Virus record (IMG/VR): IMGVR_UViG_3300032677_000031
Coordinates: 1 to 63,134 of that record
Origin: a virus
Lineage: Duplodnaviria > Caudoviricetes
Direction: 5' to 3' (one strand)
DNA length: 63,134 nt
Shown here: positions 1 through 63,134 of the stretch, piece by piece
Numbering within the stretch: position 1 is the stretch's first letter
How the letters are laid out: every line of letters starts with the position of its first letter
Translations under genes and position numbers: made by a program
Notes under the pieces: model-generated
What the model saw: only the letters and a program-made list of their open reading frames with translations
Databases searched by the model: none
What the model was told of the DNA's origin: nothing

Positions 1-127
1 TAACTTCAGATAACATACAAAAGAAACAATGGGTTTAAGTCAATGTTTACAGAGTAAATAATCATTAACGCCATTATTGCACTGGTCATTGATCATTAAA
101 CCCTACGTTATCAGACGTTAAATCAGC
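1..127. repeat. 127-bp terminal direct repeat (copy 1), most likely assembler overlap indicating a circular or circularly permuted complete genome
   Basis: Identical to 63008-63134; 127 is a common maximum assembly k-mer. Confidence 0.95.
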
Positions 128-637
128 GTTTTGGTCATTTTCGACCACCTCGCCGATAGGCTCCGGTTGCGTAAGTTCTCCCGCGGTCAGCGCCTCTTGC
201 GATACAGTCACAACCTCGGCGTCGATCACGTCTCGATGCGGCACGTTGAACAGCAGCTTTAAGTCGCTGGCCGAGTTGATCTGCAGCTTCTCAGGCGCGA
301 ACTCGCCGGCGATCTTGGCGTCAGCGAGAAGTGCGGCCAGTGCGTCAAACGTCTCGCCGGTCTCCTTGTTGTAAACTTTCGTCGGGATCATGCCCTCTGC
401 CATCTGCCTTAACACCTCGCGCTTTCTCGACAGGTCCATGACGGCGCGGAGCGCCACCTCTTCTCTGAACTCCTCGATCCGTTCCTTCACGCCAGCCGTC
501 TTGTTCAGTAGGTTATAGCCAGACTGGTTGGGGGCAGAGTTGTTCGGGTACAGGATGCGATAGGCTTCTGTGTACGTTTTGCCGGCTGCGATCAGATGAC
601 AAAATTTTTCGTGACGAGCGTTGGAGAGAGCGGGCAT
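86..637 (-). CDS. terS: terminase small subunit
   Basis: N-terminus MPALSNARHEKFCHLIAAGKTYTEAY resembles HTH-type TerS; lies just upstream of terL across the circular junction. Confidence 0.8.
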   Translation of the reverse strand: MPALSNARHEKFCHLIAAGKTYTEAYRILYPNNSAPNQSGYNLLNKTAGVKERIEEFREEVALRAVMDLSRKREVLRQMAEGMIPTKVYNKETGETFDALAALLADAKIAGEFAPEKLQINSASDLKLLFNVPHRDVIDAEVVTVSQEALTAGELTQPEPIGEVVENDQNADLTSDNVGFNDQ

Positions 638-679
638 GAATGCGTGGTTGGTTTACAGAGTAGAGCCAGAGATGTGGGA

Positions 680-709
680 CAAATAGTCTCTACAGAGACA
701 CATTGTCAA
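680..709 (-). promoter_or_regulatory. sigma70-like promoter for the terS/terL operon
   Basis: Minus strand TTGACA-18 nt-TATTTG; spacer holds palindrome GTCTCT-GT-AGAGAC. Confidence 0.5.
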
Positions 710-722
710 CCACAAATCTGTT

Positions 723-745
723 TTATTTAGAATCATTCTAAATAA
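723..745. promoter_or_regulatory. perfect 11-1-11 palindrome, Fur/PerR-family box-like
   Basis: TTATTTAGAAT-C-ATTCTAAATAA, 14 bp upstream of the terS -35. Confidence 0.45.
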
Positions 746-859
746 GAACTTCCGCTGAGAATTTTCTTATGACACACGAACCCCTTGCCAACTCATCAGC
801 AATACTGAATAGTTCACCACGTCGCCCCTGTCTCCGCAGTGCTTGGCGGTGTTCTCTGC

Positions 860-1624
860 AAAGCCCTCGGCCAGCATCCTGATGCGCTGGTCGGGGGTTT
901 TGTGTTTCTGTCAGAAACTTTGTACGTTTTTTCTGACAAAAGTTACCATTCAAATGTGGTACAACGCATCTACCTCCCATAGGTGGTAATGATCACGATC
1001 GAGCACATCCAATAAAAGTTCACGAGCGGAAACAATAACTATACCCGCTCGGTAACAATCGCCACCGAAACGACTCAAAGGTACCCGATCGGGGTTACAA
1101 AACCTTGCCCTTTGTGCAAAGATGTGTAGGGTTTGTAACGCCTGACCAGTCTACGGCCAATGGACGTAGAAGCGAGGGCTTTGCAAAATCGGGGGAGGCA
1201 GTGAGGGGTCTTGCGTACGCGGGCAAACCACCGTTGTGTTAGGCAAATGCCGAAGAGATAGCGACCTGACCCTCCCCCGACCTTTGTAGTAGTTCACAGA
1301 CATATCTCCGTTCATGGTAGCGTGAACGCTACACTTATCATGAACGATACATTCAGCAAGTGTATCGTGCATTTTAAGCGTATAGCCTAATCAAGCTCAC
1401 GATTGTTTAGATTATAATAAAAAGATGAAGCGTGGCTTGATTAACTCGCGCAGAAATAATCACCCATGGGGGGAATTTTAGTACAAACTCTAATCTCGAC
1501 TCCCAACCCAAAACCCCTTACCTTCTCACCCGTAGGAACCGACCCACCGACAAGTTACCACAACCAAGTCGGCTTCCCTACCCCACAGCCCTCAGCGATC
1601 AACGCTGGGGGCTGTCTGTTTTTT
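860..1624 (+). ncRNA. candidate large structured non-coding RNA
   Basis: At least nine stems (860-900, 909-938, 1023-1051, 1094-1139, 1150-1170, 1182-1288, 1309-1346, 1345-1367, 1388-1443); several have G-U pairs only on the + strand; no credible ORF; terminator at the end. Confidence 0.45.
1585..1624 (+). terminator. rho-independent terminator
   Basis: ACAGCCCTCAGCG-ATCAA-CGCTGGGGGCTGT followed by CTGTTTTTT. Confidence 0.7.
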
Positions 1625-1647
1625 GGGCGATTTCAAGGCCTTTTGGT

Positions 1648-1920
1648 AAGCGCAAATAGAAACAGATTGAAAAGTACCCCCTATTTGTATTTCTCTAAAA
1701 GAGATATCTTTCAATTATCTGTCCAAGAATAGTAATAATAATAAAACCTAGAAATATGATAAAAAAGGCCTTTATGGGGTACTATGGTACCCCAATAGCG
1801 ATTTACTGGTTGGTTTGTCAGGATAATTCAAATTGGCATTCTTGGACAGCTAATTGATACTTTCCTCTTTTACCGATTGTGCAAATAGGGGCACTTTTCT
1901 ATGTGTTCTAATTCGCGCTT
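1648..1920. repeat. large imperfect inverted repeat (83-bp arms) centred on a GGGGTAC-TATG-GTACCCC palindrome; candidate replication origin or packaging site
   Basis: Arms 1648-1730 and 1838-1920 are approximate reverse complements (e.g. TCAATTATCTGTCCAAGAAT vs ATTCTTGGACAGCTAATTGA); central palindrome 1776-1793; AT-rich. Confidence 0.8.
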
Positions 1921-1947
1921 GACATAGTTCTTGGGCCGTGCAATCTT
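1919..1947 (+). promoter_or_regulatory. early promoter
   Basis: TTGACA-17 nt-AATCTT with upstream TG; CTTGGG half-site in spacer; ATG at 1957. Confidence 0.5.
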
Positions 1948-1956
1948 CCCCATCCT

Positions 1957-2985
1957 ATGAAAACAGCCTTCATCCGCCTACCGATCCCCCGACTACTCGC
2001 CTCCGCCATCGAGCGTTCTCACAAGGAAATCCCGCTGGCCGGCGTCCTCTACCAACCCGAGTCCGACGCGATTCTCCTATTCGCAAAGGACCCGGAGACC
2101 CAGATCGAAGACCTCGAAAACCTCACCTCCTACTGGCCTTGGTCTTTCCTGTGCGTTCAGGTACTCTCCCAAGTCGCCGTCCACAACCCCTCTTCCCAGC
2201 GCCTCGTGCTGATCGTGTGGCTGTCTGGCAAGATACCCGCAGCCGACGGCTTCACCCTAGCCTTCCGCTACTGCCCGCCGACGGGAATCTTCTTGCCTAC
2301 CTCTCGGCTCTCCAACCTCACTGTAAGGCCTGAGAAAAAAACCTTTGACTTGGCGCTCCCGGCGCACAAGGTATCCGAACCCCTACCTTCAAAAAACAAC
2401 AAGCCCAAGCTTGCGGCCCTACGCAGGAAACAAAACGTGGCCTTGAAGCTCGCTCTCTCCCTGCGGTTCCCAAACGTGGTGAGCGTTGTCCAAGACCCGC
2501 GCAACGGAGTCGGCACGCTTTCCATCACCAACACTAGCCTACGCACCCTGCTCATCCACAAGCAGTGGATACTTGACGCGGTCGCTGAAACTGGCATTGA
2601 CCTTGTGGCCAAGGAATGGGAGGTGAAAAAATATCGTTCCAAGGTCCGCGGCGTCCACTATATCGTCAAGTTCCCGATCGACGAGAGTGACGAAAAAAGC
2701 GTGACCTCGCGCTTCCTGCTTGAGCGCGAGAAGAAGATTCTCGCAAGAGACTTCTCGACCCTCGGCCAAGAGATCCGTTCGCTCACTGAGGACCCGGCAT
2801 TCTTGAAGCAGGTTCACATCAAGCGGTTCAAGAAACGCGCAGAGCACTTCAACGAGAAGACCTCGGGACGCCGCGGTCGCCCGCACAAACTTGCAGTGTA
2901 TGGCCCGGTCGCTGCCAAGCTGGAACGACAGGCGCGAGAAAAAGACTTGCCAAGTAACTACGCACCTGCTACATCTCAACCATGA
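1957..2985 (+). CDS. hypothetical protein (basic C-terminal half), first gene of the early arm
   Basis: 342-aa ORF directly after promoter; ATGA overlap with next gene. Confidence 0.7.
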   Translation: MKTAFIRLPIPRLLASAIERSHKEIPLAGVLYQPESDAILLFAKDPETQIEDLENLTSYWPWSFLCVQVLSQVAVHNPSSQRLVLIVWLSGKIPAADGFTLAFRYCPPTGIFLPTSRLSNLTVRPEKKTFDLALPAHKVSEPLPSKNNKPKLAALRRKQNVALKLALSLRFPNVVSVVQDPRNGVGTLSITNTSLRTLLIHKQWILDAVAETGIDLVAKEWEVKKYRSKVRGVHYIVKFPIDESDEKSVTSRFLLEREKKILARDFSTLGQEIRSLTEDPAFLKQVHIKRFKKRAEHFNEKTSGRRGRPHKLAVYGPVAAKLERQAREKDLPSNYAPATSQP

Positions 2986-3212
2986 ATAAATACAAACGCG
3001 GAGACCGGAGTCCTTGTGGGACAAAGAGGTTTCTCCAATACCAGACATACGTCAGCAAGAAGACCGGCCAGCGCTGCGAGCGGTGGGTACCCATCGACCA
3101 GTACGAGCGCACCATCAAAGACATCGACAGCAAGCGAGAACTCTACGCAGCCCGCAGAGAGTTCCACCTTGCCCAGAAAACCAAACCCAGCAAAACCCAT
3201 ACATCCAAATGA
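2982..3212 (+). CDS. small basic protein; stand-alone copy of the N-terminal module shared with this phage's endonucleases
   Basis: YKRGDRSPCGTKRFLQY...ERWV matches the G-x-x-[RN]-x-[DC]-G-x-x-F-x-x-Y...E-x-W pattern of the HNH ORFs. Confidence 0.65.
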   Translation: MNKYKRGDRSPCGTKRFLQYQTYVSKKTGQRCERWVPIDQYERTIKDIDSKRELYAARREFHLAQKTKPSKTHTSK

Positions 3213-3445
3213 ACCCCGACACCCCACGCCGACCACTACGGCCCGAAGAATTATTCGATGAAGCTTTGAAGCTCAAGGATCGTGCCGAGAAAGCCGAATC
3301 TGAAGTTAAGAGAATCAAAGAGCTGCTGGAAAAAGTCCTTTTTGAGCTAGAGAAAGTTCCATTCCAGAACCCAAAGCTGACCGCCTTCACAGCTCACAGA
3401 CTGGCCGATAGGTATCGCGAACAACTCAACCAACAAACCAAATGA
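3209..3445 (+). CDS. hypothetical coiled-coil protein
   Basis: Start moved to ATG 3209 (ATGA overlap); RAEKAESEVKRIKELLEK heptads. Confidence 0.7.
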   Translation: MNPDTPRRPLRPEELFDEALKLKDRAEKAESEVKRIKELLEKVLFELEKVPFQNPKLTAFTAHRLADRYREQLNQQTK

Positions 3446-4227
3446 ACCAACACACACCCGACAACGAGGTCGCAAGGCTCCGTGAGGCTCTTGAGCTTAT
3501 CGCTTCACCCATGCGGCCTGATGGAACATACAACAGAGACAGGAGAGCTTGCGAGCTACTTGCCAAGGAAGCACTCGCCACCGCGCCAGAGGAACCCAAA
3601 ACCTCTGCACATATTGATAAGTGCATAGGAAATGTAACGAAATTCACCCATGAGGGGAATCTCAATACAAAGTTCAAACAACTGCATGAGGTCGCTTCAA
3701 TCATAGTCGAATACATCGAAGATCCAGACCGCAGAAGTTACTACAGGTCGCAGATTCAGCAACTCACCCCAACGACAGAGGAAACTTCTGAAAAGGACAC
3801 ATCCACCGAAACCAGTCCTTCTCAAAAGGACACTGAATGGCGAGAGCTTGGCCCTGACGAGATGATCTGCGAGAACGACGAACTTTTTTACGAGCCTAAT
3901 GGAAGATCGTGGGAAAGGTGTGGAGAGACTTATTCGGGGCTGAAACCAAGAAAGTTAACGAACTACCGCTTCCGCACCCGCCGACCGTTGCCGAACACTT
4001 CGGAATCTCCGAAGAGTTCAAAGCAGGTGGAGATGCCGCTGGAAGATGAGCTAGACTACCTTACCCGCGAAGCATCAAGGGCATCCGACATTCACAACCA
4101 TGTTTTGATCGTGGACTGTCTCCGCTACCTCCGCGACGAGATCCAGAAGATCCACGAACGTCAGGAAGATTACCGCAAGGCACTCGACCTGTTCTGCAAG
4201 CAACTCGTAGACTTCAAAACCAAATGA
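3442..4227 (+). CDS. hypothetical protein
   Basis: 261-aa ORF with ATGA overlaps at both ends. Confidence 0.7.
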   Translation: MNQHTPDNEVARLREALELIASPMRPDGTYNRDRRACELLAKEALATAPEEPKTSAHIDKCIGNVTKFTHEGNLNTKFKQLHEVASIIVEYIEDPDRRSYYRSQIQQLTPTTEETSEKDTSTETSPSQKDTEWRELGPDEMICENDELFYEPNGRSWERCGETYSGLKPRKLTNYRFRTRRPLPNTSESPKSSKQVEMPLEDELDYLTREASRASDIHNHVLIVDCLRYLRDEIQKIHERQEDYRKALDLFCKQLVDFKTK

Positions 4228-4310
4228 CCTTCCTCGACTGGATAATTTTCGGCGCCGCAACCGGCTTCTGGATCAGCTTCATCACCGAGTTGTGGAGGAG
4301 CCGCAAATGA
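4224..4310 (+). CDS. 28-aa hydrophobic membrane peptide (not in ORF track)
   Basis: MTFLDWIIFGAATGFWISFITELWRSRK; ATGA-coupled to both neighbours. Confidence 0.55.
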   Translation: MTFLDWIIFGAATGFWISFITELWRSRK

Positions 4311-4597
4311 ACCCTCATTCCACCAACGAAGAAATAAAGCTCCTCGACCGAAACAAAAGGTTGTGTGAGTTCTGCGGATGGCATGGGAAAATAGCCCAAG
4401 TCCTTACTGCGCCAAACCCCTTTGACCCCGAATACATTATCTTCGGATGTCCGATATGCTTCGAGATCAATACTACCCAACAAGTTTGCGACGAACCCGA
4501 CTGCTGGGAGCTTCCTCATTGCGGAACGCCATCACCTGATAAAGACCCAACGAAGTATCGAATCACCTGCAGCAAACACGTGCCTAAATACAAATGA
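4307..4597 (+). CDS. Cys-rich (zinc-finger-like) protein
   Basis: CEFC, CPIC, CDEPDC, CSKH; ATGA overlaps. Confidence 0.65.
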   Translation: MNPHSTNEEIKLLDRNKRLCEFCGWHGKIAQVLTAPNPFDPEYIIFGCPICFEINTTQQVCDEPDCWELPHCGTPSPDKDPTKYRITCSKHVPKYK

Positions 4598-4836
4598 ACA
4601 TCTTTGACAAGCTCAAAGGCTTTGCTGAGTCCGCGCACACGTGGATCCTCGCCGGCATGCCTGTCGTGGACCAAGCAACCTACGACCGCAGGTTCTACAT
4701 CTGCCAAACGTGCCCCGACCTCATCGACGGCGCCTGCAGGCACTGCGGCTGCAACATGCGCGTCAAATGCTGGCTCGCCACCGAGGGCTGCGCCCGTCCA
4801 ACCAATCCCTACTGGGACGCGGAGGAAAAGGAATGA
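4594..4836 (+). CDS. Cys-rich protein, DUF6171-like
   Basis: RFYICQTC...CRHCGCNMRVKCWL...C...W. Confidence 0.6.
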   Translation: MNIFDKLKGFAESAHTWILAGMPVVDQATYDRRFYICQTCPDLIDGACRHCGCNMRVKCWLATEGCARPTNPYWDAEEKE

Positions 4837-5033
4837 TCGACAAATACGAATACGAGCTGCACCCGGCTGTGGCAAAGGCCGCGGGAGAATCACTACCGAG
4901 CCGGCGCTACACCTGCATTGCCTGCGGGCGCAAAGGCAGGCGCAATAACTCCCGAGAAGCCAGACTCATCGAGCCCATCTGTTCGGCGTGCCGGTACAAG
5001 AAACGCTGCCCCAACTGCGATTGCTACGTATGA
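4833..5033 (+). CDS. small Cys-rich protein
   Basis: Start MIDKYEY at ATGA overlap; CIAC, CSAC, CPNC. Confidence 0.6.
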   Translation: MIDKYEYELHPAVAKAAGESLPSRRYTCIACGRKGRRNNSREARLIEPICSACRYKKRCPNCDCYV

Positions 5034-5179
5034 ACCTAGTCTCCCAACTCCAGTGCAAGAAAGACTTTGCAGTATTCTGTAAAACGCACAGGATTCCTGT
5101 ACATGCGAGCCCAACCTACTGGGGTCGAGTGTACGCACATTTTGCCTCGTGCTGGGCCAGACGGCGCGGTCTGAAGTAA
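5030..5179 (+). CDS. hypothetical protein
   Basis: MNLVSQLQC..., ATGA overlap. Confidence 0.5.
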   Translation: MNLVSQLQCKKDFAVFCKTHRIPVHASPTYWGRVYAHFASCWARRRGLK

Positions 5180-5189
5180 TACAAATTGA

Positions 5190-5279
5190 CCGCGGAGCTA
5201 GTGTTTATGCGGCTAAAAAATAATTAAAAAAAGTTGTTGATCTCCCAAGCAACTTGGCATATTTTCGTTTCAGACAGTC
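5190..5279 (+). promoter_or_regulatory. early promoter cassette, copy A
   Basis: 23-bp upstream element 5190-5212, A-tract, TTGATC-17 nt-TATTTT, CCCAAG-CAA-CTTGGC in spacer, CAGACAGTC downstream; homologous to 14673-14765. Confidence 0.7.
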
Positions 5280-5313
5280 GAAACCACACCCACACATATA
5301 ACCCATAAATACA

Positions 5314-5598
5314 ATGAGCAAGAACATCATCAACGGCGCAAAAATCCTCAAGAAGGGCGTGCGCGACATCGCAACCGGAGCCTACACTCCTTGCTGGTAC
5401 AATTTCGGCAGCCGCATCCGCCCCGACGGCAGCACGTACGAAGCAGTCACCATCTACGCCCGTGACTACAAGCCCCTGCCCGCCGGCCTCCAACCCATCA
5501 ACGACAGCGACAGCCGCACCGATTACTTCGAGCAGGACCGCGCTGTGTTCCTCAAGGACACTCCCGAGTACAACATCATTCAATCAATCGCAGCCTAA
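5314..5598 (+). CDS. hypothetical early protein
   Basis: 94 aa; C-ending codon bias; A/C-rich leader. Confidence 0.75.
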   Translation: MSKNIINGAKILKKGVRDIATGAYTPCWYNFGSRIRPDGSTYEAVTIYARDYKPLPAGLQPINDSDSRTDYFEQDRAVFLKDTPEYNIIQSIAA

Positions 5599-5616
5599 CC
5601 CACAACCCATACATAC

Positions 5617-5865
5617 ATGAACACCAAAACCATCCAGAACCTGACCATCGCCGCAATCATCTTCAGCATCGGCGCCATCGACAGCATCGCAACCAGCCTC
5701 TACTGGCAGCACGTTGCAATCACCCACCACGCCGCTCACTTCGAGGTGAACAGCTGGGGCATCACCAGCTACCACTGGAACGACGAGTACGCACAGACCC
5801 CTCTGCAGCCGGTCGCTGACCCCGTCAAAGATTCACTCATCCCACCGCCAATCAAGACCAAGTAA
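5617..5865 (+). CDS. hypothetical membrane protein
   Basis: N-terminal hydrophobic segment. Confidence 0.7.
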   Translation: MNTKTIQNLTIAAIIFSIGAIDSIATSLYWQHVAITHHAAHFEVNSWGITSYHWNDEYAQTPLQPVADPVKDSLIPPPIKTK

Positions 5866-5866
5866 C

Positions 5867-6013
5867 ATGAAGGACACAAAATTTTTATTACTCTGCCTAG
5901 CAGGCATTGCATTCACTGCCACAACAGGCGTATTGCTTTACCGGCACGACTTAGGCCAGCTTGATATACACACCTGCCAATCAGCCATCAACCTATTCAG
6001 ACTATTCCTATGA
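5867..6013 (+). CDS. 48-aa membrane peptide (not in ORF track)
   Basis: MKDTKFLLLCLAGIAFTATTGVLLY...; fills the gap, ATGA overlap with next gene. Confidence 0.5.
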   Translation: MKDTKFLLLCLAGIAFTATTGVLLYRHDLGQLDIHTCQSAINLFRLFL

Positions 6014-6486
6014 GCCGCTCCGTATTAACACACCGTAACGCAATCGCAACCGTCTACCTGTACGCACCTGAGTACCTCGAAGATGAGTACGATTACTCGC
6101 TTGAGAAACAAATCTGGCTTGAGTTCATCGACGACATCCGCAACGTCTTGACAGGCATGTTCGGCGTTGACTCAAGGCTGCTCGTAAACGGCAAACCCTT
6201 CACCGGGTTCGACGGATACGAGTGGTCAGATGATCCTCGCCACAACGAGGTCACCGTGATTCTTCTTGGCGAGCTCACCGAGATCAGCATCAGCGAGTAC
6301 GCCGGCATCGCTGCCGTCTGCCTCGCGCCTATTGACCCGGAGGATCCAACCCATCGCCACGCATGCGAGCACGCAGCGCCATACTTCAATGAGCTCCTGC
6401 GTCAAGCATTTCCTGACTCGTTTCTTCGCAAGGTCGGAACCTTCAGCAACGGAGAGTCAGTATACGAACGCATACAAGCCGCTTGA
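6010..6486 (+). CDS. hypothetical acidic early protein
   Basis: 158 aa; C-terminal GTFSNGESVY. Confidence 0.7.
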   Translation: MSRSVLTHRNAIATVYLYAPEYLEDEYDYSLEKQIWLEFIDDIRNVLTGMFGVDSRLLVNGKPFTGFDGYEWSDDPRHNEVTVILLGELTEISISEYAGIAAVCLAPIDPEDPTHRHACEHAAPYFNELLRQAFPDSFLRKVGTFSNGESVYERIQAA

Positions 6487-6512
6487 CACATTCCCAAGTA
6501 CCTACGTAACCT
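6483..6512 (+). promoter_or_regulatory. early promoter
   Basis: TTGACA-18 nt-TAACCT with CCCAAG in spacer; ATG 6521 shortly downstream. Confidence 0.45.
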
Positions 6513-6520
6513 ACCAACCT

Positions 6521-6745
6521 ATGAATACATCAATCAAATCCATCCTATTCAATTCACTCGAGCCACTCCTCTATGTCTGCTTGAAGCAGGCTGACCGGCA
6601 CGGCCTCAGTGAGATCCGTATCAGCACAGCCCGCGTTCGCGAGATCCATCGTGAGATCGTGATCGCCCGCAAGTCACTGGAGAAGCCTACACCCAAGGTT
6701 CCTCCATTCCACAGCCGCCTAGACGCCATCCACAACATCCTATAA
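6521..6745 (+). CDS. hypothetical protein
   Basis: Start moved to MNTSIKS. Confidence 0.65.
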   Translation: MNTSIKSILFNSLEPLLYVCLKQADRHGLSEIRISTARVREIHREIVIARKSLEKPTPKVPPFHSRLDAIHNIL

Positions 6746-6747
6746 CA

Positions 6748-7134
6748 ATGAGCAACAATAAACACATCGGTATCCCATTCCACAACGTTCGCAGCTGGTA
6801 CTTCAAACGTACTTTCCACGGCCCAGACCACTGGGATGTCATCTGCGAGTGCATCCGGACACTCATCAATCGTGAGCTCGAATACTTTGAGCCCGCGGAC
6901 TACTGGTTTGAGATCAGTAACGATCAGGTGGCAAACGTAATCAGCGTCGTGCGTACCTCGAAGGTGCCCTCGCTTGAGCTCAGCCTCAACCGCAAAGACG
7001 ATCTGTTCTGCCTCAGCTTGAGCGTTGCAGACTTTTACAGCGCCGAGCAGCACGAGCTGGCAGACCACGCAGCCGATCACCTTGACCCCTACGTCCGCGA
7101 GATACTCGAGGATGTCTACAGCAATCCCTTTTAA
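6748..7134 (+). CDS. hypothetical protein
   Basis: 128-aa ORF in tight operon. Confidence 0.7.
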   Translation: MSNNKHIGIPFHNVRSWYFKRTFHGPDHWDVICECIRTLINRELEYFEPADYWFEISNDQVANVISVVRTSKVPSLELSLNRKDDLFCLSLSVADFYSAEQHELADHAADHLDPYVREILEDVYSNPF

Positions 7135-7145
7135 CCCCAACACAC

Positions 7146-7457
7146 ATGAAAAAGAAAACCACCGCCAAAACCAAAAAACCCACTGACCTCAAGCCGAAGC
7201 CACCGATCAAGAAACCGGTAAAGCAAAAGCTTAATCAGAAAGACCCAACAAGAAAAGAGCTTGCACTGAGCGCCATTGACGGCCTGCGTAAGGTTGCAAT
7301 CCCTACTCTGTCTGCCAAGTTGACAGCAAAGCTGCAGAACCTAGATGCCGTGATTCTTCCCATCGAGCTTGTTGACCACATCCTCGACATCCTCGGGGCT
7401 GCTGAGAACGACATCATCCGGAACTACGGCCTCGAAGAATACTTCAGCGAAGAATAA
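7146..7457 (+). CDS. hypothetical protein, Lys-rich N-terminus
   Basis: 103-aa ORF. Confidence 0.7.
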   Translation: MKKKTTAKTKKPTDLKPKPPIKKPVKQKLNQKDPTRKELALSAIDGLRKVAIPTLSAKLTAKLQNLDAVILPIELVDHILDILGAAENDIIRNYGLEEYFSEE

Positions 7458-7475
7458 CCTATAACGTTACGCGTT

Positions 7476-7715
7476 ATGACATATAAATACAGAATAGAAA
7501 CCAAACGCCTGTTCCGCGGGCATCCAGTATCGACCCACAAGCCAGTGGAGATCGAGATCGGTGAGCATACACACTTGCGTACGATCATCAGCAGCGCCAA
7601 AAAAGCGCTGGGATGGGACAACGTCAAGACGACTAGCAAAGATCTCGGAAACGTGATCCTGCTCAAACCACAAGGCAATCCCAACCTCCAGCTATCAATC
7701 ACCTTTTGTAACTAA
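7476..7715 (+). CDS. hypothetical protein
   Basis: 79-aa ORF. Confidence 0.65.
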   Translation: MTYKYRIETKRLFRGHPVSTHKPVEIEIGEHTHLRTIISSAKKALGWDNVKTTSKDLGNVILLKPQGNPNLQLSITFCN

Positions 7716-7721
7716 CCACTT

Positions 7722-7808
7722 TGTTCTCGGCTCGTGGCCTCGAGTGAGGTCAGCCCTGTGTCGGTTATGACGACTGGGGAAAAGCATAGGGCAAGCGGGC
7801 CGAGGACA
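7722..7808 (+). ncRNA. intergenic three-way-junction RNA structure
   Basis: 13-bp closing stem TGTTCTCGGCTCG/CGGGCCGAGGACA enclosing TGGCCTC-GAGT-GAGGTCA and GCCCTGTGT/GCATAGGGC; G-U pairs on the + strand. Confidence 0.5.
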
Positions 7809-7820
7809 CTCCATAAATAT

Positions 7821-8027
7821 ATGAACGCACAAGAATACTGGGACAAAGAAGGAGCTCGACTTCTACTTGATTACGACAATCACATTCCTTCAATTGAAGA
7901 ACGCGTGAAGTCCGCCTACAACGCCGGCGCTACCGACGCTTACGAAAAGCTATTACAGCTCGAACGTGAGATGGAGCGTACCCGCAGAGACAATTTCTTC
8001 CGCAACCACCTGAACCAAACAACATGA
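7821..8027 (+). CDS. hypothetical protein
   Basis: Start moved to MNAQEYW, downstream of the RNA structure. Confidence 0.65.
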   Translation: MNAQEYWDKEGARLLLDYDNHIPSIEERVKSAYNAGATDAYEKLLQLEREMERTRRDNFFRNHLNQTT

Positions 8028-8203
8028 AACACGACCTACTCGACCTGATTGATTACCACGAAAGACAAGCAAGGCTTACCAAGAATTGGTCCACCGCCAA
8101 TGATGGCGATGTCACCAAGGACAAACATTTCTTTCATACTCGCTCGGTCATCCTGCTCAGCGACATCCTGAAAAGCTACGAGGAAAGCATCAATGAAGCT
8201 TGA
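8024..8203 (+). CDS. 59-aa hypothetical protein (not in ORF track)
   Basis: MKHDLLDLIDYHERQARL...; ATGA overlap. Confidence 0.55.
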   Translation: MKHDLLDLIDYHERQARLTKNWSTANDGDVTKDKHFFHTRSVILLSDILKSYEESINEA

Positions 8204-8522
8204 AGACCCTACCGAGTGGACTCCGCACAAGTCCAACCAGCGCCTCATCGCCCACAGCCCTTCGGCATGTGCCGGTGATCCCTGCCCCGTTCACAACGTG
8301 AGCGATCACCACATGCGCGACTGGCCCCAGCACTACCGCAACGACCGCGGCATCACCGAGCGGATTTGCCCCCACGGCATAGGCCATCCGGACCCGGACG
8401 ACCGTTGCTGCCGAACCCCCTACGGCGGCGTCCACGGTTGCGACGGCTGCTGCACGCCACCCGAGGAGAAAAGAAAGTCCGAAGAGCTCAAGGGCTACGT
8501 TCGTGACGAGAATACCCAGTGA
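8193..8522 (+). CDS. Cys/His-rich phage protein
   Basis: CPVHN..DHHM..WP...ERICPHGIGHPDPD...HGCDGCC. Confidence 0.7.
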   Translation: MKLEDPTEWTPHKSNQRLIAHSPSACAGDPCPVHNVSDHHMRDWPQHYRNDRGITERICPHGIGHPDPDDRCCRTPYGGVHGCDGCCTPPEEKRKSEELKGYVRDENTQ

Positions 8523-8752
8523 ACCTTGACCCTCTGCCGGGCGCTGTCTGGGTGGCCTCTGACGTCAATCTTGACATCAGCATCAAACCCGGATCGGTAC
8601 CGAAGACCTATGAAGAACTCGTCGATTTTTCAGAAGCCATCAATCATCACTTTGTATTACACGGTGCTGCTTGGGCTCGCTACCTTCTGTTTGACGAGAA
8701 GGCAAAACCAATTGTCGAACTCAAATACGAATTTATCAAAAATAATTCTTGA
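8519..8752 (+). CDS. hypothetical protein
   Basis: GTGA overlap; 77 aa. Confidence 0.55.
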   Translation: MNLDPLPGAVWVASDVNLDISIKPGSVPKTYEELVDFSEAINHHFVLHGAAWARYLLFDEKAKPIVELKYEFIKNNS

Positions 8753-8777
8753 CGCCCAAGGCGCTTGGGATTATTTC
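8749..8777 (+). promoter_or_regulatory. early promoter with perfect operator-like palindrome
   Basis: TTGACG-17 nt-TATTTC; spacer CCCAAG-GCG-CTTGGG; upstream A-tract. Confidence 0.65.
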
Positions 8778-8830
8778 TCAACCCGTCCATAAAGGACATA
8801 CATACAACAACCAACCCAACACCCACTACC

Positions 8831-8959
8831 ATGAAAGACCTACACGGAATCGTAATCGGAAACTACACCACCAAGAAGCTTGCCACGAAGGCTGCGTCCA
8901 AGACACCCCAACAGGTAATCCAAGAGCGCATCAACGCAACCCGCGGAGTATCCAAATGA
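8831..8959 (+). CDS. small basic protein
   Basis: MKDLHGIVIG... after an A/C-rich leader. Confidence 0.55.
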   Translation: MKDLHGIVIGNYTTKKLATKAASKTPQQVIQERINATRGVSK

Positions 8960-9162
8960 ACCGCACCAGCGCTGCTTCCAAGGAGTACATCCAGACCGTT
9001 GCCCACCTCAAAGGTGGCGGCAAGCAAATCAACCAAAACTATCAGGACAACCAGCCCAAGGGGAAAGCCTCTGAGGCCGGCAAAAATGAGCAAGTCCAGA
9101 AGTGCTGCGATCACAAGAAACCCACAAAAAAAACTTTGGCACCAGAAAAAGATTGTCAGTAA
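8956..9162 (+). CDS. small basic protein
   Basis: MNRTSAASKE..., ATGA overlap. Confidence 0.55.
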   Translation: MNRTSAASKEYIQTVAHLKGGGKQINQNYQDNQPKGKASEAGKNEQVQKCCDHKKPTKKTLAPEKDCQ

Positions 9163-9170
9163 TGGGTGAA

Positions 9171-9202
9171 GCGGGGGTCGGGAGCTCATGCTCGGCCCCC
9201 GC
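9171..9202 (+). other. GC-rich intergenic hairpin without U-tract
   Basis: GCGGGGGTCG...CGGCCCCCGC. Confidence 0.5.
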
Positions 9203-9222
9203 ACATTCATCATAAATACATA

Positions 9223-9393
9223 ATGAACGCACGAAATTATTACGGAGATCGGCCACTTGTCTGGTGGCCTTTGTTCTTGACCAAGCTTTTCCCAGACAAT
9301 TCATACTTTATTGATAAAGCTCCAAAATTCCATAGCACGGTAAAACCTAGTGCACCTTTTTCTAAAACATCTAAACGCCATGCCCACAAATAA
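9223..9393 (+). CDS. hypothetical protein
   Basis: Start moved to MNARNYY. Confidence 0.5.
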   Translation: MNARNYYGDRPLVWWPLFLTKLFPDNSYFIDKAPKFHSTVKPSAPFSKTSKRHAHK

Positions 9394-9619
9394 AACCATC
9401 AAAGACCACCCTGCATTCCCGGTAACCCCTCACCCCGGGGACCAGATCAACAAAGCTGTGCGCGGTAACTCAGGCATGTCCATGCTTGATTTCTTTGCCG
9501 GTGTCGCAACCGTAGGCTTATCACAATCCGAAATACCACCGCATCAAGTTGCTGAGGAAGCCTACGACATCGCCGAGCACCTCATGCAGGAGCGCTTGGA
9601 GCGCTACGCCAATAAATGA
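9380..9619 (+). CDS. conserved phage protein (PAFP...GMS.LD.FA type)
   Basis: HPAFP...SGMSMLDFFAG...AEEAYDIAEHLMQER. Confidence 0.7.
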   Translation: MPTNKTIKDHPAFPVTPHPGDQINKAVRGNSGMSMLDFFAGVATVGLSQSEIPPHQVAEEAYDIAEHLMQERLERYANK

Positions 9620-10170
9620 AAACCATTTCGGAACAGCCTAAGCCAAAATTTAAGCTCGTCCCGAAAGCACCCAAAACCACCAACGTTATGTACGTATACG
9701 GAATTGACCCCGGCAAGTCTGGAGCGATCGTCCTGATCGACAGCAAGGCCAAGCTCAAGGAAGTCGTCAAGATGCCTGAGGCCGATGAAGATTTGGCCGC
9801 GGAGCTCAGCATGATTGTTGACAACAAAAGCCGCAGCGAAGTCTGGATTGAGAGGATCCCCAAGTTTGCCGGAAAGAATCAGTCCGGTGCCAGCGTAGCT
9901 ACGTTGTTCGCCAATTACCGGTATATCGTGGGATACCTCGAAGGCCGCGGGGTTACCGTGCATCAGGTAGTGCCTCAGGTCTGGATGAAGCCATATCGTC
10001 TTCTTGCCAAAGACTGGCAGGTGATGACCTACAACACCCGCAAGAAATATCTCCACGCAATGGCGATGTCTGAATTTTTCTCCGACAAAAAAACCCTGCC
10101 ACGTTGGGCAGCCGATGCAGCGCTTATCGCCCTGCACGGAGCCACGATTGGCGAAATCCTTGTAAAATAA
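9616..10170 (+). CDS. RuvC-like Holliday junction resolvase
   Basis: YGIDPGKSGAIV, VWIE, PQVW, ADAALIA motifs. Confidence 0.8.
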   Translation: MKTISEQPKPKFKLVPKAPKTTNVMYVYGIDPGKSGAIVLIDSKAKLKEVVKMPEADEDLAAELSMIVDNKSRSEVWIERIPKFAGKNQSGASVATLFANYRYIVGYLEGRGVTVHQVVPQVWMKPYRLLAKDWQVMTYNTRKKYLHAMAMSEFFSDKKTLPRWAADAALIALHGATIGEILVK

Positions 10171-10367
10171 TGCACCCACTACTCGCCGTAACGTTTTTTC
10201 TGAACATTATTTTTTCGACGAAAGAATTTTTTGATGTCTGGGATTACCTCACTTTGGCCAAACTTAAAGGAGAAAAGCCCAAGCCCGAGGATTATATAGA
10301 ACTTTGGTTTTCCGCTTCGCTATCCGTTTTCACTTTGGTTGCCTTTACCATCTATTGCTTCCGTTAG
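10170..10367 (+). CDS. small two-TM membrane protein
   Basis: MHPLLAVTFF...; two hydrophobic segments. Confidence 0.55.
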   Translation: MHPLLAVTFFLNIIFSTKEFFDVWDYLTLAKLKGEKPKPEDYIELWFSASLSVFTLVAFTIYCFR

Positions 10368-10390
10368 TAAACCACCAACAACACAACACC

Positions 10391-10933
10391 ATGCCAGACG
10401 ACGATACAACACAAACAACCTCAGAAACATCAACAGTGGCTGCAACTTCGGCACCGGAGAACGTAGTCCCTTTTACGCCAGCCTCGGAGACGACGCCAGC
10501 AGCCCCCGCAGCCGAGGCATCTTCAGCTACCGCGCCCGACCCACAGGCTGCTTCTACGGATGCGTCAGCGACCCCTGCTGCCGAACCCACAGGGTTGCCC
10601 ACCATCAACAACATTCAGGATGCGGTGAACCATGTGATAAGCAACGTTGACATCAACACCGTCAGCCATCACGACATCGTTCACGAGCTCTTTCAGAACA
10701 CGCAGGAGTACGCTTTCAAGCTGCTTCTCTCTGCCAAGCTGTTTGAGCAGATGATCATCCGCGACTCCTTTGGTCTCAAGGGTGAAGCATTTGATTTCCT
10801 TCGCTACGCCGACGAGGCCGTGACCAACGAAGTGCATGCCATCCTCAAGGCTAAGGTTGTAATCCCCGCCCCCGAAGCTCCCGCCCCCGAAGCTCCCGAG
10901 CCCGCTGCCTCGAGCGATCAGGCAGTCAGCTAA
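10391..10933 (+). CDS. Ala/Pro/Thr-rich hypothetical protein
   Basis: Start MPDDDTT; low-complexity termini, 15-bp tandem repeat encoding PAPEA. Confidence 0.7.
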   Translation: MPDDDTTQTTSETSTVAATSAPENVVPFTPASETTPAAPAAEASSATAPDPQAASTDASATPAAEPTGLPTINNIQDAVNHVISNVDINTVSHHDIVHELFQNTQEYAFKLLLSAKLFEQMIIRDSFGLKGEAFDFLRYADEAVTNEVHAILKAKVVIPAPEAPAPEAPEPAASSDQAVS

Positions 10934-10982
10934 TTGGTCCCAAACCATCGCCAACACAAACATACGCCCCTCGTAAACCTAA

Positions 10983-11015
10983 CCCCGGTAGAGGACATTG
11001 ACCCCTCTGCCGGGG
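10983..11015 (+). other. GC-rich intergenic hairpin without U-tract
   Basis: CCCCGGTAGAGG...CCTCTGCCGGGG. Confidence 0.5.
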
Positions 11016-11034
11016 GACGGTAACTTAAAGCCCT

Positions 11035-11220
11035 ATGAAAATTCCTGTACATCTTAAAAGCATGATCACCCCGAACCCTGAAGCGCACCACGTAAAGGGA
11101 CCGCGGAAACACCACGGGAAAAAAGCTCCTAAAGGTGCCAGCGAAGAGACCGGGGGGGTCGAAAAGAAAATTAAGAAATGGATCCCGAAACGCGACACGC
11201 TTGCAAAGCCAAATCTTTGA
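11035..11220 (+). CDS. small basic protein
   Basis: 61 aa, Lys/His-rich. Confidence 0.5.
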   Translation: MKIPVHLKSMITPNPEAHHVKGPRKHHGKKAPKGASEETGGVEKKIKKWIPKRDTLAKPNL

Positions 11221-11741
11221 TGAAGCTGATCGCCTTTGCAGGTAAAGCCGGCTCGGGTAAGAGCACGCTGTCAAAGTACCTCGTGGATAATCACGGGTAC
11301 ACGCTTGTGAAGTTTGCGGATGTCATCAAGGACATGCTTCGTGTGCTCGGACTTACCGATCATGAAATCGAAGGTGAAGGCAAAGAAAAGCCCTGCTATC
11401 TTCTTGGAGGAAAGACTCCACGGTACGCCATGCAGACGCTGGGAACCGAGTGGGGTAGGGAGACGATGTACCCGCTGATCTGGATTGACGCTTGGTACCG
11501 CCGCACAAACGCTGTGCTGCAATCCGGAGGCAAAGTCGTATGCGATGACATACGTTTTGGTAATGAGGTTGAGGCAATCTGGAAGCTCAATGGGTACGTA
11601 TTTGAAGTCTTCAGGCCGCAACAAAATCAAATTTCGGAGAGCTCACACACCTCCGAGATAATTGACTTTTCCTGCGATGCAACGCTATTGAACAACGAGA
11701 CCATCACCGAACTCTGCGAGAAATTAGAAACTTTTTTATGA
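11220..11741 (+). CDS. deoxynucleoside monophosphate kinase
   Basis: GKAGSGKS P-loop, FAD..K, PRYAMQTLGTEWGR, DDIRF.NE, H.SE. Confidence 0.9.
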   Translation: MKLIAFAGKAGSGKSTLSKYLVDNHGYTLVKFADVIKDMLRVLGLTDHEIEGEGKEKPCYLLGGKTPRYAMQTLGTEWGRETMYPLIWIDAWYRRTNAVLQSGGKVVCDDIRFGNEVEAIWKLNGYVFEVFRPQQNQISESSHTSEIIDFSCDATLLNNETITELCEKLETFL

Positions 11742-11941
11742 GCACAAAACACACACCTGAATCACGAGCCAGCCGGCTCAAAGAAATAACCAAGGCCATG
11801 AAGTCAAAGGATCTCCACCCTACGGAGCGCCGCAAACTAGCCAGTGAGCTAGGGGGGCTGCGTGGGGCTGGATCCCTTGCACGCCGAATGGCAGCCATAA
11901 AAGGGAATCATGTACGACATGGAAAATCTTGGCTCGCTTAA
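11738..11941 (+). CDS. small basic protein
   Basis: 67 aa, ATGA overlap. Confidence 0.55.
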   Translation: MSTKHTPESRASRLKEITKAMKSKDLHPTERRKLASELGGLRGAGSLARRMAAIKGNHVRHGKSWLA

Positions 11942-12521
11942 CCGTTTTTGGCAGGGGGAGGTTAACCCCGATGGAAAAGTTTTTTGGGAATACCAACGGG
12001 GAAAACCTGTTTGGCTATCCCGTGAAAAATTTTTAGACCGGCAAGACAAAAAAAGAAAACGTGCTCAAGCTAGGTTTACCGTTAGGTATGCTACGGATCA
12101 GGATTATCGAGCTCGAACTTTAGCAAAAAATTTAGCCGGGTATTACCGAAACAGGGCTGAGCGGGTTATTAAGGCGTCTAGGTATTCAACACTTCGCCGC
12201 AAGCAAAACCCCCTAGCAAAGCTATCTCACCAAATCGGTTCCTTGATAAGAACTTCTTTTGGCCGCAAAGGGCTTAAGAAGCGCAGCAAAACTGAAACGC
12301 TCTTGGGTTGCTCGATTTTCGATTTCCGAAAACATATAGAAAATCAATTCCTCCCCGGGATGACGTGGGAAAACCGTGAAGAATGGCACGTTGATCACAT
12401 CATTCCGATAGCGTCGGCCCGTACAGATGAAGAGCTTATGAAATTAAATCATTACACCAACCTACGCCCTCTTTGGGCAATAGATAACCTAAAGAAAGGA
12501 GCTAAAGTAAACCTTGTATGA
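11910..12521 (+). CDS. HNH homing endonuclease
   Basis: LLGCS...GMTWEN..EWHVDHIIP...LNHYTNLRPLWAIDNLKKG. Confidence 0.85.
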   Translation: MYDMENLGSLNRFWQGEVNPDGKVFWEYQRGKPVWLSREKFLDRQDKKRKRAQARFTVRYATDQDYRARTLAKNLAGYYRNRAERVIKASRYSTLRRKQNPLAKLSHQIGSLIRTSFGRKGLKKRSKTETLLGCSIFDFRKHIENQFLPGMTWENREEWHVDHIIPIASARTDEELMKLNHYTNLRPLWAIDNLKKGAKVNLV

Positions 12522-12640
12522 TCTGGATCACCCTACGAATACTATTCGGCATCGTCATGCTCTGCAGCTTGGCAGCCGCGGCTTTTTTATTCATCTGCCT
12601 AATACCTGAAGACGATGCAAAAAAAGATCGACTCCAATAA
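12518..12640 (+). CDS. 40-aa single-TM peptide (not in ORF track)
   Basis: MIWITLRILFGIVMLCSLAAAAFLFICL...; ATGA overlap. Confidence 0.5.
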   Translation: MIWITLRILFGIVMLCSLAAAAFLFICLIPEDDAKKDRLQ

Positions 12641-12812
12641 ATGGAAGGGCTCGTGGGGCGGAGGTAAAGGCTCCGACCCGCGCCCAATCAATAAATCAAC
12701 CTATGACAAAAATTTTGACGACATCGTCTGGAATCATCAATCTGCGACCGTATCAAACGGAGGCAGCGGGAAAGCTTGCGGACGCCCTGCAAAAGCACGG
12801 CGTAGCCGTTGA
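12615..12812 (+). CDS. small conserved phage protein
   Basis: GGKGSDPRP....YDKNFDDI motif. Confidence 0.6.
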   Translation: MQKKIDSNKWKGSWGGGKGSDPRPINKSTYDKNFDDIVWNHQSATVSNGGSGKACGRPAKARRSR

Positions 12813-14073
12813 CCTGAGCGACACCGGACTGGGGAAAACGTTCCATGCCCTCGCAGCTGTTAAGAGCTTTGACGTGCCCTTCGTGGTCATCTGCCGCGCT
12901 TCGTCGCGCCATAAATGGGAACAGGCGGTGCGGGACTTCGATCTTCACCAGAACTGCTTGGCCGTGGATTCGTGGCAGCGGTTTACCAATGGACGTAATC
13001 ACCGGGAGATCGTCACAAGACAGGCGTCCGGTCGCTCCACGTCTTATTCGTGGAATCCTGCAGCCCCTACGGTTATTATTTTTGACGAGGTGCAGGACGC
13101 TGGTGGACAGACGTCGCTCAACAGCCAGCTGCTCATAGGCGTCGGTAGATCCAGCAAGACCTACGCTATATGTCTCTCTGCCACGGTCGCCGACAGCCCT
13201 TTGAAGCTCAAGGCCCTTGGCTTTCTGTGCGGCCTCCACAACCTGAGCAACTTCTACGGCTGGGCAATGGACCACGGCTGCGGCAAATCTCCGTTCGGAT
13301 ACAATCAGCTCTACTTCAAGCCGAATCAAAGCAAGTGGGTTATCCCGAAGCTGCGCGATGCTCTGGAGCCGTATGGTGTGAGAGTCTGCCGGGATACGGT
13401 GAGTGAATACCTGCCTCAAGAGACCGTAGAGATCGAGCTCTGGGACGTGGGATCTCCCACCAAGTTTGTCCGGGACGCGCTGGATCGCCTCGAGCATACC
13501 CGAGACGAAGACTTGCTGAAGCACGAGGACGGAACGCCCGGGGCGGTCGAGCAGATGCGTGACCGGCAGGAGGCCGAGCTGCGTAGGCTGGTGCCGCTGG
13601 TAGCTGAGATCAAAGCCGCGGTCGAGGGCGGGATGTATTGCCCGGTGTTCCTGAATTTCACGGCTTCGGTAGACACACTCAAAATCATGCTGCAGTCGGA
13701 AAAGATTTCCGTTGGCGTGTTTGACGGACGTGACAAGTGGAAGCGCGAGGTGGACCGGGAAGACTTTATGAAGGGCGAGCTGCGAGTGTTGATCCTGCAG
13801 AGCGCTGCCGGCAGCGCCAGTATTGATTTGCATGACATTGTCGGCGGTCGTCCCCGGATGACGTTTATTTCTCCCCACTATCAATCGGAGGTAATGTTGC
13901 AAATGCTTGGACGAGCTGTTAGATTTGGTGCCAAAACCCCCGTGATCCAGAGAATCTGTTTTGCTGAAGGAACAATCGAAGAAAAAGTTTTTCGCGTTGT
14001 TGAGCAGAAAGCTAGGAACGTGAATGCTTTGAATGACGGGGTTTGGGATGCTGCTTTTAGAAATGCAAACTAA
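12703..14073 (+). CDS. SF2 (SNF2-like) DNA helicase
   Basis: LRPYQ, DTGLGKT, DEVQ, LSAT, QMLGRAVRFG, GTIEE. Confidence 0.88.
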   Translation: MTKILTTSSGIINLRPYQTEAAGKLADALQKHGVAVDLSDTGLGKTFHALAAVKSFDVPFVVICRASSRHKWEQAVRDFDLHQNCLAVDSWQRFTNGRNHREIVTRQASGRSTSYSWNPAAPTVIIFDEVQDAGGQTSLNSQLLIGVGRSSKTYAICLSATVADSPLKLKALGFLCGLHNLSNFYGWAMDHGCGKSPFGYNQLYFKPNQSKWVIPKLRDALEPYGVRVCRDTVSEYLPQETVEIELWDVGSPTKFVRDALDRLEHTRDEDLLKHEDGTPGAVEQMRDRQEAELRRLVPLVAEIKAAVEGGMYCPVFLNFTASVDTLKIMLQSEKISVGVFDGRDKWKREVDREDFMKGELRVLILQSAAGSASIDLHDIVGGRPRMTFISPHYQSEVMLQMLGRAVRFGAKTPVIQRICFAEGTIEEKVFRVVEQKARNVNALNDGVWDAAFRNAN

Positions 14074-14680
14074 GCGTTACCGACAGGGGGAAATTCGGGG
14101 AGACGGTATGGTTTTTTGGTCTTACAACGAAGACTGCAAAAATGGCGAGTATTGGATTACTCCCGAAAGGTATCAAACCCGAAAAGAAAAACGTAGGATA
14201 GCCCAACGACGTTGGGTATTACAAAACCCAAGCTCTAGTAAGGAGACCTTGAGGAGATATAAAAATAAATTTCCTGAGAAAGTTGCAGGATGGAGAAAAG
14301 CATGGTACGCAGCAAACCGAGATAAAATAAATGCTGCCCGGAGGGAACAGGTAGCCCTCCGAAAGAAAAAAGATCCTGTGTTTTCCTTGGCTTCAGGTTT
14401 TAGAAGTCGGGTAGGGTTGGAGTTCCGAAAGAAAAATTTTACCAAAAGGTCTTCAGCTTTTAGGATATTGGGGTGTACGTTTGAACAGTTACAAAAACAC
14501 CTAGAAGCCCAATTCCTTCCCGGCATGACGTGGAAAAACCGCGGAGAGTGGCACATTGACCACATTGTCCCACTTGCCACGGCTAAAACCGAGGAGGACG
14601 TTGTTCGGCTCAACCACTACACAAATCTTCGCCCGTTGTGGGCTATAGACAATTTGAAAAAAGGCGCTAAGTCCGCATAA
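14063..14680 (+). CDS. HNH homing endonuclease (paralogue of 11910..12521)
   Basis: ILGC...GMTWKNRGEWHIDHIVP...NHYTNLRPLWAIDNLKKG. Confidence 0.85.
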   Translation: MQTKRYRQGEIRGDGMVFWSYNEDCKNGEYWITPERYQTRKEKRRIAQRRWVLQNPSSSKETLRRYKNKFPEKVAGWRKAWYAANRDKINAARREQVALRKKKDPVFSLASGFRSRVGLEFRKKNFTKRSSAFRILGCTFEQLQKHLEAQFLPGMTWKNRGEWHIDHIVPLATAKTEEDVVRLNHYTNLRPLWAIDNLKKGAKSA

Positions 14681-14765
14681 ACACTGGCTCCGCGGGCGAT
14701 GAAAGATTTTTGAAAAAAGTTCTTGTACTCCCAAGCAGCTAGGCATAGATTCATCCCAGACAGTC
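14673..14765 (+). promoter_or_regulatory. early/middle promoter cassette, copy B
   Basis: 23-bp element (inverted relative to copy A), A-tract, TTGTAC-17 nt-TAGATT, CCCAAG-CAG-CTAGGC, CAGACAGTC. Confidence 0.7.
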
Positions 14766-14782
14766 AAACAACGCATACATCT

Positions 14783-15202
14783 ATGAGCAACACCCTACTC
14801 GAAAAAACTCTTAAGAGCCCTACGTGGGTCATATTTACCGCGGAGAACCCGGACAACAAGCACCTCACCGAGGTTGAGAATGCCTGCCTCCGCATCCAGC
14901 TCAAGCGCAACCTGACCATCCACGGCTGCGACTTCGAGGAAGTCTTTGGCAAGTACGACGGCAAGCAGGAGAACGGCGTCATCCTCTATCCCAAGGCCGA
15001 AGTGACCCGCCAGCTAGCAGCACAGATTGCCCGTCACTACGGGCAGGAGTGCGTGCTGACCCACGAGGGCCTCGTTTATCAAGACGGATCTTGCCACCCG
15101 ATCGTTGACTGGAGCTTCCCGCTTACCGAGCCTGACGACAATTTCACTCTGCGCGGCAGCACCTACTTCCGCGCCAACATCGACTTCGAGAAAAAGATCT
15201 AA
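14783..15202 (+). CDS. DUF3293-like protein
   Basis: IFTAENP...N..L...L...GKY...E.G...A..YGQECVL pattern. Confidence 0.6.
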   Translation: MSNTLLEKTLKSPTWVIFTAENPDNKHLTEVENACLRIQLKRNLTIHGCDFEEVFGKYDGKQENGVILYPKAEVTRQLAAQIARHYGQECVLTHEGLVYQDGSCHPIVDWSFPLTEPDDNFTLRGSTYFRANIDFEKKI

Positions 15203-15390
15203 TGAGCTCACTAATCAACAAAGCCGCCGTAAAGAAGTATTTGCTTGAACGAGCCAAAGCACTTCGGCCAAGCCACCCCTTCACCCGCGTATCCGCGGAG
15301 TCGTTGAAAAACCTAGACCTATCCATACGCAATCTTTGCGATAGCCACATTCGGCAGCATCCCGCTTGCGGTCAGACATTAAAATTCTAA
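15202..15390 (+). CDS. putative histone-fold protein
   Basis: LINKAAVKKY...RVSAESL..LD..I..L...I...GQTL resembles short prokaryotic/phage histone folds. Confidence 0.55.
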   Translation: MSSLINKAAVKKYLLERAKALRPSHPFTRVSAESLKNLDLSIRNLCDSHIRQHPACGQTLKF

Positions 15391-16589
15391 TGGAAACAGC
15401 ACACGCCAAATACGGCCCCTCTGGGGCAAAGAACCGGCGCATCTGCCGCGGTCACCGCGGTATGCCCGGAAGCAGCGAAGCCAGCGAGCAGGGAGACCGC
15501 CTGCACGCTGTATGCGAGCACGACGGTGATGAGGAGGCAGCAGCAGCCTCATACCTCAAGAACAAGGGCAAGCAGTGGGTAGACCTGACCCCTGAGGAGT
15601 GGGAGTGGGTTAACACCGCGCTCGAGTATGTCCGCAACATTCCTTCAAGCGCACAGCTGACCGAGTACAAAGTCAACTTGACTCCGCTAGGTTTCGAGGG
15701 CATGGACTTTGGTACCGCCGATCTGATCAAGATCCAGAGCTCCGATACCATACACATGGTTGACTACAAGTTTGGCTGGGGTGCGATTGACGACGTCGAA
15801 GGCAATGATCAGTTCATCATCTACGCCCTCGGTCTCTTCGCCAACATGCCCGATGTCCAGACGATCAACGTCCACATGGTGCAGCCTAAGCTCAACGTCG
15901 TTGACCAGCACACCTTCACCCGCGCTGACGTACCCTTCCTGCACGAGTCCATCAAGCAGGTGCACGATGAGGTTGTTGCCTTCGAGCGCACCAAAGACCT
16001 GAGCCTGCTCAACGTTGACCCCATCAACTGCGAGCGCTGCCGCCATCAAGGCAGCTGCCCCAAGTGGCATGAGCTCGGAATCGCTACCGCCGAGGTAGTC
16101 AACGAGAACAGCCTCACCAAGTACGAGGAGCCTAAGAACCAGCTGATCCCCGGGATGATTCCCGACCTGATCAACCAGAGCTGGGACGTAACAAGCGCTG
16201 ACCCTGTCCGCGTCGCACAGTTTTTAGCCTGTGTGCCGGCCTTCGAGGCATTCCTCTCCAAGTTTAAGAAGTTCGCCCTCGAGGTTAACAACCAAGTAGG
16301 CGAGCTACCCGGATTTTCAGTCGTATCCACGGCTGGGAAAAGCGAGCTCATCAGCCCCGTTGATGTCGTCAAGGTTGTGTCGGAGAAATTCGACCTGACC
16401 CCTAACGAGATCATCGGGACGATGAAGCCGTCATTAACTGAGCTCAAGACGCTGGTGTCTTCCAAGGCGCCGCGAGGTGACAAGGCCAAACATGCGGAGG
16501 CAGTCGTAGAGGCTCTCTCCGACAGCGGCCTGATCCTCCGGCAGGAAGGCGGCAGCTACTTGAAGCGCAAGGCAACAAAAACAAAGTAG
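15390..16589 (+). CDS. Cas4-like PD-(D/E)xK exonuclease (DUF2800-like)
   Basis: HAKYGPS...C, G..LH, FGTAD, VDYKFG, Q..IYALG, CERC...CP. Confidence 0.82.
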   Translation: METAHAKYGPSGAKNRRICRGHRGMPGSSEASEQGDRLHAVCEHDGDEEAAAASYLKNKGKQWVDLTPEEWEWVNTALEYVRNIPSSAQLTEYKVNLTPLGFEGMDFGTADLIKIQSSDTIHMVDYKFGWGAIDDVEGNDQFIIYALGLFANMPDVQTINVHMVQPKLNVVDQHTFTRADVPFLHESIKQVHDEVVAFERTKDLSLLNVDPINCERCRHQGSCPKWHELGIATAEVVNENSLTKYEEPKNQLIPGMIPDLINQSWDVTSADPVRVAQFLACVPAFEAFLSKFKKFALEVNNQVGELPGFSVVSTAGKSELISPVDVVKVVSEKFDLTPNEIIGTMKPSLTELKTLVSSKAPRGDKAKHAEAVVEALSDSGLILRQEGGSYLKRKATKTK

Positions 16590-16610
16590 AACCTAAACAA
16601 ACATAGTAAT

Positions 16611-17549
16611 ATGGCACGTACAGAACTAAAACCACTGGGCAAGCCCCAGACCCCTGCAGCCTCCACCGAGGCAGCACCCGCACCCCGCAAGTTGGGGGAA
16701 GTCAAGCCCGTCGCTAAAACTGGCCTCCAGCCCTTGGGAGCCCCTCTCAAGAAGTCACCCGAACCACTTGTAGAAGCTGAGATCATTGTCAATGACATCG
16801 AGGCCGTCACCGAGGATGGCGAGAAGATTCAGGTAGCCGAGGCAATCATCCCTGCCGGCACTGAGCTCGTAATCCGCGAGGAAGCCCCGCTAGTCGTAGC
16901 CTCTGCAGCTGCCCCCGCTTTTGTGCTAGGTCAGGTGTCCGGTCCGATCGACCAGAGCGACATCTACCGCCCACGCCTCGAGCTCTCACAGTCTGTGGGA
17001 CCGCTCATGGAAGCAGGCTTTGCCCCCGGTCAGATCGTTCTGGCCAAGGAGCACGCCATCTGGGCTGACGGATACGATCCCCTCAAGATCACCCTGCTCG
17101 CCTCGCGCAAGCAGTTCATCGAGGACGTACCCTACGGCAGCGGTCAGGAGCAGCGCATCTTCAACTCTCCTCAGGAAGTGAAGGCCGCCGGTCTCCACAC
17201 CGAGTGGTACGACAACACCCCGCCTCCAGTCTTCCCACGCTTGACCTGTGTGGCTCTGATCCAGAAGCCAGACTACGTCGAGGGATGCGAAGCCTTTGGT
17301 CTCGAGGTGCAGGGCAACCTGTACGCGATCGCCGAGTTACGCTGGGATGGCGCTGCCTACAGCCGCGCTGCCAAGACCGTCCTAACGGCGGCCTCAGGCA
17401 TCCTCGGCAAGGGTCTGCACCGCGGTGTGTGGAACTACTCCTGCGAGCGTGCAAAGCTCAAGGTGAACACCGTGACGGTTCCCGTCATCAAGTTCGCCGG
17501 CATGCATTCCGAGGAGTTTGTCAAGGCCGTCAGCGACCTCGCTTGGTAA
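16611..17549 (+). CDS. putative single-stranded DNA-binding/annealing protein
   Basis: Position between nuclease and polymerase; PRLEL.Q....G pattern; strong codon bias. Confidence 0.5.
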   Translation: MARTELKPLGKPQTPAASTEAAPAPRKLGEVKPVAKTGLQPLGAPLKKSPEPLVEAEIIVNDIEAVTEDGEKIQVAEAIIPAGTELVIREEAPLVVASAAAPAFVLGQVSGPIDQSDIYRPRLELSQSVGPLMEAGFAPGQIVLAKEHAIWADGYDPLKITLLASRKQFIEDVPYGSGQEQRIFNSPQEVKAAGLHTEWYDNTPPPVFPRLTCVALIQKPDYVEGCEAFGLEVQGNLYAIAELRWDGAAYSRAAKTVLTAASGILGKGLHRGVWNYSCERAKLKVNTVTVPVIKFAGMHSEEFVKAVSDLAW

Positions 17550-17550
17550 A

Positions 17551-18093
17551 ATGGAAGTCTCCCTCACACATCTATCAGCGGTGCGTGGGGAGGTGAGAGG
17601 CTATTGGGAGTGCCGGGTCCTATCCCCGGCGCTCCTCTGGGCCTTTCCCGCCCTATCTCGAGCTCGCTGCCAGATTGACTATACCCACGAAGAGCTAAAC
17701 ACTGATCGGCCATCATTTTGGCCTGCTGGTGTCAAGGATGCCCCTCTGGATGTCGAGATGCCCACTCATTCTGATCATCCCGGGCTACGCAGCCTGCGGG
17801 ACGAAGCCGATCGCTGTTGGGACATGGCGTTCGAGCAAATGAAGGACCGTGGTGAGTGGCTGCGCCTCATGGGTGCCGCCCCTTGCATGGCCAACACACT
17901 CCTGATGCCATTTCAGGAGATAGAATTTGTCCTACGATTTGAAAACACAGAACAGAAATTTGAAGAATTATTGAACGAACTTTGTAACCAAAATGGATAC
18001 CCGGAAACTAGGCTACTAGGCTACTCGCTATGCAATCAGACAATCTACCAACCCAAGACCCCGGCACCGGAATGGGTGCTCAAACGACTATAA
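17551..18093 (+). CDS. degenerate ThyX-like protein
   Basis: ANTLLMPFQEIEFVL...YPETRLL resembles phage ThyX-like C-terminus; RHRxxS-type motif absent. Confidence 0.4.
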   Translation: MEVSLTHLSAVRGEVRGYWECRVLSPALLWAFPALSRARCQIDYTHEELNTDRPSFWPAGVKDAPLDVEMPTHSDHPGLRSLRDEADRCWDMAFEQMKDRGEWLRLMGAAPCMANTLLMPFQEIEFVLRFENTEQKFEELLNELCNQNGYPETRLLGYSLCNQTIYQPKTPAPEWVLKRL

Positions 18094-19853
18094 AATATGC
18101 TGCAATCGACTTTGAAACTACATACCACAAAGGCCAAGTTGACATTGGTTCACTGGGAGTATGGCATTACCTACGCCATCCTCGCTGCACCATTTACATG
18201 GTCTCTGTTTTTACGGAAGCTGGAACTTTTGTGGGTCACCCTGCTGATTTTGATTTTGAAAGCATACGTGATTGCGAGTGGATTTCCCACAATGCAGCTT
18301 TCGATCAAGAAGTCTACATCCGGCTTCAAGAACTTGAGTTAGCCCCTGACTGGATGCCACGCAAGTGGCATTGCAGCGCCAACATGACGGCGTTCTTTGG
18401 TGCCAGCGAGCGCAATCTCGCTGACGCTGCCCGCGTGCACTTGGGTCTCGACCTGAGCAAGGACGTGCGTGATGCCATGAACAAGAAGACATGGGACGAC
18501 ATCCGCAGGGACGAAGCTTTCCACGAAGAGGTGAAGAGCTATGCCCTGCGTGACGCCGAGGTCTGCTATGCCCTCTGGATGGCGAAGAAAGACCAGTGGC
18601 CAGCCCGGGAGCAGGAACTAAGTGCCTTGACCATGTACCAAGTCCGCCGCGGCCTTCCTTGCGATCAGGATTATCTGAACGCGAGCATTCAAAACCTGTC
18701 GGTGGCTGCATTTGAGGCCGTGCACCGGTTACCTTGGGCAGATGGGGATGAGGAAAAGGCATTATCGGACATCTTGTTTGCCGCAGAGTGCCGCAAGCTT
18801 GGCATTGAACCCCCGCGCAGTAAGGCCAAGGGAAGCCTCGAGGCACTTGACTGGGAAGAGCAGCACCCGGAAATTAACTGGATTGCTGACCGCCGCACCT
18901 ACCTGCGGGCAAATCTCCTGCGTACCAAGCTGCTGACCATGAAGGATCGTATACGCGACGATGGCCGGATCCATTTTGGCGTCAAATACTTTGGCGCTCA
19001 CACCGGTCGCTGGTCTGGGGATACGAAACTCAACGTTCAGGGGTTGACCAAGGAGACCCTTCACGGTGCTAATCAGCGCCGAGTCATCTGCGTGCAGGAC
19101 CCCTCGAAAAAGCTCATCATCGCCGATCTTAGCCAGATCGAGCCACGGGTACTTGCTTGGGTTGTAGGCGACTGGCCGTTCCTCGAGATCTGCCGTACGC
19201 AATCCGTATACGAGGCACACGCACGTCTTACGCTTGGGTGGAAAGGCGGTGTTCTCAAGAAAGAGAACCCCGACATGTACGCCCTTGCAAAGGCACGTGT
19301 TCTGGGTCTCGGGTATGGCTCCGGACCTACGACCTTCCGCGAGTTTGCTAAAATCTATGGCGTAAATCTTACACCTCAGGAGGCCAAGAAGACTGTCAAT
19401 GATTTTCGTACAAAAGAATATCGAGTCGTTGATTTCTGGAATCAGCTCGACGAAGACCTCAAGCTCAGTGCCCGCAGGGAAGAGGATTACGTTGTACCTC
19501 TCCCCTCCGGTCGAGACTTGGTTTACCGCGACTGCCATTATGCAAAGACCTCGACAGGAAAGACTAACGTCAAAGCCCGCATGAGCGGAGGCCGCTGGGG
19601 TTTTACGTGGGGCTCCAAGATTGCCGAGAATGTCATTCAGGCTATTGCCCGGGACGTTTTCTGCGAGTGTCTTTTAAGACTTGAAGCCGCCGGCCTACAA
19701 AGTATCTTTACCGTCCACGACGAGGTGATCCTCGAGGTGGATAGATCCGTTACAACCCATGAAGTTCAAGACATCATCAAAATAAATCCAGACTGGATGC
19801 CAGACGTTCCGCTCGATAGCGAAGCCGAAGAATCCGATTACTATAAAAAATAA
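18072..19853 (+). CDS. polA: family A DNA polymerase with 3'-5' exonuclease
   Basis: IDFET, HNAAFD, YALRD; HTGRWSG; motif A ADLSQIEPR, motif B AKARVLGLGYG, motif C VHDE. Confidence 0.93.
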   Translation: MGAQTTIKYAAIDFETTYHKGQVDIGSLGVWHYLRHPRCTIYMVSVFTEAGTFVGHPADFDFESIRDCEWISHNAAFDQEVYIRLQELELAPDWMPRKWHCSANMTAFFGASERNLADAARVHLGLDLSKDVRDAMNKKTWDDIRRDEAFHEEVKSYALRDAEVCYALWMAKKDQWPAREQELSALTMYQVRRGLPCDQDYLNASIQNLSVAAFEAVHRLPWADGDEEKALSDILFAAECRKLGIEPPRSKAKGSLEALDWEEQHPEINWIADRRTYLRANLLRTKLLTMKDRIRDDGRIHFGVKYFGAHTGRWSGDTKLNVQGLTKETLHGANQRRVICVQDPSKKLIIADLSQIEPRVLAWVVGDWPFLEICRTQSVYEAHARLTLGWKGGVLKKENPDMYALAKARVLGLGYGSGPTTFREFAKIYGVNLTPQEAKKTVNDFRTKEYRVVDFWNQLDEDLKLSARREEDYVVPLPSGRDLVYRDCHYAKTSTGKTNVKARMSGGRWGFTWGSKIAENVIQAIARDVFCECLLRLEAAGLQSIFTVHDEVILEVDRSVTTHEVQDIIKINPDWMPDVPLDSEAEESDYYKK

Positions 19854-19857
19854 ACCG

Positions 19858-21969
19858 ATGAACGCAGTCCTTTTTCCCTGCCTCAAGAACCTAGCTCAGA
19901 CCGACACGCATGAAGAATGCCCTTGGCTTTATCAAGCAAACCCTTTCTCAACAGCAAATGCCAATGCCTACAAAACATGGCGCAAGCAGCCCAATACCGA
20001 GCACCTGTTCTACAGCGGAATCGTCGGACAGGCGCCTACTATTAGGGTCTCTGAGAATAACCCACCCCGCGAGATTCGTGCCATCATTGCCGACTACGAC
20101 GCGCCGATCAGCGACGAAGGGCTGACCGAAGGTCTCAAGCAGGCGAGCAAGTATTACACTCCGACAATCGTTCACCGGACACCTACCTCCGGGGGTTTCC
20201 GTTTGATCTGGCTGCTTGAGAGACCTCTCCTGCTACCCAATTATGACGTAGCCAAGCGGTTCTTAAAAGCTGCTGCAAAGTATCTCCACGCAAAGAGCCT
20301 ACTTGCCGGATATGACGATCAGGCATTCGAGAACCCTAATCTCTATTACGATGTCGGTCACTCGTGGCTCGAAGCCGGAGGCGATCCGATACCTTGGGTC
20401 GATGCCTGCGGCTGGCTTGTCAAGGTCTCCGAGAAAGCCAAGTGGTCAGGCGATACCGTACCTATCGAGATCCTTGCCGCCGAGGTAGCCGACCGGTTCC
20501 CCGGGCGCTGGCAGGGAGAGTTTGTCGAGGGTGCCCGCGGCTGCAGGTTCTGGGACCCAACCGGTGACAATCCGACGGCTGCCATCGTACGCCCGACCGG
20601 AATGCAGTGCTTTACAGGGCTCGAGCCATTTGTCCCGTGGTCTGCAATCTTTGGCCGCGGGTTTGTCGAGAAGGTATCTTCCCGCAAGCTCGGGGAGATG
20701 CTCGAGGGCATTTATTACGACGGCGACAACTATTGGATCCAAAGCCCTACGGGCAAGTGGGAGCCGCATGCCGAGCGAGAGATGTCGCGTCACCTCAAGG
20801 TATTTAACGGCCTCTCCGCCGACCGTATCGAGGGCAAGACCTTTAGCGAGGTGGACGAGGCTCTGCACCTGATTGGTCAAAATTGCAGAGTCGGAGGGGC
20901 AGCACCGTTTATCTTCCAGCCACCCGGCCCCATCGACTTCATGGGCGAGAGGATTCTCAACATCTCGAACGTCAAGGTACTTCCTGCCGCGGATGAGGCC
21001 GGTGAGTGGGGTGAGAATTTCCCTTGGGTCGGTAATTTCCTAACGCAACTATTTGAGCCGGATGGTCAGCTTGAATTTATGCTCGCTTGGCTCAAGCGTT
21101 TCTATTGCAGCGCCCGCGATGGAAAGCTGCTGCAGGGTCAAGCGGTATTCCTTGCCGGCGATACAGGCCGCGGAAAGACGTTCTTCTCCAACCGTATTGT
21201 CGGGGCTCTGGTCGGCGGGCATGCCGATGCCTCGCAGTATTTGATGGGCAAGACCAACTTCAACAAGGATCTCTTCCACAAGCCATTCTGGACGGTGGAC
21301 GATGCCTTGCCGGGCGACAATAACCAAGATCACAAGGCATTCGGTACAATGATCAAGCGGGTTACCGCAAACAACATGTTTGAGTTCCACGCCAAGTTCC
21401 GCGACGCCTGTCAGGTGGCTTGGAGTGGCCGAGTCATGGTCACCGGTAACCTCGATGCGGACTCCCTGCGTATCATCCCTGATCTCGATACCTCGATCCT
21501 CGACAAGCTGCTCCTATTCAAGGCAGCCCCTCGGGTCTCGCACTTCCCAGAAAAGCACGAGCTGGAAGCAATCGTACGCCGGGAGCTTCCACACCTTGCC
21601 GCCTATCTGGTGTCCTACAGCCCTCCTGAGCGTGTACTGGATCCAGACCCACGTTATGGAGTCGCCCGCTATCATCACCCGTTCCTCAAGCAGGCCGCCG
21701 GTGAGTCTCAGGATGCGTCTACGGTACGCGAGATCATCCAGAAATTCCTTGTGGATCATCCCCGCGACTTTGAGGGCACTGCGGTTGAACTATTGCAGCA
21801 GCTCTACATCGAGGACACCAACAAGCTACTCCTCGGGGGTGCCGGCAGCAACCGTGCCCGCTGGATGAGCATTCAGCTCGGAAAGCTCGAGGCCAAGGGC
21901 GACGGGTTTGTACAGACCATCAACTACCGCAACCGAAACAAGATTTGGAGGATCAAAAAGAACCCTTAA
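19858..21969 (+). CDS. primase-helicase (N-terminal primase-like, C-terminal P-loop NTPase)
   Basis: IIADYD and TPTSGGFRLIW; GDTGRGKT Walker A, TVDD Walker B; follows polA. Confidence 0.8.
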   Translation: MNAVLFPCLKNLAQTDTHEECPWLYQANPFSTANANAYKTWRKQPNTEHLFYSGIVGQAPTIRVSENNPPREIRAIIADYDAPISDEGLTEGLKQASKYYTPTIVHRTPTSGGFRLIWLLERPLLLPNYDVAKRFLKAAAKYLHAKSLLAGYDDQAFENPNLYYDVGHSWLEAGGDPIPWVDACGWLVKVSEKAKWSGDTVPIEILAAEVADRFPGRWQGEFVEGARGCRFWDPTGDNPTAAIVRPTGMQCFTGLEPFVPWSAIFGRGFVEKVSSRKLGEMLEGIYYDGDNYWIQSPTGKWEPHAEREMSRHLKVFNGLSADRIEGKTFSEVDEALHLIGQNCRVGGAAPFIFQPPGPIDFMGERILNISNVKVLPAADEAGEWGENFPWVGNFLTQLFEPDGQLEFMLAWLKRFYCSARDGKLLQGQAVFLAGDTGRGKTFFSNRIVGALVGGHADASQYLMGKTNFNKDLFHKPFWTVDDALPGDNNQDHKAFGTMIKRVTANNMFEFHAKFRDACQVAWSGRVMVTGNLDADSLRIIPDLDTSILDKLLLFKAAPRVSHFPEKHELEAIVRRELPHLAAYLVSYSPPERVLDPDPRYGVARYHHPFLKQAAGESQDASTVREIIQKFLVDHPRDFEGTAVELLQQLYIEDTNKLLLGGAGSNRARWMSIQLGKLEAKGDGFVQTINYRNRNKIWRIKKNP

Positions 21970-22250
21970 GAAGCGCTGGAACCAGCGTGATCCGAGTTCA
22001 GATAAGTAACGCCCACGGGGTAATGGTTTGCAGCACGCGAAAGATACGTGACTACGTCAACTACGAGTTGGGCATACTTGGAGTAGCCACGCTCAATGCG
22101 ACCTAGCTCGTCGGTGAAGAAGCAATACTTCTTGGCCAGCGTGTCTTGGTAGACCTGAACCCCATTGACAATGGAGTAAGGCTGCAGGATGCGCTTTTGG
22201 AGGCGATACTGAGTGTCGGGGGAGAAAAATGAGTCGTGGCGGTAGCGCAT
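21966..22250 (-). CDS. hypothetical protein, last gene of the - arm
   Basis: ATG start MRYRHDS (ORF open to 22268); stop overlaps the primase stop (TTAA). Confidence 0.6.
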   Translation of the reverse strand: MRYRHDSFFSPDTQYRLQKRILQPYSIVNGVQVYQDTLAKKYCFFTDELGRIERGYSKYAQLVVDVVTYLSRAANHYPVGVTYLNSDHAGSSAS

Positions 22251-22282
22251 GGTTGAAACGTAAGACAACCGAGGCTATCTCG

Positions 22283-22675
22283 TCAATCAGAAAGTGCTTC
22301 CTCTACCGCATCTCCGGATGCCTGTACCCAATCATTGTGATCATCCCAATCGTGGTTCAGGGCCTCAGCAACTATCCTTTCTACCTGAGTGGCAATGAGA
22401 TGCTGCTTGTGGTAAGGGGCATCTGGATGGTCGCCGGGCTCCTCGAGGCTTGGGTTGTCAATATCCCACTGGGATACGGCCTCCTCCTCGATGCCGGCCT
22501 CTTTGCAGAGAAAGGCTTCGACCATCTCGTGCAGGGCAACTAGGAAGGCACTGCGGTCGTTCTTTTCATGCTCCGCCACCGTCACGTGGAGATGGCCGTC
22601 CTCGTTGAACAGCCAATCTCCACAGGTGGGGTACCGCAAGCACTCAGGTGCTTGGGTCTTGAGGGTGATTTTCAT
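22283..22675 (-). CDS. putative metal-binding protein (HExxE...H)
   Basis: RYPTCGDW...LVALHEMVEAFLC...EPGD.PDAPYHKQH. Confidence 0.65.
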   Translation of the reverse strand: MKITLKTQAPECLRYPTCGDWLFNEDGHLHVTVAEHEKNDRSAFLVALHEMVEAFLCKEAGIEEEAVSQWDIDNPSLEEPGDHPDAPYHKQHLIATQVERIVAEALNHDWDDHNDWVQASGDAVEEALSD

Positions 22676-23337
22676 AGAGGCTGGAGTTCGTGTGGGAGTT
22701 TGTCGGATTTTGAACGGTTTATCCGCATGGGTATTATCTGCATATTGGTATGGATATGATACCCTCCCCTAGAGATAGGTACAATGTGATCTACTTCATG
22801 GGGGATATTTAAGCAATCGGAAACCCTGCGACTACAATCGTATATCGTAGTTATGATGTTTTCCTGACCCCGATGAAGCATTAAAATGGCGTTTCTTTTT
22901 CTGCTTCGGCGTTTAGCAGCAAGCTTGTTGGTTTGGTCAGGGTTAGCCAACCTCCATTTTGTTTTTATTGCTCGACTTTTTTCCCGATTGTTTTCTTGCC
23001 ACTTTCGAGAATACTCAATCCTCCTAGCGCTGCACCTAGTGTCGGAAGCTTTTTTCCGTTTTCTGTGCTCTTCAGGATTCTCTAATCTGAATTGATTTGC
23101 CCTTTTTTTAGCTGCTTCTAATTGATTACTGAAAACCTTGGGGGATGCCCAAATTTCTCGCATGACGTATTCCCCCTTACGCTTTCGGTATTGCTTTACA
23201 TAAGTAGAAAACAAAAAACCATCTGAGATACGAATGTCGCCACGAAGATATTTTCTTACTGTACCGTCAGGAAAAAGTTCCCCCCGTTTTTGACGGGGGT
23301 TCCCTTTGCTCGGTAGGTAGTCTAACTCTTCCGCCAC
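22672..23337 (-). CDS. HNH homing endonuclease
   Basis: HEVDHIVPISRGGYHIHTNMQIIP...N.SK; AT-rich insert. Confidence 0.85.
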   Translation of the reverse strand: MAEELDYLPSKGNPRQKRGELFPDGTVRKYLRGDIRISDGFLFSTYVKQYRKRKGEYVMREIWASPKVFSNQLEAAKKRANQFRLENPEEHRKRKKASDTRCSARRIEYSRKWQENNREKSRAIKTKWRLANPDQTNKLAAKRRSRKRNAILMLHRGQENIITTIYDCSRRVSDCLNIPHEVDHIVPISRGGYHIHTNMQIIPMRINRSKSDKLPHELQPL

Positions 23338-23350
23338 TGAATTAAAATAG

Positions 23351-24652
23351 CTAGTCTTTGAAATAATTCAATCCTAGCTCATCAAGCTTTTTGATTTGTT
23401 CAAGGGCGGTTTCTGTGGATGCCTTGGGAATGTCAATATAATACCCACTGACCCCTTCAGCATTGGCAAAAGCTTGTTCAATGGCGTCCTCAATAGACTC
23501 ATCTGAAAGCCCAACAACGGCCCCAATTTCAGGTAGCTCTCCTTGGATGGGTGAAATATACTCCCGATCCCCAAATTTCATGGAGTTGCGGAGTTTAACA
23601 AATTCCCGAACCTCGGGATCAATGTTGACTGGTTGCCAATTTCCCGGAGCCCAAGAACTATGGATTAGAATTTCTGCCCCATAAGTTGCAGCGGGTTCTG
23701 GATCCACCACAATACCGTGAGCACCATAATATATAATTTCGGAGAAATTTTTGTAAATTAACTGCCAGCATTCATTTGGTGGAGAAGGACTTCTGGTGCA
23801 GGCATCAATCATAAATGGAGATAAATCCTTACCAATTCTGACTTCAGATGACATCCATCCGCGATATTCCCATGCTTTAAAAACGGGTTCCATTCGGTCG
23901 TTGAAACGACGAACAGGTTCTGGAAGATCCTTGTATTTCAAAAATTTTCCGACATAGCAAAGGTCTTTAACCTCAATACCTGCCATGAGCTGAGAAGGTT
24001 GCTTTCCGTCAATTACAAACCCATCAGTTCCAACCTCAACACGGTCAGCAAGCTCTTCTTCAACCGTAAATTCAATGACATCTTTGAGGGGCCCAATCTT
24101 GTGCTCAATCTGATTGATTTTTGGTTCAACGTCCCGGTAATGTTTGCAGGCAAACGTCTCAAAGGTTCCCCTCCACCGGCTCACCTTGCAGTAAAAGGTT
24201 TTCCCGTCATTTTCTTGCAAGAAGACCCTAAGGTTGTCCAAACCTACGATGTGCGTAAATTTACCAACCGGAAGGTCAAGTGCTTTAAGGATAAGCTTCA
24301 TTCCTTCCCGATCCAATTCAGCGCATTCTCCGGTTTTGCATCCCCAAACGGCTTTCCCTTGATCTGCTAGGTATTGCTGGAGAGGTCCGTGGTTTACGTC
24401 AGGGAACACCCAAACGTCAACCTCATCCATATAAGGAAAGGGGCTCAGGACAACTTCAATCTCATCATATCCCGTGCCAATCAAAGACGTCATATTTGGA
24501 AACCCAGATTCCCAAGGCGTGTAAACATAGACTTTCTTGAAATCCTGAGCTAATCGCAAGGCTTGGGAAATAAAAAGCCCGTGGTCTACAAACATGCAGA
24601 CCGCATCGCTGATGTCTTTCAGGTCTTCTTTACGAGGTATTTCTTTTGTCAT
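23351..24652 (-). CDS. PurD-like ATP-grasp ligase
   Basis: AELDR...K..L..L.LPV, VEEE...VEVG.DG, GIEVK, YRG....E..I...PFMIDACTR. Confidence 0.65.
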   Translation of the reverse strand: MTKEIPRKEDLKDISDAVCMFVDHGLFISQALRLAQDFKKVYVYTPWESGFPNMTSLIGTGYDEIEVVLSPFPYMDEVDVWVFPDVNHGPLQQYLADQGKAVWGCKTGECAELDREGMKLILKALDLPVGKFTHIVGLDNLRVFLQENDGKTFYCKVSRWRGTFETFACKHYRDVEPKINQIEHKIGPLKDVIEFTVEEELADRVEVGTDGFVIDGKQPSQLMAGIEVKDLCYVGKFLKYKDLPEPVRRFNDRMEPVFKAWEYRGWMSSEVRIGKDLSPFMIDACTRSPSPPNECWQLIYKNFSEIIYYGAHGIVVDPEPAATYGAEILIHSSWAPGNWQPVNIDPEVREFVKLRNSMKFGDREYISPIQGELPEIGAVVGLSDESIEDAIEQAFANAEGVSGYYIDIPKASTETALEQIKKLDELGLNYFKD

Positions 24653-24657
24653 AAATC

Positions 24658-24813
24658 TTACTTTTTCTTTCCGCGCATGCCGTGTAGCATGTTTGCTTTG
24701 CGTTTCTGTGCGTAGGCAATAGCTACGGCTTGTTTTGGGGGTTTACCGGCAGCGATCTCAGTCTTTATGTTTGACTTGAAAGCTTCCTTCGACGTCGATG
24801 TTTTGAGAGGCAT
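24658..24813 (-). CDS. 51-aa basic protein (not in ORF track)
   Basis: [39 protein letters not shown]..., a widespread small phage protein pattern. Confidence 0.75.
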
Positions 24814-24820
24814 GGGCGGA

Positions 24821-24849
24821 AATGTAGGTTATTTTACCTTGTGTGACAA
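24821..24849 (-). promoter_or_regulatory. sigma70-like promoter, probably giving a leaderless mRNA
   Basis: TTGTCA-17 nt-TACATT; ATG at 24813. Confidence 0.55.
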
Positions 24850-24854
24850 GTGAT

Positions 24855-27800
24855 TTAGCGATATGTGACGACCGGCGGTAGATCAGCTAGGGCTTTCTTT
24901 AGGTTGTCCAGCTCAGGGAGAGCCCTCTGGAGAGGCCATGCAAGGCTGGTAGACTTCTGGATGCCTTCGTGCGTGGTCAGACCCTTGACATGGTAAATGT
25001 CCTTCAAAAATCCGATCGGCTTTCCGGCAACGCTCCAAGGATAAGAATAGTGGGTGTTGTCCTGAGTTGGACGGGTGCCTTTTTTCACCTCGAACAAGCC
25101 GACGACCGTGTCGTTTGGCAGGTCAAAGATCCAATCGGTGGATAGGTCGCGGGCGATATCGTGGGGCAAAAGACCCATTGCTGCCAGCTCTTTGGAGCTG
25201 ATCGGGAGCTTGCTTCGCTGCATTTGACCGAGGAATGGCTCCATGTCACCGAAGTTAAGCTTCTTGCCGCGGACAGCGTCTGCGAATTTGCTGAAAGAAG
25301 TGATTTGCTTCCATTTAGCCCGGACGTTTTCGTCCATGTCTTTCTTTGTGCTATTTACAATGGCACTGGACATCTCTTTGATCTGGGCATCCAGCTGTTT
25401 CTGGGTGACATGCTTGGTGTCGCGGGCTTGCTCCATAGCCTCCACGTATCCGAGCTGACCGGTGGGGTTCTTTAGGTGATTGATCGGGCTCTGCAGGGTG
25501 ACGGCGACCAGTACGCTGTCGGTGCCATGCTTTTCAGCCAGCTTGTTGACGCGGTTGACAAAGGTAGAGGCAGGTCCATCGTTGGTAAATGCCCAGACGC
25601 CATTGTTGAGCAAGGTCATGTGCTCAGGGCCGCCCTGTGCCTCTACGCTCAGCTTTTTCTTGTCACCTGTCGGCCCTACATACTTGGTTCCTACGCCCAT
25701 GCGGTCGGCGGGCAAGGCAAACATCGGTCTGTCGGCATAATCCTCGAGATTTATTCGCTGTGAGGCCGGCAGGAAGTTGACAAGAATCTTAGGCTTAGCG
25801 ACAAAGTCGGCCTCCGGGTTGGTGACAACAACATGTCCATCCAGCCTGACCCGTGGCTGCTCTTCCTTGGCCTTCGTAGGCACAATCGTCGAGTCGATCA
25901 CGTAGGGGAACTCGTGGCCGTTCTCGTCCTCGAGCATGACGGCGTTCATGCCGTGGAGATCCTTGATCTTGATACCGAGATCGTCGTTGACGTATTCCAT
26001 CGGCAGGGTGCGGCGGAAGCCAATTTCTTTCATCATTGCATCGGTCTCAGGAACGCTCAGGCCACGCTTGATCTTGAGGAACGGCTGCGACACCTCGGAG
26101 TAAAGTCCGGCAGGCCACTTGTTGCCATCAATGTCTACGCCACCGCTGCCCTCTACGTTCTGTAGGCCGCGGAAGGTCAGCGCAGCTTTAGGGAACAGCG
26201 TGTTGTGGATCTGCAGCGAGTCAAAATAGTCCGCCCACGTCGGGTAGTAAGGGTTCGGGGTGCGCTTTACGACGTCAGGCCCGGGAGGGAACGAAACTTG
26301 GTGCTCGCCACCGGCTTCAGAGCCATCGAGCTGCCATTGCTTGTGGAATGGCTCTGGATCCCGCATGAGCCCATTCTCTTCCGCATGCCTGCGGAGAGCG
26401 GTCTCTTCTACCTCTTTCCGAGAAGCGCTTCCCGAGGCTCCCTGTACACCTTCTGCACCTGAGCCTTGCGCTCCTCTGGCGACAGACGCGAACCCGCCGA
26501 GAAGTCGATTCCGGTCGTCTTGGCTTTGGCCTCCAGCTTGGATGCCAGCTCTTTCAGCTTGGGTGTCACTTTCAGTTTGTTGTTCATCAGTGGATAAAGA
26601 TTCGTTGGTTTGGGTTCCCTCGTCAACGCCTTTTTCTGCTGGCAGATAATTCACCCCAAAATACTTTGAGGTCTTGGGCGTCTTGAAGATCTCGCGACCC
26701 TGCTGTACTTCGGTGAGCTTGGTTTTCTTGAACATTGCCACGGCATCGAAGGCGCCGTTGTATGACTTGGGGCTGAAGTATCCGGCATAGCCAGCGTCCT
26801 CGATCATGTTGTCCATCTTCTCGCGGTTCAACATGCCGGCGACACCAAGAGGATCCTTTTCGAGGTCGTAGATGCTATTTCCGTCAACCTTGGCCACGTA
26901 CGGGGTACGACCGCGCATGATTCCCTCATAATTGCGGTCGTTGTTCAGGTAGAAGTAGGTCTTGGGGGCACCGCGGAGATCGCCCGGAGTGGCAGCGCCT
27001 TTGCCGAATTTGCTAGGATCTGCCGACTTGAGGCCGTGGGCACCGAAATGCACGAGATCGAGCTCTCCACCGACGCTGCCTTCTTTTTCCTTGGAAGGGT
27101 GCTGTACGGTAAGCTTTTTGGCTGGTAAGAAACTTGGTCCCGACTTAGTCCCGGCTTGAGCCTCTTTCTCGGCTGCGTCAATGAACTCCTGAGGAAGTGC
27201 TATGTTTTTCTGCTCAGCAAACGGACGTTCGGTGACAGGCACGTAACCTTTCTCGCCCTTCTTGGCGATGTTGCCCTCTTCGTCACGCAGGTGCGGACCA
27301 AAGTTGACCCAGCTGTTCTGCGCCAGAGTTTCTCCGGCCAGCGCCGGCTTGGCGGCATCTGAGAACATGCGGCTGTGCTCAAGATAGGCATTGAACTCAC
27401 CCCTCGGCCCAAACTCGTACCCATTTGCCCCGTGACCCACAATGTCGTGCACAACGCGGAACACGTCGTTGACCGGTACGTTCTCTGCACCGTTGAAATT
27501 GACCCCTGAGTCCTGCAGCATCGGGTTCTCGGCACGCATCTTGTCCGTTATGCCAGATTCTCCGTACCCTTCCTTGGTCTGGAAGTAATACAGGTGCTTA
27601 TTGTCCCGCACGTCCTTCATCATCTCAGCCGAGTTGGCGTATGGCTGACCTTCGCCAGTCCAAGGAGTGGCCGTATAGCCGGCCTTCTCGAATGCCTTCC
27701 ACTGATCGACAACTTCATTTGCAAGCGCCGTGTAAGCCTTCTTGACCTCAGGATGACTCGGATCGTTCTTGGCTTCCTCGTAATGATCGGCAATACGCTT

Positions 27801-30800
27801 GGCAAGCTCTTCGTTTACGGGGACAGCCTGACCATGCGGGCGGTATTCCATGCCGGCATTTTTTACGTAATCTTCGGAAATACGTTGGACGTCTTGGTTA
27901 GCGTTCTTTGCAGGCTGGGCATAGGGGGTGCGCTGATCGGGGGCGACATAGGTAGCCTTGACTGCATTCAGAGCCTTTAGAATCGGGTTATTTTCCTCAT
28001 TAGGCTCCTCGGTAGCTTTGCCTTCCCTTGCAGGCAAGAAGTTCATCAGCTGCTTGCCGTAGTCTACCGGAAGCGGCGGAGCTGTGCTCTCAAGCATGTC
28101 AGCAATCGAATCTGCACGCACCGACATGATCGTACGATCTGCGTATTTGCCCTTAGGATCGCCTTTCTTGCGCGGTATGACGGTACGATCAGGATTGGCG
28201 CTGCGAGCGTCATTATTTGTAAGATTAAGAAAATCATTGAAGATATTTTTCTTCTCCAGAGCAACTTTAGGGTCTGGATCTAGCCCAGTCTCGCCCGGCT
28301 TACCGGTCAAGTGATTCTGCAGATACTTTCCGGCAAACTCGCGGAAGAAAGCCTCACGATTACCGCCCCAAGGTGCCAGACGCCCGGGCAGACGATCCGC
28401 CCACAGGTCAAGCTTGTTGAGCAGACGAGTGACCGAGACCGTAGTGATCAAGAAGTTGCCATCCTTTGAGAAGTGCATGCCAATCGGCACGAGATCGTAG
28501 ATTTTAGGGCTAAAGGATACTGCCTTGCCGCGGTCATCAACACGGGCAGCGTAATCAATCAGCATGCGATTACCATCGCCGCGAGCCAGCAAATCATTGA
28601 ACCGGAGGATTGATTCCTTGACCTTAGCCGGCACAATTTGCTCGGGAAGGGCTCGTATAGCTGCAATCTGAGCAGGCGTAAAGGTACCGCGGTAGGACAG
28701 ACGATCTTCAGATACAGGACGGAACCCCTCGGGTTCCCCTTGATAGGCAGTATCCAGAGCATCACGAATCAAATCGGCACGAGTCTTAACAAGCTGCTTG
28801 ATTTCCTTAGGGGAAAGCATCTGCGGCGTTTCGCCGTCCGGACCCATGACAATTTCCCGGGAAACCTTGAGCGATCCGCCCTCAGGAACTTGCACCCCTG
28901 CCGGTGCTTCTCCGTATCCGCTGCGCTGATTTAGCGTACCGTTTTCGTTGCCCCAGAGACCTTCCTTTGCCATCGGATCGGTCAATACCGTTTGACCGAC
29001 TACGTTTCCGTTGGCATCAAATACGGTTGCGCGGAACTCGGTCTTAAATAGACCTGAGTCACGGCCATAGCGCTCACGGAGCGCCTTGTTACCAATCAGC
29101 TTGGCTTTGGTAATCATCGGTGCCACAGACTCCCCGGCAGTAGGAGTTGAAATCATTCCGTTCAGCTTCTGCAGCTGGCGGACGGCATTACGGTGAGCGG
29201 AAAGTACCTCAGGGGTAAATTGGGCACCGGTTGCGACCGAAGGGGTTGCGGCAAAGGGGTCACGACCGCCGTTGCCCATGTACTTATCTACGGCACGTGC
29301 GACAATGCTGTTCTGCCGGTTCAAAGTTGCCCAATCAAGTAGGTGCTGCTGCACAGAATCAAGGCTCTTGAGATTGTGTCCCGTGAACGAAGAGGCATTG
29401 AGATCGGCACGTACCTCTTTCTTCATGTAGTCAACGATAGCCTTTTCGTTAGGGCGATCGTTCACCGTATCCCAGAGCTGATTGCCCTTAGCCCACTGTT
29501 CTTTAGCGGCCTTGTCGCCTTCACCGGACAGATATTCGTTAAAGAACCGATCAACGAGATCCTTGTTGCTGAACAGTCCTTTGGTGCTTTGATAAACTTT
29601 GCCATCGAGACCTCGGTCTTCGAAGTCAAACAGAAGTTTGTCGGTCTGAGCATTGAGCTCACGGAACTCAGGAATGTCATCCAGTGCGTGACCGAACTCG
29701 TGCCGAAGAGCATCGGCAAAGGATACGTTTTGAGCCTTTGCAAAGTCAGCAACCTTGTCAATGTTGACAACCGCGGTTGGCTTCATCGGATCAAAGGTCA
29801 CACGTGTCATCGGAGCCTGCAGCGCTGTTGGAACAGACTCACCCGGCACAAACTCACGACCCCCCGTAGGGAAATACAATCCAGCTCCAGTCTCAGCAAT
29901 CTGCTGCAGCTCTGCAGGAGTCTTGTCGGGATTCTGGGCAACCATCCGGTCAACGATCTGAGGAGTGGAAAGGATTTCGACTCCGATATTCTTCTGACCT
30001 GCGCGGAACGGACCATTAGTCGTTTCGTGCATGGTATTGATCATCTTTCCAATTTCCCGAGCATACGCCTGACGGGTGGCAACGTCGGCATTTGCAAGCT
30101 CTGGGTGCGTGCGGACAACATTTGTCCAATCCTGCAGCTGGCGGATGTTTTCCTGCGTCTCCGGAGAAAGCTGCTGCATCGTCTTGTAAATGTCGGCATC
30201 GGTCTGGCGTATTTCACGCTGATGTGCTGAGGGATCTTGACGAAGAGCCCCGTGCAAAGCTTTAGCAAACACACCAAAGCCAATACCGCTTTTCAAGCTA
30301 TCGGCCAGCTCATCGGCATCCTGAGAATTGAGGGCTCCGGTTGCTACGCCCAAGGCTCCCATGTTTACGCCCTCGCGACCGTAATCTTTAATCAGGTTAC
30401 CCAGTTTGTCGTAGATTTTACCGTTCTTAAACAGGGTCTGGGTCAGCTGAGAGGCTTCCGGATTAGCTCCGGCAAGTTCAAACATTCCCTTGCGACCGCC
30501 GGCAGATACGGCTTTTGCTTCGGCAAGATCAGCCAGCGTACGTGGGATCTGCGTTACCGCTTCGAGTCCCTTGAGCTTACCCAGAGCGCCGAGAGCGGTA
30601 TGTTCTACGATTGCTCCCAGCAAAGCACCGCGCAGAGGGTGTTCTTTGTCTTCACCGTATCCGATAACGGCACCGGGCAAATCTTTCAAAGCTGCCGTAC
30701 CAACAGCTGCCAATATGGGTCGATTTTGTGCAAATTCAGCTGCTGCCTGCTGCAATCCTTCGGTCGTATCCGCAAACTTTTTAGCCGCCGACCCTAGCAA

Positions 30801-31886
30801 TCCAATTTTGCTTGCTTTCTCTACGCGAGCCGCGGTGGCTGCCTGTTCGAGGGCTTGCTGGGCAGCCTTTGACATGCTGAGTCCGCGTACAAGACCCGGA
30901 ATGCCGGCACCTGCACCAATTACATTACCCGCAAATCCCATCTCGCCAAAACCAAGACCCGCGGGGCTTAGCCAGCTTCCTGCGGTCTTGATGTCTTCGT
31001 CGATGGGTGCCTGAGACTTAGCGACATCCTGAGCAACTTCCTGTGCCCCTTTGTAGGCGGTCTCGTCGTCAATCCCCGGGGCATTCAGCTTAATCAGGCT
31101 CTTCAATCCCTCCTGCACGTAGGGATGAAACAACATTTTGGAATACACCGTAGGGCTGGTGCGGTTAAGCAAAGCATTTGCGGTATCAACCGACTCTCTT
31201 GCTTGGTACCGGCGGAAAGAATCCTCTGGGGTAGAAAACCCATATTTTTCGCTCAGCTGATCCGTGTACTTGGTTCCCCCTAGCCCTATTTTAGCAGCGG
31301 TAGTGGCAAGTTCCCCCGGCAGCTCCATCACGGGGGCATTGAAAGACTTCAGGGCATTGAGGGTATTTACGGCGTGCGCCTTGATGTCTTCCTCAGACGC
31401 ATCCTCTGCAGGCTCTTCAAACATTTGACCTGCAAACTTTCCGGCACCACGTAACAGGCGCTTTGTTTCATCCCAGAGACTGCCGCCCGATTGCTCTTTC
31501 TTAATCAACCCTGCACGCTCGGCATCAAATACTTCGCGCTGTTTGTCGGCAGGGATTGGGTAATCAGGACGAATCTTTTTGAAGTCGTGCCACTCTTGGG
31601 GAGACCAAGTGCTCATCATCCCCAGATAATCTTTGTCGAAATTCTCCGGCTCTAATCCTTGCGTTGCGGTGGCAAACTGATCGACTGCGCTGACAGGCTT
31701 TTCTTGTTCCTGAGGCTTTGGGGTCAGCGAATCAAAAAATGCAGACGGATCCTCGGTCACCGAAGGTGCCTTGGTTTCCTCTTTCTTTTCCTCTGGCTGT
31801 TCGACTTTTTTCTCGGGAGCTTTAGGCTCCGGAGCTTTTGTCAAATTGTCGAAAAAGGAATTGGGATCATCCGTAATTGAATCCAT
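24855..31886 (-). CDS. giant internal virion/ejection protein, polyvalent (metallopeptidase, HDxxGH domain, ART-like and kinase-like domains)
   Basis: 2343 aa; last of the ejection cluster; HEFGH, FRVVHDIVGH, LVHFG...TYFY...AGYAGY, GGEHQV...VVK...DLHGMN...VID. Confidence 0.72.
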   Translation of the reverse strand: MDSITDDPNSFFDNLTKAPEPKAPEKKVEQPEEKKEETKAPSVTEDPSAFFDSLTPKPQEQEKPVSAVDQFATATQGLEPENFDKDYLGMMSTWSPQEWHDFKKIRPDYPIPADKQREVFDAERAGLIKKEQSGGSLWDETKRLLRGAGKFAGQMFEEPAEDASEEDIKAHAVNTLNALKSFNAPVMELPGELATTAAKIGLGGTKYTDQLSEKYGFSTPEDSFRRYQARESVDTANALLNRTSPTVYSKMLFHPYVQEGLKSLIKLNAPGIDDETAYKGAQEVAQDVAKSQAPIDEDIKTAGSWLSPAGLGFGEMGFAGNVIGAGAGIPGLVRGLSMSKAAQQALEQAATAARVEKASKIGLLGSAAKKFADTTEGLQQAAAEFAQNRPILAAVGTAALKDLPGAVIGYGEDKEHPLRGALLGAIVEHTALGALGKLKGLEAVTQIPRTLADLAEAKAVSAGGRKGMFELAGANPEASQLTQTLFKNGKIYDKLGNLIKDYGREGVNMGALGVATGALNSQDADELADSLKSGIGFGVFAKALHGALRQDPSAHQREIRQTDADIYKTMQQLSPETQENIRQLQDWTNVVRTHPELANADVATRQAYAREIGKMINTMHETTNGPFRAGQKNIGVEILSTPQIVDRMVAQNPDKTPAELQQIAETGAGLYFPTGGREFVPGESVPTALQAPMTRVTFDPMKPTAVVNIDKVADFAKAQNVSFADALRHEFGHALDDIPEFRELNAQTDKLLFDFEDRGLDGKVYQSTKGLFSNKDLVDRFFNEYLSGEGDKAAKEQWAKGNQLWDTVNDRPNEKAIVDYMKKEVRADLNASSFTGHNLKSLDSVQQHLLDWATLNRQNSIVARAVDKYMGNGGRDPFAATPSVATGAQFTPEVLSAHRNAVRQLQKLNGMISTPTAGESVAPMITKAKLIGNKALRERYGRDSGLFKTEFRATVFDANGNVVGQTVLTDPMAKEGLWGNENGTLNQRSGYGEAPAGVQVPEGGSLKVSREIVMGPDGETPQMLSPKEIKQLVKTRADLIRDALDTAYQGEPEGFRPVSEDRLSYRGTFTPAQIAAIRALPEQIVPAKVKESILRFNDLLARGDGNRMLIDYAARVDDRGKAVSFSPKIYDLVPIGMHFSKDGNFLITTVSVTRLLNKLDLWADRLPGRLAPWGGNREAFFREFAGKYLQNHLTGKPGETGLDPDPKVALEKKNIFNDFLNLTNNDARSANPDRTVIPRKKGDPKGKYADRTIMSVRADSIADMLESTAPPLPVDYGKQLMNFLPAREGKATEEPNEENNPILKALNAVKATYVAPDQRTPYAQPAKNANQDVQRISEDYVKNAGMEYRPHGQAVPVNEELAKRIADHYEEAKNDPSHPEVKKAYTALANEVVDQWKAFEKAGYTATPWTGEGQPYANSAEMMKDVRDNKHLYYFQTKEGYGESGITDKMRAENPMLQDSGVNFNGAENVPVNDVFRVVHDIVGHGANGYEFGPRGEFNAYLEHSRMFSDAAKPALAGETLAQNSWVNFGPHLRDEEGNIAKKGEKGYVPVTERPFAEQKNIALPQEFIDAAEKEAQAGTKSGPSFLPAKKLTVQHPSKEKEGSVGGELDLVHFGAHGLKSADPSKFGKGAATPGDLRGAPKTYFYLNNDRNYEGIMRGRTPYVAKVDGNSIYDLEKDPLGVAGMLNREKMDNMIEDAGYAGYFSPKSYNGAFDAVAMFKKTKLTEVQQGREIFKTPKTSKYFGVNYLPAEKGVDEGTQTNESLSTDEQQTESDTQAERAGIQAGGQSQDDRNRLLGGFASVARGAQGSGAEGVQGASGSASRKEVEETALRRHAEENGLMRDPEPFHKQWQLDGSEAGGEHQVSFPPGPDVVKRTPNPYYPTWADYFDSLQIHNTLFPKAALTFRGLQNVEGSGGVDIDGNKWPAGLYSEVSQPFLKIKRGLSVPETDAMMKEIGFRRTLPMEYVNDDLGIKIKDLHGMNAVMLEDENGHEFPYVIDSTIVPTKAKEEQPRVRLDGHVVVTNPEADFVAKPKILVNFLPASQRINLEDYADRPMFALPADRMGVGTKYVGPTGDKKKLSVEAQGGPEHMTLLNNGVWAFTNDGPASTFVNRVNKLAEKHGTDSVLVAVTLQSPINHLKNPTGQLGYVEAMEQARDTKHVTQKQLDAQIKEMSSAIVNSTKKDMDENVRAKWKQITSFSKFADAVRGKKLNFGDMEPFLGQMQRSKLPISSKELAAMGLLPHDIARDLSTDWIFDLPNDTVVGLFEVKKGTRPTQDNTHYSYPWSVAGKPIGFLKDIYHVKGLTTHEGIQKSTSLAWPLQRALPELDNLKKALADLPPVVTYR

Positions 31887-31892
31887 TGGGAA

Positions 31893-33755
31893 TTATTGCG
31901 CTGCGGGAGCCGTAGGGATACTCATCATCGCGCCACCTCCCCAACCTTGGGGCATGTTTTCTATTTCGTCCATGTTGATAATTGTTCCTTTAGCGGCGTG
32001 TAATTTACCGCTGAGATCTTTGGCTTGTTTACCCAAATCTTCAAGCTTTGACGTCAATTCAGAGACAGATTTTTCATCGCCTTTCTGAGCCGCCGCATCT
32101 TTCTGGGCTTTGATTTTAAGTGCCTCTGAGCGCATCTCGTTGAGATTTGCCATCGCATCTTCTTTTGATACGGGGGTGATGAAATACTGAGGGAGGTCTT
32201 CCTCGTTGGTGATACCTTGTTTGCCCAACTTGTTGCGATAGAAAGTAACCGCTTGGTTGGCAATCTTTGCCTGTGCAGCATGATCCTCTGAGATAACCCG
32301 CAGCATCTGATCGCGCTGATTTTGAGTCAAACGGGCACCGCCCTGAAGCTTTTGTAACAAGAGCTCGGGTTTGTCTCGGATACCGGCAGATTGCAATGCC
32401 AGCGCTGCCTGACCTTCCGTAATACGACCGCCACCTTCGGCGCGACCAAACATGTCAAGAAGTCCGATGTCGGAGATACCCGAAGCCTCTGGGTTTTTGC
32501 GGATGGCCTCGTAATCTTTGACAAATCGGGCAAAGGATTGCTGCATGCCGTTGGGTGCCGTAAAGGCTTTGACGGCAGGGTGCTGATAGAATTTAGAACC
32601 CTCGGAGTCGAGAAGACGTTGACGAGTGAGACCGATTCTCTCTTCGGCCTGTTGCTTGCGGTTTGCCTGAGACTCAATGGTCTCTTGCTTCAAGGCAGGG
32701 CGTTCGACTACGTAACCTCCGATTGTGTGGTCGTATTTGATTGTTCCATTGGGCTCGTAACCGTTGTAGCTCTTGGAAGCTTCGGCTTGTGCAGAGGCCA
32801 AGGATTTGAAAGGCCCGGGCATTGGTCCGGAAGAAATAGCCGCGGATTCTTGCTCACTAGGTAATGCGGCCAATTGCTTTTCCACGGCATATTGCTCAGG
32901 AATACTTTCAGCACCAAATCCCTTAGCTTTTTGAAGCATCGCTGAGGTAGCGCTGAGTGGGGGAATACCGGCAAGGGGAGACGTAGGAGCGGCGCCACCG
33001 GCGGAGAGATAGGTTGCAGAAACGCTGCTTAGGTCTGGGATCGCAACGGCAGGTCCGAGGGCATTCATGGCCGTTGGGCTCACCGGAGCGGATAAATTGC
33101 TCAACGGAGAGGGTTGGGCTTCAAGTTTTCCTGCGGGTACGCCAATATCCATCGGCTTATCCGGAGAGTTCAGAGGCTGTGTAATATCAGGTTCTTCCCC
33201 GGGAACGGGGCGCATTGAAGGGAATTGACGATAGACTTCTTCATCTAAATCTGAGGATCCGCTATCTGAAGTAGGTGCAGTAATTCCGGAAAGCGGAGGA
33301 GTCGTTTGCGTAGGCGCATCTACGAACGGAGTACCTTTGTTACCACCAGCTTCTTTGACCCTAAGCAAACCTTCTCGGTAAGCTTTTTCGTCCTGAGCTT
33401 TTTGAGCTTCAATACCCAAACGCGATTGCTCCATACCAAGTCTGGATTGCTCCATACCAAGGGTAGCTTGTCGCTGAGCCTGTGTGGCAGCGATTTCTTG
33501 CTGTTTGAGTGCCTGTTCAGCTTTGAACCGCTCGTCTTCCCGTTTGCTTTGGTAAGCGGCAGTAATACCTTTGCCCAGAGCCCCGAGCCCTACGGCGATT
33601 CCCTCAGCTACGGCTGAACTTGGGGTCTTGATCTCAGCGGGCTTCCAAGCAAGTCCCGGTGCACCGATATTTAATGGCGCTAGGTTTGCCAGCGAGGGCG
33701 TCACTATCGGCGCCTGAGGCACCGTTAGGTTGAATCCGGAAGTGTCAAAGGCCAT
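31893..33755 (-). CDS. internal virion/ejection protein
   Basis: Ala/Gln/Pro-rich, coiled-coil; 21-bp tandem repeat encoding LGMEQSR; position. Confidence 0.6.
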   Translation of the reverse strand: MAFDTSGFNLTVPQAPIVTPSLANLAPLNIGAPGLAWKPAEIKTPSSAVAEGIAVGLGALGKGITAAYQSKREDERFKAEQALKQQEIAATQAQRQATLGMEQSRLGMEQSRLGIEAQKAQDEKAYREGLLRVKEAGGNKGTPFVDAPTQTTPPLSGITAPTSDSGSSDLDEEVYRQFPSMRPVPGEEPDITQPLNSPDKPMDIGVPAGKLEAQPSPLSNLSAPVSPTAMNALGPAVAIPDLSSVSATYLSAGGAAPTSPLAGIPPLSATSAMLQKAKGFGAESIPEQYAVEKQLAALPSEQESAAISSGPMPGPFKSLASAQAEASKSYNGYEPNGTIKYDHTIGGYVVERPALKQETIESQANRKQQAEERIGLTRQRLLDSEGSKFYQHPAVKAFTAPNGMQQSFARFVKDYEAIRKNPEASGISDIGLLDMFGRAEGGGRITEGQAALALQSAGIRDKPELLLQKLQGGARLTQNQRDQMLRVISEDHAAQAKIANQAVTFYRNKLGKQGITNEEDLPQYFITPVSKEDAMANLNEMRSEALKIKAQKDAAAQKGDEKSVSELTSKLEDLGKQAKDLSGKLHAAKGTIINMDEIENMPQGWGGGAMMSIPTAPAAQ

Positions 33756-33768
33756 CTACTTTCGGGGT

Positions 33769-34305
33769 TTAGTAGCCTCCGAAAGTGATTCCCTGCGTCG
33801 AAGGCATGTACTGATTGGTACCGGAGGTCGTCTTGTTGAGAGCTGAAGCCGCGGTTGTATTTGCAGGGTTCATGCTTGAGCCTGCAGCTCCGGGGACAAC
33901 ATTCGATCCGGTGCTTGGCAGTCCGTAAGCTGCACCAAGGTTCGAGGCTGCCTGCTGCTTGGCGCCGGCTAGATTAAATCCACCTGCCGCGGCGTTTCCA
34001 CCAGAGGTAGCGGCCTGAGAGGCGGCCTGTGCGGCTGCGAGATCCTTGGCAGCTTGTACCTGTGACTGCTGGGCGAGAGATTGCTGAGCGGCGGTATTTC
34101 CGGCAGTGGATTGCTGTTGGGCAGTGTTGGATTGTGCGGTAGCAGCGGCATCACGCTGAGCTTGGAGAGCAGCGGCCTGTTGGGCAGCAATGGCAGCATT
34201 CTGTTGCTGAATCATTGCCATAAGAGCTTGGTCGGTAGAGCTCTGCCCTCCGCCTTGCACTCCTTGAAATGCGTTGAATACGCCTCCTGATCCGATTCCG
34301 CCCAT
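33769..34305 (-). CDS. Ala/Gln/Gly-rich internal virion protein
   Basis: Composition and position; MGG N-terminus. Confidence 0.55.
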   Translation of the reverse strand: MGGIGSGGVFNAFQGVQGGGQSSTDQALMAMIQQQNAAIAAQQAAALQAQRDAAATAQSNTAQQQSTAGNTAAQQSLAQQSQVQAAKDLAAAQAASQAATSGGNAAAGGFNLAGAKQQAASNLGAAYGLPSTGSNVVPGAAGSSMNPANTTAASALNKTTSGTNQYMPSTQGITFGGY

Positions 34306-34351
34306 AAGTTTAGTGTGTTAAAGTTTGGTTTGTTGGTTAAAGTTGTGTGGA

Positions 34352-34380
34352 CTTGTAAGGTAAAAAATTTTGTTTATCAA
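34352..34380 (-). promoter_or_regulatory. sigma70-like promoter
   Basis: TTGATA-17 nt-TACAAG. Confidence 0.45.
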
Positions 34381-34388
34381 GAGTAAAA

Positions 34389-35243
34389 TTACCTGAACAA
34401 GCTGCCCACGAGTCCTCCCAGAGAGGATCCTACTGCCGTACCGGCAGGGCCTCCGAAGCTGCCGAGCAACCCACCGCCTAAGGCACCCAGTCCGGAATAC
34501 AGTGCTCCGGCATTCTGAGCGTTGTAAGCTTGGTTAGCATTTTGGGCTGCAAGTTGGTTCGCCTGAATCGTTTGTGCGTCCTGACCCATCGTATTGTAGA
34601 GATTATTTGCCCCCTGCTCAACGCTCTGCTGCAGGTTGTTTGCTTCACCAAAAATTCCCTGCAGGAAGGCATTTCCTTGCGCCGCGGCCTGAGCACCAGC
34701 TTGCATCGGGATGGAGGCAGCCATCCCGGGGCTAATTCCGGTCTGTGGCAAGTTTTGGTAAGGCTGACCGAGCTGAGCCAAAGATTGCTGAAGCTGAAGG
34801 CCGGCAAGCGTATTCTTGTCAAATAGGGCACTTCCGTAAATCGTGCTGCTGGGGTTGAGCCCAGTTCCGTACATTCCGGGAAGCGTGCGCTGAGCAAATT
34901 CTTGCTGAGAGGCTTTCTTTAACGTCTCAGGATCCGTGAGGTTGGCCGTCATCTGCTCAGTGTTCTGACGGATCTGTGCACCGAGGGGATCGACCTGTTG
35001 CTGCAGAATCTTCGAGTTCTGGGCGTTCAGATAGGCGGTATCCTTTGCAGTATTGTAGGCGCCGGCCTGCCCCCAGATGTCAGGGGAATACGTGTATGGC
35101 GTAATAGCCGCCATGTTTTTTAGCATCTCAGCCCTAGCCTGCTCGGCATTACCGATGGCTTGGGTCTGTCCCTCCAATCCCGCAATCATCGGCAACGGAC
35201 TAGGTGCTTGTACTTGTGCTGGTTGAGGTGCTGATCCGCCCAT
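34389..35243 (-). CDS. DNA pilot/ejection protein
   Basis: Start MGGSAPQP; Gln/Ala-rich; C-terminal GLGALGGGLLGSFGGPAGTAVG glycine-zipper segment. Confidence 0.65.
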   Translation of the reverse strand: MGGSAPQPAQVQAPSPLPMIAGLEGQTQAIGNAEQARAEMLKNMAAITPYTYSPDIWGQAGAYNTAKDTAYLNAQNSKILQQQVDPLGAQIRQNTEQMTANLTDPETLKKASQQEFAQRTLPGMYGTGLNPSSTIYGSALFDKNTLAGLQLQQSLAQLGQPYQNLPQTGISPGMAASIPMQAGAQAAAQGNAFLQGIFGEANNLQQSVEQGANNLYNTMGQDAQTIQANQLAAQNANQAYNAQNAGALYSGLGALGGGLLGSFGGPAGTAVGSSLGGLVGSLFR

Positions 35244-35247
35244 AGAA

Positions 35248-35634
35248 TTAAGCCAACGTATACAGCTCTCTGTAATGTCTGGCAAGACCTAGTTTTTGCA
35301 TGATCTTGTCCGGGAAATTCTGCCGGTGGGGATTTGACTCGAGAGGCACGCCAATATACCCGGGTTTTCCGGATAATTGGCAATGGGCACGCCAGTCGTT
35401 CATTACCTGCAAAACATCCTGCGGCCTTGTGAGCGCGGGGTGAAAGGCTGGGTAGATTGTGGGCACAAAGACATGATCCGAGTACCCGAAGCAGGTATCG
35501 TCCCGATAGTGGGCATATACGTTGATACTCGGGTGTGCTTGGATTTTGTGGTCAAACGATTCCGCAAACGTCTGGAGTTGCTGGAACTCTTGTGTGTTTG
35601 GGGTGACGTATTTGTAGGTTATGGTTGGTTTCAT
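35248..35634 (-). CDS. hypothetical protein, possibly GNAT-like (T7 gp13-type position)
   Basis: 128 aa; ends IMQKLGL; directly upstream of ejection genes. Confidence 0.45.
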   Translation of the reverse strand: MKPTITYKYVTPNTQEFQQLQTFAESFDHKIQAHPSINVYAHYRDDTCFGYSDHVFVPTIYPAFHPALTRPQDVLQVMNDWRAHCQLSGKPGYIGVPLESNPHRQNFPDKIMQKLGLARHYRELYTLA

Positions 35635-35645
35635 AAAATTTTACA

Positions 35646-36914
35646 TTATGCAGTGTAGGTTCCGGGTCCTGTAAATTTCAACTCAACATAAGTTCTATTC
35701 GTTAATTGGTCAACTATCGTGCTTTCTGTGACAGGCCCAGAAATTTGCCCTGTGTATAGTTCGATTGGTATTTGAAGATAAATGACACCATCTGCCCCCC
35801 AAACACTTTGGGTTTGATTTCCCGCTAACCCCCCAGCCCCGCTCCCAGAATTGTCCTCTGGGCAACATTGATTTGTTGCAGGGTGGACAGTTTTACAATC
35901 CGGAATAATAGGTTGACCTTGGTTGTTTAATATCTGTGTATTGCCGCTTCCTCCACCGCCTTTACCCCCTTTACCGTAGGTTAAGACAAATTTACTAGGC
36001 AAACCATAGTATGCTGATGCGTATGCGGAACCGCCCCCTCCACCCGCAAAATATCTATCTTTCATTAACGAGTAAAATCCATCTGACCCATCGCCACCTG
36101 TAATAAATCCTCCCGTGGCTGGATACGGAGGAGGAGGATAAAATCCGAGTGCACTTGTTGGGGTTGTACCACTAGCACCTACTCCACCTCCCCCACCCCC
36201 AATCGTATAGACGTAATAATTATTTGAACCAAAAAAAGAATTGCCTCCAGAATTTAATTCGACAAAGTTTCCATCAACAACAGTACCCCCAATACTTGGA
36301 CCATATTTAAGTGCCCCAGCTGTACCACCTCCTCCGTTATACGGGATAACTAAATTTGACGGACCGCATTGATTTGTTCCGGTAACAGAAATACAACCAG
36401 AGCTATTACCTCCGGCACAAACTATAGTTGGGGTCTTATTCAACTCGCCAAACGTACTAGCCTCCCCCGACATTATTGGTATCTGCTGTGGGGTATACCA
36501 ATTAAACCCACCCCTACCTACATAAGCCGAATAAGTTACTCCAGAAAATAACCCAAACGATAAATTTTCATAAACTTGTCCTCCCCCACCCCCACCTATG
36601 ATTAAAAAATCCCATCCGTTTGGATTGGTAGAAGCTCCCCCTCCGCCAACAACCAATAACCTAGCGGCCACGGGATAGTACGTCGCAACAGAAGTTTGTA
36701 TATTACCTTGAGAAGACTTAGGTTGTAAAGAATTAGGGACAACCTTTTGCCTATCTATAGAGTTACCACAAACAACACAAGGCAAACACCCAGCCACGGG
36801 GCTTTTAAGCGGAACCGAAGAATACAGCGGCACAATTTGATCATTTCCATACGGAGAAGAATACTCGTTTGGGTAATACGGAACTGAGATAGAAGCTGTG
36901 GATATGGATGGCAT
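35646..36914 (-). CDS. glycine-rich tail fibre/appendage protein
   Basis: LLVVGGGGA...GGGGGG...FAGGGGG...GADGVIY glycine-rich domain; AT-rich DNA. Confidence 0.65.
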   Translation of the reverse strand: MPSISTASISVPYYPNEYSSPYGNDQIVPLYSSVPLKSPVAGCLPCVVCGNSIDRQKVVPNSLQPKSSQGNIQTSVATYYPVAARLLVVGGGGASTNPNGWDFLIIGGGGGGQVYENLSFGLFSGVTYSAYVGRGGFNWYTPQQIPIMSGEASTFGELNKTPTIVCAGGNSSGCISVTGTNQCGPSNLVIPYNGGGGTAGALKYGPSIGGTVVDGNFVELNSGGNSFFGSNNYYVYTIGGGGGGVGASGTTPTSALGFYPPPPYPATGGFITGGDGSDGFYSLMKDRYFAGGGGGSAYASAYYGLPSKFVLTYGKGGKGGGGSGNTQILNNQGQPIIPDCKTVHPATNQCCPEDNSGSGAGGLAGNQTQSVWGADGVIYLQIPIELYTGQISGPVTESTIVDQLTNRTYVELKFTGPGTYTA

Positions 36915-36918
36915 GTGT

Positions 36919-37158
36919 TTAGGTAAGAATTATGACCGTTTTGCTTGCCATAAGCCCAAATTGAAGGTTGCTAGAATCTACAATTACTTGATTCCGTACA
37001 ATCGAATCACCGCATACAATACAATCAAGGCATCCCTCAACCGGGCTTTTCAAAGGCATCGACGAGTACAAAGGGGTAATCCCGTCATTTCCGTACGGGC
37101 TTACAAATTTGTTGGGGTAGTTTGTTACCGCAACACTGGCGTCCGCTATTGTAGGCAT
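36919..37158 (-). CDS. small tail protein, paralogous to the N-terminus of 35646..36914
   Basis: YPN...SPYGND.I.PLYSS.PLKSPV.GCL.C.VCG shared. Confidence 0.7.
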   Translation of the reverse strand: MPTIADASVAVTNYPNKFVSPYGNDGITPLYSSMPLKSPVEGCLDCIVCGDSIVRNQVIVDSSNLQFGLMASKTVIILT

Positions 37159-37161
37159 AGC

Positions 37162-39297
37162 TTAACAAGGGTTAGCCTGACGATATTTCGTTACCGCAGC
37201 CGAAGCGGCTTGGCTAGCCAAAGTAGCTGCCTGCTCTTGGGCGTTAGCAAAAGAAACAAAGGATTGAGCAGAAGCTGTTGCGGTTGCGGACACATCAAAA
37301 ACGCTACTCCCAGCTCCGCAGGAACTGGTAATTGTCCTAGTTTCAGTGGCGTACCAAGATTGTTTATTATAGTCAGGCTGATCGTATGGGCTCGGGAGCA
37401 AATCAACAGAATCGCTACTGCCATCCTCAGCAATCACACAGGGTACTGTTTCGTTAGCCTCTGGCTTACCCGTTGACTTTTCTTGATACGGATCCATGAA
37501 GCAACGCACAGCTTCAATACCTAATTCTCCGCACCACTCAATTAGGAACCCAAACGCTTTGTCGATGTCGGGGGAATAAGTTGACTCGCACGAGGAAACG
37601 TTAGCTTTGCGTTGGATTTCTTCCGTGATCAATCGACGGTATTGGGTACGAAGTATTCCGTAATTTGAAATCTGCCCCGAGAGTGGGGTGTTTTCGTATT
37701 GATAGGCATCAGTAACCGCAAGCAGTCGGGTGTTTAGGATCTGTTGATATGCCCCTTTGCTTCCTTTGTAGGAAACACGGACGTCGCAAGTTCCGCCAAG
37801 CTGTGTGCATTCCACTTCGGCATACTTTAGCTGTTTGACGTCCATCCCATCTCCCAAAAGACCGGTCTCCGCTTGGCAATAAATCCTGCTATACTTTGTC
37901 GTTGTCGTGCCATCGGGGTTGATCTGCAAATAGCTATCAACGCGGTCAGGCAAGAAAGATTCCCACAGATGGTTAAAGGATCCGTCGTTGGTAGAGACAT
38001 AATCAACCGACAGGTGAAAAATTCGTGGCTGTTTATCAACGATCCCACTGATCCACTCGATCGGCCTTGTTCCGTTCCAGACGCCAGACCACGCCGGGAT
38101 TTGACCCTGTGAAAGTTCACTGGCAGGGGCATAATCGAGCACCATTGTGGCGCTTGGAATAGGCTCGAGATACGGAACAGAAACTAGCAGATAATTTTCA
38201 AAAGCAGCAGAACATACGCTAGTAAGATTACTAGGAGTAAAACGTTTGACTTTTGCCATTTCGACATCTTTATAAAGAACTTGGGATGAGAGATAAGAAG
38301 TAGCTGCTACGTTGGCATTTACTAAACCGCCTTGAGAGTACCACCACAATAGCCCCGCTTGAAAGGTAATTGATTTACCGGCAATGCACCCAACCGTTGG
38401 AAAAAAGGTATTTTGGAAATTGGAAGTAGAAATCCATTGCGCCCGGTCTAAAACTCCACTGGCAAGCGAGTAGGTAGCCCTATCCGAAAACACTACAAGG
38501 CGTGTGTCATTGTTCTGCCCTACATAATCTACCATGCCAGTCACAGGGCGGGGGAAGGTAAAATCTCCGCGGCCTGAGCCAGACTTTCTTTCGGACCACC
38601 CAAGAGGATTCCCAAGGTCAGAAGCGTATACAATGTTTCCACTTGATACCCAGAGCCGGTTTCCTGAGAAAGCCATCCAATAACCAATTGGCATGTCGGG
38701 GGATTGTCCTCCTAATTTGTCGCTTCCATCCCAATATCCCGGCTTGCTAACCCCATCTTGAACAACCAAAAGACGATTTGCTGGGGTGACCGTTACGTCC
38801 CCGCCAGCACTTAAAGAAGCCGTCTGAGTAGCAATTGTAAACACAACCTCGGAGGCACTAGGGTCTAACTGTATGCCGGAGAGCTTGTAATTTTCCCAAT
38901 TGTCGGGTTGGGTCAGCGGGAATGGGGCAAAATAAACAGAACCTCCGACAGCAAAAACAATATAGGGAAGCTCACTGGCAAAAGAAGGAGTCCCGTCGTA
39001 ATTGTAGATTGTGGCTTGGTTTGTGGAAGTACCCCCGGAAGTTACCGTAGTCGAAGAAGCTTTGTATTGACGGTTGGCAGAGAAAAAAATGCCGCCCTGC
39101 AGATTTCCCGGAGGCAAAGAAAGTTTCATTCCTTGACCGGGACGGGTCTGAACAATACCTCCTCGGATGGCTACGTTGACACCCCACTTGAGTTGCTCGG
39201 CAGGAAGATTCCAAGGGTTGCGTACCGAGTTTATCCCGTGTAGCCAACCCGCTGTAATTTTTTCTTGCCGTCCCGCAGTTATGTTGGGGGATTTCAT
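37162..39297 (-). CDS. tail nozzle/stabilisation protein (tail tubular B-like)
   Basis: Start MKSPNIT; beta-rich, NRLWV...YASD, GCIA..SI; podovirus gene order. Confidence 0.65.
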   Translation of the reverse strand: MKSPNITAGRQEKITAGWLHGINSVRNPWNLPAEQLKWGVNVAIRGGIVQTRPGQGMKLSLPPGNLQGGIFFSANRQYKASSTTVTSGGTSTNQATIYNYDGTPSFASELPYIVFAVGGSVYFAPFPLTQPDNWENYKLSGIQLDPSASEVVFTIATQTASLSAGGDVTVTPANRLLVVQDGVSKPGYWDGSDKLGGQSPDMPIGYWMAFSGNRLWVSSGNIVYASDLGNPLGWSERKSGSGRGDFTFPRPVTGMVDYVGQNNDTRLVVFSDRATYSLASGVLDRAQWISTSNFQNTFFPTVGCIAGKSITFQAGLLWWYSQGGLVNANVAATSYLSSQVLYKDVEMAKVKRFTPSNLTSVCSAAFENYLLVSVPYLEPIPSATMVLDYAPASELSQGQIPAWSGVWNGTRPIEWISGIVDKQPRIFHLSVDYVSTNDGSFNHLWESFLPDRVDSYLQINPDGTTTTKYSRIYCQAETGLLGDGMDVKQLKYAEVECTQLGGTCDVRVSYKGSKGAYQQILNTRLLAVTDAYQYENTPLSGQISNYGILRTQYRRLITEEIQRKANVSSCESTYSPDIDKAFGFLIEWCGELGIEAVRCFMDPYQEKSTGKPEANETVPCVIAEDGSSDSVDLLPSPYDQPDYNKQSWYATETRTITSSCGAGSSVFDVSATATASAQSFVSFANAQEQAATLASQAASAAVTKYRQANPC

Positions 39298-39299
39298 TC

Positions 39300-42200
39300 T
39301 TAATACGTATCGTAATAGTCGTAGGCTCCCCATCCAGACTCAATGACTGGGTCGGATTTGTCACCGTATACCAGATTATTTACCTGAATAGGCTCGATTG
39401 CGTGCCCGTCCATGCTGGTCTGCTGGTTACGCAGGTAACCAAAAGCCAGCTGCCAGTATTTCATGGCCTGATCGCTAAAATCTTTATCCTCGAGGTCGAT
39501 TGCGTGTACCGCTGCCAAAATTGCACGTTCCTGTTCGACGGGAATGTAGTCGTAAATACTAGTAATGGTCGGGTGTTTTACCCGGTAAATGATTCGAGCC
39601 CAAGCGCACTTTTGGCCGACGCGGATGCGGCGATACATAGGATTGGTTTCACTTGGGTGATATTGACCGATCAACGCCATGTCGTTGCTGCGACCGTAAT
39701 CGTACGCGTAAAGGCTGACATAACCTTGGGTGACGGGCTTATCCACGTGATAGACAGCTTTTACAAAAGTTGGGTCTTCAACCGCATCGAGAATGAAAGT
39801 GCTGGCGCTGGTATTTCCTACCGTCGTGAAGGTAATTAACCCCGTGTTGTTTGGTACGTGGTTTACGATATTGTTTGCGTGCGCCAACGTGTCAAACAAT
39901 TGGATTGTCTGAGGATCCAACAATCGAACGTAATATGTAGTACCGGCGGTTAAATTCGGATCAAGGATGTCTCCGGTAACGGGACGGGGCACAACGGCTG
40001 TTCCCGTTGAGAAAAATGCGTTTGTTAAGGTAATCGTATTCGGCGCCACTGGGGTAAACTGACGAATTACTTCCAAGGATAACTGCCCCACACCTAAACT
40101 AGTGAATGCCTGCAAGGTAGTCCCCGTGGAGTCATACACCTGAACATACGATCCGTTGATTTGAATTGTGTAATTTGTAGAAGCAGTGAGCGGAGCCGGT
40201 AATGTTCCCGTAGTAGTAAACTGAACCGTCTCCCCATTCTGCAGATATTGCAGAGAGCTCAAAGAAACTAAATTGTTGTAGCTTACAGCAGTGGCGCTTT
40301 CTTGGATCGCGTAATAAGATTGTCCCGTACCAAGCTGGCTAATGGTAACCAAAGTAGTCAAACCTGCGTCTGAATAAATTTGAGCCGTAGTATTGGTAAG
40401 AGGTTTGATATAAAATTCAGTAATACCGTTGTCGATCGTCGGGGAGGTAATAGGCAACAAATAATCGGTACCAAAATAAATTCCCGTTCCGCTGGATACC
40501 CCAAGAAAATCTCCTGCCCAAACGTTGGTAAATCCGATGTAGAAAGTACGGCTGATTGTAAGATAAAGCTGCCCGCTTCCTACGCTTGTTAAATTTATGG
40601 GGCTGTAATCATCATTAACCAACGTGAACGAGTTTGTTCCACTAGGCGCTTCTGCCCTATAAGTCACTCCATCCTGAAGGGGAGCGGGAAGAGTTCCTGT
40701 CGTAGAGAAAGAAACGAGAATACCTGTCGAAGGGGTTACCGTCACTACGGGAGCAACGTTGTATCCGGTTCCCTCGGAAACTATTGTAACCGAGCTGACT
40801 ACTCCATTTGCAATTGTGCAATACGCGGCGGCATTAGCTCCGCCTCCCCCAGCAAAGTTAACGGTTGGTGCCGAGGTATATCCAGAACCTCCATTTGTAA
40901 TATAAATTGCCGTAACAACTCCCCCAGAAACTGAGGCCGTTGCCGAAGCTCCGGTTCCACCTCCACCATTTGTGAAAGAAATTGTAGGGGCGGTTGTATA
41001 TCCGGTTCCACCGTTAGAAACGGTGATCTGGTTTACCGCTCCGTCAGAAATTCCCGTAGTGGCCACTGGAACGGTTTGGCCCGGGGATACGGTTGGGAAC
41101 GAAATCGAAGGGGGTACCGTATATCCGCTGCCTCCATTTACGATGTTGTACTGAGTTACAAAAGAAGTCGTAATGCTTGCGGTAGCCGCGGCATTAGAAC
41201 CTCCCCCACCTGAAAAAACTACCGTTGGGTTAGAAGTATACCCTTGCCCGGGCTGATCAAGAACTACTGCAATAACGGTCTGGTATTGAGAAGTACCAGA
41301 AACTGTTCCGACAATAGCATGTGCGGTTGCTCCGTAACCACCCCCACCGGTAATGGTAACCGAAGGGGCGGATGTGTAACCACTTCCAACATTGGAAATA
41401 GTTAAAGAAATAACCGGACCTGAGACAACGGCATTTATTGTAGCCCCCGAACCGGTAGCGGTAGGCAAAGAAAATCCGGGAGCTGTAATCTGGCTAGTCT
41501 TGCCGGTCTGTGCCGTTGCGGGGATTAACTTGTTAAGTGTATTCTGTCCAGAGCCCGAAGTGGTCAGGATAATTGGATTATTACCGCTGGTTGCATCGGC
41601 GGCTGAGGTATGCAAAACAATGGTCAGCGAGTCGATGACTTGCACGTAATAATTCTGAGCTTCTACCAAAGGCTGTGGGAGGGTTCCGCCGTTTGTGTAA
41701 GCCTGAACTACATCACCGGTCGCAAAAAGATGGGGTAGATTAAATTTAATTTCCGTAATTGGGGCGATTGTTTTACGCAGCTGTATGTTAAAAGTAGAGG
41801 TACTGCCCGTTAAATAAATTGGGTTGGTTTGGCTTTGAGCGTCTGCAACTGTTGAAAAAATTTGGAGATGTGTTGAGTCAAGAACGTTTGCAAAATACGT
41901 AACCCCGGATACTAAAGGCGATGGAAGTGGGCTCCCTGAGAAAACAACTTCGTTACCGGAGTTAAGCGTGATGGTAGGCGCCGAAGATAATTGAACCGCG
42001 GTTACCAAACTAGCGTTTCGCTGGTCGGTAAGGGTCAATGTCCCTGCGCCGGCAATGCTAATCAAATTGATTGGGTACTCCCCGCTCTGAGCGTACAGAG
42101 GATCGTTGTATAGCTGGATAGTGGTAGGGTTGACAACGCCGACGTAGTATTGATCAGAAACGGTAAGCCCCGTTGGCACCGTGCCGGTAGCCGAACTCAA

Positions 42201-42821
42201 GATCATTGCCTGACCAGAGCTCAATTTGTGAGCAGAGGAAGAAGAAAACTCGTTGAACGGGGTAATTGCTACGTCCCGGGTTACGATTGTGTTTCCGTCT
42301 GGAACGATTGTTCCGAGTTGGAAATCAGACTGGCTATGTACCTGAACAAGCAGACCATCAACACCGGTTCCATCTGGAAGCTGTGTACGAAGTTCTCGAT
42401 TGTTGTTATCCGTACCCACCAAACGAAGCGTCTTTCCTACGTCAGCGTCAGATTCTGCAACCGCAATAACCTGAGCTGGCTGGCGGATGTCCATCTGGGT
42501 GGCAACAAACCCGCGGTCGTCCCAGCACCATCCAACGGTGTTGTACATACCACCCTTGTTGACGTTGTATTGGAACAGACGTCCGCGGAAGTACAGGGGA
42601 GATCCGTCAATGTTGACGGCAAGAGGAACTTCGATTCCTCGAGGCAGAGTTATTGTGCAGCCGTCCCAGCCAGTGCAGACATCGACTTCAGCTTGGGTAT
42701 GAAACCAGTGACCAGACTCCATAAGAGCCTGTACTGCTTGCGTAAGCTTACGAAAAACCTTGCTCTGGTCAGTCGTCCCAAGGATTTCAGAAGCCTCGTC
42801 AAATATCTGCGAGACGAACAT
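39300..42821 (-). CDS. head-tail adaptor/tail tubular A-like protein with a large repetitive insertion
   Basis: Globular termini flanking LP.PL....TYY...IQL and GGSGYTSAP.V repeats; Ser/Thr-rich. Confidence 0.55.
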   Translation of the reverse strand: MFVSQIFDEASEILGTTDQSKVFRKLTQAVQALMESGHWFHTQAEVDVCTGWDGCTITLPRGIEVPLAVNIDGSPLYFRGRLFQYNVNKGGMYNTVGWCWDDRGFVATQMDIRQPAQVIAVAESDADVGKTLRLVGTDNNNRELRTQLPDGTGVDGLLVQVHSQSDFQLGTIVPDGNTIVTRDVAITPFNEFSSSSAHKLSSGQAMILSSATGTVPTGLTVSDQYYVGVVNPTTIQLYNDPLYAQSGEYPINLISIAGAGTLTLTDQRNASLVTAVQLSSAPTITLNSGNEVVFSGSPLPSPLVSGVTYFANVLDSTHLQIFSTVADAQSQTNPIYLTGSTSTFNIQLRKTIAPITEIKFNLPHLFATGDVVQAYTNGGTLPQPLVEAQNYYVQVIDSLTIVLHTSAADATSGNNPIILTTSGSGQNTLNKLIPATAQTGKTSQITAPGFSLPTATGSGATINAVVSGPVISLTISNVGSGYTSAPSVTITGGGGYGATAHAIVGTVSGTSQYQTVIAVVLDQPGQGYTSNPTVVFSGGGGSNAAATASITTSFVTQYNIVNGGSGYTVPPSISFPTVSPGQTVPVATTGISDGAVNQITVSNGGTGYTTAPTISFTNGGGGTGASATASVSGGVVTAIYITNGGSGYTSAPTVNFAGGGGANAAAYCTIANGVVSSVTIVSEGTGYNVAPVVTVTPSTGILVSFSTTGTLPAPLQDGVTYRAEAPSGTNSFTLVNDDYSPINLTSVGSGQLYLTISRTFYIGFTNVWAGDFLGVSSGTGIYFGTDYLLPITSPTIDNGITEFYIKPLTNTTAQIYSDAGLTTLVTISQLGTGQSYYAIQESATAVSYNNLVSLSSLQYLQNGETVQFTTTGTLPAPLTASTNYTIQINGSYVQVYDSTGTTLQAFTSLGVGQLSLEVIRQFTPVAPNTITLTNAFFSTGTAVVPRPVTGDILDPNLTAGTTYYVRLLDPQTIQLFDTLAHANNIVNHVPNNTGLITFTTVGNTSASTFILDAVEDPTFVKAVYHVDKPVTQGYVSLYAYDYGRSNDMALIGQYHPSETNPMYRRIRVGQKCAWARIIYRVKHPTITSIYDYIPVEQERAILAAVHAIDLEDKDFSDQAMKYWQLAFGYLRNQQTSMDGHAIEPIQVNNLVYGDKSDPVIESGWGAYDYYDTY

Positions 42822-42830
42822 GAGGTGTTT

Positions 42831-43175
42831 TTACCTCTTATTTCCTTCCTCGGCAATACCTTTTAGGAAATCATCGTCGCTAGGACCCTCGGAAGCCTCA
42901 GGTGCTGCAGCGGGCGCTGCTGCAGGTGCAGGAGCGGCGCCCCCTTGAGCCTGAGCCTCGACACCTTGCTTGAGCTGGTCAAGACCTTGGGCGAGCTGAG
43001 TCACGAGCTGATGAATTGCGTCGAAGGCAGCCTTGGGCATGTTAACCATAACCGAACCGTCTTGTCCGCCGGCAGGGGCAGCAGGAGCGGCCATGTCAGG
43101 AGACATAGCGGGGCTGTTATCGGTAGGGGTGGTTGCAGCCCGCTCGGAAGGAGGCATGGTAGGGTCGTTTGCCAT
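42831..43175 (-). CDS. Ala/Pro-rich hypothetical protein
   Basis: 114-aa ORF in operon. Confidence 0.65.
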   Translation of the reverse strand: MANDPTMPPSERAATTPTDNSPAMSPDMAAPAAPAGGQDGSVMVNMPKAAFDAIHQLVTQLAQGLDQLKQGVEAQAQGGAAPAPAAAPAAAPEASEGPSDDDFLKGIAEEGNKR

Positions 43176-43179
43176 AAAA

Positions 43180-43614
43180 TTATGCTTTGTCTTCTGGGGT
43201 TTCGGATTCTGCGGCGAGAAGTCCCTTCTCGATTGAGTCTTCTGGGTTTTCCTTTGCCACGTCGCGGGTCATTTTCTCCTCGCTCTGTGCTTCAGTGATG
43301 GGCTTGATTCCGTGAATCTGAATGCCGACGCGGTGACGGGTCTCGTGCTTTCCATGACGGGTCTCGTGATGGGTGCTCTCAGAAACTTTCTTGAAGTGGA
43401 TGTGAGCGGTACCGTGCTTAGGGAGATGCTTGATCAAGTGCTCAGCGTGCTCGCCCTCGAAGTGAAGCTCAGGATAATAAACCTTAGGCTCTTCGTGATT
43501 CTTGTGAGCTGCAGCGGAAGCGTCAACGGCGTGCATTCCGTGCATTTTGTGCATGTCCTCGCCGAGGTGCGTAAAGCCCTCGGGAACTTCTTGATTTTCG
43601 GTTTCGTATCCCAT
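43180..43614 (-). CDS. His/Glu-rich hypothetical protein
   Basis: 144 aa, many His. Confidence 0.65.
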   Translation of the reverse strand: MGYETENQEVPEGFTHLGEDMHKMHGMHAVDASAAAHKNHEEPKVYYPELHFEGEHAEHLIKHLPKHGTAHIHFKKVSESTHHETRHGKHETRHRVGIQIHGIKPITEAQSEEKMTRDVAKENPEDSIEKGLLAAESETPEDKA

Positions 43615-43639
43615 AAGTGGCGGTAGTTGTAGTTGGTTT

Positions 43640-44662
43640 TTAGAAAATTACAATACTAAAAGGTTCTGCGGTTGCAGCGGATCCGCTGAACGTTCTAACC
43701 GTAATCGTGTTCGTCGTAGGAACCTCGGTAGCAGCATATCCGCTTGTCGTCGGACCCTGTGGGGTCACAAGAATAACGTTAGAAGCAGAAACTCCAGTGC
43801 AGGTCAGCGTGAAAACACCGCTTGAAGGAGATCCCCCGGTAATTGTAAGCCCGACGTTATTTGAAACGACGCCTGCGGCGGAAACGTTGGCAAAAGCTTT
43901 TGGTAAGATTGAAGCAAGTGCAGATCCTGCATAAGCCGCTGAGGCCGTAGCTGAATTACCAGAGCAAGCTGCTGCAGTTGTAGCAGTCGCTGCATTACCC
44001 GAGCAAGCTGCTGCAGTCGTGGCGGAGGAAGCATTGCCAGAAAGCGCAGCCGTAATGGTTCCGGCTGAGAAATTGCCCGATGCGTCTCTCAGCACAATCG
44101 TGGAAGCCGTATTAGCCGTTGCGGGGGCTCCGGCAAGGGCGGCATTTGAAACTGATCCGGTTGGTAGGGTAACCGTTCCGGTAGCCGTAAGGTTTGTGCC
44201 CGAAAGATTGCCTGTCGTCGTGATATTTCCGCTGGCGTCAATAGTTCCGCTTGGGAACGTAGTGATACCCGTAAGGGTAGGGGCAGTTAAAGTTTTGTTT
44301 GTCAGGGTCTGTGTACCTGTCAAAGTTACAAAAGTAGGAATCTGGGTTCCCTCGAGATAATTAAAGGCACGGATTAGGTAGCAAAGAAGACCTTCGCCCG
44401 TGTTTCTGGGTAACCCTGTAATCTGTGCAGTGTTGTTAGGATCGCAAGCGATATTCCAAACGATACGGCCATTGACAACAGTCTTGGTAATAAAACCGGT
44501 CTGAGTCGAGGGATTGTAAAACGCCCCATAGAGAGCAGTCGTCAGGTTGTCAATCAGCGAAGGAACAGACTCGTGGGATACCTGAGGGTATGGAACATCG
44601 GGGCAGCAAGCTCCGTAGTAAGCATTTCCGTCAGAGTAAGAGTTATTGCATCCGCAAGACAT
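43640..44662 (-). CDS. tail fibre protein
   Basis: QTLTNKTLT, LRDASGNFSAGTITAALSGNA, repeated ATTAAACSGNA. Confidence 0.7.
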   Translation of the reverse strand: MSCGCNNSYSDGNAYYGACCPDVPYPQVSHESVPSLIDNLTTALYGAFYNPSTQTGFITKTVVNGRIVWNIACDPNNTAQITGLPRNTGEGLLCYLIRAFNYLEGTQIPTFVTLTGTQTLTNKTLTAPTLTGITTFPSGTIDASGNITTTGNLSGTNLTATGTVTLPTGSVSNAALAGAPATANTASTIVLRDASGNFSAGTITAALSGNASSATTAAACSGNAATATTAAACSGNSATASAAYAGSALASILPKAFANVSAAGVVSNNVGLTITGGSPSSGVFTLTCTGVSASNVILVTPQGPTTSGYAATEVPTTNTITVRTFSGSAATAEPFSIVIF

Positions 44663-44672
44663 AGGCAGTAAA

Positions 44673-44701
44673 AGTTTGGACTAAAGTGCTTTGTTTGTCA
44701 G
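44673..44701 (-). promoter_or_regulatory. sigma70-like promoter
   Basis: CTGACA-17 nt-CAAACT. Confidence 0.35.
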
Positions 44702-44718
44702 CCGTTGTAAAGCAATTT

Positions 44719-45711
44719 CTACAACAGCTTCCCGTCGAGGATTCGTTTATTGTGTACATGGAAGCTTCCATCCCCAGAAAACTCAACCGCGGCTCCTCCG
44801 TGCGACCATTTATTCAGTCGGGCGTAGGCCGGGTGAAGCTCACAGAGGCACCCAAGTGACCAGCAGGTGATCATCTCCCCTGAGAGCGTGCTCTCGGTAT
44901 GCTCGGATACTTGGTGATGGTGATTGACAAGGGCTGTCTCCTTGGTGCGGAGGAACAAACCGCGGGCAGCATTGACCGGACCGAGCACAGGAGTTGGGTA
45001 TTCATGTCCGTGGATGACCGACAGACCGGATTTCCCGCCCAACTTAATGATCCGCTTGTCCTTCACAAGCTCGATACCAAAATTAGCAAGCTTGAAGATG
45101 CTTTCATACCCAAGCTCATCTAAGTCCAGCAGCTCTGGAGCTTTCAAGGCCAAATAGATGTCTTGACGCTCCTCGTGATTCCCCAATTTCCAGATAATCC
45201 GTGCTTTCGGGAACAGCTTGCGAAGAACTTTGAAGAACTCAATCGTAGCATTGCGCTCGCCGGCTAGGCTACGGGCTTTTGGGTCACGTACAAACCGGGA
45301 CAGACTATGGTAGTCAACGAGGTCTCCGTTGATGAGGATCAAATCGGGGTTACGCTTTTTGAGCCACTGAAAATAAGCCGTGCAGCCGGCAATGCTGTGA
45401 TAGGGAATGTGGACATCCCCGAAAATTCCAGCTGTGCCGGATCCTTCAATAATAAACGGCTCCCAGATAGACTCATCGCTTTCTGGAAGGCCAAGCGGAT
45501 TGTTTGGTTTTTGGTTCTCACGAGGGATCGTAGCTCTCTTTGCATGTTCTTTCCCACAAGCTCCGCGAACATATCGCACAACTGCTCGAGCGGACTCAAG
45601 AGTCATAAAGCTTTCGGGATGGTCGGAAAACAAACGCCTTGCAAGCGTGAGTGAGGGGCTGTTGGGGAATCTACGGATGAGGTCTTCTGCCAGTTGCTTT
45701 AGGTTTTTCAT
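44719..45711 (-). CDS. calcineurin-like metallophosphoesterase
   Basis: DVHIP, NGDLVD, GNHE, HGHE, NHHH. Confidence 0.85.
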   Translation of the reverse strand: MKNLKQLAEDLIRRFPNSPSLTLARRLFSDHPESFMTLESARAVVRYVRGACGKEHAKRATIPRENQKPNNPLGLPESDESIWEPFIIEGSGTAGIFGDVHIPYHSIAGCTAYFQWLKKRNPDLILINGDLVDYHSLSRFVRDPKARSLAGERNATIEFFKVLRKLFPKARIIWKLGNHEERQDIYLALKAPELLDLDELGYESIFKLANFGIELVKDKRIIKLGGKSGLSVIHGHEYPTPVLGPVNAARGLFLRTKETALVNHHHQVSEHTESTLSGEMITCWSLGCLCELHPAYARLNKWSHGGAAVEFSGDGSFHVHNKRILDGKLL

Positions 45712-45715
45712 GGTT

Positions 45716-46207
45716 TTATGTGTTGAGGTTGATGCCGAAGAATCGCGCTTCATCTACAATACGATTAGTCCATCCGTCAAGATATATTTTCGAGGCAGGT
45801 CGTTTTTCTACAATTTTTTTGAATACGTTAATCTCGTCTTCCATGAATTGTTTTGCCCCGACAGTCCGGTGCCAGATCAAATTTGCCTGAGCCCTTCCGC
45901 TCATCGTAGCGCAATTAAAATAGCACTCCCCAACTTGTTTTGGCATGTTCTCGATCCCGTCAATTTGCCAGTGACGCCAATAGATGCTGACTGCTTGAGA
46001 CTTCGAGAGTTGATCAATCATGGCGTCGGTCATATTCCACGGGGCTTCGCGATGCTCTCCGAGATCAATTCCGTAACGTGTCGTACCGCCCGGATCATTC
46101 GGATCTCGTTCGGTCACAACATATCGGTCGTCGCCCCAGTGACCTTTTTTATAGGCCGTCTCATGGTTCAGGATGAACGGTATGAAAGCGTTAAAACGTG
46201 GAGTCAC
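45716..46207 (-). CDS. endolysin, GH108-like
   Basis: ILNHE...DPNDPGGTTRYGI...IY...W...GWTNR. Confidence 0.75.
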   Translation of the reverse strand: MTPRFNAFIPFILNHETAYKKGHWGDDRYVVTERDPNDPGGTTRYGIDLGEHREAPWNMTDAMIDQLSKSQAVSIYWRHWQIDGIENMPKQVGECYFNCATMSGRAQANLIWHRTVGAKQFMEDEINVFKKIVEKRPASKIYLDGWTNRIVDEARFFGINLNT

Positions 46208-46574
46208 GTAAAAAATCTTTTGGGCTCCTGCCGTGTGAAATATCTACTTCCCCTATTGGCTGATTGCTGTTCACGTCGTCGTGAGCATCCTCGCTAGAAT
46301 CCATGTGGCCCAGCACGCTCATTGCTTTCCAGTCCAGCGTACTTTGCCCGGTAATTAGCGTTGTGGCCAAAGCTCCGAAAAACAAAACCACAAGATTGGC
46401 CAGCTCAACGATGTCCTTGGAAACCTCCGAATGGAACAGGATCAAAACTGCGCTAACCGCAAAAACCAAAAGCACAGAAGCAGCCGCAACAAAGGCATAA
46501 AGAGCTTTTTTGCTGTCTTTTGGCTTCTGAGTAAGCTTTTCAGAAATCAGTTGAGTTTTTGTGGCGTTCAACAT
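46191..46574 (-). CDS. two-TM membrane protein, putative holin
   Basis: Two hydrophobic helices; adjacent to endolysin. Confidence 0.55.
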   Translation of the reverse strand: MLNATKTQLISEKLTQKPKDSKKALYAFVAAASVLLVFAVSAVLILFHSEVSKDIVELANLVVLFFGALATTLITGQSTLDWKAMSVLGHMDSSEDAHDDVNSNQPIGEVDISHGRSPKDFLRDSTF

Positions 46575-47079
46575 AATCAGAAGCCCTTTGCATAATCTGG
46601 GACGATTCTTTCAGATTAGCTATCCCAAGGTTGCAGTCAACACAAAGCAACCCTCGAACTTTTCCCGTTTTGTGGCAATGATCTACTGCTAAATTTTTTC
46701 CGGAAAAGCAAAGATTTTCGCAGATAGCGCAAACCCCTTTTTGAGAATCTAGAATTTCGTTATATTGAGCTAGGGTTAGTCCAAACCGACGCAGCAAATC
46801 TTTCTCTCTAAACTTTTCAGGAGCCGCACGGTATTGTGCTTTGACTCGGTTGATCTCCCGCTCTCGGTTATTGGCATAATAACGTTTATTCCGATCCTTA
46901 ATTTTTTCGGGGTTATTTTTAAGGTGGCGTCGGCAACTTTCCCTAGCCTTTTGTCGCATTTTTTCAAAATGCTCTTTAGAAACCCACCATTCCTTTCCCG
47001 TTTTTTTACGGGACCAAAAAACTAAGCCGTCTTCCCGAACGGTACCTTGTTTTACAGCAGATGACCTAGGGCGAACCAT
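46540..47079 (-). CDS. endonuclease VII-family homing endonuclease
   Basis: Q.GVCAIC...LAVDHCHKTGKVRGLLCVDCN; AT-rich; sits inside the lysis cassette. Confidence 0.88.
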   Translation of the reverse strand: MVRPRSSAVKQGTVREDGLVFWSRKKTGKEWWVSKEHFEKMRQKARESCRRHLKNNPEKIKDRNKRYYANNREREINRVKAQYRAAPEKFREKDLLRRFGLTLAQYNEILDSQKGVCAICENLCFSGKNLAVDHCHKTGKVRGLLCVDCNLGIANLKESSQIMQRASDYVERHKNSTDF

Positions 47080-47552
47080 GCAGAGGTAAAGGTGATGATT
47101 ACGATTCCGCCAGTTATCCAGGCTCCGTAAGGAATATTCTTGAACAATGCCCAGCCAATTCCTCCCGCAACAATAGAAATCAAGGCCGAGCAGAGAAAAA
47201 GTAGATGCTGGAGATGTTCCACTCGGTTTTCAAGCGAGGTAATCTTGATGTCTTTGTTTTGAGAATCGTTTTTCCACCAATCTCGCTGACCTTCTAGTTG
47301 TTTTGAAGCAGTTTCCTGAACGATCAGCTTTTCTTGGGTCTCAACAACTTCTTTTTTAGCCTCAACAAGCGCCGGTTTGGCAGTTTGGAGGTCTTTTGAA
47401 GCAATTGCTTTGTCCAAAAATCTGTTGATCTCCTGAACTTCAGCGATTGCCGGGGAAAGATCCACCTCGGCAGGTTTATGGGCAGTAGCACAACCGTTTA
47501 AAATTAACAAAATTGATCCTAGCAAAGGCAACAATGCTTCTAATTTTTTCAT
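47052..47552 (-). CDS. lipoprotein with coiled coil and C-terminal TM helices, putative unimolecular spanin
   Basis: Start MKKLEAL; lipobox-like LNGC; two C-terminal hydrophobic helices. Confidence 0.55.
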   Translation of the reverse strand: MKKLEALLPLLGSILLILNGCATAHKPAEVDLSPAIAEVQEINRFLDKAIASKDLQTAKPALVEAKKEVVETQEKLIVQETASKQLEGQRDWWKNDSQNKDIKITSLENRVEHLQHLLFLCSALISIVAGGIGWALFKNIPYGAWITGGIVIITFTSAWFALGHLL

Positions 47553-47710
47553 TTTTTTGAGTTTTTTATGATGGTGAGGATTGAGGCGGCAGCGGAAAGA
47601 AGCAAACAAATCCATTGAGCCGCTGGGGGGACTTCTGGCACTAGCGAAGCCAAAAAAAGCACAAAACTAGTAGCAGATCCAAAAAAAAGATTGCCTGGTT
47701 GTGAGTGCAT
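47549..47710 (-). CDS. 53-aa two-TM holin-like protein (not in ORF track)
   Basis: MHSQPGNLFFGSATSFVLFLASLV...WICLLLSAAASILTIIKNSKK; overlaps both neighbours. Confidence 0.55.
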   Translation of the reverse strand: MHSQPGNLFFGSATSFVLFLASLVPEVPPAAQWICLLLSAAASILTIIKNSKK

Positions 47711-47988
47711 TATGTTGTAGTAGCAACTTGGGTTGTAGTTTCAACGAACTTTGGCTTATCCGCTTCAATAGCCGCTTTCCAAATAGCCTGATCCACAACA
47801 TATTGAGAAATCAAATCGGTAGGCCATTTACTAGGTACTGCCACATATACATCCCCATCAGCATTAACTGGCTTATTAGGTATCAAAGAAGTTGGCACAA
47901 ATTCCGAAGGATACCCCAATTCTGCGTCAAGAGATGCACGAAGCGGCTCATAATTAGCTTGCGGAATTTTAAGATAAATTAAGCCCAT
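47710..47988 (-). CDS. hypothetical protein
   Basis: 92 aa; follows the LamG-like gene. Confidence 0.6.
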   Translation of the reverse strand: MGLIYLKIPQANYEPLRASLDAELGYPSEFVPTSLIPNKPVNADGDVYVAVPSKWPTDLISQYVVDQAIWKAAIEADKPKFVETTTQVATTT

Positions 47989-48923
47989 TTTGTTGAAAGG
48001 TAGGATTGCAATGCAGTAATTTGTGCCGATGTAGGTGCGGCATTATACATAATTACCTCGCCTATTGGGGGGCTTGAATTTGCAAAATAAGAACTGGGGT
48101 TATTTGAAATTCCAACGCTAAATGACGTTAAAGTATGTGCATCATTATGTGCTGCTGTTGAGGAAGTAACACTTGCGTTTGAACCATTTGATAAATTAAG
48201 CGTTGAGGTATATGAACTGCCATAATTTAGCGTACCAGTCAAAACGTAACCTTTTTGTGCGCTTGAATTTCTTGCTGAAGTGCTATTGTCATTCCATCCT
48301 CCTCCAGTAGTTCCATAGGTAAAAGCTCCTGTTCCAAGTTGTATGGAAGATCCAATGTTTTGCGCTTCATCTAAGGTTACAGCATAATTGCCAGAATATT
48401 CCCCACTTTGTAGATTATGAGTATATCCAAAAGTAACTTGTGAAGCCCCAAATTGGGACATTCCATAACAAGTAGCCGCAACAAAAATCCATAAAGATTG
48501 AGGAGTCCAACCTGAAGAAACCAATCCTTGCGGCGATCCCGATGATGTATAAATTCCGTATTGTGAGCCTAAATAATAATCCCCGTTAGGGCTATTAAGG
48601 GATGTTTGGGATGCCCACTCATACTGAACTCCTGTTCCATTTCTTGGATCTGCCAAAGTTGGCATTGAAACGCCAGAAACAGTATTAAGATCACCAAGCG
48701 TTCCTGTGCCAGCATATCGGTTTTTCCATTTAGCTATATTGCCGTCAAAAGATCCGCTTGTGGCATTGTTGCCATTATCGTCAATAATGTTTGCCAAGGA
48801 ACTCGCATCGTACCAAGCAACCAAGTTTGGGACTTGAGATGGGTCAAATGGAACAGAAGATGATGGCTTTTGATAAGCCCCAAACTTCCTATTTAAAATC
48901 TGACTTGCGTAGGCAAGGCTCAT
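47979..48923 (-). CDS. LamG/ConA-like lectin-domain virion protein
   Basis: LVAWYDAS...W.N...IGEVIMYN...LQSYLSTKW; AT-rich. Confidence 0.7.
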   Translation of the reverse strand: MSLAYASQILNRKFGAYQKPSSSVPFDPSQVPNLVAWYDASSLANIIDDNGNNATSGSFDGNIAKWKNRYAGTGTLGDLNTVSGVSMPTLADPRNGTGVQYEWASQTSLNSPNGDYYLGSQYGIYTSSGSPQGLVSSGWTPQSLWIFVAATCYGMSQFGASQVTFGYTHNLQSGEYSGNYAVTLDEAQNIGSSIQLGTGAFTYGTTGGGWNDNSTSARNSSAQKGYVLTGTLNYGSSYTSTLNLSNGSNASVTSSTAAHNDAHTLTSFSVGISNNPSSYFANSSPPIGEVIMYNAAPTSAQITALQSYLSTKWA

Positions 48924-48925
48924 CG

Positions 48926-49756
48926 TCAGCTTCCGATAAACGAAACGGTGGAGGATCCTCCGGAACCATTCAAGATATAGATTGAATTGGTATTGGAGAC
49001 CACAAGCCCGACTGAAGCGCCGGCAGCAAGCGAATACCCGTTTCCGGAAGTCAACCCGCTATTCCCAATATAAACGGCGTTAGTTGCCCCAGTATTAGTG
49101 ACAATTACACCCGTGGTCACCGTGTTAGAAGGAAGCGCCGCGGCAGAAGAAGTGGTTGCTTGCTGCCCGTTAATAGGACCGCTAGGTGCGGCAATGTAGG
49201 GAAGCGTTGAGGAAGGATCAACGCCAACCGTCACAATACTAGTATCCGGGGCGCTGCTAACCACGGTTGTGATCGTCAAAGTCCCAGAACTGATGCTACT
49301 AGCAAGGCGTGAACGATAGGCAGGGAATCCAGCAACAGGAATCTGATAACCTTTGTTGAAATTAGCTCCCAGCGTAGAAGTTGAGGTTGTTGTGTAATCG
49401 CTAACAGAAGCAGCTTTGACCGGAATCCAAGCAGCCCCATCATATACTTCAAAGGCAACCGTGCCACCACTATGAGACCCCTGGGTGACCAAGGTTACGA
49501 CAACTGTGTCCATGCCAGAAGTAGAAACCTGCGTTGCAGTATTCTGCGGAGTAGCTGAAGTCCAAGTAGCCACAATTGGGTTGGTGTATGCATCAACAAT
49601 TGGAAGCCCAAAAGTTGCTGAGACCGGAGACCCTCCGACCGAAAGGCTTAACCCAGCGGGGTTTGGCCCCTGCCCGGACAGGGCATACAGAGCTTGCAGC
49701 GCAAGCTGATAATATTGATTAGTTGCTACGATTGAAGGAATTGCAGGGAGGGCCAT
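48926..49756 (-). CDS. Ser/Thr-rich structural (decoration) protein
   Basis: Beta-rich composition; downstream of MCP. Confidence 0.55.
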   Translation of the reverse strand: MALPAIPSIVATNQYYQLALQALYALSGQGPNPAGLSLSVGGSPVSATFGLPIVDAYTNPIVATWTSATPQNTATQVSTSGMDTVVVTLVTQGSHSGGTVAFEVYDGAAWIPVKAASVSDYTTTSTSTLGANFNKGYQIPVAGFPAYRSRLASSISSGTLTITTVVSSAPDTSIVTVGVDPSSTLPYIAAPSGPINGQQATTSSAAALPSNTVTTGVIVTNTGATNAVYIGNSGLTSGNGYSLAAGASVGLVVSNTNSIYILNGSGGSSTVSFIGS

Positions 49757-49762
49757 AGGATT

Positions 49763-50320
49763 TTAGTTTAGCTGAGCGATTGTTACGTTTGCGGAAGGAG
49801 ATGCAGGTCGGGTTGGATTAGTGCCGGCTGAAGTTGGCAAAAGTTCCATGTAGGTATTTTGAGACCACCAAAAGAACTGAATATAATCCCCAGGATTAAA
49901 AGTATAGACCGTTTCAACGTTTGCCAACACTTGATTGTTAACCCCTGAAGTGGTGAACGTATAAGAAGAATTAGGTACAATATTGCCATTTACGGCATAC
50001 CAAACCTCAACTAGATAATTGCTACCACCTCCAGTGGTAACAAACTGACCAAGAAAATTTACAAGATAGCTACCCCCGTTTGTAAAAGTAATCTGGCTTC
50101 CGTTTTGTACAGATATTCCGTTAGTAACCCCTTGGTTCCCAAACTTTACAAGGTTTGAGCTAGTTGCCCCTGCATTTGTCTGAGTAGTCAGATCGTAAAA
50201 AGCTCCGTAGTTGCTAATGTTTACAATCTGAGGATTATTGATTAACGAAACCGCATAATTCTTCCACGTGGCGCATCCCTGCACCAGACGGGTTAAAAGA
50301 GTGTATTCTTGTGGGGTCAT
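49763..50320 (-). CDS. C1q/BclA-C-like head decoration protein
   Basis: YGAFYD.TTQ...GISV...ITF...G.Y.VNF...GDYIQ. Confidence 0.55.
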   Translation of the reverse strand: MTPQEYTLLTRLVQGCATWKNYAVSLINNPQIVNISNYGAFYDLTTQTNAGATSSNLVKFGNQGVTNGISVQNGSQITFTNGGSYLVNFLGQFVTTGGGSNYLVEVWYAVNGNIVPNSSYTFTTSGVNNQVLANVETVYTFNPGDYIQFFWWSQNTYMELLPTSAGTNPTRPASPSANVTIAQLN

Positions 50321-50339
50321 GTTGATGTGGTCTGACTGA

Positions 50340-50368
50340 GTGGGGCTAGGCTATTCACCTAACCCCAC
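50340..50368 (-). terminator. hairpin after the MCP gene (stabiliser or weak terminator; no U-tract)
   Basis: GTGGGGTTAGG-TGAATAG-CCTAGCCCCAC on the - strand. Confidence 0.45.
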
Positions 50369-50385
50369 CTGTGTCAAACTACTTC

Positions 50386-51753
50386 TTACAGACCGGTTGT
50401 GCTGGTCGCGCAAGCGAGCGCGAGACCGTCAAACGGGCAGCGCTTGTAGAGAACCGCGCAGACGTTCTGAGGACGAATCGGCTGGAATGCACGGCTAATC
50501 TGGTAGATGTGCTGTCCATAATCACCGAATTGGTTCTCATAGTTGTCGCGGTAGTAGGTCCACTCGAGTTCGCCCATAGCAAGCTGAGGAGCGAAACGGA
50601 AGGTGCCTTCTCCGACGTAGGTCTCGGGGACCAAACGCTTGAAGCTCTCGCCGGCCATGACGAAGAGAACTTCGTAGTTGGCGTTAACCCAAGCTGGATT
50701 GCGGCGCTGGCCGTAACCGTTGGTGACTGCCTGAGCAACGATCGGCTCGATCGGGGTGATCGTACCATCAACGTTGACACCGGCGGTGCGGATAGGCTGC
50801 TGGTCGATACCGAAGGCGAAGCCGCGGTAGCCCATGAACTGATAGCCAGTGATGCTGTCCTCACCGAGCTTGAAGCTTCCGGCGGTGAGATAGAGGAGGT
50901 CTTCCTTGACGTCAGCGTCGTTACGGAAGACTTCGATCTGATCAGCGGAGGCGAGAACTTGGAAGAACTCTCCGTCCTTGCTGGCGAAAGGCTCGGCAAG
51001 CATCTCCTCGCGGAGGAAGGTACCGATCTTGTACAGCGTCTTGAAGTTCATCGGAGAATCAGGATTGATCACCGCGAACTTGGTGTTGATCTGCTGCATG
51101 TCACCAGTCAGGTTGGCCGTGAAGCTCTGGGTGCTGTTGGAGACATACTTGATACCGGACTGAACGAGCAGCTGATAGCGGATGTCCGAGTTGATGATCT
51201 GGAGGATCGTCTTCTCGAGAGCCACTTGAGCTTGCAGGTAGCTGCCCTTGAAGGCGGCACGTGCGGTCTTGACGTTAACGCGAGGACCAGCACCGCGGAG
51301 GGTCTGGAGCTGATAGAGGTACTCAGTCGTACCAACGCGGTCACCGGTGATTGCGGTGGAACCGAGAGGGAACACTGTGCTCTGGCTGTAGGATCCGCCA
51401 CCAACGGAGTTGGGGGTCGTTCCCTGATAAGGATCAGAAGGAACGTTAGGATCCGTGACAGGGTTGGCTTGGCCCCAAACTGGGGTGTTAGCGTTGCCCC
51501 AGCTGGAGGACGCGAGGAAGCTCAGGTCGCTGTCGTTAACGAAAGCGGGAGCTGCAAGCGAAGCGCGGGGAACGGCCATTTCCTCAACGATCGAACGAAC
51601 GACGTCCGAGCTGTTGGGGAGGGTACCGCCGTCGATTGAGTTGATGAACGGGCTCTTACGAGCCAGAACGCGGGCGATCTGCCCAATGATACGGTTTACA
51701 TCCTTCGAGGCGAAGTTTTGTACCGCATCCAAACTGACATTTGCTGTTGCCAT
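50386..51753 (-). CDS. major capsid protein
   Basis: 455 aa; very strong codon bias; own promoter and downstream hairpin; position in head module. Confidence 0.75.
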   Translation of the reverse strand: MATANVSLDAVQNFASKDVNRIIGQIARVLARKSPFINSIDGGTLPNSSDVVRSIVEEMAVPRASLAAPAFVNDSDLSFLASSSWGNANTPVWGQANPVTDPNVPSDPYQGTTPNSVGGGSYSQSTVFPLGSTAITGDRVGTTEYLYQLQTLRGAGPRVNVKTARAAFKGSYLQAQVALEKTILQIINSDIRYQLLVQSGIKYVSNSTQSFTANLTGDMQQINTKFAVINPDSPMNFKTLYKIGTFLREEMLAEPFASKDGEFFQVLASADQIEVFRNDADVKEDLLYLTAGSFKLGEDSITGYQFMGYRGFAFGIDQQPIRTAGVNVDGTITPIEPIVAQAVTNGYGQRRNPAWVNANYEVLFVMAGESFKRLVPETYVGEGTFRFAPQLAMGELEWTYYRDNYENQFGDYGQHIYQISRAFQPIRPQNVCAVLYKRCPFDGLALACATSTTGL

Positions 51754-51960
51754 TGTAGTGGTTGTTTTTTCCTCAAGCCACCCCTCGTTTTGTTTGGTTA
51801 GAGTGACGACCCAAGGGTGTACGGCGACCGCGTGCGGTCACGATACGAAGGTTGGTTCTGTGTCACTCTCCGGCACGCTGAGAGCTTTATTGCGGCCTGT
51901 TCAGTGAGTCTTTTTGGCTCTCACAAAGCCACCCTCATACGGAGAAGGCACGCCGAGTTA
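51754..51960 (-). ncRNA. structured ~200-nt 5' leader of the MCP mRNA
   Basis: Stems CGGCGUG/CGUGCCG, GGCUUU/AGAGCC, AGAGUGAC/GUCACUCU, GUGACCGC/GCGGUCGC with G-U pairs on the - strand. Confidence 0.5.
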
Positions 51961-51966
51961 TGAGCT

Positions 51967-51997
51967 CTTGTAGGACAAATTGACGCACTCGTCAATT
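51967..51997 (-). promoter_or_regulatory. MCP promoter overlapped by a palindrome
   Basis: TTGACG-17 nt-TACAAG; AATTGACG-CACT-CGTCAATT at 51978-51997. Confidence 0.6.
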
Positions 51998-52288
51998 CTT
52001 TTTTTCAATTATTTCTGCCTCGGCCATACAATTGCATTTGATTATGCCTTCAAGGATTGCCATCTCAGCTGCCTCGACAGCGTGCTCGTCCACGTCGGGA
52101 ATTGCGGCATGGATGCACTCGTGAATTATTGTGGCCGGCATCTCTGCGCCCGGGCGGATGTAAATCGTGTGCTCGTCAAAGTCACAGAGCCCAACCGCGT
52201 CAGGAGCGTTTGGGGGCGCCTTCCTCAATACTTTCCACCACCTACCGCGGATCTTCAGTTTGAAGTTTTTGAAGGAGGGCTTTCTCAT
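51992..52288 (-). CDS. small HExxH zinc-metallopeptidase-like protein
   Basis: Start MRKPSFK; GLCD...TIYI...TIIHECIHA. Confidence 0.7.
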   Translation of the reverse strand: MRKPSFKNFKLKIRGRWWKVLRKAPPNAPDAVGLCDFDEHTIYIRPGAEMPATIIHECIHAAIPDVDEHAVEAAEMAILEGIIKCNCMAEAEIIEKKN

Positions 52289-52907
52289 TGGCTTTGAATC
52301 TAGTAATCCATCCGGGTCTTGTCTGACAAGAATAATCAACGTCTTGCGGTATGTGATCGAGATAATCGCCGTAGCGATCGCCGGTAAAGTGTTTATGGAC
52401 ATGGGTATACGGCAAAATGCTGTCCATGCAGATTCCCGAATAGCTGTCGTAGATGACGTTTAGAAAATTCTTTGCGCTGTTGTATTGGTCTCTGCAGATA
52501 ACCTGAAGTGCCGATTCGTGTAGGTTATGCTGAGGAGCCCAGAAAGTGTGCCATCCTGACTCAATTGAGTTTACAAACTCAATGATCCGATCTGACAAGA
52601 GAAAGGCATCTGACTCGGCGTGGATAATCTTGTCAAACCCTTTGTCAAACCCGCTGAGAACCCCGTAGCTGAAGCTGCGATACCATCCCGGGTACACGTG
52701 GGCTGCCTGACGCCCAAGTCTATTCTCAAACCGATGATACTCATTCTCGCTGAGAAAATCAGGCCGCGTAGGGCTTGCGTCGTCAACAATCAACAAATTA
52801 TTCACCTTTAGGGAAGAGTTGAAGTAGTGCTGGTGCCAAGGGAGGTAACGGTTTTCCCAGACCTCCGGCGACTCAGCGTAAGCGGTGCAGAAAAGTAATG
52901 TCCTCAC
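52242..52907 (-). CDS. glycosyltransferase-like protein (GT-A)
   Basis: LIVDDAS, IIHAESDAF. Confidence 0.55.
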   Translation of the reverse strand: MRTLLFCTAYAESPEVWENRYLPWHQHYFNSSLKVNNLLIVDDASPTRPDFLSENEYHRFENRLGRQAAHVYPGWYRSFSYGVLSGFDKGFDKIIHAESDAFLLSDRIIEFVNSIESGWHTFWAPQHNLHESALQVICRDQYNSAKNFLNVIYDSYSGICMDSILPYTHVHKHFTGDRYGDYLDHIPQDVDYSCQTRPGWITRFKANEKALLQKLQTEDPR

Positions 52908-53617
52908 AGCTTTGAAAAATCAACCTGACCACCTACGGCATACTGTGCTCCTTCGTAGGGAACAATGCTATTGGTTACCACGCAGTCCACTTCCTGAAGC
53001 AAAGGCTTACGAAGCCCCGCGGCAATCCAGAAAGCGCTCGACTGATTGCCGACAAAGAAATCGGCGCCCTCAATTGCTTTGGCAACCGCTAAACAATCCG
53101 CAGTCTCGTAGCGTTCAATAGGTGCAACTTCTTTCTGATACAGCTCGTGTTCCTCAGGGGTTCCCACAAACAAAGCACGGTCTCCAAAGTGCGCTGCAAC
53201 TTTTTTCCAAGGGAATGCAAGGTTCCTGTAACGAGGGGTTCTGTTAAAAATAACACGCCCTTTTGTTAACGGATCCGCTTCAACCTTGAGCCAAGGCTTA
53301 TCAATCTTGAAATGCCCGGTGTGCCGGTCAACGATCCCCATGTATCTGGCCTGACAATCCGTCAAGGATATATGGTGCTGGTAACACTGCCTCCAGTCCC
53401 CCATGTCAATATGAATAGCCCCTCGGATACAGCCATTCATGAAGAACACCCGTATTCCCTGCGACTCCAAAAGCGGTTTCAGAGTATCATACTTGAATCC
53501 GCTCATCGGAGCCATACCGGGGTCGTCACGGATAAGCAAAGCCTCCCCACCTACATGCTTATACAGCGGCAGGAAGGCTATGATGTCTCCGATATGTCCG
53601 GTATGGACAATCTTCAT
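52904..53617 (-). CDS. glycosyltransferase-like protein (GT9/heptosyltransferase-like)
   Basis: GHIGDII..LP, FVG, ADFFVGNQSSAFWIAAGL.KP. Confidence 0.65.
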   Translation of the reverse strand: MKIVHTGHIGDIIAFLPLYKHVGGEALLIRDDPGMAPMSGFKYDTLKPLLESQGIRVFFMNGCIRGAIHIDMGDWRQCYQHHISLTDCQARYMGIVDRHTGHFKIDKPWLKVEADPLTKGRVIFNRTPRYRNLAFPWKKVAAHFGDRALFVGTPEEHELYQKEVAPIERYETADCLAVAKAIEGADFFVGNQSSAFWIAAGLRKPLLQEVDCVVTNSIVPYEGAQYAVGGQVDFSKL

Positions 53618-54270
53618 TTACCCTTGCGGTTGGACTTTTTCTTAGGTGCCACAACCGGAGCGGGCTTCATAAAATCAGAAAAGATTCTAGCCATCGCATC
53701 CGACTTAGCTTCCCCGTCCACGGTCTTGCCGACGTGAACCAAAGGAAGGTCGGTAAAGAAATCTTTTTCGATTTTCAGGATCTCACACTCAGGCAAAGTT
53801 TTTACCCAATCTGGCGGCACAAACATCTCGCCAAAGGTAAAGTCTCTCAAAGCGCCGGCAACCGCCTGTGCATTTGCGTAGACTATCCAAGCGGGTCCGT
53901 CTTTGGGCACAGCAATATCAGCTTCCTTCTCAATTTCCTCAGCCATTGCAGGAGTGAATCCGAGGTTGAGTACGTCGTAATCGGTAAGCCATCCTCCATT
54001 GCCAACGTGAAGACCGCCCCAGCGAACGAAACGGGCAATCATTTTCTCCAAGACCTCGTTGTCAATCCCAGCGTTAAACTGACGCAGCCCCATGATACGG
54101 GACATGATTGCGTTAGCCCAAGGTGAGATAGAGACGTGGCTTGTGTTGAGCATCACGCATTCCCAGCCGTGAAGCTCCCAGCTTTTTTTCCAGAGATTAG
54201 CCTGTGCAAATTCCTCTGCCTGAGGAACTGTCAGGATTGACCGGTAGAAGGCGTATACTTTTTTTCTCAT
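53614..54270 (-). CDS. DxD glycosyltransferase-like protein
   Basis: W..SW...GW...L, F.RW...GGWLTDYD. Confidence 0.55.
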   Translation of the reverse strand: MRKKVYAFYRSILTVPQAEEFAQANLWKKSWELHGWECVMLNTSHVSISPWANAIMSRIMGLRQFNAGIDNEVLEKMIARFVRWGGLHVGNGGWLTDYDVLNLGFTPAMAEEIEKEADIAVPKDGPAWIVYANAQAVAGALRDFTFGEMFVPPDWVKTLPECEILKIEKDFFTDLPLVHVGKTVDGEAKSDAMARIFSDFMKPAPVVAPKKKSNRKGK

Positions 54271-54271
54271 A

Positions 54272-55315
54272 TCAATAAATTCCGTATCCCACGTGGAACA
54301 CGGGGAGACCTAAGTCAATGTGTGGCTGATGTCCAGCCTCTTTTGCCCTGCGGCAGAAAGAAACATCTTCTCCGCTGCCGTCATCTTTAGGCTGGAAGAA
54401 ATTGAAGGCGCCGTCTGGCTTGGTTGATTTGAGCTCTGGGTGCCTCTTCTGGATGTCTTCAAACACCGTGCGGTGAATGAGCATGCAGCCGGTTGCTACC
54501 CAATCTACAGGGATAATTGCATCCTCGTAAGCCTTTGCCCGCGGTGCCAACGAGAGATCGCTACACATGAGCGCTCCGTTTTCCTGACGGCCAAAGTATG
54601 CACCGCCGATCAAGCTCTTGCCGGATCCGATCAACCGGTGCAACACGTGGCGCTGCAGAGGTACGTCGGTCATTGTACGAGTCTTGGTCGGTACCCATGC
54701 ACGCATCCAGCCCGGGCGACCGATTGAAGGGATGATGTCGTCGTCAACCATGAGCAGCCACTTGGCGTCAGTCTCAAGGAACTGCTTGGCCAAACGGTTG
54801 CGGGAGTGATACACCATCGCGTCGCCGATTGACATCTCGTACCGGATCTTCTCGCGACCAAAGTCCAGAGCCATCGCAATCAAAGCAAATGCCGTGACTG
54901 GGTTGGTGGTCTTGTAGCAAGGGAAGCCGATCATAATGTCGCGCCCCTCAAACTCACAGCGGTAAGAGGGGAGTCCCTCCGGGCTGCGTGACTCGGTAAT
55001 CGGATTTGGTGCCTTCTCTTCCTTCTTAGCCTTGGGTGGCTTCAGAGTCTTGAGATTGCGAGTGGGCTTTGGTGCCTCCAAATCGTCTGTGGAACGCTGT
55101 GGAACATCACTTTTTGCTTCAGAATCGACATTTTCTGGAGTTAACGGGGCTTCTGAGGTCGGTTTAGCGGAGGTTTCGTCCCATTTTGCGTCGAACTTAC
55201 GGGCCTCCGGCTGCACCGGCACCCCATTACGCAGCATCTGAGTCGCGGGACCCTGAGCTGCAAACGGATTTGTGGACGCGGTGTAACGTACGGTATTTAC
55301 TTCATCTCTGTTCAT
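54272..55315 (-). CDS. GT2-like glycosyltransferase with disordered N-terminal extension
   Basis: SRN.L...FL...WLLMVDDD, ATGCMLIHR.VF, GEDVSFC.RA..AG. Confidence 0.75.
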   Translation of the reverse strand: MNRDEVNTVRYTASTNPFAAQGPATQMLRNGVPVQPEARKFDAKWDETSAKPTSEAPLTPENVDSEAKSDVPQRSTDDLEAPKPTRNLKTLKPPKAKKEEKAPNPITESRSPEGLPSYRCEFEGRDIMIGFPCYKTTNPVTAFALIAMALDFGREKIRYEMSIGDAMVYHSRNRLAKQFLETDAKWLLMVDDDIIPSIGRPGWMRAWVPTKTRTMTDVPLQRHVLHRLIGSGKSLIGGAYFGRQENGALMCSDLSLAPRAKAYEDAIIPVDWVATGCMLIHRTVFEDIQKRHPELKSTKPDGAFNFFQPKDDGSGEDVSFCRRAKEAGHQPHIDLGLPVFHVGYGIY

Positions 55316-55333
55316 AGACTGTATGGGTTAGGA

Positions 55334-56650
55334 TTAGACTCCAGCTTCGTCAAGACCCATGTCAATGGCGTCGCCGGCATTCATCTTCCAGCGGTCGTTG
55401 GTATTGGCATTAGTCTTTGAAGACGTTGAGTTTGCAGAAGCTTTAGGTGTACGTCCAGCCATCTTTAATTGGCTGTTCTCTGCCTCGAGCTGCTTGAGAC
55501 GGGCTTCCATCTGTGCTTTTGACGACTGCTCAAAGCGCAGCTGGTCAGCAAGTACGTGTGACAGCGTGGCCGCGGCAGCAATCTCAGTACGAGTCTTGGC
55601 GTCGTTAGGCCAAAGAGCGGAATTAAATTTCTGCTGCAGGTCTTGCACGCGGGCGTTGTGGGTCTGGATCTGCTTGATGTCTTCCTCGGAAGCGTTCTTT
55701 GGCACTTCCTTGTACCGAGCCCAAGGAACTTCTTTGGTCATCTCATCAAGTGCCTTGTATGCGGTCTCGTTCTCCTGCTTGAACCACTCGACTCGCTCGT
55801 TCTTCTTGGCCTCGAGGATTTCTTCCCCGCGGGTGGCAAGGTCATTGTATTCTTTCTCCTGCTGCTCACGCAGCTCGGCAACCTTTAGCAGGTTCTGCTC
55901 AACCTTTTTGGAGTCCAGAAGCTCTATCTTGTCGAGCACGTTCTGTTTCCACCAAGCACCGGAAACCTTGTCAGGTCCGCCGGCCTTGTCAATGGAAGCT
56001 ATAGTTTCCTCAGAGGCGCCATTCTTCTTGAGGATGGAATATATACTTTCCTTTGCCTCGGAGATCGGGGTCTCATACTTGCTCTTGAGATCAGGATCAT
56101 TTTTAAGATCAAAGATCTGCTTGAACTTGCGTAGCTCTTCGTAATCCGCAGGGGTCTGCGTCGGGCGCTGCTCAAGCTCTACCAGCCTTTGACGCAGCTG
56201 CTCCGCCTCGACTGCTTCTTTTTTGTACCGCGAAGCCGTCTCTTGTAATTTTTTCCAATTACTTTGATTCGATTCGCTGAGGTTGCGTGGCTGTTCGATA
56301 GCCGCAATCTCTGGGTCGATTTCTTCTGCGACTTGAACGGGTTGTTCAGGTTGTGGAGTTTGATCCCCCGGGGCAGAAGGATCCTCAGGAGGTGTTGCAG
56401 GAGTTTCATTTGTTTGGGTTTCGTTGAGATCTTGGTTTAGAAAATTTTCATCTTCAGATGGATCTACCGCAGGCTCTGGTTCAACCGGAGCTGCAAGGGT
56501 GGAGGCTTCCTCGGCAATAGCCGCGTCGTCGAGCTTATCAAACTCGTCCAAGAAGCTTGGGTTTACGGGATCTGGATCAAGACGTGGGGCATCAAAGCCT
56601 ACCACGCCGCTGTCTGGTACTATGTTTTCGTTGTCGATGTCGTTGTTCAT
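55334..56650 (-). CDS. putative scaffolding protein
   Basis: Acidic N-terminus, long coiled coil; between portal and MCP. Confidence 0.6.
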   Translation of the reverse strand: MNNDIDNENIVPDSGVVGFDAPRLDPDPVNPSFLDEFDKLDDAAIAEEASTLAAPVEPEPAVDPSEDENFLNQDLNETQTNETPATPPEDPSAPGDQTPQPEQPVQVAEEIDPEIAAIEQPRNLSESNQSNWKKLQETASRYKKEAVEAEQLRQRLVELEQRPTQTPADYEELRKFKQIFDLKNDPDLKSKYETPISEAKESIYSILKKNGASEETIASIDKAGGPDKVSGAWWKQNVLDKIELLDSKKVEQNLLKVAELREQQEKEYNDLATRGEEILEAKKNERVEWFKQENETAYKALDEMTKEVPWARYKEVPKNASEEDIKQIQTHNARVQDLQQKFNSALWPNDAKTRTEIAAAATLSHVLADQLRFEQSSKAQMEARLKQLEAENSQLKMAGRTPKASANSTSSKTNANTNDRWKMNAGDAIDMGLDEAGV

Positions 56651-56653
56651 ATT

Positions 56654-56893
56654 TTACATGGTTGTGAATCCGGTACCGGATCCGTCTGTTTGTGTTTTTT
56701 GTTCCGCTAAAAGTTCATCAATAACGTTGATGATATATTCTGCCCCGGCTTTCTCTTTGGAAGAGAGTGCCACGGCTTCGATCGTGTCACCCCGTAGCTG
56801 GGGAACACGTGTCCTGAGGTAGGCACGGAGCCTACTGTTTGTTGACTGATCGTACTTCCGAAGATGTACGGAGTCCGTATTTGTCCATTCCAT
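56654..56893 (-). CDS. hypothetical protein
   Basis: 79 aa in head operon. Confidence 0.65.
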   Translation of the reverse strand: MEWTNTDSVHLRKYDQSTNSRLRAYLRTRVPQLRGDTIEAVALSSKEKAGAEYIINVIDELLAEQKTQTDGSGTGFTTM

Positions 56894-56917
56894 AAATTAT
56901 TTTATACCGACAAAAGA

Positions 56918-57247
56918 TTATTGGTTTTCTGCGGCAGTCAGGGCTTGTTCAATCTGATCCTCTGCAGACGCGGGCTTGCTGGCATCGCGCTTGTAGAAAT
57001 TACCCGTGCCAGAATTTTTGTTGGCAAAGGCCGTGGAAAACTGTTCTTGCTGCTGACCTTGGAACTGCTTCAAGCCACTCTCGACTTTGTCCTGCTGTGC
57101 TTTTGCCGTCTGTTGGTTTGCAAGCTCTTCGGCCTGATAGGCTTTCGTTGCCTCCGGAGAAAACTCAGCGAGGTTTCCTTTCTCATCCCGTAGAGCGGGA
57201 GAAGTTGGGATGGTAGGTTTAGCGATGTTGGTGGGAGATCCGCCCAT
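56918..57247 (-). CDS. hypothetical (possibly internal virion) protein
   Basis: MGGS N-terminus; Ala/Gln-rich. Confidence 0.6.
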   Translation of the reverse strand: MGGSPTNIAKPTIPTSPALRDEKGNLAEFSPEATKAYQAEELANQQTAKAQQDKVESGLKQFQGQQQEQFSTAFANKNSGTGNFYKRDASKPASAEDQIEQALTAAENQ

Positions 57248-57255
57248 AGGTTTGG

Positions 57256-59688
57256 TTAATTTGCAGCCGTTGAAGGCTTAGGTGGGTTTGCTACGTTGGT
57301 GATGATATTCTCTTGTCCCGGGCTCTGCATCGCAGATCCAACAGCCTGCGCCGTCGGTGCGTGTGGTGCATGCGGAGCACGTCCGTGACCGCGTGGAGCT
57401 CCGTGTGGCTTCATAGCCGCAGCGGGTGCCACGTTGTCGGGAACCTTTGGGACGATTCCGCCTGAAAGATGTTTGACGGCTTCGTGCATGGCGTCGTAAT
57501 AAGGTGCCAGCATCTTGTGCGGCGTACCCTTCTGCTCCGCCTGCTTCAAGTGACCTGCAAAGTGCTTGATGGCCTCGGTCAGAGGCTGCACGAGCTCTGG
57601 GGTCAGAGAACCCTGAGGTGCCTTGGAAATCACAGGGAAGAGCTTCTGAGCCATCGTCTGGATATGAACGATGTCGTTGTCGCGTGGGCTGACAGGGACT
57701 TCCTGACCGGCCATGATCGACTGCAGCTCAATGACTTGCTGACGCGTAGCCTCGATCTGGATTGCCTCGACCTGATCCTTCGGCAGAATCAACGTGTTGG
57801 CGATCTCTTCTCCAAGCTTGCGGCTGATGTCCAGTTTCATCAGCTCATCTTGATTGACGTTCGGGTTGCCGGCGTAGCGCTGGATCGTGAGATCAAGCAT
57901 CTGGGCATCCTGAGCCGTCGTGTCAGGCATGAGCTCAACAGCGGAGCTGTAGGCAAGCAAGAGAATATCCGAGGGGGCAAGATTGCGCTCCAGCATGTTC
58001 AGGCAGCAGGAGATTGCATCCTCGTCCAAGTGAGGCGGAACCTCAAAGGGGATCATAAAGGAAGGCAGCGGCATGAAGCTGCGATCAAAGGCATCAACAA
58101 CCTCACGGCGTGCCCAGACAGCTTCTTGAATGCCCGATTGACGTGCCTGATCAAGCAGACCCTTGAGATCAGCTGCAGCCTTCACGTGCTCTGGGTGACA
58201 GATGCCGCGCTGAATGCGCTCGACACCGCGGGAGATTTGCTTGCTCCAGCGCATCAGAACTCCCTCGCGCAGCTGATTCTCAATCGCTGCAACGCGGTTG
58301 ACTTCAGAAGCCGTACGCTTGCCTTGCTTCTCACCGAGAGGCTCGCCGGGCAAGAACGTTCCGATCTGAATCTCAGCCAGTCCGCTGATGAATTGATCCA
58401 GTCTGAGGAAGTCATCGACGTCAGCTGGCAGCTGGGTCGGAATCACTTCGTAACCTTCGGAGACGTAGGCAACGGGGTGGGTGACGGTCAGGGGAGGGAC
58501 CCCGGGCTTGGCGTTCGGTCCCTTCTTGAGCAGCAGCATTCCCTTCAGGTAAACGTTGTCCACCACCAAGTTACGTGCTTTGTCAATCGCCACGTGCGTG
58601 TTGTATAGGTCACGACCGGCACCGCGGCTGGACATCAGCCCGCCGGATCCAACCTCAACGGCAAATAGTGCCAAGCACTCGTTCATGCTGTTAAAGCGAT
58701 CCAGCTGAGTGCAAATCTCATCGCCGGACTTGTCGTCAAACAGGAATCTAGAAACCTTGCCGTGAGGCTCGCGGATGAACAGCTCACCTAGCTCGACATA
58801 CTTTGCGTCGTTCTCGTAGCTGGCGCCGTAGCTTCCCTCGCGGAACCAATCCTCGTACCTTCTGGCGTCATCATCCGCGTCAAGCGTGCGTCCTGCAGGG
58901 ATCGCATTGTTGATCGACTTGACGAGATTGTTGATGTGCCAGCCAGCCGCTGCCGAGAGCGGTGGGTTCTCAAGCACTGGAAGCAGGTCTGCAATCTGAT
59001 AGCGCCTTTTGCGACCAAAGATCTGGGTCTGGCTTGTCTCCTGCGGCGTCTCAATTGAGAAGAACGTGTAATCCTGACGCATGAACTCAGGCTTCCAATC
59101 ACGCAGGTCGTCCCAAACCCAGCCGCAATAACCGAAGCAGGTATTCTCGTGCGTCGTCTGGGCAATCAAATCATCCCATCCCCTCCAAGAACGGACGGTG
59201 GAAGTAATCTCCTCACGGAAAACCTTGGTCTTGTTCTCCGCATCAACCGACTCAATCGGATATGCCGAGTAGGTCAGGTACGTCGCCTGCTCCACAACCT
59301 GACGGAAGGGAGGCTGGATACGGCTGACCATCGTTGAAAGGAATCCCGTCGGACGGTTGCTCCTCCAATCCTGACCCATGCTCTCAAGATACTTCGGCTT
59401 GTACGGGGTCTCGTTGTTGAGCTTGCGCTGGATGAGCTGATTTTTCTTGTTGCGCTCGACGTTCTGCTGCTTCAACCGGCGATAGGCAGCCCATGCACCA
59501 GAAGCATCCTTGAACGTACGGCGAACCTGAAGCGTGTCCTTATCAACCGTGTCAATGTCAGCGTTGGTAGGGTTGACGATGTCAAGCTGCAGCATCTGAG
59601 GACGATCATGCGCGTCCTTGATCTTCGGCGCCCGTGGAGCATAGGCGTCGCTGATCTTTGGATCTAAAGGCTTGAGTACGTCGGCCAT
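57256..59688 (-). CDS. portal protein
   Basis: 810 aa after terL; RTASEV motif; size fits a podovirus-type portal. Confidence 0.72.
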   Translation of the reverse strand: MADVLKPLDPKISDAYAPRAPKIKDAHDRPQMLQLDIVNPTNADIDTVDKDTLQVRRTFKDASGAWAAYRRLKQQNVERNKKNQLIQRKLNNETPYKPKYLESMGQDWRSNRPTGFLSTMVSRIQPPFRQVVEQATYLTYSAYPIESVDAENKTKVFREEITSTVRSWRGWDDLIAQTTHENTCFGYCGWVWDDLRDWKPEFMRQDYTFFSIETPQETSQTQIFGRKRRYQIADLLPVLENPPLSAAAGWHINNLVKSINNAIPAGRTLDADDDARRYEDWFREGSYGASYENDAKYVELGELFIREPHGKVSRFLFDDKSGDEICTQLDRFNSMNECLALFAVEVGSGGLMSSRGAGRDLYNTHVAIDKARNLVVDNVYLKGMLLLKKGPNAKPGVPPLTVTHPVAYVSEGYEVIPTQLPADVDDFLRLDQFISGLAEIQIGTFLPGEPLGEKQGKRTASEVNRVAAIENQLREGVLMRWSKQISRGVERIQRGICHPEHVKAAADLKGLLDQARQSGIQEAVWARREVVDAFDRSFMPLPSFMIPFEVPPHLDEDAISCCLNMLERNLAPSDILLLAYSSAVELMPDTTAQDAQMLDLTIQRYAGNPNVNQDELMKLDISRKLGEEIANTLILPKDQVEAIQIEATRQQVIELQSIMAGQEVPVSPRDNDIVHIQTMAQKLFPVISKAPQGSLTPELVQPLTEAIKHFAGHLKQAEQKGTPHKMLAPYYDAMHEAVKHLSGGIVPKVPDNVAPAAAMKPHGAPRGHGRAPHAPHAPTAQAVGSAMQSPGQENIITNVANPPKPSTAAN

Positions 59689-59692
59689 AAAA

Positions 59693-60271
59693 TTAGTTGT
59701 TTACCCAGCAGTGTTTTGGTGTGTCGGAAGATTGCGCCAAGTCCTCAGTGTTCAGGAACACTGCGGAACGGTTGTCGTGCCGAAGTATCGAACATCCTCC
59801 AAGAACTTTTGTCGAGTCTGTTTCTCTAGCCTGTCTTACGCTCGCTGACAAGCGATCAGTTGCCGTAATGCAAGATCCGCATCCCCCGCGCCAGTTAACA
59901 TTGTACACGCAGCCCCCGCAGATCTTTGCCCGTGCCTCTGCCAGCTCATCCCCAACCAGTGGGTGCTCGCGCTGAGCCGAGAGCAGATTCTTTGCCCATG
60001 TCTGGATGTCGCTCAGCAATTCTTGGATGTTCCAATTCGCCGGCACCCGGGTCACTACCACGTCTTCAACGTGATGGCAGAAGTCCGGCCACTGACCGCA
60101 AATGTAATCGGCTACGTCTTCCTTGGTCGCGGTATTAGGTATAGAATTTTCGGCACGGAAGTGCTCGACCTTTTTGTACAGGTCGTCAATCGTATCTGCA
60201 TTTATGCGGACGTCGCCTTGGTAGTAGTGGAAACCACTAGGCGGAACCATCCCTCTGATAGGTTTAGCCAC
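59693..60271 (-). CDS. Cys-rich hypothetical protein
   Basis: GTG start (AKPIRGMVPPSGFHY); RAKICGGC..N...CGSC...GC...HCW; the longer track ORF overlaps the tRNA. Confidence 0.65.
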   Translation of the reverse strand: MAKPIRGMVPPSGFHYYQGDVRINADTIDDLYKKVEHFRAENSIPNTATKEDVADYICGQWPDFCHHVEDVVVTRVPANWNIQELLSDIQTWAKNLLSAQREHPLVGDELAEARAKICGGCVYNVNWRGGCGSCITATDRLSASVRQARETDSTKVLGGCSILRHDNRSAVFLNTEDLAQSSDTPKHCWVNN

Positions 60272-60277
60272 GGAGGG

Positions 60278-60306
60278 GGAATATGTTATTTGCATGCCGT
60301 TGTCAA
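60278..60306 (-). promoter_or_regulatory. sigma70-like promoter, probably giving a leaderless mRNA
   Basis: TTGACA-17 nt-TATTCC; GTG at 60271. Confidence 0.55.
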
Positions 60307-60315
60307 CAGGTATTT

Positions 60316-60392
60316 TGGCTGCCGCGCTAGGACTTGAACCTAGAAAAGCCGCTTTCAAAGAGCGGTGAGTCTACCAATTCCTCCACACGGCA
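60316..60392 (-). tRNA. tRNA-Gln(TTG)
   Basis: Acceptor TGCCGTG/CGCGGCA, D-loop AATTGGTA, anticodon arm CCGCT-CTTTGAA-AGCGG, T-loop TTCAAGT, encoded CCA. Confidence 0.9.
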
Positions 60393-60400
60393 ATGAGTTT

Positions 60401-61024
60401 TCATTTCGGCAAAGCAAAATCTTTTTTGTTGTACTTCCGGCAATTCCAATATGCCGGAAGGATTTGAAGGTTCGTGTGATGGTGTTTGCCGTTTTTAGAA
60501 AGGGGAACGATATGGTCTACCTCCCAAGGATTCCCTAAACAACTTTCAAGCCGTCTGCAACATTCGGTGAGGCAGGTTTCAATCTTTATATCATGATTTG
60601 GGTCGATGGATTCTTTACGAAGGGATCTTCGATAACGGTTTTGTGACAGGACGACTGAATAATTCTTTCTTTTCCATGCCACAAGATTTTTCCTGACCTT
60701 CTCGGGATTTTTACTTTGCCAACGCTTAACCGATTGCAAGCTTTGGTTCTTTAGCTCTTCGTATTTTTCTGGAGATACCCACCATTCTCCATCCTTGCAG
60801 TTGGGCGCATACCTCCAAAAAATTTTTCCGCTTACTGGGTTGACTTCTCCCACTTTTCTTGGGGTTCGGTCACTAAACAAAATGCGTCGCCGTTGGGTTG
60901 TCTCTTTTAGCTTTTGCTTTTTGGCTAAAAATTTATCAGGCGTGAGCCACAGTTCTTTACCGTGGATGACCGCCCAAAAGATTTTCCCTGTTAGGGGGTC
61001 TATTGTTCCGTTTTTTAGTTTCAT
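60401..61024 (-). CDS. HNH homing endonuclease
   Basis: WEVDHIVPLSKNGKHHHTNLQILP..WN..K; two copies of the N-terminal module. Confidence 0.85.
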   Translation of the reverse strand: MKLKNGTIDPLTGKIFWAVIHGKELWLTPDKFLAKKQKLKETTQRRRILFSDRTPRKVGEVNPVSGKIFWRYAPNCKDGEWWVSPEKYEELKNQSLQSVKRWQSKNPEKVRKNLVAWKRKNYSVVLSQNRYRRSLRKESIDPNHDIKIETCLTECCRRLESCLGNPWEVDHIVPLSKNGKHHHTNLQILPAYWNCRKYNKKDFALPK

Positions 61025-62892
61025 CAATCTTGACTAAAATCTATAAACCCTGCTTTGTCAATTAAGGTTTGGGAAAACTGTTTACCTTGAAACTCCCGAG
61101 TTGGTTTGGGGGTCGTCATCGTCGGTACGCTTCCGCTGCGCTGGCGGAACAAGAACACGAGTAAGCTCAGTGAGTCAAGTGCATCCGGTGACGGCTGGCG
61201 TGTCCGCTTGCAATACTCGGCCTTGGCCTCGACGCGTACCAGCCCCCGACCCTTCTGCTTGTACCGGCGACCCGTCGCCTGCTTGACCAGCTCCTCGTGC
61301 CGGAAGCCCGGTGAGATCTTCAGGTAGCCGAACTCAATGAACTTGCCGAGTCCGAAGATCAGCTCGGTCACAACCCCGTTGTACATCTCGTTTGCCTTCT
61401 GCGTGTCGTCGCCCAGCACGTGCGTGTCGGTGGCGGCCTCCGAGTAGTTGACGCCCATGACCTCGGGGCCAAAGATGTTCTTCAGGTTGTCGTGCACGCC
61501 TGACCCGTTGCCGGTTCGATCCACGCATACCCAGCCCGCTCCGATCTTCATCTGGTTGCAGAACCGCATGATCGCCTGCGTCTGCTTTACGGTGTCGCCC
61601 TTCGGGAATGGCATCTGGCTGTCCACTTGCACGACGACCCGCGGCTTGTCGAATGCTTGGAACTTGCCGCTCAGTGGCGTCCATCCGTCGCTCAGACCGA
61701 ATCTTCCGTACGTGCACATGAGCTGGTCGTTGCCCTCGAGCGCCAAGTCAAAGCTGGCCAGCGGCACGACGTTGCCGACGAAGCGTACGATGCCGACCGC
61801 GTTGTCCATCATGGCCGGCGTTATGATCGCCATCGACACACCCTCCTGCGGGAACCATCCGCGTGCCATCGTGAAATACTCGCCGGTACGCCCGCGGCTC
61901 TCGTAGTTCATGAAGCCCTCGTAGGTCTGGAGACCGGGGTACACGACCCTCTTCTCCATCACGTTCTCCGATCGCGCCGCGTCCAGTCGCAGGACGTGCC
62001 ATCCGTCTCGGCTACGCCACTCGTAGTCCTCCTCGCAGTCGATCGAGCCCCAGCCCCGCTTCGGTTCGCACAGCCGGCCAAAGTGGCTGGTGCGGTCTTT
62101 CGGGTTGGATGCCGCGAAGACCTTGATGTGACCGGCGTTCTTAGTGTCTGCGGTTGAAAGCAAATTGTAACATCCTTCCCATACGCCGGCTGGGATTTCC
62201 TCCGCCTCGTCGAGGATGACGAAGTTCCGGGTCAACTTGCCGAATCGGTTGTGCGCTTTGCCATGACGAGGTGACGGGTGAAATCCGCGTAGCACGCCGA
62301 AACCTGACTCACCCTTGGGGATCGCCACAAGGTGGATGCCCTGCTTGCTGTCGCTATTCGCTTGGATGCTCTTCACCAGATCTTCTGAGTTATCCATCGG
62401 AGGTTTGACCAGTGCCGTGCGGTGGAAGTTCTTGATCGACGCAAAGATGTTGCGCTCCGCGTGCTCGGCCGTGAGCGAGATGACCTTGATCGACGTGTTG
62501 CACGGATCCTGCAGCCAGCTCAGGTAGAAAAAAGCTGCCGCACCAAACGACTTACCCATAGCGCCGGCTCCTTGCACCAGTAACTTGTCATGCTGAAACA
62601 AGCATCTCCACACCTCACGGGAGCTTTCTGGTCTCCAGTTGTAGGTTTCCCCTCCCCACAGGATCGTTGCAGCCGCCTCAAACTGGTCTCCCTGCAGGAG
62701 GGTGTCCACATACCCCCAAACCACGTTCCGAGCGATTTCTGGCCTAATCTCGAGCGATTGCGGGGGGTTTGCGGTGAGGTGCGTGAGGATCCAGTGGGCA
62801 GCGTACAGGATGCCCCGCTCCTCGTCCCGGTCGGCTTCGGCTCGAATTTTTTCTGCGATAGCAACAAGTTTTGCGACGGCCGGCTTTAGCAT
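61024..62892 (-). CDS. terL: terminase large subunit
   Basis: GAGAMGKS Walker A, ILDEAE Walker B, ASNP, FDLA, VDRTGNGSG, SPDALD nuclease motifs. Confidence 0.9.
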   Translation of the reverse strand: MLKPAVAKLVAIAEKIRAEADRDEERGILYAAHWILTHLTANPPQSLEIRPEIARNVVWGYVDTLLQGDQFEAAATILWGGETYNWRPESSREVWRCLFQHDKLLVQGAGAMGKSFGAAAFFYLSWLQDPCNTSIKVISLTAEHAERNIFASIKNFHRTALVKPPMDNSEDLVKSIQANSDSKQGIHLVAIPKGESGFGVLRGFHPSPRHGKAHNRFGKLTRNFVILDEAEEIPAGVWEGCYNLLSTADTKNAGHIKVFAASNPKDRTSHFGRLCEPKRGWGSIDCEEDYEWRSRDGWHVLRLDAARSENVMEKRVVYPGLQTYEGFMNYESRGRTGEYFTMARGWFPQEGVSMAIITPAMMDNAVGIVRFVGNVVPLASFDLALEGNDQLMCTYGRFGLSDGWTPLSGKFQAFDKPRVVVQVDSQMPFPKGDTVKQTQAIMRFCNQMKIGAGWVCVDRTGNGSGVHDNLKNIFGPEVMGVNYSEAATDTHVLGDDTQKANEMYNGVVTELIFGLGKFIEFGYLKISPGFRHEELVKQATGRRYKQKGRGLVRVEAKAEYCKRTRQPSPDALDSLSLLVFLFRQRSGSVPTMTTPKPTREFQGKQFSQTLIDKAGFIDFSQD

Positions 62893-63023
62893 AACTTACA
62901 CCCTTTTCTAAGGTTGATTGCGGCGGGCAACACCTGAAGGTTGGAACGTTTCACATACCCCCGGAAGCGCCAGCCGTCTTCGCGGGTCTCGCCGATTTTT
63001 CTTTTGGTAACTTCAGATAACAT
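62886..63023 (-). pseudogene. 45-aa internally deleted HNH endonuclease remnant (not in ORF track)
   Basis: MLSEVTKRKIGETREDGWRFRGYVKR fused in frame to SNLQVLPAAINLRKGCKLC; catalytic DH core missing. Confidence 0.75.
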
Positions 63024-63134
63024 ACAAAAGAAACAATGGGTTTAAGTCAATGTTTACAGAGTAAATAATCATTAACGCCATTATTGCACTGGTCATTGAT
63101 CATTAAACCCTACGTTATCAGACGTTAAATCAGC
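63008..63134. repeat. 127-bp terminal direct repeat (copy 2)
   Basis: Identical to 1-127. Confidence 0.95.

Follow-up and report, generated by a model that had tools for sequence, protein, structure and literature searches.

GOLLD and ROOL are encoded by phages and prophages, often near tRNA islands. Their structures have been solved and form multimers; to our knowledge they have no known function, and they count among the least understood large RNAs. In phage T4, stable small non-coding RNAs are co-transcribed with the tRNAs of the tRNA cluster. T4-type phages also carry PeSLs, which are reported to be small motifs composed of terminator and promoter and to mediate shuffling (PMC4122927). 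An earlier search of IMG/VR intergenic regions returned 8,495 candidate structured RNA motifs of 29-151 nt, many of which contain Rho-independent terminators or are tRNA-like (PMC10690425).

The locus described here lies beside terS in a complete virus record of 63,134 bp with a 127-bp end overlap, which was analysed over its whole length and is called the window below; relatives carry L numbers. The original prediction had placed a single RNA of ~750 nt over 860-1624. That view is given up here: the region appears to hold a separate small RNA (sRNA-A), a second promoter, and modules that occur apart in relatives. We think it probable, though well short of certain, that the region comprises two independent plus-strand transcription units, both non-coding and separated by regulatory DNA, and that the second unit is modular (Table 1). 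For annotation, the lesson is that an extended stretch of phage DNA without genes need not encode one giant RNA but can break down into several small units.

Table 1. Features of the terS-adjacent locus (window coordinates)
Feature	Position	Strand	Description
terS	86-637	-	phrog_51; left border of the 638-1956 interval
Probable terS promoter	709..704; 685..680	-	-35 TTGACA, 18-nt spacer, -10-like TATTTG; by eye, alignment of 9 relatives
Palindrome, 23 bp	723..745		11-nt arms around central C; 96% self reverse-complement match; candidate operator
sRNA-A promoter	785..813	+	-35 TTGCCA 785-790, 17 nt, -10 AATAGT 808-813; consensus scan 9/12
sRNA-A	820..907	+	~85 nt; 5' hairpin 819-852, terminator stem 858-903, U-tract to 907
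Conserved hairpins	909..991	+	inverted repeat 909-938, hairpins 944-961 and 967-991; fold z -1.87
Upstream region of second promoter	995..1093		inverted repeat 1023-1051, box TACCCGCTCGGT 1042-1053, palindromic box TACCCGATCGGG 1082-1093
Putative second promoter, sigma-70 type, in inverted repeat	1094..1139	+	-35 TTGCCC 1105-1110, 16 nt, -10 TAGGGT 1127-1132; predicted start ~1139
Module B	1140..1179	+	stem-loop, inner hairpin 1150-1170; z -2.08
Module D	1184..1286	+	irregular basal helix of ~15 bp, replaceable apical domain; then ACC and a variable base
Module E	1291..1394	+	hairpins 1309-1328, 1330-1382
Module F	1395..1480	+	proposed stem 1430-1436 with 1445-1451; hairpin 1463-1465 with 1470-1472
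C-rich, G-poor tail	1481..1584	+	C 45, G 11 of 104 nt; largely unstructured
Intrinsic terminator	1585..1624	+	stem 1585-1615: 13 bp, 9 G-C, 5-nt loop, T-run
First plus-strand gene	1957-2985	+	right border of the 638-1956 interval

On comparison of the sequences, 860-1624 is non-coding and without a conserved ORF. The earlier statement that it lacks a credible ORF held up: four of the five longest small ORFs of the region (738-980 and 1151-1372 on the minus strand, 843-989 and 1105-1242 on the plus strand) carry in-frame stops in relatives, the fifth (1466-1732, plus strand) is matched in relatives over its first 24 residues only, and none of the five belongs to a PHROG family at E<=0.1. A short protein gene or leader peptide was rejected, as neither frame nor length is kept among relatives. 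The region, module F and the terL protein have no match among GenBank phages. ARAGORN reported no tRNA or tmRNA in 638-1956, and identity as either was rejected, since neither it nor the Rfam tRNA clan gives a cloverleaf there. Rfam 15 at its gathering threshold detected only the tRNA at 60319-60392 in the whole window, and only tRNAs in the relatives. Unlike GOLLD and ROOL, the region gave no credible Rfam match even at E<=10, where four weak matches in 600-2000 all fell far under threshold; it therefore matches no Rfam family, whether GOLLD, ROOL, tmRNA, RNase P RNA, 6S, a riboswitch or a small ribozyme, in line with the first assessment that recognised none. Further to the right, 1625-1956 is AT-rich, with a segment of 35-37% G+C and a 67% self-inverted repeat at 1648-1920, and the ~340 nt between the terminator 1585-1615 and the first early gene are AT-rich and carry promoter-like motifs of their own.

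The folding comparison on both strands that had been proposed at the outset favoured the plus strand: against dinucleotide shuffles, the whole of 860-1624 scored z -8.22 on the plus and -3.78 on the minus strand (20 shuffles per strand). With 200 shuffles per segment and strand, the plus strand was favoured in most of eight segments (6/8): 815-907 (plus -3.63, minus -1.79), 908-1000 (-1.87, -1.04), 1001-1093 (-1.91, -0.89), 1139-1183 (-2.08, -1.53), 1184-1290 (-3.49, -2.48) and 1481-1624 (-4.78, -2.30). The other two were 1291-1402 (-3.41, -3.69) and 1403-1480 (+0.12, -0.34), the latter folding no better than chance. Minimum-free-energy folds contain 858-903, 909-938, 1023-1051, 1150-1170, 1184-1286 (multibranch), 1309-1328, 1330-1382 and 1585-1615. 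The stems named in the original prediction thus recur, apart from 1094-1139, which is better read as a promoter. The full-length fold also has the stem 1388-1443, kept among relatives in L018 only (by eye). The G-U strand asymmetry noted earlier is confirmed for stem 858-903, where the alignment shows five U-G or G-U pairs, and the terminator 1585-1615 has its T-run on the plus strand only. By scan, both terminators work on the plus strand only, which agrees, as do the folding scores, with the earlier claim of a plus-strand RNA.

At the left end of the region, 860-900 probably terminates a distinct RNA of ~85 nt made from a promoter of its own, an option that the original prediction had offered as an alternative (860-907 itself a terminator, hence two RNAs) and that the promoter at 785-813, the covariation and a terminator flagged by scan now favour. 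In eight relatives the promoter hexamers persist by eye over a varying spacer sequence (-35 variants TTGCAC/TTGCAA; -10 variants TAGTGT, TAGCGT, TACAAC, TACCTT and TACGAT). The terminator pattern occurred in 16 stretches of viral contigs, 14 of them distinct, and six unrelated terminators were dropped before covariation was counted. In the eight distinct sequences that remained, 7 of 30 pairs are changed on both sides, 93.8% of cells are paired (37-49% with the partners slid), and the covariation score of 0.289 compares with 0.172 for shuffled alignments and was reached in 0/500 shuffles. Covariation, a check suggested at the start, is thus strong in sRNA-A; in module F it proved weak, with 36/500 shuffles scoring as high. 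The interval ~820-907 hence combines a promoter, a covarying structure, a GC stem with a U-tract, and no ORF, as expected of an intrinsically terminated small RNA, and a new phage small RNA beside terS is a well-supported reading of these sequences. In the two-unit model, the promoter at 785-813 would drive this RNA (~820-907), its 5' end placed from the -10 position, and the stem 860-900 would end it.

On the opposite strand, the TGTCAA and CAAATAG blocks of the probable terS promoter are conserved (9 relatives, by eye); the consensus promoter scan did not flag this promoter (680..709, minus strand). Between the two divergent promoters sits the 23-bp palindrome, kept by eye in L004, L005, L010 and L013, which is a candidate operator for a putative binding protein and adjoins sRNA-A.

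The segment 1094-1139, originally listed as an RNA stem, more probably represents a promoter with an inverted repeat around it, as the hexamers are conserved over a variable spacer. The window copy (1105-1132) matches consensus at 8/12 positions, which is under the scan cut-off and left it unflagged. At the homologous site L018 and L020 have TTGACA-16-TAGGAT (10/12), the best promoter in their regions by scan. Near-consensus hexamers at 16-nt spacing that hold between relatives while the spacer sequence differs, strongest in L018/L020, are what a sigma-70-type promoter presents. Within five mismatches, the motif lies 5' of F on the same strand in 6/14 contexts, and by eye also in L005, L014 and L068; in L044 and L054 it lies 3' of F. 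The window holds one exact copy, its other 11 matches having 2-3 mismatches against 6.5 expected by chance.

Upstream of this promoter, 995..1093 is probably regulatory DNA, judging by what relatives share: 988-1059 matches DNA 5' of the same promoter in L018, L020, L043 and L049, it has a further match in L014/L047, and similar boxes precede the promoter in L068 (by eye). Genome-wide enrichment of the box motif was not significant (6 matches, reached by 13/100 shuffles). The hairpins 944-961 and 967-991 recur in L005, L040 and L043; in L043 the homologous pair begins a few bases 3' of a tRNA. Of 11 pairs, 2 are compensatory in a weak sample of four sequences. No promoter was found for 909-1093.

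From the second promoter an untranslated RNA of ~480 nt would run from ~1139 to the terminator 1585-1615 as a chain of separately folding modules, B, D, E and F, followed by the C-rich tail; the ends of both transcripts are placed from sequence features only, and host RNA polymerase presumably transcribes both units. In module B, 2 of 12 pairs are changed on both sides (A-U to G-C and C-G to U-A; 4 sequences). Module D is known from six distinct copies, which between them carry three unrelated apical inserts and share a common base in every fold; the base, which includes a 10-bp stem (1189-1198 with 1271-1280), never varies, and its pairing is therefore unsupported by covariation. By eye, its GC-rich terminal stem followed by ACC has no T-arm. 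A gapped pattern for D matched 9 metagenome and 2 genome stretches, four of the metagenome ones duplicating the window or a known relative; the matches in L021, L023/L028/L031, L024, L029 and L030 have neither flanking stem nor flank similarity and were set aside as chance. Module E, present in L009, L018, L020, L045, L053 and L055, folds equally well on the minus strand (z -3.41 plus, -3.69 minus), and 2 of 9 consensus pairs are compensatory in seven sequences, with an unfavourable covariation term of +1.08 kcal/mol. C-rich tails like 1481-1584 follow module F in L005, L009 and L014 (by eye) and are absent from more distant phages. The same three relatives have GC hairpins with weaker T-runs in the same relative place (by eye), and the terminator said at the outset to close the region was indeed flagged at 1585-1615, with 13 pairs and a T-run.

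Module F is the part that relatives share most widely. With scores of >=65.9 bits, a covariance model detected it in 20 of the 50 sources, and a gapped pattern added L068 and L069; it occurs in 15 distinct phage contexts and is single-copy in 5/5 near-complete relatives. By BLAST, more distant phage contexts match the window at F only, plus the promoter, 988-1059 or module E in some. The family is small: D is represented by 6 distinct copies and F by 15, and every one comes from an uncultured viral contig. Over 13 sequences, 36 of 87 columns are invariant, and the sequences are compatible with the proposed structure: 87% of cells are paired, against 35-43% when slid. Two of 16 pairs are changed on both sides. 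Complementarity between the loop 1438-1443 (UGAUUA) and 1457-1462 (UAAUCA) makes a candidate pseudoknot, in which no covariation was found. Given the nested folding z of +0.12 and the weak covariation, the conservation of F could reflect a constraint on DNA or sequence. A helix that would close F (UGUUUA paired with UAAACA) was no better than shuffles in 14/14 contexts. A peptide from the conserved ATG in F was rejected, the ORF ranging from 4 to 95 aa and being unrelated past 4 residues, as was an upstream 14-codon frame, which is a start followed by a stop in L045 and L053 (by eye). Nor is F a repeated phage-polymerase promoter: the window has one full copy and a 2-mismatch match inside a gene, and 5/5 relatives have a single copy. 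No RNA polymerase family was found among 20 large ORFs scanned in the window. Target prediction for sRNA-A, F and the C-rich tail against 111 ORF start regions gave only loop-ridden duplexes and was uninformative, with terS ranking 109, 53 and 103 of 111, respectively.

The order of promoter, structured RNA, C-rich G-poor stretch resembling a Rho-loading site, strong terminator and same-strand early genes would also suit a cis-acting leader of the early operon, in which attenuation or processive antitermination at 1585-1615 governs read-through into 1957-2985 and further downstream, by a logic comparable with that of the HK022 phage put RNAs. We regard this reading as clearly unlikely. In the window the F loop segment can pair, by eye, with either 1389-1397 or 1457-1462, giving alternative folds, but the partner 1389-1397 exists in the window and L018 only (by eye). 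The unit does lie directly 5' of a same-strand late gene in L013 and L020; in L043/L049, however, a minus-strand ORF lies just 3' of F, so that the unit appears to converge on that ORF, and L045 and L053 have further non-coding modules 3' of F (by eye). The AT-rich DNA of ~340 nt with promoter-like motifs, which separates the terminator from the first early gene, also speaks against a leader.

In the preferred two-unit reading, related phages gain, lose, replace or move the modules of unit 2 independently, with F as the constant core and the 5' modules as optional parts. In L014 and L043/L049 F comes nearly directly after the promoter; L013 has promoter and D but lacks F. The modules are found in another slot in L013, L020, L040 and L054; in L013 and L020 the unit, D with it, lies between terL and the next late gene, a slot occupied in the window by an HNH endonuclease gene and a tRNA. 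A tRNA-Trp(CCA) stands in L005 at the position of module B, directly 3' of the shared promoter. ARAGORN placed a tRNA <=631 nt from F in 14/20 loci, to which L055 (Rfam) and L068/L069 can be added. By context, 10 of 15 have a tRNA within about 650 nt of F and five, the window among them, have none near F; these counts are not independent because the contexts are phylogenetically related. An upstream tRNA and F share a strand in 9/9 such loci and in L068/L069. The window's sole tRNA (60319-60392) is about 4.2 kb from the locus around the circle. As the 5' modules are optional and one relative has a tRNA among them, the locus would represent a tRNA-linked phage RNA unit in its tRNA-less form. 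In phages with an embedded tRNA, tRNA-processing nucleases would cut the precursor, as might be expected from the T4 tRNA cluster, where non-coding RNAs likewise share a unit with phage tRNAs; unlike there, the tRNA is inside the unit in one relative only (L005).

Such shuffling among slots and phages could instead reflect a regulatory mosaic acting at the DNA level, made of portable promoter/operator/terminator cassettes as in T4-type phages, whose hairpins have no RNA role beyond termination. The second promoter lies inside an inverted repeat, the palindromic boxes and the 23-bp palindrome resemble protein sites, the terL-side slot of the window holds the endonuclease gene and tRNA, and the conservation of F is more evident in its sequence than in any demonstrable structure. 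PeSLs, too, combine promoter and stem-loop at sites where related phages differ by insertion or replacement, and are reported to be composite motifs that mediate shuffling (PMC4122927). PeSLs are repeated and flank variable genes, whereas the promoter motif here is single-copy and flanks non-coding modules; with one exact copy in the window, assignment to PeSL-type mobile cassettes, which have many copies per genome, was rejected. Like the motif, F is single-copy per genome, against the repetition of such cassettes, and its orientation is fixed relative to upstream tRNAs. Compensatory changes in sRNA-A, module B and hairpins 944-991 point to RNA pairing, and folding is strand-asymmetric. We consider a purely regulatory mosaic unlikely.

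The locus lies where two directions of transcription diverge, directly upstream of the AT-rich segment (35-37% G+C) and its 67% inverted repeat (1648-1920), and the phage has its own polymerase, helicase and primase genes. A replication origin, at which transcription from both plus-strand promoters into 1625-1956 activates or primes DNA synthesis and the hairpins and repeated boxes serve as initiator sites, would fit this setting. Yet the extreme of the cumulative GC skew falls near 32 kb, with none at the locus, the boxes show no significant enrichment, no array of iterons turned up, and the modules sit elsewhere in L013, L020, L040 and L054; an origin is very improbable.

Returning to the two-unit reading, F may be a stable, trans-acting RNA whose binding partner is a factor of host or phage tied to tRNA or translation, and it would use its invariant loop and invariant complementary segment for a pseudoknot or for contacts between RNA copies. 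By context, GOLLD and ROOL are its closest analogues: here too the RNA is phage-encoded and near a tRNA in 10/15 contexts, the conserved module is 3' and the 5' modules vary, with a tRNA in the 5' part in L005. In contrast to GOLLD and ROOL, at roughly 580 to over 800 nt, unit 2 has at most ~480 nt (<200 nt in minimal relatives) and consists of separable hairpin modules whose conserved part covaries weakly; it thus falls outside RNAs of >500 nt with a multi-junction, pseudoknotted and covarying fold. The ~85-nt RNA and module F share both data source and size range with the IMG/VR motifs (PMC10690425). A bolder idea, which we hold to be decidedly improbable, is that promoter and F represent a new class of RNA, associated with tRNA islands of uncultured phages, that forms an RNA-only particle or a decoy. 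The loop UUGAUUA and UAAUCA would then pair between molecules to give multimers, as in GOLLD and ROOL, and the 5' modules, being exchangeable, would serve as domains for cargo or specificity, examples being the tRNA of L005 and an anticodon-loop-like hairpin in module D of that relative. Such domains could bait host defence or processing enzymes directed at tRNA. With a defined promoter and terminator and a core of ~85 nt, the locus is by context a smaller and more tractable relative of GOLLD and ROOL, and the swapped 5' modules, the tRNA included, form a natural deletion series for probing the role of the core.

The locus is real, fairly interesting and non-coding, but it does not carry one giant RNA across 860-1624, as the original prediction had it; we found a separate small RNA with its own promoter (unit 1) and, downstream, a modular unit whose parts shuffle among relatives (unit 2). 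The region's five longest small ORFs gave no PHROG match; four are broken by in-frame stops in relatives and the fifth is alignable over 24 residues only, in keeping with the claim that no credible gene lies here. The predicted stems were recovered in minimum-free-energy folds, and folding of the whole interval (20 dinucleotide shuffles per strand) was far better than that of the shuffles and stronger on the + strand, with z-scores of −8.22 on the + strand vs −3.78 on the − strand. The + strand was favoured in seven of eight segments (200 shuffles each; 1291-1402 was the exception), and on neither strand did segment 1403-1480 fold better than expected by chance (200 shuffles). This interval, with structure biased to the + strand, had no Rfam match passing the gathering threshold, and relaxing the cut-off to E≤10 brought no meaningful one, in agreement with the earlier failure to recognise a family.

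Features of the RNA locus and of the flanking terminase genes
Feature	Position	Remarks
terS	86-637	phrog_51
23-bp palindrome	723-745	between unit 1 promoter and probable − strand terS promoter
Unit 1 promoter	785-813	TTGCCA-17-AATAGT; flagged by consensus scan
Unit 1 small RNA	about 820-907	+ strand
Unit 1 terminator	877-896	flagged by consensus scan
Unit 2 promoter	1105-1132	
Module B	1140-1179	
Module D	1184-1286	
Module E	1291-1394	
Module F	1395-1480	
Unit 2 tail		45 C and 11 G in 104 nt; followed by terminator
Unit 2 terminator	1585-1615	
terL	61024-62892	phrog_2

The small RNA, whose promoter is conserved and whose stems covary, is solid and the best-supported element of the interval. 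The upstream site looks like a promoter because its hexamers persist across eight distinct relatives while the spacer sequence changes. The ~85 nt downstream fold into a hairpin at the 5' end, followed by a long terminator stem; in an alignment of eight sequences 93.8% of cells are paired, vs 37-49% with slid partners, both sides have changed in 7 of 30 pairs, and none of 500 shuffles scored as high in covariation. The terminator stem holds five G-U or U-G pairs on the + strand, in line with the G-U pairs noted earlier for the first predicted stem. Given its own promoter, the covariation and these pairs, this first stem terminates a separate small RNA, a possibility that had been raised as an alternative. 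The palindrome is a candidate operator; the probable terS promoter beside it was recognised by eye.

The stem predicted at 1094-1139 is better read as a promoter. The window carries TTGCCC, 16 nt and TAGGGT here, a weak copy (8/12) not flagged by the consensus scan, and the homologous site of two relatives, L018 and L020, reads TTGACA, 16 nt, TAGGAT, the top-ranked promoter of each region (10/12). Other relatives have TTGCAC/TAGGGT (L013), TTGCCC/TAGTCT (L009) or TTGACA/TAGGTT (L043/L049). The motif is conserved over spacers that vary among lineages, and in L018 the flanking inverted repeat is partly gone with the hexamers intact. Transcription of unit 2 would start near 1139; both units would be transcribed by the host polymerase, with transcript ends as predicted from these signals.

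Between the two units, no promoter was found in 909-1093. Hairpins at 944-961 and 967-991 were found again in L005, L040 and L043 (in L043 starting a few bases 3' of a tRNA), with 2 of 11 pairs compensatory in only four sequences. Several relatives retain 988-1059 upstream of the second promoter, together with a box at 1042-1053 and a palindromic one at 1082-1093; the box motif showed no genome-wide enrichment. Our reading of 909-1093 is that it combines upstream regulatory DNA with hairpins to which read-through transcription may extend.

Protein searches of viral contigs yielded 11 loci with terS and 14 with terL, and more copies came from scans with exact and gapped patterns; pattern matches lacking matching flanks were discarded as chance. 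BLAST against the 11 terS loci showed that 640-1956 is a mosaic: 640-907 is retained in seven and partially in one further, and only subsets retain 1095-1140, 1186-1333 and 1420-1545. In L013 the 1095-1285 block is displaced to the other side of terS, and promoter and module D occur without F; in L014 and L043/L049, F follows the promoter almost immediately. Unlike the window, L005, L009, L013 and L018 have additional sequence inserted between B and D. Such comparisons show directly that the modules shuffle. In L013, L020, L040 and L054 the unit is found with terL on one side and the following late gene on the other, a slot occupied in the window by an HNH endonuclease gene and tRNA-Gln (60316-61027). 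The ORF there (60401-61027) has family matches to HNH endonuclease and endonuclease VII; by tblastn it and ORFs 22672-23337, 14033-14680 and 11910-12521 match the same stretches of relatives, which suggests several homing-endonuclease-like copies in the window.

Comparative support differs among the modules. Module B has 2 of 12 pairs compensatory among four sequences, and support for E is weak. The six distinct copies of D have in common a putative basal helix, irregular, about 15 bp long and invariant, onto which each of three unrelated apical domains folds.

Module F is single-copy, widely spread and often adjacent to tRNAs. Thirteen distinct sequences align gap-free with 36 of 87 columns invariant, and no reading frame through F is kept among relatives. 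With a covariance model, 20 of 50 sources contained F (at least 65.9 bits), and no other terS/terL relative examined had it; the gapped scan added L068/L069. It is single-copy in all five near-complete relatives (49-69 kb), and occurs also in phages with almost no protein similarity to the window. We propose a hairpin (1430-1436 with 1445-1451), a pseudoknot between the loop UGAUUA and the complementary UAAUCA at 1457-1462, and a CCC/GGG hairpin. Across 15 sequences 87% of cells are paired, vs 35-43% with slid partners, but both sides changed in only 2 of 16 pairs (one from G-C to A-U in four sequences), and 36 of 500 shuffles scored as high. The proposed structure is compatible with these data. 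A suspected closing helix around F was no better than chance. F might act in trans.

The covariance model of F also scores weakly at 3606-3664 (24.7 bits, E 0.021), inside gene 3442-4227; here a two-mismatch promoter −10/start motif (3626-3639) is directly followed by a two-mismatch F 3' end (3641-3657). This match may be a relic or due to chance. By eye, L045, L053 and L054 carry another conserved, apparently structured non-coding block ~60-170 nt 3' of F, with no Rfam match and absent from the window.

By ARAGORN, 14 of 20 loci have a tRNA no more than 631 nt from F, and one is also near F in L055 (Rfam) and L068/L069. This proximity holds in 10 of 15 distinct contexts, which are related and not independent events; a tRNA upstream of F is always on its strand. 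None is nearby in the window, L009, L014, L018 or L020. In L005, ARAGORN places a tRNA-Trp(CCA) right after the shared promoter, at the window's module B position; it is below the Rfam threshold and may be an atypical tRNA (5478-5554, − strand; 28.7 bits with the tRNA-Sec model, lower with the general one). The RNA could be co-processed with tRNAs. Just 5' of the tRNA-plus-RNA region, five distant phage contexts (L043, L045, L053, L055 and L068) share a conserved ORF of ~74 aa ending in an RGRP-type motif, which we take to resemble an AT-hook; tblastn found no window homologue (best E 0.25).

GOLLD and ROOL are phage and prophage RNAs often near tRNA islands, GOLLD having a conserved 3' part, a variable 5' part and sometimes internal tRNAs (PMC12286853, PMC5737381). 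Unit 2 has the same tRNA context and polarity, but no match to their models and neither their size nor their ornate fold. The second promoter is similar in form to PeSL cassettes, described in PMC4122927 as promoter plus stem-loop at points of genome shuffling in T4-type phages, but is single-copy in the window. Some modules may be among the 8,495 short candidate RNAs that an IMG/VR intergenic survey reports (PMC10690425). Broader literature searches found no description of this locus, which is not proof of absence, and GenBank held no cultured phage resembling the region, F or terL. The larger unit is plausibly a new tRNA-linked modular phage RNA, with its core's structure only proposed.

The locus was rightly placed at the divergence point: 638-1956 separates the two transcription directions, since genes on the + strand (helicase, exonuclease, DNA polymerase and primase families among them) occupy 1957 to about 22 kb, and those on the − strand, running leftward from about 63 kb to 22 kb, lie on the other side with terS and terL, joined across the record ends. 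The first and last 127 bases of this complete 63,134-bp record are identical, and rather than showing physical ends it may be an assembly closed into a circle; the exact repeat (1-127, 63008-63134) takes in the 3' end of terS. A 2,343-aa ORF (24855-31886, − strand) has a PHROG of unknown function as its sole family match (residues 1385-1527). No recognisable Shine-Dalgarno was seen by eye before the start codons of terS, 1957-2985 and 3442-4227 (600-640, 1930-1960, 3420-3445), which could be a clue to the host. The AT-rich 1625-1956 (about 35-37% G+C) includes a 67% self-inverted repeat at 1648-1920, and promoter-like motifs with CAAATAG, seen by eye, point in both directions; the same paired motif follows the terminator hairpins of L005, L009 and L014. 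A leftward copy could drive antisense transcription through the RNA locus.
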